Shown here: positions 1-64,000 of the stretch, piece after piece
Layout of the letters: each line of letters starts with the position of its first letter
How positions within the stretch are numbered: position 1 is the first letter of the stretch
Assembly (NCBI GenBank): GCA_964187785.1
Contig: OZ076409.1
Location: 64,606,001-64,670,000 of the forward strand
Length of the DNA: 64,000 bases
Direction of reading: 5' to 3'
Source of the DNA: Amphiscolops sp. MND2022
Lineage: Eukaryota
Notes under the pieces: model-generated
Databases searched by the model: none
What the model saw: the letters and a program-made list of their open reading frames with translations, nothing else
Told to the model about the DNA's origin: nothing
Program-made: the position numbers and the translations under genes

Positions 1-15
1 ATGGCTTGAAGTTCC

Positions 16-676
16 TTGCCAATCACAAAAAATTTATTGTTAGATTCAGTGGCAAGGTGTTGGATGTTATCAGAGATGGAAGAAGTCATCGCAAACATCC
101 GGTTAATGGCATCCGCATTTTCTTCACTCTGGCAAGTACCAAAAATGCCAGAGAGACCACAAGAGCCAGAGCCCATGGAAACGCCAGTTCCAAAAACGCC
201 AATGGCTCCAACCGCAACCGCAGCTAAGGGAAGAGCACGAGGAACACGGCTTGAGGGTGGAGACGGAGGCGGTAACGAAAGGAACCTGGCAACTTCCGGG
301 TGGAGGTGGGCTAACGAAGCATCAGAGGCGTTGACTTCTTTGTGAATTCTGCCCTGAGCCAGTGGGTGTCGAAGCCTCTAGTGCTGGTGTTCGTGAAGTT
401 CAAGTAACAATTGTACGTGGGCATGTCCCACATAGAATGAAGCGCCGTCAATATACGAGCTAAATCAGCTTTGAGACTCACAGAAAATTGAGGAAAGGGC
501 AACAAAAACTGGACGTTAATAAACTTCTCTGCCATGAGTATTTTACGGTCTTCATGAAAGATAATCCCTTTCTTCAGGGGGCCATCAGAATCGTCAAATT
601 CCGAAATGGGCTAGCAAAGAAATATGAACGAATTTGCTGTAAGAAGTGGTATGATCACAAAGAACGTCAGGAATGA
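16..676 (+). pseudogene. Degraded coding region of unknown family (first unit of the antisense cassette; probably begins left of the window)
   Basis: The Pro/Glu-rich ORF 16-345 overlaps a second frame that reads about 155 codons with only two stops (QPQLREEHEEHGLRV...HQRR*LLCEFCPEP...QYTS*ISFETHRKLRKGQQKLDVNKLLCHEYF...ERQE*). GC is higher than in the flanks. Confidence 0.35.
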
Positions 677-953
677 TCCATCCAAAAATGGTGATGGTCT
701 AAGCCGTAGGCGGTGAACTTGCGGAATGTTGATATTTACACCGGATATTGATCGTGCTATTGAAATTTATAACAAAGTAAGTGGATCAAGTAGATCATAT
801 ATTTGAAGTTATTGTTTCGAGCAAGTTTGCTATTCATTTGTTTATGCTTTTATTGTCTTGATTCATCAATTGTCTGAACATCTACTACCGTCTCAATCGA
901 TCTAAAGTGAGTCAAGTCTAATATGATATTCGAGTCTTTCAGTTGCAAAGTAA

Positions 954-1286
954 ATGAATTGTCCTTCGACAAAATTCGAAGAATTTGTTCTCTGGTGTTG
1001 TGCCGAGGGCACGGATGCGTCAAGAGGGGGGCGCCTCCTCTCTTTCAGCAAAGAGCCCCGGCCCGAGTGTAAGCAGTCTCTGCCCGCAGAGACTGGAACT
1101 TCGGAAGTCAAGACAGTGGCAGTCATTGTCGGAGTCGGAGTGATGGTGTTGATCACCCTGTTTCTTGGTTTTTGTTGCCGCACATGGCAGAAAAAGAAAG
1201 AAGAAAAGGAGCTAAGGAGAGCGACAAGAGAAAAATTGAAAAAAGAAAGGAGAAAGCCAGAAGGCAAGAAAAGATGGAAAAAATAA
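954..1286 (+). CDS. 110-aa single-pass membrane protein: Cys-containing N-terminus, TM helix, juxtamembrane CC, polybasic tail (FAST-like architecture)
   Basis: ATG-initiated ORF; hydrophobic VAVIVGVGVMVLITLFLGF is followed by CC and a K/R-rich tail (WQKKKEEKELRRATREKLKKERRK...). Confidence 0.55.
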   Translation: MNCPSTKFEEFVLWCCAEGTDASRGGRLLSFSKEPRPECKQSLPAETGTSEVKTVAVIVGVGVMVLITLFLGFCCRTWQKKKEEKELRRATREKLKKERRKPEGKKRWKK

Positions 1287-1814
1287 AGAAGAAAACGTAT
1301 TTGGAAACTACAGTCTAAAAACAGAAAAGGAGAAGTAAACAACGCACAGTAGAAGTGAAGAGTGAGAGTTAGATAATGTCGTACTATGCGGTGGCAGTCG
1401 TCCAGTATTATTCATGTTGAAGCATATTTAAAATCAACAGAGTCTGTCAGTCGTACATTTTAAAACTACAAGAAAAGCCAAAAAAACTGGTGTAAATTTG
1501 AGTGTGTTAGTTGTATAGATTAGTTGTCTGGTGGAAGTCAAAAAAAGACAAAAAAACAACAACAAAAAAGGAAAAGAAAAAGAAAAAAAACGTTGGCTGG
1601 AAGTCGACTTGAAAAAAAAAAGAAAAAAATCAAGATAGTGGAAGAAAAGAAAAAAAATGTTTGTGCGTTGAAGAGTCTTTTTCCGTAATTTGAGTCGAAT
1701 GTTGAGTGAAGAGGAGTCTGTCGGGTAGTAGTTCGAGCAAGATGTTGAATTGAAGTTGGAGAGAGAAAAGGAAATTCAGATAATTCAAAGTGTATTGTTG
1801 CGTTTCAGAGTACC

Positions 1815-2484
1815 ATGGAGCGATTTTTGCGAGAAGCCATCACGAGATATCTGACAGAAGGCACTTTAGATGAAACAGTGCTGGATTCCAGAGATAGGCG
1901 TGAGGCTTTCAAAAAGAACTGCAGGAACATGAAGTTCGAGAGAGGCGTGCTGTTACAAAGGGCGGAGGAATGACTTCTTGCCAATTCCAACACCGGAGCA
2001 AGTGGATAATTTACTCTATAAAATCCACATCAAGAACTATAAAGAAGGAGAAAGTGGTATTGGGAAGAAGCATTATCGGGGCCTGCAGCTACATGTGGAG
2101 GCACTGTCAAATGCTGGGTGGGCCTTTCCGATTGGTATGGGAGGACTGAAAGCAGTTGCGGAAGAGTAAGTGCATTTATTCAAAGATAAAAACTTATAGT
2201 AACAAAAGGGAAAAATTTTTTTTTGTTTTTTTTGTAAAAGAAAATGAAATAAGGAATGGTGTATATGGTTATCAGGTTTCTCAGGAATTGTCAGGAATGC
2301 TACTTCGCGAGTGAAGAAGGGAGGAAAGTACAGAGGTATTTGAGTTTCGTTGGAGCGGCGGATCGAACTCTGTAGTCAGTTCGATTATACCTGTGTATGG
2401 GAACCTCTATCATCTTCACGAAGTGGAGAAGTTCCTGTCATTCTCGAAGAACCAGGACGCAAAGAACCTTTGGGGGTCCTTGCG
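1815..2484 (+). pseudogene. 3'-truncated copy 1 of the HHCC-OTU gene (exons 1-2 and part of exon 3; 2-nt deletion in exon 1)
   Basis: Same sequence as 3162-3829, but GTGCTGTTAC replaces GTGCTGTGTTAC. It is cut by the repeat junction before the OTU Cys motif. Confidence 0.75.
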
Positions 2485-3161
2485 CATGGCAGAAAAAGAA
2501 AGAAGAAGAAAAGGAGCTAAGGAGAGCGACAAGAGAAAAATTGAAAAGAGAAAGGAGAAAGCCAGAAGGCAAGAAAAGATGGAAAAAATAAAGAAAAAAA
2601 GAAAACGGAGAAAAAGTCAAAGGTGCCAAAAACAGTGAAAAAGTCGTATTTGGAAACTACAGTCTAAAAACAGAAACGGAGAAGTAAACAACGCACAGTA
2701 GAAGTGAAGAGTGAGAGTTAGATAATGTCGTACTATGCGGTTGCAGTCGTCCAGTATTATTCATGTTAAAGCATATTTAAAGTCAACAGAGTCTGTCAGT
2801 CGTACATTTTAAAACTACAAGAAAAGCCAAAAAAACTGGTGTAAATTTGAGTGTGTTAGTTGTATAGATTAGTTGTCTGGTGGAAGTCAAAAAAAGACAA
2901 AAAAAACAACAACAAAAAAGGAAAAGAAAAAGAGAAAAAACGTTGGCTGGAAGTCGACTTGAAAAAAAAGAAAAAAATCAAGATAGTGGAAGAAAAGAAA
3001 AAAATGTTTGTGCGTTGAAGAGTCTTTTTCCGTAATTTGAGTCGAATGTTGAGTGAAGAGGAGTCTGACGGGTAGTAGTTCGAGCAAGATGTTGAATTGA
3101 AGTTGGAGAGAGAAAAGGAAATTCAGATAATTCAAAGTGTATTGTTGCGTTTCAGAGTACC

Positions 3162-3829
3162 ATGGAGCGATTTTTGCGAGAAGCCATCACGAGATATCTG
3201 ACAGAAGGCACTTTAGATGAAACAGTGCTGGATTCCAGAGATAAGCGTGAGGCTTTCAAAAAGAACTGCAGGAACATGAAGTTCGAGAGAGGCGTGCTGT
3301 GTTACAAAGGGCGGAGGAATGACTTCTTGCCAATTCCAACACCGGAGCAAGTGGATAATTTACTCTATAAAATCCACATCAAGAACTATAAAGAAGGAGA
3401 AAGTGGTATTGGGAAGAAGCATTATCGGGGCCTGCAGCTACATGTGGAGGCACTGTCAAATGCTGGGTGGGCCTTTCCGATTGGTATGGGAGGACTGAAA
3501 GCAGTTGCGGAAGAGTAAGTGCATTTATTCAAAGATAAAAACTTATTTTATAGTAACAAAAGGGAAAAATTTTTTTTTGTAAAAGAAAATGAAAGAAGGA
3601 ATGGTGTATATGGTTATCAGGTTTCTCAGGAATTGTCAGGAATGCTACTTCGCGAGTGAAGAAGGGAGGAAAGTACAGAGGTATTTGAGTTTCGTTGGAG
3701 CGGCGGATCGAACTCTGTAGTCAGTTCGATTATACCTGTGTATGGGAACCTCTATCATCTTCACGAAGTGGAGAAGTTCCTGTCATTCTCGAAGAACCAG
3801 GACGCAAAGAACCTTTGGGGGTCCTTGCG
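3162..3829 (+). pseudogene. 3'-truncated copy 2 of the HHCC-OTU gene (intact exon 1 at 3162-3514, exon 2, part of exon 3)
   Basis: The 118-aa ORF ends in a GTAAGT donor. Splicing to CAG|GTTTCTCAGG yields ...VAEEFLRNCQEC, which completes the HHCC motif. Confidence 0.75.
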
Positions 3830-4509
3830 CATGGCAGAAAAAGAAAGAAGAAGAAAAGGAGCTAAGGAGAGCGACAAGAGAAAAATTGAAAAGAGAAAGG
3901 AGAAAGCCAGAAGGCAAGAAAAGATGGAAAAAATAAAGAAAAAAAGAAAACGGAGAAAAAGTCAAAGGTGCCAAAAACAGTGAAAAAGTCGTATTTGGAA
4001 ACTACAGTCTAAAAACAGAAACGGAGAAGTAAACAACGCACAGTAGAAGTGAAGAGTGAGAGTTAGATAATGTCGTACTATGCGGTTGCAGTCGTCCAGT
4101 ATTATTCATGTTAAAGCATATTTAAAGTCAACAGAGTCTGTCAGTCGTACATTTTAAAACTACAAAAAAAGCCAAAAAAACTGGTGTAAATTTGAGTGTG
4201 TTAGTTGTATAGATTAGTTGTCTGGTGGAAGTCAAAAAAAAGACAAAAAAAACAACAACAAAAAAGGAAAAGAAAAAGAGAAAAAACGTTGGCTGGAAGT
4301 CGACTTGAAAAAAAAGAAAAAAAAATCAAGATAGTGGAAGAAAAGAAAAAAATGTTTGTGCGTTGAAGAGTCTTTTTCCGTACTTTGAGTCGAATGTTGA
4401 GTGAAGAGGAGTCTGACGGGTAGTAGTTCGAGCAAGATGTTGAATTGAAGTTGGAGAGAGAAAAGGAAATTCAGATAATTCAAAGTGTATTGTTGCGTTT
4501 CAGAGTACC

Positions 4510-5767
4510 ATGGAGCGATTTTTGCGAGAAGCCATCACGAGATATCTGACAGAAGGCACTTTAGATGAAACAGTGCTGGATTCGAGATAAGCGTGAGGCT
4601 TTCAAAAAGAACTGCAGGAACATGAAGTTCGAGAGAGGCGTGCTGTGTTACAAAGGGCGGAGGAATGACTTCTTGCCAATTCCAACACCGGAGCAAGTGG
4701 ATAATTTACTCTATAAAATCCATATCAACAACTATAAAGAAGGAGAAAGTGGTATTGGGAAGAAGCATTATCGGGGCCTGCAGCTACATGTGGAGGCACT
4801 GTCAAATGCTGGGTGGGCCTTTCCGATTGGTATGGGAGGACTGAAAGCAGTTGCGGAAGAGTAAGTGCATTTATTCAAAGATAAAAACTTATTTCATCGT
4901 AACAAAAGGGAAAAATTTTTTTCTTTTTTGTAAAAGAAAATGAAATAAGGAATGGTGTATATGGTTATCAGGTTTCTCAGGAATTGTCAGGAATGCTACT
5001 TCGCGAGTGAAGAAGGGAGGAAAGTACAGAGGTATTTGAGTTTCGTTGGAGCGGCGGATCGAACTCTGTAGTCAGTTCGATTATAACTGTGTATGGGAAC
5101 CTCTATCATCTCCACGAAGTGGAGAAGTTCCTGTCATTCTCGAAGAACCAGGACGCAAAGAACCTTTGGGGGTCCTTGCGGAGGTCGGAGGAGAATGCTT
5201 CTTCTCGAGCGTATACTATTTGCTCTGTGGGAGAAAATCTGGTGAGAGAATTGAGAATAGATGAAATGAGAAAAGAAAAAAAACAAAGGTAATCTGACAG
5301 ATGAATATTTTACATAGATCGAAAGAATGCGACGGCAAGTCGTAAGTGCAAGGCTCTACGCGTGGCTGCAACAAAGGTGATGCAGACGGTGGAGTTCAAG
5401 GATTATTGCAGGGAATCCCTTGGCATGGCACCCAACGACTTTATGGCTCAAGAGTGTGCGAAAGTGACGGCGAGCATCTCTGAGGCGGCCGTAAGTACCT
5501 GAAAATGGGCGCTAGAAGGAGCCAAGCGTTGTAAGGGGGGTGAGCATTCATTCATAATTTTAGATTCTAGCAACAGCATGGGTGTTACAAACGGACCTGC
5601 AAGTGTACTGGCAATATTGGAACTTGGGCGGGTGGATCCGGTACAAATACGGACCGAAAAGTTCCGGTACAGGGGCTAGCTTTCTGTGCCACGCCATCCA
5701 GGGCGGCGAACGGTTCCGGACCCGCTTCCACTGCGAGCCGTTGCCCCATTTTCCTGAGCCAGAGTGA
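4510..5767 (+). CDS. 5-exon gene: GIN/Ginger-type integrase HHCC zinc-binding domain fused to an OTU-like cysteine protease (about 319 aa if the 2-nt deletion near 4583 is repaired)
   Basis: Exons 4510-4860, 4972-5031, 5072-5241, 5318-5490 and 5564-5767 are all GT-AG with matching phases (intron 2 could alternatively be 5024-5075, also in frame). HHCC: LLYKIH...KHYRG...WAFP...EFLRNCQEC. OTU: EVGGECFFSSVYYLLCG...ALR...EAAILATAWVLQTDLQVY...FHCEPL. Confidence 0.75.
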
Positions 5768-6706
5768 GTAAACTTGAAAATTTACAGAGAATCCGAGAGA
5801 TTATTGCTGTTTCTAGAAAAATTGGCAAAAAATTAACTTTATAAAAGGTTGAAGACACCTGTGAGGGTGCGGAGCCCTGCTAGAGAACCGTGGGAAGAAG
5901 AGGAAGCTATGGGAGCATGCGGGACGAGCGCTTCAAGCGGATAAATGTAAGTAAAGATCATCTGTGTGGAAAAAAATCCAAAAAATAGTTAAAATATATA
6001 CGAAAAAGAGGTTGTAAAGTAAGAAAACAGTCAAAAAAATTAGAAAAAGGTATGGCGCGGACAGCTAGGATCCGTGAGAAGCCTCTAGAGGGGTTTAGGA
6101 CCCATTCCAAAGACCTGGGAGAGCAAAAAATAGATTTTTCGAAAAAATTGATATTTCCATAATATGGTCGAAAAGTGACCCAGAAAAATTTTTTTTTCAA
6201 TTTTTTCCGGATTTTTTGGGCTTAATCCAAAGTTTGGGCGAAAAAATGTCGGTCACCACTAGTTTTAGGGCAAAATTCGAAAAATTCGAAATTTGGGTCT
6301 ATTTAGGTAGTATACAGAAAAAGTGGTAATTTTGCAAAGAAAAGGTCCCATAAATAGTAGGAAGGGAAGGGTCGGGTGGATCGGAATATGAACCAGGATA
6401 ACGAGGGGAATCTGCAGGGCAAGTTTCAGGAGCAAAAAGTGCTCAGAAAGAAAAAAAAATCAATTGTTTGCTCAAAATAGGGTGAAAATGGAGATCGATG
6501 GATAGGAAAAATGAGGAAAATGGTGAAGAAAAGCAATTTCTCTGGACCCTAAACGGGCCAAAAGGGCTAAATAGGCGGCTAGAAAGGTCCTCCCATAGAG
6601 AAAAAGACCAAAGCAGTAGGCGATTAAAAGCAAAAATATGCAAAAAATAGACATAAACGGCGAAATTCTGAAAAAACGCTAAAATAAGGGAAAAGATGAA
6701 AAATGG

Positions 6707-9700
6707 TTATTTCCAGGGTTTAGACTGAAAAAATGAAGTACGACCAGGTTTAGGACGTAAACGTTGTTCACGCGTGCCCGATATAGGGACTGTAGTAACA
6801 GTCGCAGTCGTAGCCGTGGCGGGGGTAGCATCCGCGAAAACATGTTGTGAAGGGGGGAGGCTACGAAGATATGCATGGCAGTCCTGAATGACTGGTGTCG
6901 GAGTGACAGGTTTCGAGGGTGAACGTCGGTTAAACGACTTCTGAGCGAGCACTCGAGAAACTAATGAAGGCTTATACTTAGTAGGGGTAGTGGGGCGCGG
7001 TATACGAGACAGCGAAGATGAAGAATGAGAAGTGGGTGCGCCCGAAGAACAATGATAGCGAGGTAAGTTAGCAAGTTCTTCATTGGTAATAACGCCAGGC
7101 ATACCAGAGTATGGCGACGCAATTTGTGGAGAAGAAGGCGAGGATAATATCGGACGTGCACGATTGATAAGACTTTCAGAAAAACCAGAAAATTAAGAAG
7201 ATGAGCTAAGATCCGAATGATCATATATCTTAGGTCGCGTAGCAGTCGTCGTAACAGGAGGGACGTCCAAAGAGGGAGACAAAATAGGGGTAGGAAGGAT
7301 AGAAGTAGCTATTTCCAGTGGTGGAGCCTGAACGGTAGCTTTAAGAGGGGTTGAATGCATTACAGGTGTGCTTTGTGTGAAAATAGAGGTTGTATGGGCA
7401 AAAGGCAAAGTAGGCTCAGCTACTGTAAAAACATCAAAAGAATCAAACGTCGTATCGGGACTAGGGAAAAAGGAAGGATGAGGTTCAGAAAAGTGTTCCC
7501 TAGGGGGGGTGGAGTCACGAGAAGAGAGTATAAAAGAGTCGTGACGTTGATCGCTCACTGGGATGTTACGAACATCCTGTGTGAGAGAGACCTGACGCGG
7601 CGACGGGGCTTTATGGCAATTAGGCACCAGTCGTGGAAAATCAAAATTCTGAGGTGGGGGTAAAGTGTGAAGCGGCGGTGGCTGTGCCACTGGAAGAGCC
7701 TGCGGAACTACAGGAGGTGGGGAGGAGCCGGTGGAGCAGGTACAACCGGTGGTAATCGGCGGGGTTGATAACAAAAAACTACTGCCGGGGTGTCTGCAAT
7801 CTCATCCTCCGGAGTGAATGTTTTATCCTGTAGGAGGTTTGGTAGCGCGTCATCAAAAACTGAAGGCTCAGATACGCGGCGTGTGGAAGGATCAGGTTGA
7901 AAGTTAGAGGGGTTAATGGTAGAAAGATCTTCCACATTGTATTGAGGCTGAATTGGTCGCAGGCGGATTCTATGTACACATTGTGTGTAATTTAAACCTA
8001 CTTTACGAATGATGTAGTTTGAATGGGTAAGAACCGTTTCTACACAGTATAAGGGCAGCCATTTGGTTAAAGATTTCCCCCATATGGTCATTGACGTTAG
8101 ACAATTTTGGATTCAGAAGTAAACAAAAGTCGTGTTTTTTCAGAGGTAAAGCGGAAGCTTTACGATCATAGAAATGACGGTACTTGTTACATGCCGTGAT
8201 AGTAGCATCACGTGCGTGTGAAAAAACTTCATTCATCTTATCCTGTAGTGTACTCGTAAAGTCGTATTTAGTCTCTAACGTTTGGAGCATTTTATTATTA
8301 AACCGTAGATCAAGTTAAGATGTCGGTTGGCGTCCGTGAAAAAGAAAAGTAGGAGTACATCCGATTGAGGTGTGTTAGGTGGTATTATGTACGAAAACCG
8401 CTAAATCAACATAAGAATGCCAATCACGCTTGGCACGGTTTTCGTAAATTCCCAAATACTGTTTAAGAGACGCATGACAGCGCTCAATCGAACCCATTGT
8501 TTGAGGGTGCTTAACAGTCGCGTACTCCAGTTTGATTTCTAATAACCGCGAAAGTTCTGTCATAACACGGGCTGTAAAGGCAGTGCCCATGTCGGAAAGG
8601 ACAATTTTTGGCAAATACGACGATCTCATGAAAATGTGAAATAACTGCTTTGCCACATTCGGAGCACTTGCATTGCGCAACGAAGTTGCAAAGAGATATT
8701 TGCTAAAAGTATCTTTCGCTGTTAGAATGTGGGTAAAACCTCCTGAATCAGGCAATTTTCCAACTAAATCAATTTGGAGCATTTCACCAGGGAAATACTT
8801 GTCCGTTGCCAGGGATAACAGTGGTGGTTTTAGCGTCGCATGTTTTACTGGTTTAGTTTGAAGACAAGAAGAGCAATTTTTTACAATGTGAGTTAAAAAT
8901 TCAACAAAGTTCGGAAAGTAGAAATGTTTTCTAAAAAGTTCTGCCGTTTTCGCAATTCCTGGATGACCTGCATATTTGCTATTGTGTACTCGATAAAGTA
9001 ATTCCTCACGTAAGTGAGTGGGGACAACATACTGACGTATGAAGTCACGACCATTGTCGCTGAAAAACTTACGATAGAGTACACCGTTATGGTTTTCTAA
9101 GCGAGCAAAATGCTTTAGGTACTTGCGAAGTTCAGTATTCATGTATGGCGAAGGCGATGGTGGTCCATTCGCGATCCAGGCAAGAACTAATTTAATGTTC
9201 GTATCTTTTTGTTGTTCAAGTTGCAAATTTAAAGGGGTTAGTCGATCTGACATCGAGTTAGTCTAAGTGATCTAAAGGGTTGAAGGCATGCAATGCATTT
9301 AGTGATGGAAGAGAGGTTTTAAGGTCCTCTGAGGACATGAAAATTTCGCAGTCAGCTTTTAGCAAGTTTACCGAGTTATCAGGGACTTGCATTCACATGT
9401 TCAAATGGACATCAGCCACAGGAATTTTAGAATTAAATTTCAACTCAAGTTCCGTGTGCGGCTGGAAATGAATGCGGGACAGGTAATCAGCTGCCGCATT
9501 TGCTTTACCAGGAATGTGTCCTAGCAAAAAATTGAAATTGAGTACATGGTCTACGCAAGTCCAAAGACTCGAGGGAATGGTTTTGGCTTGAAAAAACCTA
9601 GTGAGGCTTTTATTGTCAGTAAGGACTAAAACTGGTTTAGTGGTGCCCCAAAGTATGTGGGCAAAAAAGTCAAAGGCAAAATGGACAGCTAGAAACTCTT

Positions 9701-11988
9701 TTGCATAAATAGAAAGCTTCAAGTAAGTGGGCGTGAAAATTTTAGAACCAAAAGAAACAGGAACGTACGTTTTGTACTGTTTTCCCGATTGATCCGTAGC
9801 ATAGTCTTCAATGAGTAGCACATAACCGGCAGCGTAAAAGCTAGCATCGGTCGAACTCACATATTGTGCGTCTGCTTCAGGCAATTTCAAAGCCAGTTGG
9901 CATGCCTGTTCTAAGTCTTTTCGCAAAGTAGCTATACACTTGTGATGTTCTTCGGTTAGTACTATATCATTTTCTTTTCGTAAAAGTTGGTAGAAAGGTA
10001 GCAACTATTCTCCAAGTTTCGGTATAAAAGAACGAAAATATTGGAAGAATCCAATAAATCGTCTTATTTGTTTTACAGTTTTCGGTACTTTCAGTGTTGA
10101 CAAAAATTCAGTGACTTTAGTTTTATTCGGTAGCACTCCTTCACTAGTTATTGTGTTCCCCAAAAATGTCATTTCTTTCAAGCCAAATTCACATTTGCCA
10201 GGTGTGAATTTAAGACCTGTTTTCTCTACACACTTGAAAATTGCTTCTAAATTAGTTGCAAATTCTTCAAACGTAGCGGCAGCAGTGCCTAAATCATCTA
10301 CATACTGAAAGCACTGGTCGGCAACAATACAAGGGTAGAGGTATTTGCGCATAAAAGAACTAAAGGCGCTAACTGAGCGACTCAGTCCTTGTGCTAAGCG
10401 TAAATATGCAAAAGTCCTTGAAAGAAAATTGAAAGCAAGCAGTTGCACAGACAAAGTATCTGCCATTTGTAAGACATGATATGCTTGGCTACAGTCTAGT
10501 TTGGCAAAGTACTTCTTTCCTGCAAGATGTGAATTCACATCGGCCAAAGTAGCTATCGGAAAATTGTGATTATCATAATCATGCCTTATTAAATGGTTAA
10601 TTCGTCGCAGATCTACTAATATTCGTAATTTTCCAGATGGTTTACGGAGGGCAAAAATGGGACTGGAGTATTTCGAGTAAGTCAAAGTTGTTATCACTCC
10701 CCAATATTGTAATAAAGCCAATTCCACTAAAACTTCGTCTCGATAGTGGATAGGGGTTGGCGGACCCTGTGTATACATAGGCTTGTCATTTTCAGGGGAC
10801 AGCTTGACTTTAAACTCTTCGTTTGCGCCAATATCAAGACGATGTCGTGCAAAAATATGATATTATTTTAACAAAAGAGCTTCAATCTGTTGTTTCTGCT
10901 CTTGATTGAAAACAGGGTTTTCCCATGGAAACTGAGCAAGAAATGATTCTCGATCCGCAAGGTTCTTCGCAGGATTTAATTTTTCCCGTTTTTTCAGTGC
11001 AACAATTTCGTCATAAATACGTTTTTGTATGCCCGTCAATGTTTCTGGATTAGGGCAATTCTCAGGTGTTGGAAACCAAAATTCATCGTTGGACGGATAA
11101 ACTTTGTGTTCCGAATCAGCAATAGGCCATTTATGCTCTTATTGAGATGGTCAGTCAAAATTTCAGGATTTACAGGTTGTAAATACTGTGCCTGAGAAGC
11201 TGTTAAAATCGTGACTTCAGCAACTTGAGCATTTTTCTGTACTGTTACTTGATGAGGCAAAAGATTTAGTATCCCTAAGGCAACTTGTTTCTTCGCGTCA
11301 AATTTTACAATGGCACTGGTTACACAAAGACCAGTTTGTTTTTCAAACCGTGGGTTAGGTTTCACGATTGCTACTGTTCCTTCAGGGAAGGATTCTGTAG
11401 AGAGAATACATTGGATTATTTCGCATGTGTTCGGTTTAACTGAGAGAGTTTGGGCAGCATGTAAGAAAAGATTTTTCTTAGTAGTTAGTGAACTGATTTT
11501 GCCACCTTTATGGACTCGTTCAGTTAGTTGTATGGTCATGTTCGGCAATTTTAGCGTTCGGGTTTTCGGATGAATCAAGATATCGTGTTTTTCAAAAAAC
11601 GGAAGACCTAAAATGGTCTGGTTCATCGTTTCCATGAGGATGAAAGTTTCGGTGAAGTTTCGTTCGCTATTTTGAAAGAGGCTTGAAAAGTTCCATGTGT
11701 GGTTATAGAGGCACCAGTGGCAACTTTTACTGTTGAAGGTTGAGGGTTATAGTTGGTTATACTTTTTGGACCTAAATGTTGAAGTTTATTAAAAATGGAA
11801 AGAGGCATGGCGCTTGAGAAAGCACCAGTATCTATAAGGGCTTTAACAGGAAAAGAAAAGTGAAGTGGTACAGAAAATAAAGAAGTGCGAGGCTTTGAGG
11901 ATAGTACGTTAATGAAGTTAGAAGGAGTACAGTTAGGAATATTAGATATATTAGAAGTATGGGCATTGTGTGGCTTACCTAGTTTTTT
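6707..11988 (-). pseudogene. pol: Gypsy pol (protease, RT, RNase H, integrase, long P/S/T-rich tail), disrupted
   Basis: ALIDTGA protease; RT LDCSQAY, LAQG, YVDD; RNase H TDAS, KEFLA, TDNK, AADYLSR; integrase H..GHPG..CSSC, QIDLVG, SDMG, IER. Split over ORFs by stops and frameshifts. Confidence 0.93.
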
Positions 11989-13230
11989 TGGTAGATGTTA
12001 GGCTGGTTGGCATCATATTGGGGTGTCCATGATTGTGGCATTTGGTTCATGGATATCATCTTGGTTTGTTGTTGCTGAAACTGCTGTGTGGGCACAAACT
12101 GGGCATTGGAGAATTGATTATATGGCAAGACTGGTGGGTAGGTTGGTTGTGGGCGAAACCAACATTGTGAGATCAGATGGCCAAATTTGTTGCAGTAGTT
12201 GCAGTACTTTTGTCCAGATTGGGCGAAGTATGGGTTGTTGTTGTTGTTGTTTTGCCAATTTTGTCCACGTGGTTGCCAATTTGGGTTTCGAGGTCGAAAG
12301 TTCTGGTTGTTATTGTTTTTCCAATTTTGTTGATTATTTTTCCAATTCTGCTGATTATTGTTATTGTTACGCCATTGTTGCTGATTATTTCCTCGAGGAC
12401 CAAAATTTTTGTTCCAGTTCTGACGATTTTTGTTGTTATTGTTGTTCCTGTTATTGTTGTTGTTTTGGGTATTGTTTTGGGTAGCTGCAAGTTGATTGAT
12501 TGTAGGTTGAAGAGTTTTATTTAACTCTTGAAGTTCTGTTGAGAGTTTTCCAGTTTCTTCTTTCAGTGTGTCCTGGGCTTTGGACAACTCGTGTATGCCA
12601 GTCAGTAGTTGTTTTGTTGAAAAGTTACTGACCTCGTTGAATGCTGTATCGTCGTCCTCAGGGTAGAGGCGGTCAACGATAAGACGGCTGGAAACCTTGG
12701 TGCATAGTTCATCTATTGCCATATCTTCGGGTTGAGTCATTAGGAAACGCTTCATCTTGATGGGCATTCCGTTGATGAATGCTTCACGAACTCTGCGAGT
12801 TCGCTCTTGAGCACGATTTTCAGCATTTACTGCAGGTCTTCCTCCTGCTGCAGCTCGGGCTTGAATGTCCGGGTACGCTTCGAGTGCCAGTCTTTGCAGC
12901 TCAGTGAGAAAGTCTTGTGGACTTTCGTCAGAGACTTTCATTTTGCGTGAATTGAAGAATTTTTTGCAACTGTATTCTTTGATCGTTTTGGTAACGATTT
13001 CGTAGGGCAGCTACGGCGGCGTCGTAGTCGTTTCGCACAGCAGCTTCTTGTTGGTCAAAGAAAGTTAGGGCACCTCCTTTAAGATGAAGGTGTAGGTACC
13101 GATGACGTTGGTCATTGGGAATGCCTGCAACTTGAGTGCAGCTCTCAAGTTGGCGGAGAAATTCGTCAAAGTTTTCTTTTTCGGTACCCTTGAAGGGTTG
13201 AAGATTTACAAAAGGTTGTATGGCAGCCAT
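11979..13230 (-). pseudogene. gag: Gypsy gag with N/Q-rich region and CCHC knuckle (one frameshift near 12950)
   Basis: ORFs 12928-13230 and 11979-12941; PFKG...F, ESPQDFLTELQRLA, REAFING, CNYCNKFGHLISQC. Confidence 0.9.
11982..11988 (-). promoter_or_regulatory. -1 ribosomal frameshift heptamer A AAA AAC at the gag/pol junction
   Basis: Gag ends CAA AAA AAC TAG. The -1 frame is open from here through LGKPHN...ALIDTGA. Confidence 0.8.
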
Positions 13231-13393
13231 AATTGTAGAATTTGAAAGTAGATTTTTAAGAAGAAATATTTATTGTGAAGATTTAGTATTTCAGGTGAGT
13301 TTTTTTACAGTACTTGCTGTTTCAGAGAGAAGAGATTTGAGCTGGTGGTGGATGGAAGAAAGAAAGTTCTAGCGAGCAAATTTGTGGAGAATA

Positions 13394-13406
13394 ACTCCTG
13401 TCACCA
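13394..13406 (-). promoter_or_regulatory. Primer binding site, tRNA-Leu-like
   Basis: TGGTGACAGGAGT lies immediately after the LTR end. It matches the recalled Leu PBS TGGTGTCAGGAGT at 12 of 13 positions. Confidence 0.65.
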
Positions 13407-13791
13407 TGTCAGTGACTGTGGTCGAGCGGCTGATCTGATTTTGTTTTAGAGACATTTTAGTTTTGTAGAACTTGTTTTATTCGAATGCTTAATTGGGTAA
13501 CTTCTCCTTTGCTCAATTCTCTAACTTTTAGAAAGAATACAATTTTGGGTAGAAAGATTTGTTTTATTGTAGCGATAAAGAAAGTTAGATTATGATGAGA
13601 TTAATTTAATTTAGTACAGTTTAGTTAGTACAACAAGTTCTCGGTCTGTCCGTTTTACTGATCCGCTCGTCCACCTTCTTCTTTGGTCCAGCGTGTTGAG
13701 TTGTGATTGGCTGGCATTGTGATTGGTTGTCATCTGTACTTCAACGAAATTTTGTTGTTAATGTACACTTGTCCATGGCGTTGTCATGACA
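13407..13791 (-). repeat. 5' LTR of the Gypsy element (385 bp)
   Basis: Minus strand begins TGTCATGACA and ends CACTGACA abutting the PBS; it contains AATAAA. The outer boundary is inferred from the terminal inverted repeat only. Confidence 0.7.
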
Positions 13792-14632
13792 AAATGATTT
13801 TTCAAACACCAATTTACAGTAGCTGATTTACTTACAGAACAAATAACGACAAAATTCCTTCGAAATGCCCACTTGGAGTGAATTAATGAGAAAATCGGCC
13901 TCTTCTGGACTAATTTTTCGGTAACAAAAAGTTTGCAAAAACTTTAATGAAAGTCTTCCAACAATTCCACAAAAGGAAAAAACGAAGATCAGATGTTACA
14001 GTGGAAACATTCCGACACACTTTTAAAGTAACTCACATAATCTGAGTTTTCAAAAATGCTTAAGAGTAAGAGTTTTCGGGAAAAAAATCATGTAAAAGTT
14101 CAGGAATCCAGTATAAAAAATTCAACGCAAACTTCCGCGAAAAGACATCCTCAGTGATTTTGAATGAAAGCATCCACATGTTGGACTACGCCATAATTTC
14201 AAACCGCAAAAAAATCTAATGACAGTTGATTTCTCTGAGGAAACATTTCAAATCGCAATAACTTTTTACATGATGAATTGAAACAACAGTCTGGAAGACA
14301 GCTGTCCGTAACAAAACATTCTTGTGACATACTTTGTATCTTTGATTCAGACTTTGGCTTCAGCACTTTTTCCGAAAACGCCCTCCTTGAAAGTTTACAC
14401 CACTAAATGATCACAAAAAGCTAATTTTCAACTTTTACTCCGTGAAAATATATTGGCGGAATTAGAACTGTTTTTGGCTGTTCACTTTTCAAGAAAGCGT
14501 TTTCATGGAGAGCTTTAACTATAATAGTTGAAGAGCGTTGTCAAAGCTACAAAAACGATCGGAAAAGGTTTTCTTTTAGACAAGTAGGTTTTGAGAAAAT
14601 GTGTAAAACGGTTCGAAACATTCCCTCGAAAC

Positions 14633-15179
14633 AAACAAGACGGGAATGTCTCAAGTCGGCGCCCACTTCTCGAACTACCGTCTCAATTGTCTCCGCTTTA
14701 GCAAAACGCAATACAGTCAGGATGTAACGTCAAAAATTCGAATAGTGTTGAAAAAATATATATTGGTGGACAGATACTGAGAAAACTTAACTTCAGACGG
14801 AAAATGAGGATTTTGAAACAGTCTCATAGTGCCGAAAAATCTGAAAGGGTGGACCCTTTGGGATTTTTTAACATCCATTTTGTTGCATAATATCAAAGAA
14901 GTGAAGGGATACATTATAAAATTTTCACAAAAAGTCTCAATGCCGAAAAAAAAATCGAAAGGAGGACCATTTAGTCTCGTCCGGTTTTGTATGTTACGTT
15001 AAGAAAGTAAAAAAGGGTGACCCTTTGCAATAACTTAGATGCGTTTCCCAGATACTCATTTAGTTGAACAAATTGAACAAAAATTTCGTCGCACTCGAGT
15101 GTCCTAAAGAAAAACAAAAAAACCTAAAAGACTGTGATAGTCGGGCTCGTTTATTTTATAAAAACGCCGACTAAAAAAA
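14633..15179 (+). mobile_element. Short non-autonomous HINE/Helentron-like element
   Basis: Head AAACAAGACGGGAA..AAGTCGGCGC; tail TAGTCG..CGCCGACTAAAAA (sub-terminal inverted repeat plus stem-loop); internal AAGGGGGACCCTTT-type motifs shared with many copies. Confidence 0.65.
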
Positions 15180-16810
15180 CAATCTCCTGAAAATACCATG
15201 CGATATCCCTTGTGAAACTTCGAGACAGTAGTAGTTCTACGAAAGTTAGTTCTATCACTGATCCATGAATGACTTTTTTCATGATACGAATATTGAGCTC
15301 TTCAACGTTTTGGTATACTAGTGTATTTTCGATGAAAAATTTGTACAGAAAACAAAATCGCAACAATTAGCTCTTCTCAAATCAATGTGAAGGAAGTAAT
15401 TTTTCGATTCGGACCAATGAGGGAAATCAAGTCAAAACAGACAAAAAAATCCTGCATTCATCGCCACTTTTGAGTCATCGTTTTTCGACATTGCAAGGAA
15501 AACGAGAAAATCTTCGGCACTAAAAAATTCCAAGCATAAATGTTTTCCGAGGGAAATCTTTTTTTTTAAATTCCTAGAGAAATGATTGCAAATTTCGGTA
15601 TTTGATGTTGATATGACAACAAAACTGTTATGAAATTAAAAATCAAAAGCTTTCGACTGAGATATCTATTCAAGAGGAATTGAGTGGAACAATGAAAAGA
15701 CGATTTTCAAAATCGTGATCGTTTTCAGTATTTCCGATCAAGTATTCAGCGAAATTAAACCAAGTTCCACCTAAATCATTTATAAAGGCGATTACGTTTC
15801 TATTGGGACCGATACCAGAGAAATTGAGTGAGGACGCACATTGTCAAAGTTCTACAAATATTGGAAAATTTGATCGCTCCTCAACACCAATAGCAAAAAG
15901 CAAAAATCGGCTCCACTCAATAACTCCAAGTATAATTATCTTATGACCCGAATTCTGTGCCCTATATATAAAGCTCCTACGAAAAACTTAATTTTTTGGT
16001 CGTGAGAGCTGCGATATCTAGTACTTCTTCGGAAAAACTTCCACGGTCGTAAGAGCGGGTTATCTTATGATAGTATTTGAAAATTGGAAAAGATTAAGTA
16101 GGAATATTTTGGATATTTGTAATTTGTATACACTGCTTCTTCTAAATATTCTCGATCAAGTTGAGAAGCATAGCGGTCACAGACCTTGTGAACTGAAACA
16201 ATCTTAGAATTGACACAACTAAAACAAAAGATTGGGTATTTATAATTATATTTCGCATAATTCAATCTATATATACATAGAAACTACAATAGGGTGAATT
16301 TTGGTGGGATTTAATGAAAAATAGGCAAAAACGAAAAACAGAAAACATGAGCACCTTCAATTGATATTTTTATTCCATGAAAAATATTAAAATTCAACGA
16401 ATGACCTTGAATAACATTTAGGAATTGAACAAAAAGAAGACAAACCTAACATTTCATCAGTGTACACACAAATTGTCACAACGGGTGAATTAGGATTACA
16501 AATTTATTAGACACTGTTCAAAGTGTCTTGAATCGAAAATGAGAGACGTAATTGCAGAAGAAATTCATTTTCGGAATGACATTCAGGAAACTATTTGATC
16601 TCCTGTGGTATTCGATTACACGTTGCTTTGATACGATATTCGCTTCCACTTCGGAGCCCAGACGAGTAATCGGAGAACTAAACAGTTATCGACTCCGAGT
16701 ATCAAATCCAAACGCCTCATAACTTTCCAAATCTTGGATTTTTTTGGAAACTGTTGAATAACAAATCTGCCTCGTCAAATTCAACAAACCCACGCCTTCA
16801 GAGTATCTAT

Positions 16811-19800
16811 CTACTTTTTGCGGAATCCGGGCAGTGCAAACCCTGACTTCGCAGTGACGTGGAACTTGGAAATGAGTTGAGAGAAACAAGATACCAGAGA
16901 GTCTCTGTCGTAAAGTGACACTTCAAAATGTAGGGGAACTTTACACGATTGCACCCATTGAGAAATATCGTCCTGAGAGACATGTCGTTGACACTTCTGG
17001 CTGCCATTGACTACTGGGTCTAACCCTGTCTTGTTGATCAAATCAAGTCGGTTGCCGAGAACCATGATAGGAAATGTTGTTTTGGACTGAAACAACAAAT
17101 GAGCATTAACTATCATGAATACATTGAACGTTTCTGGTTTTTTTTTCACTCTTCGCCAGGACTGTCTACCGGCTAAAAATCTATGTCGCTACTATCGCAC
17201 ATAAAAATCTATGTAAAGCGCCTTCTCTGTATTTAAAGTACCAATTTCTCTAAACTTTTCAAAATTTTGTAATTTCAATTAGAAATCGAGAGATTATTTG
17301 CTACAAAAAATTGAAGTTACAAAATTAAAATCACTTCATCCAAAATTTGCAAAACACTTACATCTTTTTTGATTTTGAGGTCAGCGAATAGATTTGTAGC
17401 CAATTGGAATGTGGAAGCGTCAGTCAAACTGTACAAGATAATGACAGCGTCAATATTTACAAACTCTGAGTTGGTGCGTGCGAGAAAGTACTTGGGCACG
17501 TCAGCTAAACTGTTCACTCCGTCCGTGTCAATCAGCCTCACACTGTCCTTCACACTGCTGCCCACTGTGCCTCCGTTGCTGCCACTGCTTCCTGCAACCT
17601 TCGAGGGAGCTTCCGGGATGAACTCAATCTCCAGCTCGTAGAAATCTTCCAAACTCATGCATGGCTCATAAACCTGTCACAAAACGATATCATATCAATA
17701 TATTCGTGTTTGACTCAGCTACACGTGTCGAGAGTTGAGTATCAACATTTCTCTATCCACTGCGTTTTTATTAAGTTGACTTCATAATTTGTATATATTT
17801 TCGGGACCTGACGATGATACAGATTATCGGAACATGTTGTGAATTAATGTTTCTCATCAATATCAATATTGCATATGGAAGCTTACGTTGAACTCACGAC
17901 AAAACTAGCCATAAAACTCATGTTATTATAAAAATTTGCAAGCCAAGAACGGCATAAGTCCGCGCCCCGCTCAAGCAAAACTACTTCAAAGTGTCAAGGA
18001 GCCTCTTTTGAAAAACTTCTCAATTTTGCAACGCCCAAGAAGAAACCTACTTGGCCAAAAAAGTTTCTCACCAGAAAAACAAAAAACCAAAGCGTTCTTT
18101 CCGGTTTCATCACCAGAAACATCAAAGAACCAACGCGATAACCCCGTGGGGAAGCCGAAGGGGGACCTTTGGTGAAATGAAGAAATTTTCCTTTTGCAAT
18201 ATCCATTTTTTAAAAAGTCTCACAGTTCCAAAAAAACACTCAAATCCTATTTTAATCGGAATATGTGTCAAAATTTGAATGGGTAGACCCTTCCGATCAA
18301 TTTGAATTTCGTAGAAATTTAGAATTTTATAGTCACTACGACCAGATTGAACAAGACGAGAACGTCTAAAGTCGGCGCTATATCTAAGGCTCAAAAAGCG
18401 CAAAACATTTTTGGAAAAAAACTTGAAATTTTTGAAAATTTTTCTCTTTCAGAAAATGTCGCACAGTGCCGAAAAAAAATCAAAAGGGGACCCTTTAGTC
18501 TCGGCCGGTTTTGTAGGTTACGTTAAAAAAGTAAAAACTGAAAGGAGGGACCCTTTGCACTAAGTTTGCCTTGGCCCCTTAGGTGGTTTCAGGATTGTTT
18601 CTAAAAAGTGGACCGATCATCGTGAGGATTGTAGTCTGAAGAAACAAGACGAGAACGTCTAAAGTCGGCGCCATATCTAAGGCTCAAAAAGCGCAAAACA
18701 TTTTTTTTGAAAAAAACTTGTAAATTTTGAAAAAAAAGTGTTTCAAAAAAAGACGCAGTGCCGAAAAAAATCCAAAGGGGGGACCCTTTAGGCACGTCCG
18801 GTTTTGTAGGTTTCCTTGAAAAAGTGAAAAAATGAAAAGGGGACCCTTTGGACTAAGTCTACCTTGGCCGGACTTGGCCTCAGGTGCTCAGGTGGTTTCA
18901 GGATTGTTCCTAAAAAGTGGACCGATCAGTGTGAGGATTGTAGTCTGAAGGAAAAACAAGCCGGGAACGGCCCAAGTCGGCGCCATATCTAAGGCTCAAA
19001 AACAGCAAAAGGACTTCCAAGTATTCTCTTCTACGGTACCGGAAAAACCCAAAAGTTGAACCGAATTGGCACACCAGAGGCGACACTTTGAAATTTTTTA
19101 TCCATTCTGTCGCAAATCATCAAAAAAAATTGGAGAGCACTTTTGGTGAAAAAAAATTTTTGAAAAAAAGTCTCGACCCTTTAGTCTCGTCCGGTTTTGT
19201 AGGTTACGTTAAAAAAGTAAAAAATGAAAAGGGGGACCCTTTGCACTAAGTTTGCCTTGGCCTTAGTGGTTTCAGGAGTTCCTCTAAAAAGTGGACCGAT
19301 CAGTTTGAGGTCTGTGGTCTGAAGAAAAAAGGTCAGTGCTATAGTCAGGCATTTTTCCTTAAAAGGAAAACGCGCCGACTCGACTAAAAACAAGACAGAA
19401 AGTAATATTCTAATCTTTCTAACTAAATCACCTCCTCCCGTGTCCAAATTGAATGTTTATATTTTTGAAATAAATGCAATGTTCTTAAATGAATGCTCTT
19501 ATTTTTACAACATTCAATTAAATAAACTTTCCTTTCCTTTCCTAAATCAGCCCTTTTTTCAAGAAAATGTGACCAGATATCAGGATAGTAAGTATATTTT
19601 CTAGATCACTACTTTACTGCAGGGATCACTGAAACATAAAACACCCGATGGCAAACGTTTAGAATTTTCGGCACTGCTCGATCTTTTCTGTGGCCAATTT
19701 GACCAAATAGTACCACTTGGAGTTTTCGTGATAATTTGTATCTGAAAGCAAGCCAAAAATTCTGGACAATATTGGATCCTTAATATAAATATAAACAACT

Positions 19801-19936
19801 ACAATATTAAATGAAAGCGACAACTTATACCAACATGACTGGAGCTAGAATGTGAAGAGTAGATGAGTTGGTGCACGAAACTCGTCTTCCCGGTGCCTTT
19901 GCCTCCAATGATGAGGATCCGATATGGCTTAGTCAT
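16811..19936 (-). CDS. NKIRAS: NF-kappaB inhibitor-interacting Ras-like GTPase (kappaB-Ras), 3 exons, about 229 aa
   Basis: Exons 19936-19835, 17673-17362 and 17086-16811 are all phase 0 and GT-AG. GGKGTGKT P-loop, HQLIY, EDFY, VRLIDTDG, VPKYF, VLGNRLD, EVS, C-terminal KSGFALPG and no CAAX, as in kappaB-Ras. Confidence 0.85.
17936..19390 (+). mobile_element. Head-to-tail cluster of HINE-like elements in NKIRAS intron 1
   Basis: Heads at about 17938, 18350, 18642 and 18955; a single CGCGCCGACT..AAAAA tail at 19371-19390. Confidence 0.7.
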
Positions 19937-21939
19937 CCCGTGAAGTTACAGCCCTACACAATCAAGTTAGATTGTCAGACTCAACGCGAAACAGCCGCTG
20001 TATGAACAGTCCAATTGCCTGAAACCAGCCTCAGCAGAATTCATCTGGCAAATGTTCATAGATCGTCGCCAAAACGGCAAAATCAGAGCGGCATTGATAA
20101 ATTCGCAAACTTCAAAGGCATTCCTATCTATAAAATATAAAAGCACATGAAAACTATTATGATAGCGTCACTACAAAAACTACGGGCAAAAGTAGAGTAA
20201 TACCATACAATAAATGGATCAACCATTGTGGTTGAAATTATCAAATTTTTAACATGTATCTTTACAAAACATGTAAAAACAATCAGAAATGCATCGTTGA
20301 AGCATAGTGAGCCTCGAACAAAAATTTCACTGAGGATTCTGAATTGAGAAAACATTTCATGCCTATGGTTTTACACATTTCAAGCAAATGATATTTTCAG
20401 TAAAACCTAAATTGAAGGTCATTTTTAGGCGTCAGAATGATAACCACAATGATAAAAACTTTCAATGAAAACATACTTGGTTAAGCCATTGGTTAAGGGT
20501 TGAAAGAACACAAACTATCATGTAATGCGCACTGCTCATTTTTATGTAAGTCGGCGCTACGTTCAGGGCTCAAAAAGAGCAAAATATTTGAACTACGTTG
20601 AGATAAAAAAGTTCTCATTATTCTGAGCCAAAAAACCAAAAGGGGACCAATATCGCTGTTTCAAATAAAAATTCCAAAAACATAGAGAGGCAGCCTTTGA
20701 CCTGGTCTAGTTTTACAATTTAAAACAGCCACATGCGCTTAAGTGTTTATTATGCCAGTATCTCGAATGGTTTCGGAGATATTAAAGGCCTTCTGGCTGG
20801 AAATTGGATTTCAAACTCAGCCGACCAAATTGTTCCACGAAATACGACAACGATGGAGCTTGCTCTGGTTGAACACTCGAGCACTAGTACATTGGCTCAG
20901 GCAACTTTTAGAGGAAAAGTTTTACTGCATCACAAATACTTTCGAAAATATAGACCTTAGGAAATCAAACATGCTGAAATGTCGCCTTTGATCAAGGAAC
21001 ATTTTCCGTCAAAAATTGCACCAAGGAGCAACGTTAGCGTGATGAAAGCTGCTCCACGAGAAGGCACCGGGATTATACCAATCATGCCAGTAGCTCGAAT
21101 GGTTCCGAAGATAATGGTATCCAATTGATTAGAAATCGGTATTCAGATTCGACCTATCAAGTTTTCTAACGGGAAAAGACTATGTTGGAACATCCGTCGA
21201 CAAAACGAAGCAAGTCGTGTCGATTTTTTTTTGAAAAAACGAAACGCGTACGCATCTTCGCCTAAAAATTAGCCCTGCGCAGGATTCGAACACACGTACT
21301 ACTGCTTTCAAGAACGAAGTAAGGAAAAGTCGTGTTTCACAACTGCAGGAAACAAAATGAATTCAATTAAATTCAGAAAAACTATCACTCTGTGATCTGA
21401 AAAAAGTGCTCCATGCGCTTTCTACAAAGGCGCCAACTGACTTTTCAACATTGAATGCCTTCATTAAACTCTCTTAAAATGCGTTCTATTGCTTCTCCTT
21501 TTCTTAAATTAGTTTTGTTCGGGATTAAATTAGGTTGGTCTTATTGAACAACCTGGGAAAATTTGCAAAAAACATGTTCTCAAACTAATACTTTCCTGAG
21601 AGAAATATCGCCCTCGCGGCTGAATAATTTCACTGCAACTTTTCCCAGAAATTGTATATTCATCAATTCCACATAACTTCTAATAAGATCAATTTATACA
21701 ATTTTCCAAAAACCGACGAATGTGTTTTTAGTCAACGCTTTCGACAAAAAACGCAGGATATAGTAGTCGCTTTTCCGAAAACTAAGAACTGACACATTTA
21801 TACAAATTCGATAACTCGTAACTAAGTTGCTCCCGCCACTTGGTCAAGTGGTTACAACGGGTGCGACAAAAATTGGAAATCAGGTGTGTACATTTGTTTG
21901 CAAAAGTCGAGGGAAACCAGAATGCCTATTTCAGGTTTT

Positions 21940-22158
21940 TTTTCGGAAAAAATGCATGTCAAAGGGTTACCCTACGCTTTTTCAAGTTTTCTGCTGAGAA
22001 AGCGTTTTGCGAACTTGAAGGGTCTTTTTTGATTTTCGGCACTATGAGACCTTTTTTCCGAAAAGTATTGTGTTTTGAGTGTCCCTTTGCTTATTCAAAA
22101 CACTTTGCACTTTTTGAACCTTGAGAGGGGCGCCGATTTGGGCAGTTCCCGGTTTGTT
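21940..22158 (-). mobile_element. HINE-like element, partial, minus orientation
   Basis: Ends GGCGCCGATTTGGGCAGTTCCCGGTTTGTTT, the reverse complement of the family head. Confidence 0.5.
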
Positions 22159-22628
22159 TAAATTTTTGAATCAGAAATATCATGTTGATACTTTTACTGA
22201 ATGCATCCAAAACTTGGACGTAGGGCTTCTTGGATAGTTGACTAGAAAAATTACTAGTAGCAAAAATGGCCGTTTTCGAATACAGGCGAAGCTATCAGCT
22301 TGAGAGGAGTAAATGAATAATAGGCAAGATGAACATTCCTTCTTAACAATATTCCAGCTTACGCAGAAACATCTAAAGAATATCATTTCCCCATCAACCT
22401 TCCGCGATGGAATCTAATTGCATTAATAATGCACTGAAAGTATCCAAAATGGCATTCCCAAAACGAATAATACCCTTCCTTTCGTTTGTAATGAGCGTTG
22501 TAATACTACTTGTTGAGCGTGCTCGTTCTAAAGTGACACATCTCACCTAAACTTGTAAAAGGCAACTGGACCTTGACTTGATTGAGGTTATCAAAAATTT
22601 TGAACCTGTACACAGCGATGTTGAATAT

Positions 22629-22992
22629 AAAACAAGCCGGGAACGGCATAAGTCGGCGCCATATCTAAGGCTCAAAAATAGCAAAAGGACATGAAGGGAC
22701 CCTTTCGCATTTTTTAACATCCATTTTTGCAAAACATCAAAAAATTGAAGGGAGACCCTTTGGTGATTTTTTTTGCCGAATAAAAACTGAAAGGGGGGAC
22801 CCTTTAGTCTCTCCCGGTATTGTATGTTACGCGGAAAAAGAGGGAAAACCTTTTTGGTTCAGTTCGCTACGCCAAATGATTAAATTTGGGACCATAAAAT
22901 TTCGTAGAAGTTTTAAGAGCTGTTTTGGTCAGTTCGTGTGGATTGAAAAAAAAGTCGCTATAATAGTCGCGTTCCACTTCGCCGACTAAAAA
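22629..22992 (+). mobile_element. HINE-like element, complete
   Basis: AAAACAAGCCGGGAACGGCATAAGTCGGCGCC ... TAGTCGCGTTCCACTTCGCCGACTAAAAA. Confidence 0.7.
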
Positions 22993-23364
22993 TCAAGAGG
23001 CAGCCGCAAACTTGAGATAGAAGATGGATAACCAACTCATCAGATACAACGTTCAAAACTCGCTTCCCAAAGGTATCCCGGCTCTTTTCGGATAACTTTT
23101 GGGGTATCCCAGCGACAATTCAGATAAAAGATCTAGTAAATATTAGAAAACTCAGTAATTTGGAGATAAGGCATTTTTCATCGAAATAGACGTTAGGTAA
23201 GCAACAGTACTATCATACGAGGGGACTACTTTTTGAAAATTGTCTGAAAAAGGTGTACAATATCAAAACTGACCAAAAGGGGAACCTATCAGGCTAAAAA
23301 GTATAACTGAAAACAATCTGACTCACTCTACGATGAATAGGAAATTCTTTTCTATGGAAGTCGC

Positions 23365-24306
23365 CAGAGTTGGAACCGGGTCATGATTTTCTACCCGAAG
23401 TCCGGCTCGAGCCCGTTTCAAAAAAATCATAAACGCAACCCGATATTTTTATACACATTTTTAATATTTATATGCCCGACGAAACTGCCCGAAAACGAAT
23501 TTGATACCCGAAAGTAAATTGTAAATGATAATTAGGTATAAGCATCATCAGAATTCAAAAATCCCAGTTTTTACAAAAGAATTCAAAAATTCAACATTAA
23601 ACAGCTTTTGGCAGACATCTGGGCTCTACAAGTTGTGCGAATAAGACAAGCTTGACTAAAATTTCGTTCATTTTGAGCAAATAAAAGGAATCAATTGCGA
23701 AAATAGGCCCCTCCGGGGCTCAGTACTATTTCTGCTTTAATCTTTATTTTTTTAAAACAAAAAATCATCAATAAAAGAATCATATCTGGAATACCAATAC
23801 ACTCCTGTTTAATCATTACTTAGAGCACAATTAATCACTGTACAAGTTTACACCGCCTTTAATTCTTCTCGGACTAAAGAAAATATAACTAAGCGTAGAC
23901 GAAGTTTCGCATTCGCATTTGAATGCAGGCGAAGCTCTCAACGAACGAATAATTAACACTCATTCGCTTCATCTCAATGACGTCAGCATACGAATGGATA
24001 ATTACCACTCGCTCGTTCTATCGCACTAGAATTGAATTGTTGTCGGCAGCTTTCCCACGCTTACACTCACTGCCGAACAAAATATCTGAATTATTCAGTA
24101 GGACGAAATTTGACGACTGAAAAAAAAAAAAGGACCAACTTTGAGGTTACAATAACATTCCTGCTAAAGCAGAAATATTAAAAATTATATAGACCAAATT
24201 AATGTTTATATTTTTTCGATTTATTTTCCGAATTGTTAAACCCGGCCCGAAAAAAATTAAGCTCGAAAAAGCCAGACAACATTTAATCACGTGCTTGGTT
24301 CCAACT
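23365..24306. mobile_element. Non-autonomous hAT-like TIR element
   Basis: CAGAGTTGGAACC ... GGTTCCAACT inverted ends. The interior (23850-24000) is homologous to the hAT derivative at 28930-29100. Confidence 0.55.
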
Positions 24307-25538
24307 AGTCACACAGTGTCAAAATTGACTAAGGGGTGGCATTGGTCTCATTCATTGTTTAATTCAGTAAAAAATGTCGGAGAATTAAAGGGGATCTTTT
24401 GGCATCCCTGGATACACTTTAGATCTGGGCCTATTTGAAATAATTCCAAAACAGTCGTACAGCGGACGCTGCGGTCTCGCCTACCTTTACAAACACAAAA
24501 TTTTCTCCATCAAGAGATGCGACCCCACTAACACCTGATTCCCAGCCTCAGCCACCACAGGCGGATAGCCGCTCTAACCGCTGGGCCAAGTGGACGATTC
24601 AGGCAGAAACTGTTGGAAAAAGCAGAATGCCGGTAAAACGAATAAAAGATTTATTTTCCTAAGGAGACGAATAAGAATTAATCTTTCGGCTTAGCGAAAG
24701 TATTGTTAACTAAAGGACTTTGTTAACTGAAGAAGTATTGTTAACTGATCTTGGAAAGAAGTGCAAAGCTATGAAATTTGATTGTAGAACAACTGAGTAC
24801 AAGGGCGGATTTATTTAAAGGGGGTGCGGGGAGGGCCCCCCATTTAATATGTAACTTCTAATTTGAACACAGAGGCGAAGCCGTGCTTCGCAAACACTTG
24901 CGAACTTTTGAAGAAAACCAAATAAGCAATATCATACGGAAAACCAAGGGTAATAAAAGGAGATTAAAATTTCATCAATTTTACAGCGCCAAAAAATACC
25001 CGAAGGGATACGCGTAAGCCTCGAAAACCATTCTTTCCCGACTGAAAACAGCAAAAAACCCACTCTTTCTCAACGGAAAACCTTAAACAGAAAATAGAAA
25101 AAAAATTTCAAATGAAAAACATTTTTGATGGTCTCCGGTAAGTCGCAAAGCCTTGAGGAGTCCTCTCGCAAAACGTTTCGTTTCTTGTGAAAATTGAGCA
25201 GGGGCTTCGGTGAAAACAAATTTTAAAAAAGTCGCATAGAAAAAAGATCGGTCTTTAAAAAAACGGTCTTTTAAAACTAAAAATTGAGAAAAAATTTTCC
25301 GAAGTTTTTCGAATTTTTTTGAAGTTTCCGCTAAGTCGCATAGTGCCGAAAAATGTGAAAAAGGGACCCTTTAGGATTTTATAACATTCGTTCTCTTGCA
25401 AAATATCAAAAAAATTGAAAGGAGGACTCTTTGGGGACATTTAAAAAATTTCGAAAAAAAGTCTCACAAAGCCGAAAAGTCTCATAGTGCCGAAAAAAGT
25501 CAGAACCTTCTGCTTCGGAATACTTGTAAAAAAATTTG

Positions 25539-25610
25539 CGCATACCCACGGGTTCGAACACGAAACCTCTGGGTTGAGAAGCAAGCCTCTTACCACTAGA
25601 CCACGAACGC
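25539..25610 (-). pseudogene. tRNA-derived sequence (Glu-CTC-like pseudo-tRNA or SINE head) embedded in a repeat
   Basis: Minus strand GCGTTCGTGGTCTAGTGGTAAGAGGCTTGCTTCTCAACCCAGAGGTTTCGTGTTCGAACCCGTGG has A and B boxes, but the anticodon and acceptor stems pair poorly. Confidence 0.55.
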
Positions 25611-28590
25611 GTGAAACGTGCGAGTTGCCGCGTGAAATCAGAGAGTTGTCGCGCGGAAAAAAAAGCACCCGCACTTTCCCATAACACTTGCTTATCGCAA
25701 GTGTAATAAGATGAAGAATAATACCTTCTACTGGAGTCCTATTTGAGAAGCAGGATGGGCCAAGAAAGACTTACATCTACGGAATTCATTGACGTCCACA
25801 AAAACGTTCAAAATGATGTTGAAAACGTTATAACTATATTTGGTACGAAAAATAGGAGACTTGATTGAATTCATGCTTTTAAATTAGTGTTTCCAAAGAT
25901 TCTAAATACACCCTTGACTAGTACCAAATGGGACCAATGACGGGTCAGGGATTTTTGGGCTCAACCAATAACGATCGTCATCGGAATGACGTGACAAAAA
26001 CTCAATGCCTCAATGGGTTTATCGTCAGCTCCACAGTAGTGATTCTAAAAGAAGCAACATAGCACGCAAAAAGAAAGCAAATAAACAAATCTCATTGGCT
26101 GATCAACGTTTCACGCGCTCATTTCATTGGTCGAGAGCGATTTCCAAAACATCATTTGATAGTTTTTTTAGAATTTTTGACCCACTTACAATTTTTTTAT
26201 TTCAAAATAATTTTGACCGATTTTCAAACATTTCGAACCTGATATAATTTTTTTCTCGAAAGTATTCTAAATTGCATTAGTATGAGCTTGTGTTAAGTTG
26301 ATAAACTTCAAAATTTATCCATGCGTGCGACAATCATATCTTAATACATGTATCTCTGAAAAAGTTTAATTTTACAGCGCATTTTTTCTACGATTTTAAG
26401 ATGATTTCTAAATCAAAACATATCAAGGGCTTCAGTTAAATCAGGGGAGTCGATTGGACATAAAATTTCTAGCAAAAGTTCACCAAAAGTGAGAAAAACC
26501 TCAATTTTGTCCTAAATTTGACTAAAAATGGCCTATCGTAACTTCTACAATTTTTATCGCATAATCTTGAAATAAACATATTTGTAAACTATATAAAAAT
26601 CTAAGAAACTTTCACTTTTATCATTTTTCAGAAATCGCTGCTGTCTTAGAGATATTCGATTTTGAGATTTGCCTTTTGTTGCTTTTAGAAATATCACTAC
26701 TGTATATGATTTCTAATAGTTTCTCGGCTATTTTTGTAGTTTTCGTCGCTTTTTCAATCCCATTTCCTCAATCCAGTTAAAGTGACCAAAAAGTTCTTTT
26801 CGCCCAATATCTAAAGGGGGCCAAAGGATACAAAATTCCTGGCCCACTATACTTAAGGCGTGTGAGCTCTCAAGGAGGTTCGCATTGGGTAGGCATTACA
26901 TAAGGATCACCAAAAAATATTTGATTGATCTGTTGAATATACATCTACCTACTGTTGAAAAACTTATATTTCTAAACGAAACATCAATGAGCGTCACGAC
27001 ATGAACGAAAGACGCATGAATAAGTTCACCATTCTTTTCACAAACTTTCGTCTACTCGACAATTCATTCACTTGCTATAGTCGATTCAATAGTTTGATAT
27101 ATCCAGTTGAACAATGAAAATTGGGCTTTCGTATTTTTGGAAAAAACAGTACTGTCATATAATTTTCATAGTTGGCAGGAATCTGGAAATTGTTCTTTAC
27201 AAACTTCCGTTACCTGCTTGTGTTGTGTGCACGTTCTAAAGTTACATATCTCACCTAAACTTGGAAAGGGCAACTGAAGACAACTTGCTCTATTCTGTAC
27301 CTTGGCTTGAGATTAGTTGTATAGAAAAAAGAGACAAGTGCAAACTTGAGATCGGAGAAAATAGATGATCAACTCTTCATAAGATACAACTTTCACATCC
27401 TGCTTCCCAAACAATTTTTCTACACTTATCGACTATGAATCAAATAATTGCTTCGTATGACTCAAAAGATAGTCATTGACTTTTTTCTACTAAATTATCA
27501 TTATTTTCTACTAAATTATTGCTCCACAAGACAAGATTTGGTGACTTCTATCTATAAGAGAATTCTAGTATGCCAGAATTATAGAACTTTAACAGTTTGA
27601 GCTTAATCCATTTTTAGAATTTTCAGGTTCAGAACTCAAGTTCAGAATTTTCAAAATATTTCCGGAAAAAATGCAAGTGGTTTGGAACAAAAAAGCGGTA
27701 CCCCAAACTGTGAACAATTAACTTACAGTTAAGCATGACCAAGTTTGGACTTATTCAGACTCACGGAACTTGAGTTGGAAAATGTTCGACCACCGACGAA
27801 AATTGAATTGAACCGTTTTCAGCAAACCATTACAACATACAAAATGAACAATGTATTATAAACATTTAACTCACAAGTTGACAATGCAAATTCAAAAGAA
27901 ATGAGAAAAGATATAAATAGTAAGACGACTACTGATAGAATGTTGAACATGATATAAATCATAAACCGCACATTTGGACCCAAACACCTCGTTGGAAAAC
28001 ACAAGAACCAGTTGCTTTATCGTATGATGAATATCCACTGACTGCAATTTAGCATATTGTTCAAAAAAGTTCAAAACCCTTGCATAGACCTGAATTTTTT
28101 CACACAATTCCAAAACAATGAAGAATGTTTTATACAACAGTTTTAGATTTTACTGTAACATTTGCTAGTATTGAAGTGATCGAACTATCATATTGATGTT
28201 TGAGGCAGTGCAATTCTTTTCTGCAAAATAACATACCGTAAAACCCCTGGTTGAGTTTTTTGTGATTACTTTTGTTGACCTTTGAAAACAATTCTATAGG
28301 ACATTTATCGTAAGACCTTTATGAAGGTCAGACACTTTTTCAAACAAGGACTTTTCACGGCATCAAAATTTAAATCACTAAGTAGTTTATTATATGCACT
28401 TGATTTAGCTCGTTCAGCAAACGCAACACTGCATACTTTTCAACAACGTTACATCATTTCAGAAACTACTCTACATAAATAGGTCTCGTTTTCATTTCCT
28501 TAGAAGTGGAGCTAATGATCAGAAAATCATTTTCGATTCTATTTACCCACAATATGTATCAACTTTGAAAACTATCAAATAGTTTTTTAG

Positions 28591-29208
28591 CAGGGTTGGC
28601 AAAAGTGTGCTATTTTTGAAAATAACAAACTTACTGTAATTTATTTTCAAAAAATTCAATTGGCAATCAAACGACAATTATAAATTGAATTCTCTGAAAA
28701 AGTTTCCGACTTTTTCTACTCCGAGCAGTCTCCTCAACTTGCCACACGGAAATCTGAGTGTCGAGAACATACGTTCAAGGCCAGATGACGAGGGAGTCGC
28801 GCTCACAATAAATACTGCCAGTGAAACTGAATTTGAATTGAAACTTTTCATTCGCAACACTCGATTGCTGGTTTTTCAAAAAAAAGAATATTTTTTAAAT
28901 AGGTCCCTGTGGGGCAATATAGCGCACAATTTACACCGCCGTTAATTCGTCTCAGACTAAACAAAATTTCAATTACTAAGCATATATGACGTTTGGTATT
29001 CGTATTTGAATGCAGGTGAAACTCTCGGTGTACGATTGATTTATACTCGTTCATTTCAATGAACTCGGCGTACGAATAATGAACACTCATACGTTCGCTT
29101 CATCCCATACGAACCAAAAGGGTCGGCAAATAGGTCTTGAAAAAATTACATTCACGGCTTTTATAAATAACGTTGTTAGGTGAATTTCCTGTTAACATGC
29201 CAACCCTG
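28591..29208 (-). mobile_element. hAT deletion derivative retaining a remnant of the C-terminal dimerisation domain
   Basis: TIRs CAGGGTTGGCA/TGCCAACCCTG; imperfect 8-bp TSD TTTTTTAG/GCTTTTAG; ORF 28678-28860 reads PSSSGLERMFS...KLRRLLGVEK. Confidence 0.8.
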
Positions 29209-29299
29209 GCTTTTAGATTTCCACTTCGATGTTTTGTGCAGGGCAATTACATTACTAAGATAGCAAACTCAGGAAAACAAATCAAAACAATCAGCAGTT

Positions 29300-29905
29300 T
29301 CAGTGCTCCTTCTTTGATTTCTTAACAGCTCGGGGAGGGTTATGCCTCTCAGGCTTCGAAGTGGAACTTGCCGAGGAGGGGGTACCCGCACCCTTTGATG
29401 AGGGGGTACCCACACCCTTTTTAGCAGGACCCGCACCCTTCTTCTTGTTCTTACCCTGAGACTTGACAACTTTGTACCCACAGAAGGCCAAGATGAGCAG
29501 AAGGGGTACCAAGATGAGAGCCAACATCAGCATGACATCATATGGCTCATTGAACAAATATACCGATAGTCTAGTCATCTTCTCCACGACTAAGTGGGAC
29601 AAACTGCCTTGTTCGTACCTGTCAACAATACATTTAGATTTTTAACTGACTACCTTCAATTTCTCTGCTCTATTACATAATAACACACCATTTTGGATTA
29701 TTATAAAACACACCCAACATACCTCGCTAAACTACAAGCGACAGCGGATTTTTAACATGGTCGTATTTTCAGAGCGAACTTTCAAGTAAATAAATTATTC
29801 TTACCCTGCTGTTTTGCTCTTCACAATCTGCTCTATGGTTTCCTCTACATTTTTCGCAGCTTTTGAAGCTGTATTTCCGGTTGGAGGTGGCACTGGACTA
29901 CTCAT
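29300..29905 (-). CDS. SMIM15-like (UPF0542) small integral membrane protein, 2 exons, 139 aa
   Basis: Exons 29905-29805 and 29618-29300 (phase 2, GTAAG..CAG). EPYDVMLMLALILVPLLLILAFCGYKVVK resembles SMIM15 DPYGFL..ILALTPLF..SWKLAK; basic tail. Confidence 0.65.
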
Positions 29906-30253
29906 TTCTGCCAACTTCTGTCAAGCCAAATCAGCCAGGCACAAATCAGATGATCTGAAAACATTTTAAAGAATGAAACCGCGGACCAGCAAAAATATCA
30001 AATACAGTAACTGAAGATCAATGCTGAAATATCATTTTCAATAGTTTCTCAGAAATCAGTGAAGAATAAAGAAATATAATACGGATCCCTCCTTTTCTAG
30101 TTCGTTACTTCTCGCTCGTCCAGTTCATACATCAATCACATTCCGGAGGCAATAATCTTCTGATACAATGTCGCTTACGCTGCGCGACCAGCGCCATAAA
30201 AGGTAATCGCTGAAAGCCCACTTCCAATATTCGTCTCGTTCCGTCCAAGAAGC

Positions 30254-30816
30254 TCAACGATTAACTTTAGAACCAAATATTGACAAGTGGTATACAACAA
30301 TTCTACCGTAGAAGTCGGTGCTGCCATTAAAGAGGAGTCTCATTTTATTACTACAGGTGAAAGAAGTGTCTGAATCTGCCTCTCTGACGATATCAAAAAT
30401 TTGCAATTTGTTCGAATCTTCCGGATGAATACTGATTTTCTGGTCATCTATCAGAAGGAAAGAAAAGTCAGCTTTCCCAGAAAAGCCACCTTGAAAGCGA
30501 ATACAGATTCTTCTTACAGCAACAGTTTCAGCGAAGCTTATGCTAAAAAAATACAATATAAAAAATTTCAGATCTTTTTAAATTTTACTCAACTCGAGTT
30601 CTGTCGTTCAGATAATCGAAAACCGTTTTGAACGTGGGTATTAAATCAAGAAAAAACGAAGTACCTAATCCACTGTCTATTACCAGCTTCTGAGCTCCAG
30701 CACGTTTCTTCAACGCCGTCAGTAAGATTCTGCTTGCCATATAAAGACGAATTTTTCTGCAAAACACTGCTGACTCCTATTTGGTCAATCAAGGGATCCA
30801 AACATTCGCCCATCAT
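30254..30816 (-). CDS. NR2C2AP: Nuclear receptor 2C2-associated protein (TRA16) homologue, 2 exons, 146 aa
   Basis: Exons 30816-30665 and 30542-30254 (phase 2). Motifs VSSVL, YGKQNL.D..EETCWSS, QW, FQGGFS, PEDSNKLQ.F, TDFYGRIVVYHL. Confidence 0.92.
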
Positions 30817-31104
30817 CGACAATATCAACCTTCAATATAATATGGAATGCAAAGTTAGGACAGATACTAGTATCTAAAAAATAGCATCCACTAGTATATA
30901 CCAGTATCGATACTAATAAACAAGCGACCAACTGACCAAAGAACTCAAGTAGCGGGGCCTATTCATACAGCAGAAAATGAAAATTCGATCCCATACAGCA
31001 GAATTCGAATTACTAGCTTTTAGTGTTGTTACAGCCAGTATGTAGAAACTTGATTTATTTGGTTTGCATAGGTTGTTGTATGGTTCGCAGGTCTGCAAGG
31101 TTTG

Positions 31105-32470
31105 CATATTTGTTGTATGGCTCGGTCGCTTCGCTCCCTTCGCCAAGTAGCAACATTGAGGCATGGCCATATGGCACGTCGCTCCGCTTCGCTCCTGCAT
31201 TTAGGGCACTAGGGGTATGTGAACATATCTGACTACGTTATAATAAGAATTCCGACAAAATCTGACACGCGTTTTCATCATAGTGAATTCAATTCGATTT
31301 GAAATTTCAGCCAATCAGATTGCAGCATAAAGAAATATTCTGCTGAATGGGACCGAATTTTCATTTTCTGCTGTTTGAGACTTCTGCTGTGTGGGAATTC
31401 CCCCAAGTAGCTGAAATTCCAGTCATATTCACAATGAGGAAAATGAAGACAGCATTGCCTTCGCTGAAATCAAAGATTCTGAAAACCCTCATGAGCCGTG
31501 TTGTATACCAGATCAAATGTCCTGGATGCATTTCCAACTACGTCGGACAGAAAACCCGCCACCTTGTAACACGACTCCATGAGCACTCTCGGGTATCTAG
31601 CCATGTTGGCTCTCATCTCCTCAAATGTGGACAGATTATGGAAAATGTATCTGTAAAAATTTTGGATATAAGCAATCGCCCAACCAAGTTGCTGACCCTC
31701 GAGGCGCTCAATATATCCAGACTGCAACCGGGCATTGATCAGAAGGAAGAATACAGATCACGGGCGCTCACCCTAAGGGTGTAAAGAATTCTCTTTGTGC
31801 TATTAGCCTAGATTAATAACTCTACCTTTGCATTTTGTTTCCATGACATACACTCTTTTTTCCCTCTATCAGATATCATGGATGGGGGTCAGGGACATTT
31901 CGTCACCAGCTATTTGGGCGACAATATGGCGTCGGTCACATGGGCGACAAAAGTGTCGACCAAATGGGTGGATCAAATTGATCAATTAACTGATATATTT
32001 GAAGAGGGGTGGGCGGAAAAAGGTCGAAGGAACGGGACCGAAATACAGAGTTAGTCCTCAGGTCGACATACCAAAGTTTTGGAATGGGATAGAAACAACT
32101 CGGATCGAAACTTTTACAACGTAGTCAGATATGTTCACATACCCCTAGTGCCCTGAATGCAGGAGCGAAGCGAAGCGGAGCGACGTGCCATATGGCCATG
32201 CCTCAATGTTGCTACTTGGCGAAGGGAGCGAAGCGACCGAGTCATACAACAAATACAATAAAATTCGACCGCATTCCATTCGATCCCTGCAATTCGATCA
32301 AAAGGTTCGACCTCTGTCTTTTCGACCAGAAAAATTCGACCTATTTACAGCCACCCTTTGAAGAGGTTAGCATATTTGTTGTATGATTCGGTCGCTTCGC
32401 TCCCTTCGCCAAGTAGCAAAATTGACGCATGGCCATATGGCACGTCGCTCCGCTTTGCTTCTGCATTTAT
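31105..32470. repeat. Three copies of a ~100-135-bp CGCTTCGC-rich module (31105-31240 +, 32118-32256 -, 32370-32470 +)
   Basis: GCATATTTGTTGTATG..CGGTCGCTTCGCTCCCTTCGCCAAGTAGCAA..GGCCATATGGCACGTCGCTCCGC occurs in both orientations. Confidence 0.85.
31400..31784 (+). mobile_element. Penelope-like element 3' fragment (GIY-YIG endonuclease)
   Basis: VVYQIKCPGC..YVGQ.TRHL.TRL.EH ... LEAL.I...P. Confidence 0.85.
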
Positions 32471-33009
32471 GTGGCTACGTGGAATCAGGTCTAATGAAAG
32501 AGATCTATGAGAGGGGGACAAAACTGAGATCTAAATAAATTGATCTAAATTATCAGGTCGAAAAATCTCTTCTAATTTGATGTAATTTGAGAAAAAAAAT
32601 AAGTCAAGTAGGATCTAAAACTAGAAAGTGATATAAAGTAAAAAACGAGCCTCGGATATGTCCCCATTTCCTCTAGTGCCCCGCGGCCCCTTGGGGTCGC
32701 TTATATTCCTCATACATTGCATGTGCCCCACATTTTATTATCGCTTTCAGAACACATATTAGATCATAAAGGGGTTAGACCTAAGTATTTTAGATAAAAT
32801 TAGAACTGAAAGTTAGACTTAACAGTTAGATCTAATTCCATTAGACCCAAGCAATTAGATCAAAGGCGTACACTCCCACTTATGGCACTAAGGGTATGTG
32901 ACCATATTTGGCCATTTAGTCAACGGGACATTTGGGCGATATTATTGTCGCCGAAATGGGCTGAAACTTTTGTCGCTCAAATGGCTGGTGACGAATCGTC
33001 CCTGCTTCC
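31884..33009. mobile_element. MITE-like TIR element with GGGCGAC sub-terminal repeats, containing nested repeats
   Basis: Left end GGGGGTCAGGGACATTTCGTCACCAGC and right end GCTGGTGACGAATCGTCCCTGCTTCC are imperfect inverted repeats. Confidence 0.55.
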
Positions 33010-33015
33010 ATGGAT

Positions 33016-33495
33016 GGATACGGGACAATTTGCCGAAAGACAATTTGCCAAAAGTGACTCAGGGACAATTTACCGAATAGTTTTCGGCAAATTGTCCTTC
33101 ACGATCTGCAAATTGTCCCGTATCCTGTTTTTGCTCCTGCGAAGCGTTTAACATAGATTAGGTACTTCTCCTCACTTAATATGGGGTCATGTACGGCCAG
33201 CTCCCACGATCGGTTCGCGATCTCCGTTCCCGCTAAGTCTTTGCTCCTGTTCCACCTCCCTTAGCAAGATGGGAACATAAGCGCCCCAAGGGGCCGCGGG
33301 ACACTAGAGGAAATGGGGGCATATCTGACAGCCAAAAAAATTGTTATTTGAAAACGCTAGGTATTCGGCAAATTGTCTCTACAAAATTCGGCAAATTCAA
33401 AGGGACAATTTGCAGAAAAAAATTCGGCAAATTGTCTTTTACGTTCGGCAAATTGGGTTTCGGCAAATTGTCTCTCGGCAAAATTTCCCTAAACC
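33016..33495. mobile_element. MITE-like element with TTCGGCAAATTGTC sub-terminal repeats
   Basis: GGATACGGGACAATTTGCCGAA ... many TTCGGCAAATT copies ... CCCTAAACC; flanked by CATGGAT on both sides. Confidence 0.6.
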
Positions 33496-33707
33496 ATCAT
33501 GGATCTTCGTCATCAATCAAGTGGCATGTGTATCATCATGTTGGGGGGGGGAGGACTCACACCCGTGGTCTGCAACAAACGCAGGGAACCCCATACTAGC
33601 CACTATCCCGGTAGACCAGTAACAAAAATCCCAACGAACAAACTACTCATACCAGCCACCATCCCAGTCGATTGGTAGAAATTTTTAAAGCTGCAATGAT
33701 ATCGAGG

Positions 33708-36440
33708 TTTTTTTAAATATCAACTAAATGTATTGAATTTCTTCGAACGCACATCTGTCGCTCACAGTTCCTAGAACACAGGCCTCATTGCCGATCTGAA
33801 AAACCATTGAAATCCGCTGCTTCAAAACGCTGCCAGCTCGTTGATCGTCGTGCGAACGACAGAGCATTTTACAGAGACGCGTGATGAAAGTTTCACTGCT
33901 CTAGCCTAAAGAACCCTGTACTTCCAAGGCCACCGGTCGAAAAAAGTATCCATTGTCTATTAATTCGCGATACTCCTCAATTTTACGCACTTCAGCCTCG
34001 GTAGCAGTGGTTCGCGGGTTGCATAAAGAGCCTTGATTCAGGCGACTGGGTGCAGGAGCATCCACAACCGTGACATCCCACACCAGCTGTTTACCCATTT
34101 CCCAAGGAATCATGGTAATACCGTCTGAGCGTTTGCCATCGGTTCGGTACAGTCCACGCAGTTCGATCATTGAAGGCAATTCTAGAGATTCCAACGTCTG
34201 CTTTATGAGAGAATTGAGAGTAGCATGACGTGAGAAACGACCAGCACTCTAGGTGCAAGAAAGACCGTGTACACCGTCCCGTTCAACTCTTTTACCACAG
34301 TGGCACGTATGCGCAACGCAAAAGCTGGCTCCGAGACGTAAATCAATTGAAATATGAAATTGCCGGTCATCAAGTTTCAGGCCTAGGTTTTTACAAGTAC
34401 GGACGTTCAGCCATTGAGACCCGAATTTGCCTTGATGGGCGTTGAAAACTTTCGAACGTTTGTCATCCATTCTAGAAATCAATTCTTGGGCGGTTTTGAC
34501 GAAGACAGGTTGTGTCCAATTTTTCAGGGTTCCTTCGAGAGGACTTTCCCTTTCATTCATCAAACTCAACCATTTCTCAAGCGCTTTTGTAAATGAAACA
34601 TATTCGAATGTTTCCGAGAAAACCGTCGTGAGAAAGTCACTCGCACCAAAAGCTGTGGCCAAAAAGGCGGGAAGTGCTAATAACGATGCGGATGACACCC
34701 CAAGACCACCCATTTCAGCGGGCACAGCTAGCTGAGTACTCGAAATATTGTCGAAGTTCACGTTACACACTTTGGAAAGCCCGTTGCGTACGGGTTTGTC
34801 ATAATTTTCCAAGAGAGTTGGGTGATTAAAACATGTACTGGTTCTCAGGAATTACAACAACTTTGGCAGACTGAAGCAATTTTTCAACATAAAAAACCAT
34901 AGTACGCATCTAATTTTCCAACAATTCCATTTACTTTTTCCAGTTCATTGATTTTCTTTTCCAAAAGGTCTGCTTGTGAATTCGGGCTGAACGGTGAACC
35001 AAGAATGATAAGTTCATCTTACTTTGGTGTTTTGATCCCGGGGCAAAGTTTTTGGAAAGATGCTAAAATTGTCGATTGGCGTTTTTCAGTGATGTCCCCA
35101 AGGAAAAAAGTTCACATTTCGTGGGTTTAATTTTGAGTCTCAGCGTTTTTTCCGCTTCAACAATTTTTTTGAGATCTTTCAAATCGGTTCTGTAATCATC
35201 ACTCAAATTTCCATGGTCAAGGTACCATGAGTTTATTTTCGACTCCAAACTGTCAATTAGACTCTGAATGGAATCCAAAAACAAAGCTGGAGACTCAGGA
35301 TCTCCTTGCTGGGTCCCTCCACAAGATTTGATCACTGAATCACCGTAAAAAAACTTGGTTGACTGTACTCCGAGTGTGAGTACTTATTAATTTCAGAGTG
35401 TTTTTCAAAAATTTGCTCTAGCATAAATTGTCGGTTATTCGAATTGGAAGCGTTTTCAAAGTCAATTTACAAAATTACGTTTTCTTTGGGCTGGGAGCTT
35501 TCTATCAAACAACGGAAAACATGTGAGGCCAATTCAGCGCCCCTTTTGGTGCCTACAAGTACTTGTCGGCTTCCGTAACTTGCCTGACGTGTTTCGAAGA
35601 CATGGTATCCGGCGCATTTTGCGGATACCCGGCGGAAAGTATTGCCTAGCGCGATGGAACGAAGTCCTTCATCAGGTTTTTCAGCGCAATTAGTTTCGCA
35701 CCAAAGAAGTACGGCCGAAGTTCGAAAGGTACGTTTCCTTCGAGAATCACATTCACAAGATTTGTTAAAGCTCTGAGAAAATTCAGACCAATTTTCCTGT
35801 TCGACTTGGCAGTCAAAAATTTCAAAACTTGGGGCAAAATGCCATCTAACCCAACACTAGAGCCATTGGGGAAGGACATGAGAGCCTTGTGGACGAAAAA
35901 CTCCGAGGTTGAAAAACCAGCGATATTTGTGGCGTCCGGAACAGAGCAAGTTTCCCTTTGCGGATGTTTCAGCTTGAGGGCCGCGTTGTTGTCTACCGTG
36001 AAATCAGCAACCTCGTCGTCGCCTACCGCCATTCAGATTCCGGCCTTAACATTACCTTCGTCTAAATTAGTGCAAATGGAACGCAGTCGTTGGACTAACT
36101 CGCTTTCGTGCTGCAGTTTTTTGTCGCCTTTCGGTTTTTTCTCAAAGACACCATCCCGAATACGCTTGTTGATTATTGCACTGAGTGATAACCTCTGACG
36201 ATTACTTCCTCGAAATGGTTTTTCCAAACAACAGCTCAGAGAGGAGAGCAATATGCACCACAAGGCAATATATGTCGGGATTTAACAAATATCATTAATT
36301 TTAGGCATTGAGGTTTTTGAGGTTCAGCTAGAGGGATCCGTGAACTTTTAGGAACTCTTTTCAAGTGAACAACGCCTGAATTATAAAGGATGTCTGGTCT
36401 AAAGGTATCATCGTGACACTGAGTGATTTTGTTCACTAAA
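33708..36440 (-). mobile_element. CRE-clade non-LTR retrotransposon (RT + zinc finger + restriction-like endonuclease), degenerate
   Basis: FFGAKLIALK, GTQQGDP, WYLDHG, MGGLGV, LRLG..CHCG..HGLSC, DGKRSDG..PW..GK..VWDVTVVD..AE.RK..Y..PVALE; short A tail after the stop. Confidence 0.88.
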
Positions 36441-37967
36441 GAGCATCTACAACATTTTTATTGCCAAGGCTCAGGGCCTCCCTTTTTTTATGAACCCATC
36501 CGTTGCAAAGCCTACAATTTACCCAGTCTATCAATCCTGAGGGCTTCAGACACTTCAGAGCGTTGCAGGTTTCGTTGTTTTCCATCACAACTCAACCTCG
36601 AATTCTAACCAATTGCAGGAATACCACATTTGGATGTGTGCCAATCTCCTCAAAAAACAATCACAACAGCAGTGAAGCAATCCGTGTATGAAAAAAACAT
36701 TGAATTGATAAAATAAATTATCAACGGATTTATCGCACCGGGTTGTGATGGTTCTTTCAGCCTAAGTGCAGCGACAAACTAACAAAACAGCGTCAGAGAT
36801 GTTTTCCAGTCTCAAATTCAAATCATTGCAATCTCTGAAGCTATTCAACAGTCCATCACAACAATTAGGTTTTTAGGATCATACACTCTTAGTCTAAATA
36901 CTTCGTTTTTTTTTACTTTTCAGAACTGATGATAACATTAATTGTCGGAAACGATTTTCACCACTAGTTGTTTTTCTATTATAACCAATAGATATTATTT
37001 TTATAATTTCTGCGAAATTCCCCTGTTTGCGAAATAATGACAAAGAAATCGAAATAACCCTGATGCGTATGTTTATAATGGACGTATACAAAAGACTATT
37101 CAAACAACTAAACAAAACAGACAGCACCACAGCGGATCCTCCAAACACAGGAGCATCAGCGAAGGACTACGTCTGCTAGAGGTTCGAAATTTACTTTGTT
37201 TTAATTTGTAAGATTGACTTTTTGTCCTTTCACCATATGATTCATAATTGCGAGGTCACATCTTCGTTTTTAGTAGATAATTCTGGAACAGAATTCCACA
37301 AATGATTGTCGACTAAATTCTGTTCGTACTTCAGGTACATGGAACGTACTGGAACAAACAATCCAAAAAACCGCGAGTAATCGTTTATGGTTTTACAGGG
37401 TCCTAAAATTGGGTAGTTAACTTCCGCTATTTGTATGCACGGCGAGCTTTGATAGTTCAAATACGTAATGGTAGAAAACATTCTTGATTTGGCATCTTTT
37501 GAACAATTCATTAGAAAGATAACTTATGTTCTCAAAAAACAAAAAACGGAGATTTTTGTCGAAACAAGAAGCATTATTCGGTACACCTTTCGTTCGTGTA
37601 TCGATATATCAAGAGTCCTCATTGGATAAAAGGTTTCATGTATGTGTTGTAAAACCTTACCATTACAGAACTACTGGTGAAAGGTCCAAGACTGTTAATA
37701 ACAGATAACGTTTGGCTGATTTAGTCAACACCCCTTGGACGTGGAAAATGTAAGTTAGGTTTTTTATTGAGGAAGATACCCAGGTGTTTGACGTATTGAG
37801 TACAGGTTCTTTTAGTCTTTTTAAAAACTATGTTGTCATCTTTTCAGGTCAGGAAATGGACCACTTCAGTTTCAGGAATGTTTTGGTTGAGTTAACTCAC
37901 GGCCATCATTCAGGAATGAGTGCAACTTCATCTTGCAGTGAAGATGTTTCACTTTTGTTTTCACATA

Positions 37968-39000
37968 TCATTAAAGTGCACAGGGAAGCTTTTCGCTGCT
38001 TTTCGTGGAATCCGGGACACGAGAATTGAGATAAGTCGTGGAATCCAGGACAAAATTTCTCTTTGATGTTAAGCATGTCTTGGAGTCCACGACAGTGCTT
38101 GTCCTGGATTCCACGCCAATACTGCTGCTATAATGACACTTTTGCCGCTGCTCTCTGATTAGTCCGCTGATTTTGAGTAATCAATTTAAATTAATTTAAT
38201 TTTATATCAAAGGAAATTGTTTTGATTGACACAAAAAATCCAAGAAGTACCAATAGAGACACTCGTGACTGGTACCAAAAATGAAACATGTCATCAAATA
38301 ATGGCAGATTGTGATGATCTGGCAGTTTGTTCAAAACGGTACTAAACTTGAAAATACGAATATTTGTGTTATATAATATTCATTTTGCATGATCATTATT
38401 AGAAAGGCAGAAGAATTTAAATTAATTCAATTTTATATCGAAGGAAATTGTTTTGATTGACACGAAAAGTCCCAAAGTACGAATAGAGATACTCATGACT
38501 GGTACCAAAATTAAAGCATGTCATCAAATAATAGCAGATTGTGATTATCTTGCAGTTTCTTCAAAACTGGTGCTAAACTGAAAATTACAAAAAAATTGTG
38601 TGATATTGGTGTGATTTTCTGAATTATTTTGAATTAATATACGAAAAGTAGTGCATAATATTGTTTGTTCAGTCTTCCACTTGAATTTAATTAAAGAAGA
38701 GATGCCGCATATCGCGTCAAGCATAATGTCGTGGAATCCAGGAAATTTATGATTTCTGCAACCTGACTGGTTCTTTTCTCAAATCTTACGTTTTTGTGGA
38801 ATCCGGGACACCGCTGCATGCCGACAGTTCGTACAGCTAAGCATTTGTTACTGGAATCCACGACTAAATCCGTGGAATCCGGAACAAATGACGTAATTTG
38901 CCAATTTTGCACGGTTAAAGCTATGGTTGTGGAATCCGAGATATTGAACGCACTATGTTGCGCTTTCAGCAAATAACGCTTGCCTGTGCACTCTAATGAT
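37968..39000. mobile_element. Non-autonomous TIR element with GTGGAATCC sub-terminal repeats and an internal ~230-bp-spaced duplication
   Basis: TCATTAAAGTGCACAGGGAAGC versus the reverse complement of GCTTGCCTGTGCACTCTAATGA; 38190-38370 is repeated at 38420-38600. Confidence 0.7.
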
Positions 39001-39039
39001 GAACAATTAGCTAAGAGAAACAGATTATTGTTTACACAT

Positions 39040-39620
39040 GAGTTCAGGAAATCATTAACTTGATTTTTAAAAAGCAGTGGACCAAGAATAGATCCTTACG
39101 GAACAACACTGTCGATAAGTAAAGGCTTTGAGACTCTACCATTAATTGAAACATATTGAATCCGTTCACTTAGATATAATGTGAACCAATCCAAGCAAAC
39201 CCCTCTGACACCTTAGTCTTCAAGTTTGTACAGCAGATATTCGGTGTTTATTACATCGAAGGATTTTTGTAAATTAAATCAAAGGCTTTTATCCATGAAA
39301 TTATTTAATCGTTCATGTAGAACACGTTCATGTTGTTTAATACTGACAAAACAGATATAGGTCTGTAATTTTCACGTATTTGTACATCGGTACAACTCTC
39401 GCGGCTTTTAATACCTGAGGAAAAGTTCCACACCTTGGTAGTTGAACCAGGTTTAAATTCCATAGGCGCGTAGTATGCTAGTGAGTAGGCACTCTTGGCT
39501 GAAGATTCAATCATCCATGTTTCGGAGTAACAGAAAAGACGGTTTGTTTTCACAGAAAGTGTCGTTAGCATTTCTAAAACTTCAAAATGATAATCGATAG
39601 ACCTTATCTTCAAATGGAAA
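39040..39620 (-). mobile_element. Highly deleted LINE (CR1/L2-like) fragment
   Basis: Remnants of SETW, NYRPISVLS, SFDVIN..ILL.KL..GVRG and VVP*GSILGPLLF. Confidence 0.65.
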
Positions 39621-40457
39621 ATCCATTCGTTCCCAGCTCTTTGTACTTTTGGGTTCTTCGATTTTTTTACGTTTCAGCGTGTAAACTAGTGGGCCCCTAA
39701 ACAAAAATGCAAACCACTTTTGCAAACAGAGTAAACAAAATCAGGATTCCATTCATACAACCAAAAGTGGCTAATAATTACAAATTTGGAATCAGTTCCT
39801 TGCCAGACAACAACGTTTGCTATATTTATATTGACAGAGTTACATCTTGACGTTGTTGCGAAAGCTGTGACAGATGCTGATGTCCGCTATGGATACATGA
39901 CTTATTCCTTTTATCGCCACAATGATCACCGTTTGATAGACATCCTCATTTTCGTACATTGTCCCTTTTTCCCTACTGTTGGTTTGAGTCTGCATTAAAT
40001 CAACTCGACAACTCTCCACTGATTTGAGGCTATTTTAAATATTTTGAATATTCAGCCTAAGTGAGTACCTCAAAATGAGTAATCGACAAAAACATACAAG
40101 AAAAAACACTGCAGACCCAATTGATGAAGATCAATGGATGTGTCCATTGTTACTGAAAAATCAGCAACGCGTTCGACAGAGTAGAAGATTGCGATAGCTG
40201 CTCGGATCACTTCTTCAAAATGTCACCGATGGTCTACGAATACATGACAATGCCAAGGGGAATACGGTGTCATGACTCCTGCGCAATCAAAGTGGATGCT
40301 AAATTGAACGAATGTGACACGAGCACAGAAATGCAAATGAAACCTGATTAAACAAAACTGTTACTTCAGAAGAAGCAGTCATGAATAATTTTTATTGTTT
40401 CATGATCAGTGAAAATAAGTTAAAGACTGGGCATCCTCCCGATCAACTGAAGACTCC

Positions 40458-40497
40458 AGAAGAAGAAGAAGAAGAAGAAGAAGAAGAAGAAGAAGAA
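40458..40497 (+). repeat. (GAA)n microsatellite
   Basis: Perfect trinucleotide run. Confidence 0.95.
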
Positions 40498-41180
40498 AGT
40501 GAATTCCGCGGGGTGGACGCCGAATAAGCAGTTCCGCTTTTCTAAGTCGGCGCCCTTTCGATACTATACTACTCCACGGACTCCACAATCAGGAAGCAGC
40601 AGCCGATAGTCGCAACCACATTGAAAAAATTCTTTATTGAAGACGGAGCCACTGAAAGTCAAAGAACCTTAGGACCACAGGAAAGACCACCTGAAACTGA
40701 TGAACTAGTAACGTATTAAAACTGACTTAAATGCGTCAAAGGTTTCGAATAGAACACTCGAATCTTCTGATCATCCAAATACAGTGATGAAAAGATCGAA
40801 GGAAATGAAGCCTGCAACAGAGCAACTCAAGAACCTAAGAATATCACCTGACTGAAATTTTAAAAAGACTTGTAAAAATAGGAGGAAAGTTGACAGCTGG
40901 GGAATTCTGGAACTAAGTACATGAAGTCAGTTAGGACCAAATTTCCAAAAAGTTCCACCATCAATGAATCGAGACAACATAGAACAATTCCGGCTCTAGT
41001 TTTGCAAGGGGATACCTTGACCACGGAGAAATTCATTGGACTCGAAGCACTTGTGAGTAAAACAGAAAGCCTACCGCAAATGATTGAAGCGAGGCTAAAA
41101 ATTAAAGCACTTACATGGAGCCCAAGCTGGCTCAAATTGAGTTGCTTCAATATCGAGAACAGAAAGATGAAACCAGACAA

Positions 41181-41274
41181 AGGAGGAAGAGGAGGAGGAG
41201 GAGGAGGAGGAGGAGGAGGAGGAGGAGGAGGAGGAGGAGGAGGAGGAGGAGGAGGAGGAGGAGGAGGAAGAGGA
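41181..41274 (+). repeat. (GGA)n microsatellite
   Basis: Near-perfect trinucleotide run of about 31 units. Confidence 0.95.
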
Positions 41275-41596
41275 ATTGACTGTTTATCCGCTAATTTTTA
41301 AGACATAAACAACAAAGATTTTGACAAACCTAATGTTTTGAAGAGATACTTCGAACTCATGCTAGATGGATTGAGCGTTGTAAAGTATGTAGAGAGAGAA
41401 ACCAATAATTTGAACTCTTTTCCGGAATTTGATGACAGCTGTGCCAGATACGATGTTTTTAAAATCGAGAAGTACCAAGATATTGACTGGAAATGTTATA
41501 GAACAAATCATGAAAAAGATAGTGAAGAACACAGAATCTTAGAACAAGTGAAAGATGCTTGCACTGATCAACACGAATGTGATAGACTCAAACTTA

Positions 41597-43699
41597 TATA
41601 TACTTTTATATATATATAGCCCCTTTCATGCGGGCATGTTTAGCACCGAATAAGCAATCACGAGTAAAGATTAATTTACACTTGTCAGTAATAGGATGTT
41701 GTAGATAATCGAAATCGTTCGTATGAAATCAATCAAATTCACACAGTCTCGTAGGTCGTAGAGGTTGGAATTTTGTGCGGGTCGGTTCGTAGCTTCGTAT
41801 ATGGTAGAGTCGAAAAAAATGAGTAGCTGTTTCTTCAGTTTCTTTACAAGGGCAAAGCGGGCTAGCAGTCGGAGACTTCTATTGTAAGCAAAGTTATTTA
41901 TTGAGGGGTTGATATCCAGTAGTAGTTCAATAGCGGTCCGCATTACTTGTTCAGTAGTGTTTACTTTCATCAGCATTGGGTCAATGTCAACTCTATGAAC
42001 AAGATTCTTTGGATTCGTAGCTAAATTCGGGTATAGCCACCTAAAGTTCCATCTGTGAAGGGTGTGATTTCTACTTACACTTTCGGTGTAGCTATGGTCA
42101 ACAGATAAATCATTGTTTTTCAGATTGTAGAATTGTTTCATTATGTTTCTCTGAGTTGTGATGACTGTCAATGAATTTTGTTGTTGAATAACACGTTTCC
42201 TCAGATGATCATGATATTGTAGAACTTTCGTTAGAAATTTCGCTGAGATGTTCTGAACAACAATGTCTATTGCAGGTATGCCCAGTAGCACTTCGGTAGC
42301 TATTGAATTCGGATAGTACCTTGTCTCTAAAATATCGCGATTGATGAACGATTGAAAACTTTCGAGCTTCTTGGTATTTTGATTCGCCCATACAGGAGCA
42401 CAGTAGAGTAACGTTGGTAAAGCGAGAGATTTGTATAGAAGGACAAGTGTATTCCGCGAAAGACCCCATTTCTTATTACATTGAAATCTCATTTCTTTCC
42501 ACCGACCTTTGCAACGAGCAGTTTTTTTCTCTACATGCCTTTTAAACGAGAAACTGTCATCGACTATCAGTCCAAGTTTTTTTGTCTCATTGTTTATTTT
42601 ACATTTTCTCCTCTCAATTTGAACACAGGTATACTCACGTCTAAACTAATGAGCACGATTTCGGTCTTGGTGCCATTCAGCTGGATCCGCCATGTTCGAC
42701 ACCAATTTTCGACCGCGTTTAGGTTTTGTTCAACAGTGAGACACGTGCTTGATTGGTTGTCAGTGATCACGAGTATCTGTGAGTCATCTGCATATTTGAA
42801 CTTTATCCCTGCTCTAATATTTAGCAATCTGCAATGTAGAAAATAAAAACAGGGGTGAGAGTACACTTCCCTGTGGTACGCCCTGTTTAGGTTGGAAAGG
42901 ATGGCTAGTCACGTCGTCAAGTCTTGTTCTCACAACACGGTAAGTGAGAAACTTGCTGAGTAGTTTGAAGAGAAGTCATCTGATTCCTGCCGTCCATAGT
43001 TTGAGCAACAACCCATTGTGCCAAACACTATCAAATGCTTTTTCAAGGTCGAGGTTAATGAAAGCAGCTTTCGTTTTGTCTCTAGTAAGTATTTCGTATT
43101 CAACCTTTTTTCAGTACAGTGAACGTGTAGTACTCTTATTTGGTAAGAAGCCTTCTTGTTCGTGATCAATTAAGTTGTTAACCATCAGGAAAGTTTTTAA
43201 TCTGTTGTTTTGTATCCTCTCAAACACTTTACAAATGTGGCTGCTCATGCAGAGGGGTCTTTATGCAGAGGAGTCAGTATGGTCTGGTTTAGATGGTTTT
43301 TTAACAAAAAGAACACGAGATTCAGTCCACGGCTATTGACTATTTGTTAGACAGGAGCTGAAGGGATTCACTAGACATGTACGAAAGTTTGGGCCAGACC
43401 TGACAATCATCTTGAGATGAAAGTTGTTTTCGTCAAATGAAGTTGTGTTGTGAAGTTTGTTAATAACGTTTTCAAGTTCATGCAGCTGGACATCTTCATT
43501 ATACCAAAAAATATCTCGTTCTTGTTTTCTTGTTTTCGCTCGAGTTGGCGAATAAGTTCAATCTGTTGATTCGTCATTTGCTCAAAGTTTTGGTCAATGT
43601 CCTTCTCATTCAAATGTTTCCCGCTGAAAAAAGTGTCCATGAGTACATCGGCTTTTTCTTTGGCTGTGAAGCAAAGTCCGTTTTTACATTTAAGTAAAA
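41597..43699 (-). mobile_element. 5'-truncated LINE (RT, Jockey/I-group-like) with a (TA)n tail and an 11-bp TSD
   Basis: KAFDSVWHNGLL, GVPQGSVL, YADD, LYKSL.LP.L.Y.APVW; TSD ACTCAAACTTA at 41586-41596 and 43700-43710. Confidence 0.88.
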
Positions 43700-46600
43700 A
43701 CTCAAACTTAAAACTTTCAAATAAGAAACTGGAATTGCCTCATCGGGACTTGTGGAAGAAAAGATGGTGTTCTTGTTATTCCATTAATTTGCCCGTTTCC
43801 AATTGAGATTGAACCAAATCATGAATGAAATTGACAATGAGATTTGAATGCAAAAAACAACGACTCATGCATCAAAATTAAGAAAGTCAATCAAACCAAT
43901 TTCCAGAATCTCGTCCCCGACGTTTTGCAGGGCAAAAATGAATCGGATGTAGTATCGTCTCGGAACATTTACATCTTCGACATGAGTTCCGTTCAAAGGC
44001 CAGGGCAAGATTGGAGCTAGTTTTATGGCGGGCTTGGGAAATTTTCCTTTTTGACATTGCAGCTCAAAAGAACGGTTGGTTCCATCATTGCTCGGTAATA
44101 ATTTGGTTATTAGACCAATAGGCCACATTCCTCGTGGTGTGTTATGTTCTAATATCCACACAAGATCGCCTTCTTTCAACACGTCCACAGAATTTTGCCA
44201 TTTTCGTCTCGCACGAAGAGTTGGTATATACTCCTTCATGAGACGCTTCTAGAATTGATCTCGAAGGGATTGTTTCTTTCGGTGCAAAGTTATTAGATCT
44301 TGAGTTTCACAACCTTGATACGCAGGCCGGAGAAAATGATTCAGTGTTAGGGTTTTAACGTATGCTTAGGCTGACTGGTTTTAAAGGGCGACTGTTGAGT
44401 AGTTGCTCGATTTCGCACATTAAAGATGTGAATCAATCTCTTGACAAATATTTTGAATTCGCATTGTTGAAGATCCGTTTCACAAGACCGATCAGTCTCT
44501 CCCAACTTCAACCACAATGTGGTGCTCCGGGAGGATTGAATTTCCACTTTAGAGAAGGCATATGCTCAAGTGCTTGTTCCTCTTCATTAGTTGGTTTCAC
44601 ATTTTTGTCTAACAGCGCTGCACATCGTTGAAAGTTGCTGGCATTATCTGATACGAACAATTCAGGTAGTCCTCTACGAGGGACGAAACGTTTGATTGCT
44701 AAAAGTGTGGAAGTGCAGGTTGTTCCCTCACAAAGTTCAATATGAACGGCTCGAGTTACCAAACAAGTGAAAATCAGACGATAGAATTGTTCAAACCTTG
44801 TTTTTGGTTATCGACAGCCCAAAGGGGCCAAAATTATCTAATCCGACGTTTTTGAAAACTTCAGGACGTGAAGAAAACCGATATGTGGGAAGGTTGCACA
44901 TCCTTGGTTGAGAGTGCATTTGGCGCTGCCGTCGATACACGAAACATCGATGAATGAGTGATTTCAACGTGGTGCGGAGTTCTAGAATCCAAAACTCCTG
45001 CAGTGAATCATTGTGCAAATGTTCGGCTCCAACATGTCTTTTTGAAGCATGCTGATGTTCCAGAAACAGAAGGACAACTTCATGCGCAGCATCTAAGATG
45101 GTAGGACTAGCAGTTGCAAAGCAACTGGTGTATGTTGGATTCGACTCGCTGACAGGAGGATTCTTTCAGAAGATAGGAAGGGTGAAAATTTGATCATCCT
45201 GCCTTTCGGGGATATTAGTTACTTGCGACATAAACTTATGATTTCGTTTGCAAAATTTTCTCCGTGTGAGATTTTGAATAGTAAAGATGTTGCTTTCAGT
45301 TGAGTTTCAGTGTGAATAATACGGATCCTTCTCAATTTGTTCGTGAAATTCAGAGATGCTATAACAACATTCATTAGGCGACTCCACTTCGAAAATCGTG
45401 AGTAACTAATGAATTTAGAATGATTTGTCACCGTTGTGATGGAAAAGGATTGTGCTTCGGACCATTCATTGTCTTTGGATGAATATGAGAACGGCATCAC
45501 AGGCCATTGGTCCTTTTTGGCTAAAAAAAGATGGACCTCTCAACCAGTCACTATTGCTATGTGTTTCGCTGGCCGGCAATCCAGGTGTAGCGTTATCAGC
45601 AGGGTTTAACTTTGACGGAACATATCGCCATTCTGATCGCTTGCTATGATCTAAAATTTCACTCAACCGGTTTGCAATGAATATTTTGTGACGTTCGTGC
45701 GTCTTACTGATCCAATGTAACACAGAACTACTGTCGGACCAGTGATGGACATCGACAACATTGAAGGTAGTCTCGTTGCTTATGGTACGACGCGTTCGTA
45801 TGGCGTAAACTGCTGCTTGCAGCTCCAGTCGAGGAGTAGTCTGTTTTTTCAATGGGCTTACTCTTGCTTTATCAATTATGAAGTACTTCGCGAGCTGTGC
45901 TCGTCTGACAGAAAGACCTAGAAGGCAATAATTGCCATGGCAGACATAGATGCATCGCAGAAGATATGCAGTTCGACCCCGTCAATTAGAGAGAGTGGAT
46001 GCTGTTTTGGGTTGCTAACATTTTACAGAGTCTCCAATTCTTGGATCCAACGTTTGATCTCACAATGGAAATTAGTATCGGTTATGAGTTGATCGCAGTT
46101 CTGACCAGTTTGCCAAAATTTTTGCAGCAAAATTTTGCGGATGAGGAAAGGCGCGATAAGACCCAAAGGGTCATGCAACTGTGAAATGAGGCTCAGCAGA
46201 CTACGTTGTGTTAACTTGGAGGGCAGCTTTAAGGCTTTTTCAGGAGTTGTGAAACGAATTGTATCTTCGGACACGTTCCATTGAATGCCAATCACACGCT
46301 CCAAATTATCAGCGGCAAACAGTTCCTCCACAGGTTTGCTGAGTAGGGCGGGATCCACGTTCTCACAGAGGGATCGCGAGTTGCTGCACCACTTGACTAT
46401 TTTGAAATTTCCTTCCGAAGCGACGTTTTGTAGTTGATGTTGTACCGATGCAGCTTCATCTATAGTGTCGAACGATGCAACGTAATCATCCAAATAGAAG
46501 TTCGCTTGTACTTGATGGCGTCTGGATATTTTTTCTGCTGGTCTTCGGCAAACTTGCGGACTGCATAGTTTGCGCATATTGGAGAGTCACGGGCCGCGAA

Positions 46601-49600
46601 GATGCGTCGTTCATATTCGAATACGTCCGGGACAGAAAATGTTTTTTTCAAAGAAACCGCAGGAATTGTCGATCCTCCGTTCTGAATTCCACCTGCATGA
46701 ACATGGCTTCAATGTCCGATTGAAGTCCTACACGACGTTCACGAAATCGAAGTTGAATTGCCAATATATTTCCCAGCACATCGAGACTGGCGAGCAGTTT
46801 TTCGTTTGGACAAATGCCTGCATAGCAGGAAGCAGCATTTGTTATGCGACGAAGTTTGCCTGGTTTGGTTTGTTGGGGTTAGTAATACCGTAATGAGGTA
46901 GATACCACTTCGTATCTAGGTCTTCAAGTGCGCTAATTTTACGGATATAACCGGCTTTTAAATCCTTTTAAATCTCAGCGTCATATCGATTGAGTAACCC
47001 AACATCCTTTGCCAATTTTCGTTGAAGGCTCTGGAGATGAAGTTCTGCGAGGCGACGATTATTTGTTAAACATTGGTCCATTATCCAAAGTAAACCCGTT
47101 TCGTAAAGACCCGAAGGAGTTTTAGTTCAGATGGACTCTAAAATTTTCAGAACCTTCTGATTGCCAATGGTATCTATGTCCTTCTCCCTCAGGGTTCCTT
47201 GCGATTCCACTTGCCACCAATTGGAAACATTATCGAGGAGTGCGGACTCCCCACTGAAACATTCGTCACAAAAGTAAGTGTCAACTATTTTGTTTTGGTT
47301 GGATGTTGTTGCACTGGTTAACACACAAGGCCCCGTGAGAAGACAGCCCAATCAACATTGAACTGCCGTAGGCGTGTTTGAAAGGCCATATAATACGTTT
47401 CTACCTACTATCAGATTAAACACATCTAATCCGAGAAGAGCCGTGACGTCGCATGTTTTGAGATTTGGAAAATTAATGCCATTCAAGTGTTTGTAAGAAG
47501 TAGAAACGTAAGAACGATTTGTGTTTAGTTGTGGAATCTGAGGGTTCTCCATCACGAAAACTTTTTTACAAGGATATTTCACTGAGCTGGAGGAATCTGC
47601 TGTTTCTAAATCTGCCTCGTGCACGTACTGAGAACAAGCAGTTCTAATTCCACGCAAAGTCATTTCTTTCGGGTTACGAAGTGGAATTTTCAGGGCCAGA
47701 GCCATGTCTTTGAATAAAATGCTGCAAGTACTACAGTGATCCAAAAACGCGTACGTGGTCACATGGCGATCGTTATTGTGAATCGTAATTGGTAAAATTT
47801 GAAGTAGAACAGTTGCATTGGGCTCCCCTTGTGTTGCAAGGACCTGTTCGGTTGTAGTAGTAGAGTTAACTGATACATTAATTGAACATTGTGCTGATAG
47901 AATTGATGGTCGACCGCCAAGAAGTAATGTATTATGCCGTTCATTGCTATTGGGAAACTTGCACTAGTGTTGCGAAGGACCTTGCGTTACTTTGTGGTTG
48001 GAACTTAAGCATTTGAAACAATAGTTTAACTTTTGTACAACGATGTAACGTTCCCGCGGTGATTTGTTTTTAAAGTGTGCACTGGAACAGAGGATGTTTT
48101 CCATCGTTCAATGGACAGAAACTCGAGGAATTGCGAGAAGGAAATTGTGTGATTGTGGTAACAATTTTCTGAGGGCTTGTGCAACGACGCTGAGTGCTTT
48201 GAGATTTCCATTGAGAGTCAAAATTTCCATAGTTGGAAGTGCTATTGGATCTGATTGTTGAAACTTGCGGAGCGTAACGTGTTTCACTAAACGTCGCCGT
48301 GATATTTTCTTGATGAGGCATAGTGCTTAGGTGAGGTACCCGTTCCCTCGCTTCGGCAATAGGTTTCAACCAGCTGTTGAATGTTTCAAGTGTCGGGTGG
48401 TCAATTTTTCTATTGATGAGAAATTGATGCCATTTGATAGCATCGCTACGAGGCAGTTTGTCGGTTGCGTGTTTAAAATTTGCTGTAGAATCAACGTCTG
48501 CAATTGTTTATGTTCCTTGAATGTGTGAACCATTGCATTTAGGAAAGATGAAATACTTGAAAATCTTTCCCGTCGTGAAAGGACGGGTGGGGCATATGAA
48601 ATAGGCTTTTCAAAGAAACTATTTACGATTAGTGTGGGTTGTCCGAATCGCAAACGGAGTTCTTCCATTGCTCGAGGGAAAAGATCACCATTGCACTTGA
48701 ACCCTTCAATTGTTTCCTTTGCACGGTTTTTGGTCAGACCCTGAAGGTACGCGATCTTCTGATCATTTGTCATTTGAGTGTTGCCGATCATGAACTGGAA
48801 CCTACTACTCCAAACACCTCACTTGAGTGGATTACCATCAAACGGATCAAGTTGAAATTGGGGTAACGACTGCAACAAAGGGTTAAAAATGTATGGCTGT
48901 TGTACCATTGGTGGACACTGTGGTGCGTTCGCCGATGATGTGGAAGGTGTGTTGTCACCATTTTATCCCCTTAACTCAGTGCAACCTGCAACCTGCAACC
49001 GTTGCTTGTGCCGAGGCAAATTGCGGATAGTGGATTGGTTCCGTAAGTTGATTCGCTTGGCGTCCTGACGAGTCAAGGGCGGTGTCATCGCCTAGATTTG
49101 TATCTTGGCTGTTCATTGCTTGTGAGTTCGATTGTGTAGTTATATTGCCATCAAATGCTTCTGCAGATAATGCAGTAGTTATGCCACTTCCCTCATGCGG
49201 ATGGTCAACTTTGAATGGGTTGGTGCGTTCGATAGCTTCAATACTTGCAATTTGAGAGAGTCAGCTTCCAAAGTCACTTGGAGCAGATCAACAGTCAGCG
49301 AGTCCTACTCGTCTGTCGATTCCGCTAGGTCAATCGCAGCAAAAGTTTGTTCTTCCAATTGCGTTAGTTGATCATCAAGGTTTTGCTGTAATTGGACTGC
49401 CAGAGTCAAGTCATTGTCAGTTACTGCTCTATTGAGTGTGGAAAGTGTTGGTTGAATGCGTTGTTTCAAAATGCGCAATTTCGATGTTACAACTGCAGCT
49501 GAATCAGTTTTTTGTTTGTTGGGCATTGTGTACAAGCTAATAAATCTATGAGAAGCAGAAAAAGTATCAGTAACTTCGGCTACCCAGGTCACATCAAACC

Positions 49601-50371
49601 AATCTGCGTCTCTGAAATATTAGACTTGATAAACAATTGAAAAAAAAACAGTCAGATCTTCAGTAACTTTGTCTAGGCAGGCCACATCAGAGCTGAGGAC
49701 TGTTTGTTCCTTTTAGCTGCTCGGCGGCGTTTGGAAAGCCGTGTTTTCTTTTTGGTAAATCATTGTGTCACTGGGTTGATAGCGTCGGATAATGGTCAAT
49801 GTTCGCAATTACAAAATGGGTTTTTGGCGTACCTGTAGAAATTCTTCGAGTAAAAACTGCTTTCAAACTTGTCGAGCAGGTAGAAGATCATTAACTAAGT
49901 CTGTTACAAGTACACCAGTTGACCGTAGTTGTTGGAGAACGTTTGGGGCACCAATTCTTTGACAATAAATAATAGCAGATAAACGATGTTTGATTTTCAA
50001 AACACTTCCATTGAGTTCTTGAGGTGAGCAAGGCTTGTAAAAAGTGCTCTTGTGCTGTGAAATGGTATTGTTAATGATATCGTGCCAAGAATTATGTTTT
50101 CGGTTTTTTTCAGGGGGTACTGCAAAAGGAAATTCAAGGATTTGTTCCTGTTGCGCACAAAAGTTTGGAGGGTGGCACCAGGTATTGCTAACCCGTATGT
50201 ATACAAGCGTTTGCGACTGTTTTTTGGAAGAGTTTGAATTGCATGATCTAATGAACTGGCAGCTACGATTAACATCAACGGAAAAAATAATGAACAATTT
50301 TTCGATTTTGTGTATTTCGAATAAAAGTTATCGTCCAAATACAAGAATTCGAGGAATAAAAAAGCAGATTT

Positions 50372-50389
50372 ATCACGTCGGGGTCATCA
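50372..50389 (-). promoter_or_regulatory. tRNA-Trp primer binding site of the Bel/Pao element
   Basis: TGATGACCCCGACGTGAT has one mismatch to TGGTGACCCCGACGTGAT and lies 8 nt inside the 5' LTR. Confidence 0.8.
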
Positions 50390-50617
50390 TAATTTAATGT
50401 GATAGACTCAAACTTAAAACTTTCAAATAATAAATTGGAATTGCCTCACCGGGATTTGTGGAAGGAAAGATGCTGTTCCTTTGATTCCACTAATTTGCTC
50501 GTTTTCAAATGAGATTGAACCAAGTCATCAATAAAAATGACAATGAAATCTGAATGCAAAAAAAAACAATGACTCATGCATCAAAATCAAGAAAGTCAAT
50601 CAAATCAATCTCCAGAA

Positions 50618-52620
50618 TAACGTAGGTGAATGCGCGTTGTCGAACACAACCAACCAGAAAAACACGCTTTACTACAGGCAACAATCACTCTCTGTACGAC
50701 ATGTCGGAACAAATTCGGCTGAAGTACAGGAAAAGAAAGTACTTTCGAGAATGCTTCAATTTTTACATAAAAAGCACGACAGATATTTATGTAGAAGTGT
50801 TGAGAAGCAGAATCAATCGGCAAAACAACATTCCGCTCAGCAGTGGAATCACAACATCAAAATGAGGAAAAAATAGTGAGTTATCACTGAAAACACGAGC
50901 AAATAAACCAAAATTATGCCACCCAGAGAAACAAAGTAAAGAGTATGACGAGTAACCTCACACTTCGTTATGCAAAAAGAATCTCAAAACGCGTGAAGAC
51001 CGAACAAGAATTATTCGGAACTAGGTTAACCAAAAGGGACGTAGTCAACGGATGATATAGCATCCTTGAAACAAGCTCAAGCGACTTTTGCAAAGCAAAA
51101 TAAAACAAACCTTTTCCAAATTTTTCAACTCTTTCTTCACAAATGAGACTCCTGATAACTGGAATGTTATTAAACAGTATGTAACCGAAACATGAGATGT
51201 CCTAGCCTTCACAACAAAACTTGTTTTGAATCTAGTAACAGCGCTGTTCTACTTATACCCACGGGGTCTTACTAAACACGGAATTAAACAATGTCACTGT
51301 GTTCCATATTTCAGACTTCATGGGTCCTATGTGAAACGCCTAGTTAATGGGATTGTCCAACCGTTTCTGCTAGCTGGAAAAAAAGAGCAAGAAGAGCCAA
51401 TAAAACACCTCATCCTAAATAGCCGAACATCAATAGAGAGCATGATAATGGAGAAAATCAATTTAATACGCTTGTTTGAGTTTCTGTCATGAAACAAAAT
51501 TTTTTCACAGAGGCAATACAACTTCATGTTGGGCAGTTGAACAATCTAACAATTATTTCGAACCATGGATGATTGAATAGAAGTGCTATAGACAAAGACA
51601 TTGAATTCGAAAACGTATACATTGATTTCTAGAAGGCCTTCGACACCGTATCACATCAGAGGCGACTTGGAATCCTAGCCAAACACGGCATCGACGGAAT
51701 TGGTCTCAGTTGTATACGAGATTTCCTAAGAGACAGAGAACAGCGTGTTGTAATCACAAAAGGTACTCGAAGTGAGCAACAATCAAAATTGGACTTCAGC
51801 AGGGTTCAGACATAGGACCCGTTTTCTTAATTTGTTTTCATATGAACAGAACTCAAGGCTGTCTGTTGAAACTCAACCGGCTGAAATATCATCAGGCAAA
51901 GTTAACCAGAAAGTGTAAGCGACCGATGAGAAGTTACTCAACAGACGTTGATAAAACCCTGACACATGTATAAAAGAAGAAAGACCTTGGAGTTATCATT
52001 GATTCACGACAACCTTAAAACGAGTATATTGCAACAGAACCAAAATTGCTAACAATTTAGATGCAATAATCCAGGAAGGTGTTTTGAACATCACTAAACA
52101 CACCAGGGGAGCTCTTTCAAAGACTTAGTCAGACCGCATCTAGAACACGCTAATCAAACTTGTTATCCCCACCACAAAGCACAAAATCCCAATCGAGATA
52201 ATACAACGTCTAGCAACCATACGTATCTCAAGTCTGAGTGACATGAATTCCAAAGATTGACACAAGTTGCGGAATCTTGCAACTCTGGAACACAGGAGAA
52301 GACATAAAAGAACGTTCGAAGTCCTTGAAATTGTCAAGGGATTCTTTGAGCCAGCTGTAACTGAAGATTTTTTGATCGTGAAAGAGAGATATTCTAGATT
52401 AGATCTATGCGAATTGAAAGGTAGAGATTCGAGAAGTGCTCTTCAAAAACATTTCGTTTCCCTAACAGCAGTTATTGATTGGAACCCAAAACTCATTGAT
52501 ACTCTCAACAATAAGAGCATCAATGTCTCAAAGTCCGGACTAGACGAGTATTGGGGAAAATTCAAATACGACGCGGATTTCTGGGAAATTGACATAGCTG
52601 CAGACATGATCGACAGAAGA
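50618..52620 (+). mobile_element. CR1-like LINE, 3' part (degenerate RT)
   Basis: YIDF*KAFDTVSH, FLRDREQRVVI, QG..GP, KDLGVIID, LVRPHLEHA, LEHRRR..FEVLEIVKG. Confidence 0.8.
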
Positions 52621-54790
52621 TGTGAATCTGCTGTAAGTCTACATCTATTTTTTCGTTTCAGATGCCCAGAGAAGAAGCATGTCTTTTCAACCAGAAAATA
52701 ACACATGTGCAGGAAGTAACATGCGTTTGGGTTCTGTTGATGGGTAACAAAAGTGTTCATCCATTGAAATTTTTTAAAACAAAATCATCAACTTTTAAAC
52801 AGGTTTTTGAAGGACTCCAGTCTTCGCAGCAGAAACGCAAGAATCAAAAACAAAGTGATTGATAAGTAGAGAGACGATACGGCATACGTCTTCAACAGAG
52901 TCAAAATTTGAGAGTTTTCATTTCTTTGAAAAATGTTGGGTGGGTCTGAGATTTTTTGTCGCTTATCTGCAGCCCAAGGACTTCTATTCCATTTATTTTA
53001 CGAAGAGGTTCACACATTATAGACAGTGATTATTTTCGGTGGCCGAAGGATTTAAATTTGATCTTGTCAAGGTTAAATATCATCAGATGTACCTCAGCCT
53101 GCATTGTGACTGCAAATCAATAATCAATCGAATCACAGAGGCGCTCAAAAAGCAATGAATGGGGATAATGCAAGCTGTCAGAGATGTCGTTATTCAACAA
53201 AACAGTTAGTGAAAAACTGACGACATTCCCTTGACAAGCTTCTGAAGGTAATTTTCCAGTTCAGAGACGGTTTGTTCAACTTTAGCACATTCGTATTTGT
53301 TAAACAGAAGAAACAGGCAGTATGCTACAGCAGAAACTTATCGTGAACAGCGGAAGAATTTTTTTTCTCAATCATTGATCCAGAGGTCCAAGGTGGAATG
53401 CTGTTTTGAAATAAAAATTAATTTAACTAAAAGCAATTGTTTTCATTGGAGGAGCTGTATTGGGTATCTATGTAAATTAGCAGTTGTGAGGGAGCGAGCC
53501 CTTACTAGTACTGCGGCCCTTCATAAATCAATGTTGGAAAAATGCTTGAGCATGAACGGAGGGATAAATATACCAAAACAACATGTGCTCAAAAATGCTA
53601 TTTGGTTTGTAGTTTTGAGCTAATGCCAACGCGCAAATGGAGCAAGTTCAGAAGAACATTGATGACGAACGAAGGCTGGAATGCTGTGAAACCAGGGCTG
53701 AAAGAATGCCATCACTCTTTTTCAACTTGTTCTCTCAGGCAGACACAACGACAAGGTACTCCGATAGAACAAGTTACCAATCTGAAGTAACCAAAGTGAA
53801 GTAACCAGAATTTTAGAAGCTGGCGCAAAAAAGAACTGTTTGATTACAAGATTGGCTTTATCTACAGATTGAGTTGTATTGCCGATACATTCTAGCTGAG
53901 CAGAAATGACAGAAGAGTTTTCGATTGAGTGAAGACGTTTAGGACGATGCCGGATATTAGTTTCCAGAAAGATGGCTTTGTCGTGTTCTATGGACTTCGA
54001 GATTTCCGTTTCAGTGGAACAGAGTCTGAAAACCGTATCTCGAATAAAAGAGTTCATCATTCTTATCATTCAGTCCAATGAGGAATATGAGTAAAGTATA
54101 ATTAGAGATAATTCATCCTTTTTGTAGATTTCGGGACTAAACTGAGCAAAAGAGCCTTTCTTTTGCCATGAAACCAGTTTATCAAAAAAGATTTAGAGTA
54201 GATAAATACATCATTTAAGAGCTAGTAGAAATGGTTTACGCTAGTGTTCATGGCAGTTTTGTTCTTGTGACTATATTTCTTCGTTCTCAATGAAAGTTTT
54301 CACTTCAGAAAAGAAAACTATTTTCAAAAACAGTTTCGACAATCTCTTTCATTGAGTTCTTGCATTATATTAGTTGCACAAATTTTTAAATCAACTGAAT
54401 TGGTGCAGCATAAAAACGTTTTACTAAGAGAAGCCTTGTTCACAGAGCGTCAGCTATCAAAATATTTAGGACGTGCAGAAGGTAAGGTCGCTCAAGGAAA
54501 TTGACCAGTAGCATAGCAGCGTCGTCGTTGTAGCAGATTATCAATGATGAAAAAATATCAATTGTTTTTTTGATTCAAAATTCAAAACATTAAAAATTTT
54601 TTTCTATCTTATTTTGCACAGGAGAAAAGGAAATGCAATGTAGTATTGTAAAATTCGCATCATCACGTTGACAACTCTGCTTTCCAGCTTCCAGCTTTAA
54701 TATTTCATTTCGTTCAGTTCGTTTTCATTCTTTAGGAGGTTTGTCAAAATATTATTCCCTTCTATTGACTCAAAGGCAATGTCAGTGAAT

Positions 54791-54990
54791 NNNNNNNNNN
54801 NNNNNNNNNNNNNNNNNNNNNNNNNNNNNNNNNNNNNNNNNNNNNNNNNNNNNNNNNNNNNNNNNNNNNNNNNNNNNNNNNNNNNNNNNNNNNNNNNNNN
54901 NNNNNNNNNNNNNNNNNNNNNNNNNNNNNNNNNNNNNNNNNNNNNNNNNNNNNNNNNNNNNNNNNNNNNNNNNNNNNNNNNNNNNNNNNN
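54791..54990. other. Assembly gap (200 N)
   Basis: Run of n. Confidence 1.
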
Positions 54991-56684
54991 TCCAAAGCGA
55001 ATTTTGGAATAATTTAGAACTTTAAAATAGCTCCAATTTATGAACAAAATTTCGTTCAAAGGAAAACGACGTTACAGTCGAAGCATGTCATTACCAGCCC
55101 CGCCAATAAAAGGAAAGCAAGCTGTGAACAGGACATTCGAGTACACTAGAGGCAAGAACATGGAAGATGTGCAAACCCAACTGACCTTTGACAGGTATCG
55201 AAGTATGTACGCATACTACCGTTCTACGTGGTCGGTGCTTGTCACAACCGGATGTAGACAGATCTGTAGATCTGTAGATGATGTCTGTTGCGTAAACATT
55301 TGACTATCAATGCCGATGCTAATTGTGCTTATTTATGATATTTTCCCCTGAACGCGAGCCCCCCATATGGCATATTGTTCATTTTCGCTGGTTCTTCCAC
55401 TTGAATGACAATCTAAGCGCCATATTTTAGCTTACCGTTACACCAAGTCGTATTACCAATTTTAGTTGTATGCTTTTTTTGAAGTTAAGTTAGGAGCAAC
55501 GAAGGAATAAGTTTACTTCAGAAAAATCGGGGAAGTATATCAAATCACGCAAAAAATTTCACTTACTCAGAATCTTCTATAAATTGAAAGTCTATATAAA
55601 CTGTTCTACGAGCTTGATGAAAGCTTCTAGTATCATTATGAGTATCGGAACTTTGCATGGCGAAGTGAATGGACTGCCAGATGGAATAGGGTCTCTGATT
55701 TTCTCAACCCAGTGTTTCAGAATATGTTCACACCTTTTCTGTTTTTCATGCGTCATTTCTTGCTGAGGCTTGCAGTTGAACGCTTTCGTAACCTGAAAAA
55801 AGGACAAGTTAAATACAGTTGAAGTTTTTCAAAGTTCGATAATATTGCAATGTAACGTTGCAACCTTGCTGTCGAACAAGAAGTATTCAGTAGGGATGAT
55901 TTGCAACTCTTCTCTACTGTCTCGTTTCTTAATGGGAACGTAGCGACATACTGTCTGTTGAAACAAAATGAAATTCAAACCCTAAATTTCAAGGTCACAA
56001 CCATCAAATATACTGGAAGTACTTGTTAATAAAGTTCCTTTAAGGTGTTCTTAAATTTCTTAGAAAATCAAGACTATGGCAATTTTTACCTGCCTTTTGT
56101 TGATATCGATCCCAGATTAATTATTTCCTCAAACGAATTGCGAAAGCCTTGCTGTAAAATGCATAGATTCAACTTCATCGATTGCTCCTTATATTTCTCT
56201 AATAATTGTTTGGCTGCGCATTTAAGATCAAGGTAAAATCATGTTTGGATTGTCGATAAACATACATGCCTGTGATCATTACGTGTAATCAATGTTTATG
56301 ATATCTCGGTCACGCAAAGTATGGAAAGCGGCAGCCAATAGCGGTAGAAAGAGGGGCCCTAGAATTGGCGAGGCTCAGATTGTTTAGATTTTCAAACATT
56401 TTGAGGCTGCTTTGGCTCACGTGTTGTTGGAATCGAAGATCGGACGAGGCTCCTCACTTTGTTATTATGCAATCGTCAAAGTTGTACGGGCTATGTGAAA
56501 TACATTATTTGCAGACTTCAAGTAAAAAATTGTGCCGTCAAAAAATTTGTTCAAGATATTGACCACTCAAGAGTTCCCAGAAAGATTACAACGCACTGAC
56601 TAAACATTTTATTCACAACCATTTGACCAAAATTCATATCAAGGGCGTTCTTTTTTGTATTGCTATTTTTACTCCACGCTTTTG

Positions 56685-57371
56685 AAGAAAAATACCCGAC
56701 TTCTACAGTGGGTAGTTTTTTGGCCGCGAATGGTCCATACTTTTTGTTCATTTGTTCAGCTTGAACTACGGATGTCCAGAACACACCGGAAATGTCACAA
56801 ACTTGTCCAAAACAAAATCGACGTCTAGAACCTCGAAAACCTACAAAGGATCCCCCTTTAGCTATCTTGGTATTTTTAACTTCAATTTTTTTGGCACTAT
56901 GAGACTTTTTTGAAAATTTTTCATTATTTCCGAAGGGTCCCCCTTCAATTATTTTGATATTTTGCAACAGAATGGATGTTAATACATCCCTAATGGTTCC
57001 CATTTTATATTTTTCGGCACTATGAGACTGTTTTATGAGACTGTCAACACTTTCAAAATTTTGGAGGTGGAGGTTCGAAAACAAGCGCTTCTATTGCGTC
57101 CCAGCACTCTATATGCGAACTTTGAACGTTATATACGAAATAATTTGCGTTTTACTGAGGAGGAGCCGTAGGATCAAAAAAAGCGCTCGCATTTGTCTGA
57201 GCACGCCATATCCGAACCTCTGGAGCGCTTTCCGAAAACTAAAGGCACCCTTTGGGTGTTTGGAAACTTTTTTGTGAGTTTTTCATAAAAAAGTCCTTAA
57301 CATATATTTTTTAAAATATGCATTTTTTGAGCCTCAGGTATAGCGCCGACTTTTGCCGTTCCCGGCTTGTT
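56685..57371 (-). mobile_element. HINE-like element
   Basis: Ends AGCGCCGACTTTTGCCGTTCCCGGCTTGTT (reverse head); internal GGGTCCCCC and TTTTCGGCACTATGAGAC motifs. Confidence 0.6.
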
Positions 57372-58463
57372 ATTGAAAACGTTGGCAATTTCTATTGTAA
57401 AACATGGATATTGAATGTGTTTCACTTTTGTTGCTATTTGTTTTCCTCCAATATCGAAAGGAGCAAATAGCGTTTCACTTGAAAAAAGAAATAGTGATCA
57501 AAAGTAGCGGTTGTTTGCTCTGTTTTCGAGACATGTGTAAAGTACTTTCTAAAAACAAAAAGGACATTCCAGCACTGTGTATCTAGGACAAAAGTGTTTT
57601 CTGGTGCAAAAATTTTGTTCACAACGTTTTATATATGATAAGGCATGAAATGATATTTGACTAGTTTCCAAACCTGCAGGTAGGAAATGAAGACGCCTTT
57701 TTCGTAAATGGCAGATAGTTCATTTTCGTGCATATAAGTTTTCAGATCTTCATTGACCAGGGCCCACGGGTAAAGGTGAAAGTAATCAATATTTTCATGC
57801 AAACAGTCTTTGAACGCATTGTAGAAGGCTATCGAATGCAGTTCCAACAGGCAATGAATATTATTTTTATAAACTGCATTCACTCAATTGTTTGGGTTTA
57901 TTACCTTAATTCCAAGTTAGTTCACAAATGGTTGAAAAAACAACGGTAAACGAGTGTTTTTCAATGGGAGTTGACAATTAGAATCGGGTTTCTACGAAAA
58001 GGGTTCCTTATAATTTTTTGAAAGCTCCATATGAATGAAAAATTGGTGTTTTTGTTTCAAAATCTTACTATATTCCAATTTTAGCTTGGAAAGAATATAG
58101 TTTCTCAAGATTTTGTTGTATTGAAAAGTGCCAGACTGAGCCCTAAAATGCCCTAAAATGCCCTAAAATTAAGCTAGAGAATGCTGAAAACTTTCCGTTC
58201 TCCGATAATTTTTTATGCAACTGAAGTGTGGTTTGTACAGCAGTTTGCATGTTACAATCATGCCTGCCATGGTAATTGCGTTGCAGGTAATCAGAAAATT
58301 ATATGTGCCTGCATGGAAAATTGCAGGAATGCAGCTTCCACTCCAATAGTCATATTAACAAAAGCCACAAAGCACGCGAAAGGTGAGCAAATAAACTAAT
58401 TTCCTTGGCTCATTCAGGTCTCATGCGATCATTCTTCTGGTCAAGAGCTACATCACGTTCTAG

Positions 58464-58876
58464 TTTTTAGTCGACGCATTTTATCAAAATGAGCCCGACT
58501 ATTACAGTGGCAAGTTTTTTTTTCGTCAGACCACAGAATGTATGCTTAGTGGACACTTTTTACAGAACTACTAAAGTACTGGACCGGCAAGCGGAATCGC
58601 ATCTGAGTTAGTGCAAAGGGTCCCCCCTTTCGTGTACTCAATTTTTAACGTAAGATACAAAACCGAGGACTACAGGGTCCCCCTTTGAATTTTTTTCGGC
58701 ACTGTGACTTTTTTCGAATTTGTTTGTCGCCAAAGGGTCCCCCCTTCAAGTTTTTTGATATTTCGAATCAAACTGAAGTTTCCAAAAGCTCAAAGGGTCC
58801 CCTTTCACAATTTTAAAAACTTTGCGTTTTTTGAGCCTTAGATATAGCACCGACTTTAGACGTTCCCGTCTTGTTT
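58464..58876 (-). mobile_element. HINE-like element, complete
   Basis: TTTTTAGTCGACGC..CCCGACTA tail and CCGACTTTAGACGTTCCCGTCTTGTTT head. Confidence 0.7.
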
Positions 58877-61498
58877 GAAATTTGGACCCACTCACTTTTT
58901 CTTGATTTTAAAATAAAATTGACATGGAAATTCTCCCGAACAATCCGAACATGGCTGTGCGATTTTCTCTATGAACTATTTAAGATTGTGTTAGCATGAT
59001 CTTGTTTCAAGATGTTAAATATCAAAAACGTATCCAAATACATTATTTGGAAAAAGCCTATCCATACAGCTTATTGTTTCGTAGATTTCAGAATGATTTC
59101 GAAATCGAAACAAATCAGGGGCTTCGATGAACCCAGGGGGTCGATTGAACTCGGTCCCAAAATTTCGTGCAAAACTAAGCAAAAAGTTAGGAAAACTCAA
59201 TTTCTATTCAAGTTCAGCCGGAAACGGCCATTCAATACTTCCACAATTTTCATTGGATATTTTTGAAACAAACACATTTGTGAACGAGATAAAATACAAG
59301 AAATTTTACAACCGTTTTTGAGATCTTCGATATTGAAGTTTGCGTTTTGTTGCTTCTTCTGAAATCACTAATGTAGCCCAATCGAAACTAAAAAACGACT
59401 CGGCATTTTTACCAACACAATCAAATTGTTTACACATTGCCGCTTCGCAAGTACTCAACTGAAGCAACCACCGTTATCCGAATTACACGCTAAATTGAAT
59501 TTTTAGACTTGACAATGCATATTCAATTGCCGCCAAAACTAAAATGCATCATCCAAATAACTGGGTTAGAAACTAATACAACATGGAGATTTCCAGCTTC
59601 TGAGATTCTCAGAGGTTCAGAAAATCATGAAAAATGCGTTTGGTAACCTACAAGACAAAACCGTCTAAAGTCGGCAACCGCTAAAGGCTCAAAAACCCAG
59701 ATTAATTTTTCTAAGGGTTGGCCGCGAATATAATTTTGGAGACATCCATAGATATCTCCAGAATTTGTGCACAGAGCAAAAATTTTGGGAAGGGATGCCT
59801 TCAAGCCTCACCTTAAAACTGAAACGTCGAATAAACCGAGAGTAGTGATTATTTTTGTAGGAAACAGTCACTCAGAGCCAAAAACAGCATTTGACTTTTT
59901 AGAGACATTTTGGTGAAATTAAAAAACCTCCGCCAAAAAAACTTGAACCCAAACATCAAATTTGGTCATTTTTTTGTCAATGATCCTAATTCTTCTGCTC
60001 TAACATTTAAGACATCAACTTTTAAGGTAATTTTGTTATAATTTAGATTTCATCAATCTTGGACATGATTTCAGTGCCTATTCGCAGTGGCATGTCTTTG
60101 GTGGTTTTGGTGTTAAGTAGTATCATAGATTCTGTCTTGACGAACTGATTTGCTATGTAGAACAGAAATCCAGGTTTTGAATCCAGGGCCTTTGTGTGTT
60201 CTTCTAACCAGGGGTAAATAGCACCCAAAGGAATATGCAGGGTGTCACAAATGAGCACAGAATTGACGAACCAGGGGGCAATAGACGGCTTGAGACTGTA
60301 CAAGTAGGACACGATCAAATTTATATGCGTTTCAATATTGATCTAAACGGGAAAACAGAAACTTTCATTAGAAATCATAATTTTGAAGACCCGGGTTTAC
60401 CATCCTTTAAAGATCCAGTGGAGATCTTAGTGAGATCTTGGCAAGATCTTGCTAAGATTTTGCAATAATCTTGATTAAGAGCCTTCTAAGATCTTGTCAT
60501 TGTACGCATCTGGTCATGTCGACTATCTACAGAATTTACATAATACTGCAGATATATCCCATATTCGTATCTTAGGTTCCTGAACTTGATTTGATCGACT
60601 TATTGATACCGTGCCAATAGTAGTGAATCCCGTAAATGGAAATTCGCTTTTTTTCTTGGTGGTTACCAGTGAAATTCTAAATTTTTATACCCATTCATTT
60701 TAAAGACTACTTGACTAGTTTACTAAAGATAAGGGTTTTATTTGAAAAAAAAACAAAACCATAATTTTAGCCGAATCGATTTTAGGATACCTATGTGTGG
60801 ATTCCTCCTAGAATCGACTTCTCGGAGAAAATAATCAACAGAGAATTCTAAAATGACATCGTTATTTCAAAAACAGAATCTGCAGACATATCGGTTCCAA
60901 ATAATCAACAATATTATCTACAACACGTGATACCGATCATATTCAGATGTTCAAAATTTTCAGGACCTATCATATCATAATACCTATAATCTGTAAGTGT
61001 CGCCTACCTTTTTCTGATATAAATTATGGAACGAAAAATTACGGAAATCAGAAAACTAGCCTTTAGCAGTCTTGCGTAAAACTGCAGAAACGTTTCTTGA
61101 GGCAAATAAGGTTGTAGCAAATATTTTTGGAGGTTATTATCAGTGTCATTGATCCAGTGGGTCAAGAGAACATGTATCTTCCTCGGGGTGTACATGAACA
61201 CTCCTTGTTCTGACTGGCTGCTGTCCAGTGCAACCGTGAGGAAGTGTTCCATGATTCTCTTGGCCTCCGAGTTGGGCACATAACTAAGGTGCGAACCACG
61301 ACATCATCTAACAAAGTTTACTTGAAACTTCATGCCACAACCCCACAGTTGTGCTGGTACTGTTGGGCAACTGTGAAGGAGAATGAAGAATCTAGCCCTA
61401 GAGAGAAACCAAGCTGTTTAAGATCCTGAAAACTGTCGAACTTTCGACCCCTCCCCCCGCCAATTTTCTCTGAATTGTTTCAATTAAAAGTTAAAAGT

Positions 61499-64000
61499 TG
61501 TCATGTGAATATTGAATTCTGTATCTTCTGAAACGGGTGGACAATGAACATAACTTACAATGCACCAGTAGTTTTTTGACCTTTTCTTGTTCTAAATGAA
61601 CGATAATGAGTCATAAGTTTTGGGTTTATATTGGTGTTTTGTTTAAATTTGAAATGCTGTCGTAAAGAAAGTACCAATTATGCGTCACCATACAGAACCG
61701 GTAGTGATGAGAGTACGTCACTATTCGGAATTTGACTCATAATATATGCGGCACTTAGCTTTTAATATTTGATGATTATACGTCACCCTGCAGAAATCTT
61801 AGTGATGTATATTACTACGGTTTTCCAGGGTTTTGTTTTTCATGCAGATATCATGACCTTCAAAACTATGAACCTAGACAGAGAGCATACATTTTGTTGT
61901 TAAACATAAAACTCTAATTACTGTCAATTTGAGTTTACTACATTTTGTGTTGTACAATAGAGTATTGACCATTGTACTTAAGATTGATGCTATAGAATAG
62001 TTGCTAAAGAAGATACGAATTTATCGTCTTAGATAAAGAACCATTTTTACCGTAATAGACCGAGATTACATCATGGCGCAGTAGCAAGATTTACTTTTAT
62101 CCGTAAATCCAATTTTAACTGACCAATTACCAATGACGACAACCAAGAGTAATATATTGCTACCATACCTTGAAGACACCGGACTCGATGGAAAAAAATT
62201 ATACACCCCTAAAGAATGGACCGAACGATTACGGCATTACATAAAACGAATCCATGATATCGATATAAAACCGGCTTTATCCTGGGAAACAATGCCAACA
62301 AGTAACGAATGGACAACAAAAGAACCGGAAATAAGACAAGATTTCATTTGGGGAGCAGGACCATCGGCAATAGAGACGATCACCAAAGGAGAATTCAACA
62401 CAGATCCCGATACCATCAATACAGAAAGACTCGTCCAACTATTCAAAGACTATTACATGCCAAAGCGAAACACCTACCACAGCCGAGGAGATTTCTTCTG
62501 GGCGAAACAAGAAGACAACGAAGCCCCGGAAGAACACTGGCGAAAATTAGTATCCCTCGAAAAGAACTGCGAATTCAAAGATATCAAACAAGAAGATCTA
62601 CTAATATCAAAATTTATCACTAGTATTACCGATAAAAAACTACGGGAAAAACTCATGCGCGAAAAAACCCTGAATCTGAAAACTACCATGGATCTGGTAA
62701 CCCAAGATAGTTATGAAAAGAGACACAAGCAATCAACAATACCACCAGCACTGGCGAAAGAAAAAGAAATAAAAGAAGAGCCCATACAGAAGATACAACC
62801 ACGAAACTATCGGAAAAATACCGAAATAACAGCAAAAAACAACAACTACGGTTTCTGCGGACAGCAAAACTGGTCACCATCACACAAATGCCCGGCAAAA
62901 ACGGCAGAATGCAACAATTGCCACAAAATGGGACACTTTGCAAGAGTTTGCCGGAGCAAAACCAATAAGAACACGAGAGAACAAAAAATCAACTACCTGG
63001 AAGAAACATACACCGAAGAAGAAGAAAGTGAACCAGAAGAAATACAACAAATCACGCAAATCAATAGAGTACTACCGGATGAAAATGACAACTACGGGAT
63101 TAAACTAAAAATTAACGGTAAATACCAAAATTTCACCATTGACACCGGCTCTCCAGTTACAATAATGCCAAACAACCCAGAACTCTACAACCAAAGAGAT
63201 ATAAAACCCCTGGAAGAAAGATACCAAGACGTAAACAAAAACGAAATCCAATTCCTCGGGAAAATATGGGCAGATATCGAATACAACGGAAAGACGACAA
63301 AATTACCAATCCTAATTACAAAAAGAAACGATATCACTCCATTATTAGGCGTGAACTGGTTGAAACAATTACCAATCACCATCAACAAAATTCAATTGGA
63401 CGAACCAACCAACCAATCAGAAACCATCTACGCGAAATTCAACAAACTATTCGAAACAAACCATACAATCAAAAATATAGAAGTGAAAATCCAAATAAAG
63501 CCAGGATGCTACCCATCCAGCAGAAAGCCAGACCGATACCGTACCATTTACAAAAAAGACGTAAAAAACGAACTGGACCGACTAATAAAATCCGGACACC
63601 TCGAACGATTAGAAAAAATCGAAGAAGATTGTTTTGTATCACCCGTTGTAATTACGGTAAAGAAAGACAAGACGGTAAAAATCGCGCTAGACGCCCAAAA
63701 ACTCAACGACAGCTGCGTAAAGAAAAGGCCACACATGCCAAATATGGAAGAACTATTAAATCAAATATCAGCCGAACTATCCAAAAACGACCGTGACCCA
63801 ATTTGGATATCCGTAGTAGACCTTGACTATGCATACGGACAAATGAAACTGGCCCCCGAGACAAGCAAACACTGCAACTTTGCAATGACAGGAGAGAAAA
63901 TAAATGGATATTACCGATTCTTAAAAGGATTCTACGGTCCCGCTGACATACCAACGGTTTTCCAAGAGAAAATAGACAGAACCCTGGGCCACCAAACACC
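61499..64000 (+). mobile_element. Second Ty3/Gypsy (Mag-like) LTR retrotransposon, 5' part
   Basis: Putative LTR 61499-62070 (TGTCAT...ATTACA), PBS TGGCGCAGT (tRNA-Ser-like) at 62074-62082, then a single gag-pol ORF. Confidence 0.85.
62133..64000 (+). CDS. Uninterrupted gag-pol polyprotein, runs off the window
   Basis: ATG 62133; the same frame is open at 63960-64000. Two knuckles CGFCG..HKC and CNNCHKMGHFARVC, protease FTIDTGS, RT start SPVVITVKKDKTVKIALD, DLDYAYGQ. Confidence 0.9.
   Translation, partial: MTTTKSNILLPYLEDTGLDGKKLYTPKEWTERLRHYIKRIHDIDIKPALSWETMPTSNEWTTKEPEIRQDFIWGAGPSAIETITKGEFNTDPDTINTERLVQLFKDYYMPKRNTYHSRGDFFWAKQEDNEAPEEHWRKLVSLEKNCEFKDIKQEDLLISKFITSITDKKLREKLMREKTLNLKTTMDLVTQDSYEKRHKQSTIPPALAKEKEIKEEPIQKIQPRNYRKNTEITAKNNNYGFCGQQNWSPSHKCPAKTAECNNCHKMGHFARVCRSKTNKNTREQKINYLEETYTEEEESEPEEIQQITQINRVLPDENDNYGIKLKINGKYQNFTIDTGSPVTIMPNNPELYNQRDIKPLEERYQDVNKNEIQFLGKIWADIEYNGKTTKLPILITKRNDITPLLGVNWLKQLPITINKIQLDEPTNQSETIYAKFNKLFETNHTIKNIEVKIQIKPGCYPSSRKPDRYRTIYKKDVKNELDRLIKSGHLERLEKIEEDCFVSPVVITVKKDKTVKIALDAQKLNDSCVKKRPHMPNMEELLNQISAELSKNDRDPIWISVVDLDYAYGQMKLAPETSKHCNFAMTGEKINGYYRFLKGFYGPADIPTVFQEKIDRTLGHQT

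Follow-up and report, generated by a model that had tools for sequence, protein, structure and literature searches.

The usual picture of LTR retrotransposons is of elements that shed their introns and have few accessory genes, and little is known of counter-defence proteins in animal transposons. In the accessible text of Bao et al. (PMC2836005), Ginger1 is described with an H2C2 finger and N-terminal extension, a C-terminal OTU domain, and GT-AG introns. Errantiviruses with an F-type env (Chary and Hayashi, PMC13524379) have LTRs, a primer binding site (PBS), gag, pol, an F-like env and many near-identical recent copies, all in common with the Gypsy family studied here. Unlike the errantiviruses described in the main text of that paper, this family has 3.7 kb separating pol from env, a stretch that holds spliced genes in antisense. 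The words 'antisense' and 'OTU' do not occur in that main text; the supplements may list the family.

The carrier element and its boundaries

We analysed a stretch of 64,000 nucleotides from Amphiscolops sp. MND2022 (contig OZ076409.1, hereafter the window). LTR comparison, with the upstream contig included, showed that the window holds most of one 16,555-bp Ty3/Gypsy element, with the following parts:

13792..13796, no strand: target site duplication (TSD) AAATG, 5 bp, with a second copy outside the 3' LTR
13407..13791, minus strand: 5' LTR with TG..CA ends
13389..13406, minus strand: PBS, starting with TGG and adjoining the 5' LTR
11979..13269, minus strand: gag, with one zinc knuckle and an Asn/Gln-rich stretch
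6707..11997, minus strand: pol, with protease, a weak dUTPase-like stretch, RT, RNase H, integrase and a long Pro/Thr-rich tail
1..610, minus strand (sense): 5' part of env, with features of an F-type class I fusion protein

The env runs about 1.5 kb beyond the window upstream and is followed by a polypurine tract, the 3' LTR (G000:C1:64603237-64603622, 2.4 kb upstream of the window) and the TSD. The two LTRs are 99.2% identical, with 2 substitutions and 1 gap. Paired TG..CA LTRs, TSD, PBS and polypurine tract are thus all present, as in errantivirus-like Ty3/Gypsy elements, and so is the order gag, then pol as PR-RT-RNase H-IN. The env is sense, lies after pol, has a signal peptide and a TM anchor and is classed as F-type. 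No Pfam or PDB sequence match was found for it, and the F-type call is based on its similarity to Baculo_F / Fusion_gly clusters (0.94, Atlas feature comparison) and on visible motifs, namely a basic cleavage site, a hydrophobic fusion peptide and a heptad. The RT had no named relative among the 120 matches listed. The carrier is an errantivirus-like Ty3/Gypsy clade with gag, pol and F-type env, and the env-bearing element is recently active. Nine of nine LTR pairs examined had TG..CA ends, eight of them with a clean 5-bp TSD and 0-2 substitutions.

An earlier note on this DNA, made from the letters alone, had proposed a minus-strand Gypsy element with a 5' LTR and PBS, a pol that ends at 6707, and a single element of more than 13.8 kb. 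These proposals were borne out, the last by two LTRs and a TSD that bound 16,555 bp. As the note had stated, repeat comparison of the window revealed no LTR copy within 1-6707; the second LTR and the AAATG duplication that it suggested seeking upstream are both there. Its purine-rich plus strand was also recovered (A+G 0.62-0.65 over 950-8000 vs 0.52 in the pol core and flank), as was the lack of HINE-like insertions in 1-13.8 kb, the first short interspersed repeat lying at 14633 (for the 20 largest of 43 families listed). We did not accept the purine skew as proof of element unity, nor the lack of short repeats, which is a consequence of the element being young. An assembly join was rejected because of the TSD and 16 matching copies, and an independent host gene or single-copy locus because the sequence is multi-copy and LTR-enclosed. 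The idea of a 'giant', Burro-like element was not upheld: the usual length of the family is 14.2 kb, with ordinary gag, pol and env ORFs.

The window's copy exceeds this length because of a 1.35-kb triplication (units of 1302, 1345 and 1351 bp), which is absent from the other fetched copies of the family. The units differ by 9-17 substitutions, so that an assembly artefact is unlikely. The first two stop short of the catalytic Cys, and all three exon-A copies are frameshifted. In addition, gag is frameshifted, pol and env are interrupted, and env lacks 266 bp at its 5' end.

Antisense genes between pol and env

The region between pol and env contains the following features, all on the plus strand and therefore antisense to the element:

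593..716, plus strand: remnant of a frame of ~99 codons, only in close families; a doubtful gene
954..1286, plus strand: small single-pass membrane protein, with a four-Cys ectodomain (C..CC-x2-GT..C), TM helix and basic tail
1183..5180, plus strand: three tandem units (1183-2484, 2485-3829, 3830-5180), each including exon A, the TM tail and the larger part of exon B
4510..4860, plus strand: exon A, integrase-N-terminal-like domain with both His; an acceptor-like AG just before the ATG
4972..5241, plus strand: exon B, zinc-finger CxxC, linker and OTU catalytic Cys loop (GGEC)
5318..5490, plus strand: exon C, OTU helical part
5564..5763, plus strand: exon D, beta strands of the OTU domain and its catalytic His (FHCEP)
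5848..5944, plus strand: exon E, predicted from a fourth donor and a peptide that are both conserved

Exons A-E form one gene, in which an integrase-N-terminal (H2C2) domain is fused to an OTU domain, with a predicted product of 340-365 aa. Exons A-D encode 309-332 aa, and the finger passes directly into the OTU domain without a DDE core. By eye, exon E of the second clade resembles a bipartite nuclear localisation signal. A homologue search found no match to exon A among longer proteins, and none of 107 profile matches was a full-length spliced product.

Comparison of gene models showed conserved GT-AG sites, kept at identities as low as 24%: donor 1 occupies the same position in 39 of 48 models, and acceptor 3 and donor 4 each in 41. 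Of the 32 models with all seven sites, 23 are stop-free. Within a set of minimum identity 24% (median 37%), both His and the His and Glu of FHCEP are conserved in 23/23, and the CxxC and the catalytic Cys in 22/23 each. Introns are more diverged than exons, and dN/dS was 0.10-0.17 in four of five unsaturated pairs and 0.40 in one (about 0.13, n = 5 pairs). On these codon comparisons, the antisense frame is shown to be under purifying selection.

A first structure model (exons B-D, fragment alignment) had a pLDDT of 53 and no fold match. For a second model (pLDDT 65), the top 24 VIA rows were all OTU-fold proteins (Z 8.6-5.5; best match Z 8.6, rmsd 3.6 A, 121 aligned), and residues 2-115 matched foamy-virus and Ty3 integrase (Z 5.2 and 4.6). 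The top Foldseek rows were likewise all OTU, but with E of 0.015 or worse, and the second model may lean toward the OTU fold because its alignment included five BEL-type rows. As modelled, the protein is shown to have both an OTU and an integrase-N-terminal fold.

Profile searches gave no Pfam OTU (PF02338) or Integrase_H2C2 match for the spliced-type exons, singly or read through, and no significant match of the cassette exons to PHROG or PDB sequences; the best PDB profile match was OTUD5, with E of only 0.045. A BEL-borne homologue passes the Pfam OTU cut-off (27.5 vs 23.3). The spliced-type profile, 314 positions long, matched this protein with 27.7 bits across its positions 1-272, against 6.6 for the highest-scoring of 310 decoys; profile A2 gave 83% (E 9e-6), and profile A7 a probability of 2%. 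The usual OTU Cys-loop motif is GDGNC; the spliced-type loop lacks its D, and in alignment with the Pfam-positive BEL homologue the spliced-type catalytic Cys falls on the Cys of GDGNC. Catalytic Cys, His and polarising acid are all present, as in OTU deubiquitinases. Fish H2C2-repeat proteins and the integrase of an LTR element are homologous to the region before the finger (E 5e-7 to 8e-4), but the YPYY motif of Ginger1 is not conserved there. Short matches of exon D in metagenome (4) and viral (3) scans were judged to be chance.

The small membrane protein has a single TM helix and a juxtamembrane basic patch (hydropathy window, by eye) and lacks an MG start; the clade II version has a signal-peptide-like N-terminus. 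Its motif occurs in 31 of 45 Gypsy-linked gene models, is absent from all 3 Polinton copies and did not turn up in the BEL contexts inspected. The earlier note had counted three antisense coding units in 1-6.7 kb. The TM gene and the H2C2-OTU gene are conserved and, as it proposed, belong to the element, since the OTU gene lies inside 16 of the family's 17 LTR pairs. The third, its 'degraded ORF', is confined to close families and is either a shadow of env or the remnant of the ~99-codon frame. A fusion role for the TM protein, which the note had held possible, was rejected, the candidate fusogen by its sequence features being the sense F-type env, which the note had overlooked.

Carriers, allele exchange and proposed function

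Among 46 homologous loci sampled across identity tiers, 43 have the gene antisense to a Gypsy env and/or pol, one is an orphan and one is rearranged. The same spliced gene was found at the end of a Polinton-like element with TIRs, AGTAGT ends, a 6-bp TSD and an rve integrase (17-18 kb; 2 copies with both ends). From motifs judged by eye, its ORFs putatively encode protein-primed PolB, capsids, ATPase and protease; besides the integrase, they gave no significant Pfam, PHROG or PDB match, and a tRNA gene was sought at the Polinton end with ARAGORN but not found. BEL/Pao elements with LTRs, TSD, DUF1759, Peptidase_A17, rve and DUF5641 carry an intronless homologue in antisense (9/9 sampled). No autonomous Ginger1 donor was found among the 46 spliced-type and 9 intronless loci. 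The Polinton gene clusters with Gypsy clade I (94/99) and has the clade I type of exon E; Gypsy monophyly was not rejected (AU p 0.218). The H2C2-OTU gene has moved between element classes. The earlier note had taken occurrence of the cassette without this Gypsy element as evidence against its idea; such occurrence was literally found for the gene, in the Polinton-like and BEL/Pao elements, but it adds to the finding rather than undoing it. Carriage of related genes by Gypsy, BEL/Pao and Polinton elements suggests a shared tool against host defences.

In 5 of 11 chosen pairs, hand-picked from trees, env and pol DNA is 87-97% identical while the OTU proteins are 44-61% identical. One swapped block, flanked by conserved env and pol, contains both the TM and the OTU gene. 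By sequence, OTU alleles appear to be exchanged between near-identical backbones, as expected of an arms-race locus. Most of env is lost in 9 of 16 copies, with three classes of breakpoint, and both antisense genes are kept.

We consider it slightly more probable than not that the gene encodes an accessory deubiquitinase, Ginger1-like but DDE-less, with which the element resists host restriction, as a selected antisense module of the errantivirus-like Gypsy clade. The module would be transcribed opposite to the genomic RNA strand and then spliced; its introns would persist, since the template of reverse transcription is the sense RNA and they are not introns there. The product would combine both ends of a Ginger1-type transposase, namely the H2C2 domain and the OTU protease, and lack the DDE core. 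With about even chances, it would work in the nucleus as a cysteine protease acting on ubiquitin or a ubiquitin-like tag; its integrase-like zinc domain would direct it to the element's integrase or to chromatin, and there it would undo host degradation or silencing that depends on ubiquitin. More tentatively, and with odds somewhat against it, the coreless transposase may be a portable counter-defence deubiquitinase, targeted by the integrase zinc finger, recruited by Gypsy, BEL/Pao and Polinton elements, expressed antisense by the LTR elements, outweighing env for amplification, and with deeply diverged alleles that pass between near-identical backbones as part of an arms race against ubiquitin-dependent silencing or restriction by the host.

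A self-regulator, which we consider unlikely, would explain the antisense position and the match of the N-terminal domain to integrase N-termini and fish H2C2-repeat proteins: the H2C2 domain would bind or poison integrase multimers or LTR ends and limit copy number, while the OTU domain would process or stabilise element proteins. This model parallels proposals for antisense proteins of complex retroviruses and of plant Retand/Grande elements, and a regulatory role is proposed for plant antisense ORFs in the accessible text of PMC11963269 and PMC7264820. However, homologues are carried by three kinds of element that are unrelated and differ greatly in their integrases, and alleles are freely swapped between backbones whose integrases are near-identical; a host target therefore fits better. 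The shared swapped block, and the retention of both genes in env-less copies, would also be expected of an exclusion or addiction module, in which the TM and OTU proteins, as an allele-specific pair, prevent superinfection by elements with another allele or are incompatible with these, so that many alleles would be kept in the population. Polinton copies with the OTU gene lack the TM motif, which was not seen in BEL contexts either, and we regard such a module as very unlikely.

The divergent Cys loop, and scores below all sequence-profile thresholds, leave a small chance, slightly below that of the exclusion module, for a catalytically dead or non-ubiquitin protease, with the OTU fold as a scaffold or for another substrate; against this, the Cys (22/23), the His (23/23) and an acidic residue two positions after it (23/23) are conserved. 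Least probable is a hitch-hiker, a Ginger1 derivative that is not autonomous, has inserted into several elements and travels with them passively, with no benefit to anyone except perhaps itself. Ginger1 transposases do have H2C2 plus OTU domains and 1-4 introns (accessible text of PMC2836005), and such a derivative would account for three element classes, the orphan and rearranged loci, and the frequent tandem duplication of the gene. Against it stand purifying selection, the missing DDE core, retention when env is lost, a constant position and orientation across families with env only ~40% identical, and the identical branching of OTU, integrase and env in clade I.

A large Gypsy clade retains an antisense gene that has several introns, encodes a recognisable enzyme fold, is under selection, occurs in several element classes and is hypervariable among close relatives. 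Surveys of sense gag, pol and env ORFs alone miss this complex-retrovirus-like gene layer in invertebrate elements. Unlike that of most extra ORFs, the activity of the H2C2-OTU protein is testable, and its substrate would name the restricting host pathway. If the portable counter-defence reading is true, the gene would be an animal retrotransposon-encoded anti-silencing enzyme, pointing to the attacked host pathway.

Comparison with described elements

The literature searched, with most subscription papers and Repbase outside it, gave no prior description of an OTU gene in an LTR retrotransposon. Ginger1, as presented in the accessible part of PMC2836005, has the H2C2 finger, C-terminal OTU and GT-AG introns in common with the H2C2-OTU gene. 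Unlike Ginger1, the gene lacks a DDE core and GPY/F, and in the sampled loci it is no free TIR-bounded transposon but lies antisense in LTR elements and at a Polinton-like end. No Ginger1-type 40-270-bp TIRs with a 4-bp CCGG/CCGT TSD were found in 1-13.8 kb among the longest 25 of 48 inverted pairs.

The plant elements Retand, Grande and RIRE2 (PMC11963269, PMC7264820, accessible text) share a long region, there between pol and the 3' LTR, with conserved antisense ORFs, a proposed own promoter and tandem repeats. They differ in being plant elements with TRP28 or unknown domains and no env; 'intron', 'protease' and 'OTU' do not occur in the accessible text of PMC11963269. Bdelloid ORF3s (PMC5408684) are likewise an accessory gene type common to unrelated element classes, but are GDSL, DEDDy, CC or TM ORFs, and 'OTU' and 'intron' are absent from the accessible text. 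The sORF2/FAST-like candidates (PMC11952523) resemble the antisense TM protein as small TM proteins with a juxtamembrane basic patch. In that paper's accessible text they are all sense, chosen by N-myristoylation and from env-less elements, whereas the TM protein here is antisense, lacks an MG start and has a four-Cys ectodomain; non-myristoylated FAST/sORF2 variants exist according to the same text.

Burro (PMC6431247) is likewise a large Gypsy element with env and ubiquitin-related extra domains. As described in the accessible text, it differs in its length of >30 kb, against 14.2 kb for the family here, its ORF1 of ~4,900 aa and an env between gag and pol. Viral or mobile-element OTU proteases are also found in Helentrons and adintovirus PolB (PMC6431247, PMC8502044, accessible text) and in nairovirus vOTU (fold match). 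Those OTUs are domains of replication polyproteins, whereas the one described here is encoded, together with an integrase zinc domain, by a spliced antisense gene that stands on its own.

Bounds and copies of the Gypsy element

The LTR at window 13407-13791 has its partner at C1:64603237-64603622 (contig OZ076409.1), 2.4 kb ahead of window base 1, giving a minus-strand Gypsy element of 16,555 bp. The window itself occupies C1:64606001-64670000. Comparing the two LTRs shows 2 substitutions and 1 gap; each has TG..CA ends, the pentamer AAATG borders the element on either side, and PBS and PPT lie at the expected positions. The earlier note's proposal of a single element of more than 13.8 kb, with an upstream LTR copy and a target-site duplication (TSD) matching the flank, is thus borne out. 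It had, however, overlooked that bases 1-610 are the 5' part of a sense-strand env. The element order is LTR-gag-pol-[antisense block]-env-LTR, the block comprising a transmembrane (TM) gene and the H2C2-OTU gene, an integrase N-terminal (H2C2) domain fused to an OTU domain.

Features of the window
1-610 (-): start of env, about 740 aa in full
1183-5180: three tandem units
6707-8000 (-): pol C-terminus beyond integrase, a Pro/Thr/Ser-rich tail of about 430 aa, little conserved among families and without a Pfam match
11036-11746 (-): between protease and RT, a weak match of dUTPase type, also at residues 178-276 of the pol of locus L003 (E 0.008-0.016, under the cut-off)
13407-13791 (-): 5' LTR
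14633-25440 and 56900-59700: abundant short interspersed repeats with inverted subterminal motifs (the HINE-like elements of the earlier note)
34249-36198 and 38691-42645: non-LTR retrotransposon RT ORF fragments
43700-50567: BEL/Pao-like element, degraded, in which the copies of a 162-bp direct repeat lie 6.7 kb from each other
about 54780-55000: run of N nearby
62085-64000 (+): a further Gypsy gag-pol frame begins here, 638 codons long and still open where the window stops

Recognizable in the env product are a signal peptide, a basic cleavage site, a fusion peptide, a heptad and a TM anchor. No significant match came from sequence searches of Pfam and PDB; the product's nearest Atlas clusters carry Baculo_F in 12-23% of members or Fusion_gly in 32% (score 0.94). 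With an LTR-gag-pol-env-LTR order into which the antisense block is inserted, the element is errantivirus-like in the sense of Ty3/Gypsy elements that bear an env, as used in PMC13524379.

The 1.07-Gb assembly (G000) was searched for LTR copies and homologous loci. Among 40 matches scored of 101 candidates, the window-family LTR formed 17 pairs and 6 singles, the longest pairs besides the window element spanning about 14.2 kb. The family moved recently, because 8 of the 9 pairs examined have a clean 5-bp TSD and 0-2 substitutions (the remaining pair has 7). The env frame is uninterrupted in 4/6 full-length copies, and a stop-free pol frame of at least 1,569 codons, counted inside the fetched stretch, is present in 5/9. 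In the window copy, gag, pol, env and the accessory gene are all interrupted, and its surplus length stems from the three tandem units, present singly in the nine other copies compared. Tandem duplication of the block also occurs in other families (L034, L063, L071, L073 and several paired matches; periods about 1.1-3.8 kb). Because pol of one BEL copy contains a 1.8-kb duplication, such duplication may not be specific to the block.

All 17 full-length DNA matches (at least 93%) to the antisense block adjoin a family LTR, 16 of them with LTRs on both sides, which ties the cassette to the Gypsy element as the earlier note supposed; of the LTR pairs, just one, a remnant of 3.7 kb, lacks the gene. 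Exon A gave 148 genomic matches, with identity down to about 33%. Exon D of a distant family gave at least 150, some shared with exon A, and all 150 scored candidates passed. Gypsy env and/or pol lay on the opposite strand in 43 of 46 homologous loci sampled across identity tiers, the others being one with integrase fragments only, one orphan fragment and one Polinton-like element.

The spliced H2C2-OTU gene and its neighbour

A four-exon chain was recovered at 48/52 loci. Splice-site positions are shared among the 48 models (donor 1 in 39, acceptor 3 in 41, donor 4 in 41), and the introns, mostly 60-130 nt, are constant in phase. A fifth exon lies downstream, and in most loci the ATG comes after an acceptor-like AG. 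Among 32 models having all seven sites, 23 read stop-free for 309-332 aa; the spliced antisense gene proposed earlier thus holds. These 23 proteins (identity 24% minimum, 37% median) keep both His and the His and Glu of FHCEP, the catalytic-His motif, in every case, and CxxC and the catalytic Cys in 22 each. Antisense-frame dN/dS was 0.10-0.17 in four of five unsaturated pairs (0.40 in the fifth), and introns are 53-79% identical against 76-90% for exons. Since no long sense ORF overlaps the gene, the constraint must stem from the antisense frame. The GT-AG sites are conserved on a strand unspliceable in the genomic RNA, which implies that an antisense transcript probably exists.

Single exons matched no Pfam family. 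Searching the genome with Pfam OTU gave 14 loci, of which five hold an intronless ORF of about 295 aa with like layout exceeding the OTU cut-off. A profile built from the 23 spliced proteins matched this ORF with 27.7 bits over positions 1-272 of 314, Cys on Cys; the best of 310 decoys reached 6.6 bits. A structure was modelled for one copy, with in-frame introns read through (pLDDT 65, low chiefly in intron stretches) and five rows of the intronless, BEL-type form in the alignment; an earlier model without these rows failed. Against 48,161 chains, the best 24 rows were all OTU-fold (OTUD3, OTUD1, nairovirus OTUs; OTUD3 with Z 8.6, rmsd 3.6 A, 121 aligned), and residues 2-115 matched foamy-virus (Z 5.2) and Ty3 (Z 4.6) integrases. 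The exon-A profile matched fish Integrase_H2C2-repeat proteins (E about 5e-7). We are highly confident that H2C2-OTU is a real spliced gene with its domains rightly identified.

Fish proteins (P0070, P0071, P0085, P0092, P0098) that combine three Integrase_H2C2 repeats with THAP domains and a D-Tyr-tRNA deacylase-like domain show this integrase N-terminus in a further use without DDE. OTU domains also occur in 2,200-2,700-codon frames at L077, L083 and L084, probably Helentron-type RepHel proteins, and in ORFs on the small contigs C1676 (L075) and C1381 (L086), apparently of composition unlike the rest and possibly symbiont or contaminant.

Upstream of exon A, 31/45 Gypsy-linked models (two spurious motif hits excluded) encode a CC-x2-GT motif flanked by Cys, together with a TM helix and a basic tail; the motif was found upstream of exon A in 0/3 Polinton copies. 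Clade II proteins have a signal-peptide-like N-terminal stretch; no form, in either clade, has an MG start. The TM protein resembles FAST/sORF2 proteins, as described in PMC11952523, solely in size, helix and basic patch. As a guess, it could be a small surface protein that blocks a receptor or antagonizes a membrane restriction factor.

Three carriers and possible signs of conflict

In Gypsy, the gene is carried by two clades; clade I OTU, integrase and env trees (20 Gypsy rows, 19 for env) branch alike. The second carrier is Polinton-like, 17-18 kb long, with TIRs of about 145 bp, AGTAGT ends, 6-bp TSDs, an rve integrase and ORFs that we take, by eye only, to be PolB and capsid. The same five-exon gene lies 400 bp in from one end, and the carrier gave about seven near-identical matches, four of them fetched. 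Its gene groups with Gypsy clade I (94/99), but the test does not reject a monophyletic Gypsy group (p 0.218). Both its TIRs contain a tRNA-like sequence (L030:5760-5830), on which ARAGORN made no call, and the stretch that separates the PolB-like ORF from the OTU gene holds a 703-bp tandem repeat whose copy number varies (L030:2623-3649).

The third carrier is BEL/Pao, several families of which hold the intronless form (113 genomic matches) antisense between integrase and 3' LTR in 9/9 fetched loci. At L111:2-905, an OTU-carrying BEL element lies inside or beside the F-type env of a Gypsy element. Among short database hits from outside genomes with a GG[LI] motif, 38/59 stop six residues past it, at the frame stop of intron 1, and two that were tested had no match above 35% in the Amphiscolops genome; the spliced gene therefore exists in other genomes as well.

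In clade II pairs with 94-97% env/pol DNA identity, OTU proteins are merely 52-61% identical, and at 87-92% they are 44-46% identical; the divergent block has sharp edges. This contrast was seen in 5 of 11 pairs picked from the trees, none of them in clade I. In the window family, env lacks 0.8-2.0 kb in 9/16 of the copies enclosed by LTRs; these losses fall into three breakpoint classes (4, 4 and 1 copies), yet both antisense genes are kept; the three checked have identical LTRs. We read the allele contrast and the env loss with gene retention as possible signs of conflict.

Proposed function and known systems

In the likeliest scenario, the protein translated from an antisense spliced mRNA would act in the nucleus (in clade II, exon E is bipartite NLS-like, judged by eye), and its integrase-like domain would bring the OTU protease to proteins of the element or to chromatin, where it would reverse ubiquitin-dependent restriction. 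Such a counter-defence function we regard as an evenly balanced proposition.

The literature searched, including the main text of PMC13524379, described no LTR retrotransposon with an antisense OTU gene that stands alone. Ginger1 (PMC2836005) combines H2C2, OTU and introns; these are common to both, whereas DDE and GPY/F are absent from the H2C2-OTU protein. We infer a probable Ginger1 origin; no Ginger1 donor was seen in the loci sampled. Antisense ORFs are known in plant Gypsy elements (PMC11963269, PMC7264820), extra ORFs are shared between elements in rotifers (PMC5408684), and OTU domains are known in Ginger1 (PMC2836005), Helentrons and adintovirus PolB (PMC6431247, PMC8502044).

What the first reader, a model, noticed from the sequence alone, without database searches (positions are those of the whole stretch)
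954..1286. FAST-like small membrane protein next to an envelope-less Gypsy
Seen: 110 aa, about 55-residue N-terminal part with four Cys, one TM helix, CC right after the TM, and then a polybasic tail. No env ORF is visible. Known: reovirus FAST fusogens such as p10 have this order (small ectodomain, TM, palmitoylated dicysteine, polybasic motif), and FAST-like small ORFs have been proposed for cell-to-cell spread of env-less insect Gypsy elements. Inference: a candidate cell-to-cell transmission factor. The architecture is generic, and the ORF is antisense to gag-pol.
Basis: partly seen in the sequence, partly recalled or inferred. Interest (0 to 1): 0.7.

Follow-up and report, generated by a model that had tools for sequence, protein, structure and literature searches.

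The report
Antisense membrane gene beside retrotransposon envelope
A decayed virus-like jumping gene carries, back to back with its own envelope gene, a small membrane-protein gene from a conserved family that matches no catalogued one and likely helps or restrains that envelope protein rather than replacing it.

Summary
The 110-aa ORF (954-1286, +) is as described: four Cys, one TM helix, CC, basic tail. It is a real gene. There are 28 database relatives down to about 25% identity. Cys spacing C-x11-CC holds in 22 of 22 rows with both motifs, and the N-terminal 39 residues are twice as conserved as the TM.

The premise 'envelope-less' is wrong. A broken env lies at 667 to <1 on the gag-pol strand, 96% identical to a 741-aa protein with signal peptide, RxxR plus hydrophobic peptide and C-terminal TM, nearest to F-type fusogens.

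FAST likeness is partial. The 11-residue Cys loop matches p10. The ectodomain is too long (51-59 aa), predicted to fold, and unmyristoylated, and the juxtamembrane Cys is missing in the distant subfamily. Published sORF2s are sense-strand and never occur with env.

Best reading: a new antisense accessory membrane protein of an env-bearing Gypsy, probably acting on or with Env (0.4). Stand-alone FAST-like fusogen: 0.17. Function is untested.

The parts
954..1286 (+). Small membrane-protein ORF (110 aa), antisense to gag-pol-env; damaged copy of a conserved family
954..1070 (+). Conserved N-terminal domain, residues 1-39, C-x11-CC-x22-C; predicted four beta strands plus a short helix
   Evidence: pLDDT 78-87 over residues 1-40
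1071..1115 (+). Variable polar linker, residues 40-54
   Evidence: 24% mean pairwise identity; low pLDDT
1116..1178 (+). TM helix (55-73) and juxtamembrane CC (74-75)
1179..1286 (+). Basic/charged tail; leaves the relatives' frame near residue 101-104. The C-terminal peptide of P0001 is coded at 1301-1318 in another frame
1..667 (-). 5' part of a broken F-type env-like gene (runs off the window): stop at 611-613, frame change between 353 and 335, RxxR plus hydrophobic peptide near 250-170
668..953 (.). About 290-bp AT-rich spacer between the divergent env and small-ORF starts; TATAAA on the minus strand at 771; shared promoter inferred, untested
1180..5180 (+). Tandem triplication, units starting 1180, 2482, 3827 (94-95% identical); units 2 and 3 repeat only the tail of the ORF
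3162..3518 (+). Second antisense ORF (118 aa), intact only in unit 2; no Pfam hit; weak likeness to the element's own integrase His2 region
6707..13230 (-). Decayed Gypsy gag-pol: gag with zinc knuckle, protease, dUTPase-like stretch, RT, RNase H, integrase, Pro/Ser-rich extension; many stops and frame changes
13407..13746 (-). Likely 5' LTR, followed by a TGG primer-binding-site-like sequence at 13406 (inferred from sequence; the partner LTR is outside the window)

Best explanation
The ORF is a conserved antisense gene lying back to back with an env-like gene in a Gypsy retroelement; it encodes a predicted N-out single-pass membrane protein whose small, likely disulfide-held outer domain probably binds the element's own F-type Env, or works beside it, to tune membrane fusion and spread. 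Shown: the ORF, its family, the conservation pattern, the env gene and, in this window, the divergent layout. Inferred steps: (1) a promoter in the 290-bp spacer drives env one way and the small gene the other; (2) the TM acts as a reverse signal anchor and the basic patch keeps the tail inside; (3) four Cys close a compact beta domain held on a 15-19 residue stalk; (4) this domain is a protein-binding surface, and Env, made in the same cell and membrane, is its likeliest partner, as a helper of trafficking or triggering or as a brake on self-fusion and superinfection; (5) acylation at the CC and, in one subfamily, a C-terminal ETTV (class I PDZ-type motif, recalled definition) would place it at particular membrane sites. 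The window's own copy is probably dead.
For: Family of 28 relatives. C-x11-CC in 22 of 22 rows having both motifs, of 29 rows; CC-x22-C in 21 of 24. Mean pairwise identity 58% in residues 3-39 against 24% linker, 30% TM and 28% juxtamembrane, with TM hydrophobicity kept: the signature of selection on a protein-binding outer domain. Two AlphaFold runs give the same four strands. Env present; RxxR kept in 32 of 33 env relatives that cover the site; 9 of 44 entries are 695 aa or longer. 11 of 28 small-ORF relatives share an exact contig length with an env relative, one contig being only 8,701 bp. Subfamilies match in 10 of 11, with Spearman 0.54 over 55 of 66 pairs, which are not independent. Precedents for small membrane genes beside F or Env: jeilongvirus TM and SH (PMC6097224, passages), HIV ASP near Env (PMC10186651, passages), internal env promoters in Tor elements (PMC4402516, passages).
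Against: No binding, expression or localisation was shown. Linkage to env is expected for any gene of the element and does not imply a shared function. Linkage in relatives rests on equal contig lengths, not on DNA, so adjacency and antisense orientation are shown only for this window. One of 11 pairs (contig length 604351) joins discordant subfamilies, and 29 of 40 env contig lengths had no listed small-ORF relative (cluster lists were partial). The small protein diverges much faster than Env (32% against 62-64%), which also fits a host-facing role. The env assignment has no Pfam or PDB sequence hit, and the Atlas recognition value (1730) is below the level at which the tool calls a high score strong. 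No polyadenylation hexamer was found at 1287-2300 on the + strand.
Confidence: 0.4

Rival explanations
1. Host-directed accessory protein: the outer domain binds a host surface or signalling protein (receptor blocking, dampening of defence or cell death as for paramyxovirus SH, or junction targeting), independent of Env.
For: Faster divergence than Env. ETTV C-terminus in 4 of 28 relatives. Atlas nearest named clusters are small Cys-rich single-pass host adaptors (PRIMA1 0.83, Shisa-like 0.81, CYYR1 and TNFRSF12A 0.79). SH lowers TNF-alpha via NF-kB (PMC6097224).
Against: All Atlas scores are under 0.9, which the tool calls leads only. No Pfam family passes its cut-off, and matches cover mostly the TM. 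ETTV is absent from 24 of 28.
Confidence: 0.25
2. Stand-alone p10-type FAST-like fusogen: the first Cys pair closes an 11-residue fusion loop, the CC is acylated, and the protein fuses neighbouring cells so that capsids pass directly, in addition to the Env route.
For: Size, no signal peptide, one TM, basic patch (17 of 20 rows with 3 or more K/R), juxtamembrane Cys in 12 of 20. Exactly 11 residues between the first two Cys in 22 of 22, the length of the p10 loop (PMC3961370). One member has a weak Orthoreo_P10 match (E 0.041).
Against: Ectodomain 51-59 aa against <40 for FAST and about 30 for sORF2. Four Cys and a predicted beta domain rather than a lone loop. The loop holds 2-4 charged residues in 20 of 22 rows. 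No MG start in 0 of 29. Juxtamembrane Cys absent in 6 of 6 distant-subfamily rows. The P10 hit is 14.3 bits against a cut-off of 21.4, covers only the TM region and is 23rd of 25 TM-type hits. All 105 published sORF2 candidates are sense-strand, and sORF2 and ENV never co-occur in drosophilids (PMC13486581).
Confidence: 0.17
3. Opposite topology or chemistry: the Cys domain is cytosolic and binds zinc or is acylated, and the protein anchors capsids or RNA to membranes.
For: No signal peptide. Four invariant Cys could be metal ligands (inference).
Against: Basic residues directly follow the TM in 17 of 20 rows, which by the positive-inside rule (established knowledge) puts the C-terminus in the cytosol.
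Confidence: 0.1
4. Not a functional gene of the element: a shadow frame of a sense-strand ORF (902-1411, minus, open for 169 codons), or the last exon of a host receptor.
For: The minus frame is open in the window. The + strand is A/G-rich, so basic tails come easily. Many relatives are truncated.
Against: Dipeptides that force a stop in the minus frame occur in 4 of 28 relatives. Cys spacing and TM hydrophobicity are kept at 25% identity. Met is in the same column in 24 of 25 rows. A search of 1.84 billion proteins of any length found the N-terminal motif in no longer protein: the 4 long hits of 17 matched only TM plus basic tail or a repeat and were dropped.
Confidence: 0.05

Closest known systems
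Avian/Nelson Bay reovirus p10 FAST proteins
   Same: Small, no signal peptide, one TM, 11 residues between two N-terminal Cys, juxtamembrane CC, polybasic patch (PMC3961370, passages).
   Different: Ectodomain 51-59 aa rather than 36-40; four Cys and a predicted four-strand domain; loop partly charged; CC lost in the distant subfamily; no significant sequence match; the element has its own F-type Env.
sORF2 of Drosophila MDG1-group and other insect Gypsy elements (bioRxiv 10.1101/2025.03.14.642691; PMC13486581)
   Same: Small TM accessory ORF with basic patch inside a Gypsy element.
   Different: sORF2s are sense-strand, mostly myristoylated (MGxxxS/T was a search criterion), with an ectodomain of about 30 aa, and do not co-occur with ENV in drosophilids. 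This ORF is antisense, Cys-rich and unmyristoylated, and sits beside env.
F-type env-carrying Ty3/gypsy 'ancient errantiviruses' (PMC13524379) and bdelloid TelKA elements (PMC5408684)
   Same: gag-pol-env order; Env with signal peptide, RxxR, hydrophobic peptide and C-terminal TM. TelKA-type lineages also carry dUTPase between protease and RT, as weakly seen here (E 0.005).
   Different: Multi-kilobase pol-env spacer with antisense ORFs. The eLife survey allowed at most 1,000 nt between pol and env. No antisense membrane gene appears in the passages read.
Jeilongvirus TM / paramyxovirus SH; HIV-1 ASP
   Same: Small membrane accessory proteins encoded next to an F or Env gene; TM is thought to aid cell-to-cell fusion; ASP is antisense, Cys-rich and found near Env (PMC6097224, PMC10186651, passages).
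   Different: Functional analogies only. TM is type II and 218-275 aa; ASP has two TMs and overlaps env; no homology was tested or found.
Plant Retand (Tat) elements (PMC11963269)
   Same: Long region 3' of pol with antisense ORFs and tandem arrays.
   Different: Their antisense ORFs are TRP28/DNA-binding types, and the elements have no env.

Membership tests
FAST proteins (p10 type) | Small size, about 95-198 aa | tested here: met
   110 aa; apparently whole relatives 94-147 aa
FAST proteins (p10 type) | Single TM, no signal peptide, N-out/C-in | tested here: inconclusive
   One hydrophobic segment and a downstream basic patch; topology only inferred, no TMHMM/Phobius available
FAST proteins (p10 type) | Ectodomain under about 40 residues | tested here: not met
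   51-59 residues in 20 of 20 rows examined against <40 (PMC3961370)
FAST proteins (p10 type) | Two Cys flanking an 11-residue hydrophobic loop | tested here: inconclusive
   Spacing met in 22 of 22, but two further invariant Cys, 2-4 charges in 20 of 22 loops, predicted beta strands; disulfide pairing unknown
FAST proteins (p10 type) | Acylation site: juxtamembrane dicysteine or N-myristoyl Gly | tested here: inconclusive
   CC in the window copy; Cys in 12 of 20 rows, 0 of 6 in the distant subfamily; MG start 0 of 29; acylation itself untested
FAST proteins (p10 type) | Membrane-proximal polybasic motif | tested here: met
   6 K/R in 15 residues; 17 of 20 rows have 3 or more
FAST proteins (p10 type) | Sequence match to Orthoreo_P10 | tested here: not met
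   1 of 12 members, 14.3 bits against cut-off 21.4, TM region only; none for the window protein at E 0.1
FAST proteins (p10 type) | Causes cell-cell fusion | not testable with these tools
   needs a cell assay
Insect Gypsy sORF2 | MGxxxS/T myristoylation motif, ectodomain 10-50 aa | tested here: not met
   criteria
Insect Gypsy sORF2 | Sense to gag-pol, in an element without env | tested here: not met
   antisense, env present; published pattern
F-type env of Ty3/gypsy errantivirus-like elements (neighbouring gene) | Signal peptide, RxxR then hydrophobic fusion peptide, C-terminal TM | tested here: met
   P0004: hydrophobic windows at 1, 144-150 and 639-649, RVPR at 143; RxxR in 32 of 33 relatives
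F-type env of Ty3/gypsy errantivirus-like elements (neighbouring gene) | Homology or fold likeness to baculovirus/paramyxovirus F | tested here: inconclusive
   Atlas features 0.94-0.96 to Baculo_F and Fusion_gly clusters, 10 of 10 best named hits in one clan, but recognition 1730 (<2300); no Pfam or PDB sequence hit; not folded
F-type env of Ty3/gypsy errantivirus-like elements (neighbouring gene) | Downstream of pol on the same strand, inside the LTRs | tested here: inconclusive
   Same strand and downstream; the 3' LTR lies outside the window
Shisa-like / WBP1 / CYYR1 small Cys-rich adaptors | Family N-terminal Cys domain (six or more Cys, recalled) | tested here: not met
   Four Cys only; no Pfam cut-off passed, WBP-1 matches start at the TM; Atlas 0.79-0.83

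The most novel reading that the evidence does not exclude
An animal Gypsy lineage carries two fusion machines: an F-type envelope and, on the opposite strand from a shared internal promoter, a non-myristoylated p10-like cystine-loop FAST fusogen. This would be the first env plus FAST pairing in a retroelement and the first antisense-coded fusogen of an endogenous retrovirus-like element.
Probability: 0.15. Interest if true: 0.82.

Novelty: new variant of a known kind. Interest (0 to 1): 0.55.

Why it matters
Published surveys would miss this arrangement: the sORF2 screen needed a myristoylation motif, and the metazoan env survey allowed at most 1 kb between pol and env. [quoted passage not shown] A conserved antisense membrane gene that travels with an F-type env would show that invertebrate-type retroelements can have complex-virus organisation with accessory membrane proteins. 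It also offers a candidate for how an F protein without a known attachment partner is regulated. Even if not fusogenic, it is a new small-protein family with a clear, testable domain.

Tried and rejected
No whole genome is held for this window, so sister copies could not be read as DNA; dN/dS, adjacency and strand in relatives are untested. No sequencing run was listed: no evidence either way on expression. Locus scans found no relative for the small ORF (metagenomes; viral, where one stretch matched but no locus was returned) or for env. Fold searches gave nothing significant: full model, E >= 0.19 viral, E >= 0.79 PDB, only long-helix matches at Z <= 7.4; outer domain alone, best Z 4.2 (rmsd 2.6, 42 aligned, generic propeller-blade/PH-like sheets) and E >= 0.28. 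This absence does not show a new fold. PDB sequence searches: no real hit. Profile comparison of the small family with env: none. A heptad scan of Env was uninformative. Rfam: nothing in 1-14500; no tRNA genes. Earlier findings of this scan: none in four look-ups. Literature searches that found no description of this arrangement; the library lacks most subscription papers. bioRxiv supplements were closed, so the sORF2 candidate table (Table S1) was not seen. Rows dropped: P0053, P0054, P0060, P0061 (spurious long hits). One search examined 20 of 28 relatives, leaving out 8 that lack the first Cys or the TM. Alignments A6/A7 hold 24 of 28 relatives plus the window protein. Rejected: chimeric origin at the repeat junction, because P0001, P0002 and P0064 run through that point with the same tail.

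Full report
1. Observation. The ORF at 954-1286(+) is as described: 110 aa, Cys at 3, 15, 16 and 39, a TM at 55-73, CC at 74-75 and a basic tail. Among 90 ATG ORFs of 60-210 aa in the window only two pass a TM-plus-polybasic filter and only this one has the CC; 100 block shuffles gave 0.38 such ORFs per window and none with CC. It lies antisense inside a decayed Gypsy element on the minus strand: likely 5' LTR 13407-13746, gag from 13230, protease, a dUTPase-like stretch (E 0.005), RT, RNase H and integrase. The host was not determined. An animal is inferred from the mix of LTR and LINE elements and intron-split Ras-like exons.

2. The element is not envelope-less. Minus-strand frames between 667 and the window edge encode the start of an env-like protein, broken by a stop at 611-613 and a frame change between 353 and 335. 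The downstream piece is 96% identical to P0004, a 741-aa protein. P0004 has a hydrophobic N-terminus, RVPR at 143 followed by a Gly/Ala-rich hydrophobic peptide, five N-glycosylation sequons, a Cys-rich middle and a TM near 640-665. Of 44 env relatives, 9 are 695 aa or longer and 32 of the 33 that cover the site keep RxxR. The Atlas places P0004 nearest Baculo_F (0.96; family on 23% of members) and paramyxovirus F clusters (0.95; 82%), with the caveat that its recognition value is 1730, under the 2300 mark. Pfam and PDB sequence searches were blank. This matches the anatomy given for F-type env of metazoan Ty3/gypsy elements (PMC13524379: abstract, first parts of sections 5 and 6, passages, and a term search of 7 supplements) and of bdelloid TelKA (PMC5408684, passages).

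3. The small ORF is a real gene family. Three searches and a cluster look-up gave 28 relatives, all ENA-labelled and unnamed where a source was shown, from 90% to about 21-27% identity. Four long hits were dropped as TM/basic or repeat matches. The first Cys and the CC are 11 residues apart in all 22 rows that have both, and the fourth Cys is 22 residues after the CC in 21 of 24. Mean pairwise identity is 58% over residues 3-39 but 24%, 30% and 28% over linker, TM and juxtamembrane region, while the TM stays hydrophobic (2.0-3.3 in 20 of 20 rows examined). The start Met is in the same column in 24 of 25 rows, and no longer protein carries the N-terminal motif, so a receptor exon is rejected. 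The overlapping minus frame (902-1411) is open here but is forced shut by codon pairs in 4 of 28 relatives. AlphaFold predicts four beta strands and a short helix for residues 1-42, a loose linker, then one long helix; fold searches gave only generic matches.

4. It travels with env. The three env subfamilies pair with three small-protein subfamilies in 10 of 11 cases; the exception is a 604-kb contig. This shows co-inheritance, not co-evolution, and it is indirect: no DNA of relatives could be read. In the window the two starts are about 290 bp apart and divergent, with a TATAAA on the env side at 771.

5. State of this copy. It departs from the family at nearly invariant position 21, and its tail leaves the frame of P0001 near residue 101-104. 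A 1.3-kb triplication starts just after the TM. Gag, pol and env are all broken. Four relatives end in ETTV, which fits a class I PDZ-binding motif (definition recalled).

6. FAST comparison. From PMC3961370 (passages), PMC7830690 (passages) and PMC12945298 (passages): FAST proteins have ectodomains under about 40 aa, an acylation site, a basic patch and, in p10, an 11-residue cystine loop. Met here: size, basic patch (17 of 20), loop length. Not met or doubtful: ectodomain 51-59 aa; four Cys in a predicted folded domain; 2-4 charges in 20 of 22 loops; juxtamembrane Cys in 12 of 20 and 0 of 6 in the distant subfamily; no MG start in 29; Orthoreo_P10 far below cut-off. For sORF2 (bioRxiv 10.1101/2025.03.14.642691: abstract, passages, section 10; supplements closed), all 105 candidates are sense-strand and selected for myristoylation, and the authors note they would miss palmitoylated types. 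PMC13486581 (passages) reports no co-occurrence of sORF2 and ENV. So the protein is not filed as FAST or sORF2, though working like one is not excluded (0.17).

7. Mechanism. A constrained, probably disulfide-held outer domain on a variable stalk, with a variable TM, is the pattern of a binding module (inference). It is encoded divergently from env and inherited with it, so the likeliest target is Env or the Env-bearing membrane, as helper or brake (0.4). A host protein is the next most likely target (0.25). Analogies are jeilongvirus TM and SH next to F (PMC6097224, passages), HIV ASP near Env (PMC10186651, passages) and internal env promoters of Tor elements (PMC4402516, passages).

8. Novelty and verdict. 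Seven paper searches showed no description of this family or arrangement; only listings were seen for papers not named above. Antisense ORFs 3' of pol are known in plant Retand elements (PMC11963269, passages), and extra TM ORFs in rotifer elements. New variant of a known kind: a conserved antisense accessory membrane gene in an env-bearing Gypsy. Interest 0.55; 0.82 if it proves an independent fusogen beside Env (probability 0.15).

Noticed in passing
window 3162-3518 (+), with broken copies near 1815-2169 and 4510-4864: Second antisense ORF in the pol-env spacer, 118 aa, no Pfam hit, weak likeness to the element's own integrase His2 zinc region (pairwise E 0.019). Possibly another accessory gene.
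   Followed up: partly
window 5011-5292, 5305-5679, 5989-6162 (+): Further open + strand frames in the spacer that look protein-like but have no significant Pfam match; the spacer may hold an antisense gene cluster.
   Followed up: partly
window 11039-11635 (-): dUTPase-like stretch between protease and RT (Pfam E 0.005, below cut-off), a placement reported for bdelloid and basidiomycete elements.
   Followed up: partly
window 1180-5180: Tandem triplication of a 1.3-kb internal segment, 94-95% identical, unit 1 with a 44-nt gap relative to units 2 and 3.
   Followed up: yes
window 6707-7801 (-): Long Pro/Ser/Thr-rich open frames after the integrase, probably an extended pol C-terminus; no Pfam hit.
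   Followed up: no
window 16811-17658 (-): Two Ras-like coding pieces, probably exons of a host small GTPase gene (Pfam E 0.004 and 0.024).
   Followed up: no
window 14820-25440 and 56940-58880: Dispersed family of short repeats in both orientations (families D5, D8, D9, D12-D15), likely a host SINE/MITE-type element.
   Followed up: no
window 30963-33498: Several inverted repeats with arms of 41-89 nt, MITE-like.
   Followed up: no
window 43700-50623 (-); 33901-36032 (-); 41671-42908 (-); 62085-64000 (+): Other retroelements: a BEL/Pao-like element with 162-nt terminal repeats, two LINE-like RT remnants (labels from recall of the translations) and a second Gypsy gag-pol (protease hit).
   Followed up: no
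window about 54790-54980: Run of N (assembly gap), seen as X in translations.
   Followed up: no

Follow-up and report, generated by a model that had tools for sequence, protein, structure and literature searches.

A DDE-less gene joining an integrase-type zinc domain to an OTU-family protease domain is cargo of Gypsy, Polinton and BEL/Pao elements

The window analysed here, a 64,000-nt stretch of contig OZ076409.1 of Amphiscolops sp. MND2022, contains a gene that joins an integrase-type zinc domain (HHCC) to an OTU-family protease domain, the uniting splicing being predicted from the comparison of genomic copies. This HHCC-OTU cargo is used by three classes of mobile element, namely env-like Gypsy elements, which have the spliced form, a Polinton, in which the introns are the same, and BEL/Pao elements, whose homologue is intronless. 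Sequence affinities support its being a derivative of Ginger1 without the DDE core, and not itself a Ginger1 transposase. We propose, at about an even chance, that the product is a predicted active OTU deubiquitinase, tethered to DNA or chromatin via its integrase-type N-terminus and countering host control. A first-pass annotation of the window had already seen an accessory protein in this locus, a reading that is supported, although it had missed the antisense cargo context, the carriage by Polinton and BEL/Pao elements and the frameshifted state of the window copy.

Exon structure, copies and selection

Comparison of genomic copies places the start ATG at 4510 and predicts five exons, with intron phases 2/1/0/2, encoding about 364 aa:

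4510..4860, + strand, exon 1: Ginger1/integrase-type N-terminal extension and both His of HHCC; frameshift by a 2-nt deletion near 4583
4861..4971, + strand, intron 1: GT-AG, phase 2
4972..5241, + strand, exon 2: CxxC, pre-OTU helix and OTU catalytic Cys motif; includes 5032-5071; frameshift near 5039
5242..5317, + strand, intron 2: GT-AG, phase 1
5318..5490, + strand, exon 3: helical portion of the OTU domain
5491..5563, + strand, intron 3: GT-AG, phase 0
5564..5763, + strand, exon 4: OTU beta sheet carrying His-x-Glu
5764..5847, + strand, intron 4: phase 2; donor overlapping the stop codon of the first-pass annotation; weaker AAG acceptor in the window copy
5848..5944, + strand, exon 5: conserved 32-codon tail, basic then acidic, ending in W-x5-6-G-A-[VC]-G

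Among 102 loci examined, 58 lacked an open model and 44 had one, of which 33 with standard exon sizes were kept and 11 dropped. The three introns at 4861-4971, 5242-5317 and 5491-5563 retain their GT-AG ends and phases 2/1/0 across these 33 open copies, and intron length ranges from 61 to 137 nt with phases constant. Residues H72, H87, H322 and E324 are kept in all 33, C123 and C194 in 32 and C126 in 31, in a set whose selection for open frames favours conserved residues.

The first-pass annotation had described five exons with GT-AG borders and a 319-aa protein. Three of the four introns, the consistent phases and the H..H..CxxC and OTU-like motifs (HHCC and Cys-His-Glu residues kept in 31-33 of 33 copies) were correctly recognised; its second intron (5032-5071) proved to be coding and exon 5 had been overlooked. 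The counterpart of 5032-5071 is 42 nt long and in frame in 32/33 open copies, has GT..AG ends in only 11/33, all of the window copy's own subfamily, changes with a synonymous bias across copies, and encodes a conserved helix found ahead of Ginger1/Helitron OTU domains. Moreover, the CxxC and the OTU Cys motif share one frame at 59 of 66 scorable loci. The 2-nt deletion that the window copy carries in this segment is the reason why it had been taken for an intron, and five-exon models in which it was forced to be an intron gave inconsistent boundaries outside the window copy's subfamily. The supposed stop at 5765-5767 overlaps the phase-2 donor at 5764, and a four-exon model ending at 5767 was replaced once exon 5 emerged from the copy comparison. 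Exon 5 is conserved in 31 of the 33 copies, including its tail motif R-x-R..W-x5-6-G-A-[VC]-G, shows pS > pN in 8/8 pairs, and has an acceptor AG exactly 1 nt ahead of the first full codon in 30/31 copies. As the donor that precedes it overlaps a stop codon, intron retention would yield a clean shorter isoform.

The window copy itself has lost its frame through 2-nt deletions near 4583 and near 5039, copy-specific losses that could be sequencing error. It is the sole full gene copy inside a local triplication, whose two partial copies consist of exon 1 and 211 nt of exon 2:

1296..5180, + strand, local triplication with a unit of ~1.35 kb; partial gene copies at 1815-2484 and 3162-3829

The gene has 44 DNA matches in the same genome, and exon 1 alone has at least 145 (150 of 211 candidates scored). 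Word-based homologue searches yielded no match for exon 1 and two ab initio ENA proteins (88%) for exon 4. Of 13 pairs compared over exons 1-4, eight have a dN/dS of 0.06-0.10 and one of 0.37, and in the other four dS is saturated. In the closer pairs gaps pile up in introns and are almost absent from exons, while HHCC and Cys194/His322/Glu324 stay conserved even where identity falls to about 30%. The CxxC continues into the pre-OTU helix inside one exon in every one of the 33 open copies, with no DDE core and no GPY/F, and no DDE exon lies between HHCC and OTU at any locus examined. A functionless remnant of a local deletion, or a chance splice model, is hardly credible in this light: the two frameshifts of the window copy inside a triplication and the many loci without an open model would fit it, but the same exon layout, phases and DDE-less join recur across subfamilies (26-100% identity) and in a second element class, under strong purifying selection. 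We accordingly rejected it; both the dN/dS comparison and the search for a DDE exon, proposed in the first-pass annotation, speak for a retained architecture.

Domain homologies and relation to Ginger1

An OTU profile built from 93 unrelated Ginger/Helitron-type OTU segments matched 8 of 8 representatives of the HHCC-OTU family at 26-48 bits (reversed and shuffled controls, at most 1.7 bits), and hhalign recovered the relationship at 98% (E 1e-14), with Cys194, His322 and Glu324, the acid/amide two after His, at the aligned catalytic positions. The OTU call of the first-pass annotation is upheld by this custom profile and by the intronless BEL/Pao homologue, which passes the Pfam OTU cut-off (PF02338), but not by single exons of the family, with which Pfam and PDB profile searches returned no OTU; exons 3-4 gave no usable match in the ESM Atlas.

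The predicted fold of the BEL/Pao homologue (pLDDT 90) comprises an integrase N-terminus and an OTU domain. The latter matches OTUD1 (Z 13.2, rmsd 3.3, 129 aligned), OTUD3 and nairovirus vOTU (Z 11.6-13.2 for the three), with which it shares the fold and the Cys..His-x-acid order; unlike them, at 9-20% identity, it is coupled to an integrase-type targeting domain. Its N-terminus matches PFV (Z 7.2), Ty3 (Z 6.6) and MLV (Z 4.2). The N-terminal 117 residues of the HHCC-OTU protein likewise fold confidently, with a middling best match to PFV integrase (Z 5.4, rmsd 3.8, 85 aligned) and an ESM Atlas assignment to Integrase_H2C2 (0.92); this region is mildly basic (K+R 16-22 vs D+E 12-18). The C-terminal part of the same partial model has a pLDDT <50, and the triad geometry is predicted solely by alignment to the folded BEL/Pao homologue.

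The OTU motifs of the HHCC-OTU family are deviant: the counterpart of GDGNC has Gly for Asp and Glu for Asn, the Trp and the second Glu of the Ginger/Helitron W..xE helix motif are missing, and a loop is inserted ahead of the catalytic His. In other OTUs the Asp/Asn of GDGNC and the W..xE helix residues help hold the ubiquitin tail, and hence the substrate may not be ubiquitin. The product might then be an active cysteine protease directed at a ubiquitin-like modifier, a host restriction factor or element proteins, possibly its own G-A-[VC]-G tail, a reading that we hold to be rather improbable. It would account for an invariant triad alongside altered ubiquitin-tail motifs and for a small-residue tail motif kept in 31/33 copies, and there is precedent in polyprotein processing by viral OTUs and in the Polinton polymerase vOTU, proposed to release the terminal protein (PMC11161782, in its accessible text). 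Against it, Gypsy and BEL/Pao elements already possess aspartic proteases, and the BEL/Pao homologue is without this tail, with one of its subfamilies retaining the canonical GDGNC.

The deviant motifs could alternatively denote a catalytically inactive scaffold or a dominant-negative decoy limiting transposition, an option raised in the first-pass annotation, and non-enzymatic DDE-less or DDE-dead Ginger derivatives such as Imagin are on record (PMC12863088, in its accessible text). We regard this as quite unlikely: Cys194 is kept in 32/33 and His322 and Glu324 in 33/33 copies, even at about 30% identity, and young multi-copy carriers retain the gene. Because the catalytic residues are the most conserved, the dominant-negative role is the least likely of those the annotation had listed.

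With respect to origin, a search of 1.84 billion representatives with a profile of the BEL/Pao family retrieved Ginger1-type transposases (H2C2+rve+OTU), Helitron OTUs and five DDE-less proteins of 286-318 aa, two of the five with both H2C2 and OTU Pfam matches. Within the set preselected by this search, the best outside match of the profile of open copies was a Ginger1 transposase with the H2C2+rve+OTU architecture (P0039; 43.8 bits), aligned in both halves. This match in both halves supports the earlier proposal of a DDE-less Ginger1 derivative kept as an accessory protein, and together with the conserved HHCC it identifies a Ginger1-type N-terminus with an H2C2 finger. The BEL/Pao homologue has a clear YPYY motif and the HHCC-OTU family a degenerate one, and the N-terminus has no sequence match to the integrases of the Gypsy carrier and of BEL/Pao. 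Ginger1 transposases are known to bear a C-terminal OTU (Bao et al., 2010; PMC2836005, in its accessible text). The HHCC-OTU gene has in common with them introns and the same order of a YPYY-type N-terminal extension, H2C2 finger, pre-OTU helix and OTU, but in all DDE-less forms ~12-15 residues separate the CxxC from the pre-OTU motif, as against about 390 in Ginger1. It also differs in its strongly derived OTU motifs and in being cargo of LTR elements and a Polinton: it does not lie between the TIRs of a cut-and-paste element of its own, nor is it such an element's transposase. The same N-terminal module, again DDE-less, adjoins THAP domains in other proteins (P0111, P0144).

A DDE-bearing Ginger1 donor was not found in the genome by a weak search that scored 66 of 26,376 candidates, among which Gypsy integrases were dominant. 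The corresponding search from the OTU side returned the BEL/Pao homologue and long Helitron-like ORFs. The latter are ORFs of 2200-2850 aa with an OTU domain (L146, L152, L153, L248, L249), termed Helitron-like by analogy. Two further OTU ORFs (L144, L155) lie on small contigs (C1676, C1381) of a composition unlike that of the chromosomes and possibly belong to a co-sequenced organism. In trees the HHCC-OTU family sits on a very long branch, the clade with the BEL/Pao homologue having support of 60/17. The trees neither establish nor reject this clade, a grouping with all DDE-less forms (p-AU 0.45) or one with Ginger1 (p-AU 0.44), and are therefore compatible with one or with several losses of the DDE core. 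They likewise do not decide the direction of transfer between Gypsy and Polinton (p-AU 0.385).

The carrier elements

The window gene lies within a Gypsy LTR element of ~14 kb, antisense to its core genes and between pol and an env-like ORF:

1..667, - strand, env-like ORF, 5' part: continues left of the window; broken here; named env by anatomy alone
954..1286, + strand, second antisense cargo gene: small single-pass membrane protein with a CC-P-x-G-T ectodomain motif, conserved across subfamilies
6707..11997, - strand, pol: protease, weak dUTPase-like domain, RT, RNase H, integrase and Pro/Ser-rich tail, in several broken ORFs
11979..13269, - strand, gag of the carrier
13389..13406, - strand, PBS-like sequence, common to 10/11 Gypsy elements inspected
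13407..13791, - strand, 5' LTR, TG..CA

The 3' LTR lies 2.4-2.8 kb left of the window; the LTR pair is 99.2% identical and flanked by a 5-bp target-site duplication (TSD). TG..CA LTRs, TSD, PBS and the order PR-RT-RH-IN assign the carrier to Ty3/Gypsy. Its pol integrase (8375-9262) has an HHCC and DDE core of its own, and the dUTPase-like domain (11036-11746, - strand) between protease and RT is a weak match (Pfam E 0.0075-0.018); its placement is as described for rotifer and planarian Gypsy-like elements. The env-like ORF, open at 766 aa in another copy (L023:6320-8617, - strand), has no Pfam or PDB match; by eye it shows a signal-peptide-like start, a basic site followed by a hydrophobic stretch, and a C-terminal TM segment. 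Of 17 wide stretches, 16 have it upstream of the HHCC-OTU gene, on the other strand, and 14 have gag/pol downstream; the Polinton is the single stretch that lacks env. Identical LTR pairs in several carriers lead us to conclude that the family is young.

Both antisense genes face away from the env-like ORF. All six close subfamilies inspected have a short intron-like stretch before the membrane-protein gene, and in 6/8 representatives an AG acceptor lies directly before the HHCC-OTU ATG, which together suggest that the two genes might be expressed by alternative splicing from one internal promoter. Introns antisense to genomic RNA escape removal from it, and so a retroelement can retain those of the HHCC-OTU gene. 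The env-like ORF apparently has its own internal promoter, back-to-back with the antisense genes, and the start of the membrane protein encoded at 954-1286 is signal-peptide-like in the most distant subfamily. An 8.5-kb non-autonomous derivative (L069-L070, C5:39.41M; LTRs 99.7% identical) has lost pol and retains gag, the env-like ORF, the TM gene and the HHCC-OTU gene. Outside the element, window positions 14630-19330 hold a dispersed family of 70-90-bp repeats, frequent at other loci too.

A subfamily at about 50% identity to the Gypsy-borne gene, with the same introns, is carried by a 17-25-kb Polinton/Maverick, 410 bp from the element end and on the strand opposite the core genes. All seven copies checked are bounded by TIRs of ~141 bp, which start AGTAGT, and by 6-bp TSDs. 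The element encodes an rve integrase and an A32 ATPase, with no polB or capsid match in Pfam or PHROGs; a 1512-aa ORF with polB-like motifs is the putative polymerase, and the capsid is likewise a candidate named by its motifs. In L263:1882-7086 and related copies, 2-8 tandem units of ~700 bp separate the cargo gene from the polymerase-like ORF.

The third form, uncovered when the genome was searched with the Pfam OTU profile, is an intronless ORF of ~295 aa with the same layout and 106 matches; it lies in antisense orientation near the 3' end of BEL/Pao elements 7 kb long. These elements are classified by Peptidase_A17, DUF1759, DUF5641 and rve between LTRs; Peptidase_A17 and DUF5641 were present in 2/2 scanned ORFs, and direct repeats of at least 95% identity flank gene and pol in 10 of 12 stretches. 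Its alignment with the HHCC-OTU family spans 245 columns (hhalign 97%, against 0.5% for the reversed control and no more than 1.1% for 20 shuffles). Close pairs of the homologue, with few changes, look near neutral (dN/dS 0.45-0.78). A metagenome scan found one contig with a BEL-type homologue, whose carrier is not recognisable within its 3.7 kb. In another record (L261:2-1354, - strand) a BEL-type homologue stands back-to-back with a SET-domain-like ORF (by eye).

Proposed function and relation to known systems

We envisage that loss of the DDE core turned a Ginger1-type transposase into an accessory gene, which three unrelated element classes would have come to carry on the strand opposite their core genes. 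Its transcription would start at an internal promoter directed away from env, and its introns, being antisense to genomic RNA, would survive reverse transcription. The N-terminal module would bind DNA or chromatin and the OTU protease would act on ubiquitin, the presumable purpose being counter-defence by removal of host ubiquitin marks that silence the element or degrade its machinery. That carriers with unrelated integrases share the gene favours a generic target, i.e., DNA or chromatin.

Alternatively, the HHCC module could dock on the carrier's integrase or intasome and bring along the OTU, which would guard the integrase from proteasomal turnover or reset ubiquitin signals during insertion repair, re-creating in trans what Ginger1 has as an integrase-OTU fusion. 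In integrases the N-terminal domain makes trans contacts with catalytic cores, and all three carriers have rve-type integrases. Both domains are also fused in Ginger1, for whose OTU Bao et al. suggest a role in post-transposition repair (PMC2836005). We nonetheless judge such an integration helper to be unlikely, as the three integrases are very distant from one another, the accessory N-terminus resembles neither the Gypsy nor the BEL/Pao integrase, and the same gene at about 50% identity serves both Polinton and Gypsy.

Extending the preferred reading of a chromatin-tethered deubiquitinase, we tentatively suggest, at somewhat less than an even chance, that Ginger1 without its DDE core became a free-standing counter-defence gene, traded among env-bearing Gypsy, BEL/Pao and Polinton elements in an animal lineage, and that the spliced form crossed between a retroelement and a DNA virus-like element without losing its introns. 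To our knowledge, few counter-defence proteins of animal transposons are known. Purifying selection in three unrelated element classes would point to a common host barrier acting via ubiquitin or a similar modifier, and the HHCC-OTU protein would offer a single small enzyme with which to locate it. Why OTU and Ulp1 proteases recur in transposons, a question put by Bao et al., likewise becomes accessible to experiment. Beyond function, these systems would be a case of a gene with introns being exchanged by a retroelement and a Polinton, and would show how four introns can be accommodated in a retroelement when their gene lies antisense.

Transposon OTUs, antisense ORFs, shared cargo ORFs and DDE-dead Ginger derivatives are each already known separately. 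In the literature searched, which lay outside Repbase Reports, most subscription journals and supplements, we found no description of a DDE-less H2C2-OTU cargo gene, nor, within the same scope, of Gypsy, BEL/Pao and Polinton elements sharing such a gene. The nearest precedent for sharing is in bdelloid rotifers, where extra ORFs are common to unrelated retroelements (Rodriguez et al., 2017; PMC5408684). There too, as the accessible text has it, one enzymatic cargo ORF occurs in several element classes of one genome, and the carriers are Gypsy-like with a dUTPase and env-like or small TM ORFs (PMC5408684). The rotifer cargo described there is, however, a GDSL esterase or a DEDDy exonuclease (PMC5408684), as opposed to a spliced, antisense, transposase-derived protease, and the sharing seen here spans retroelements and a DNA virus-like Polinton. 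As regards placement, antisense ORFs between pol and the 3' LTR are reported for the plant elements Retand, Grande and RIRE2 and for HBZ of HTLV-1 (PMC11963269), likewise conserved genes downstream of pol and thought to be regulatory. Their products, in the accessible part of that account, are TRP28 or bZIP proteins with no known enzyme (PMC11963269), whereas the HHCC-OTU gene, placed between pol and env, contains four introns and encodes a protease triad. OTU domains also occur in Helentrons and in Polinton pPolB (PMC6431247, PMC11161782, PMC8502044, as accessible). With these the HHCC-OTU family has in common a predicted OTU fold, and with the Helentron versions also the pre-OTU helix; the Helentron and pPolB OTUs are described as domains inside a replication protein (same sources), in contrast to a separate gene with an integrase zinc domain that is additional to the Polinton core. 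The DDE-less H2C2+OTU proteins of 286-318 aa from other sequence sets suggest that transposon anti-silencing effectors of this kind form a wider family, as yet undescribed.
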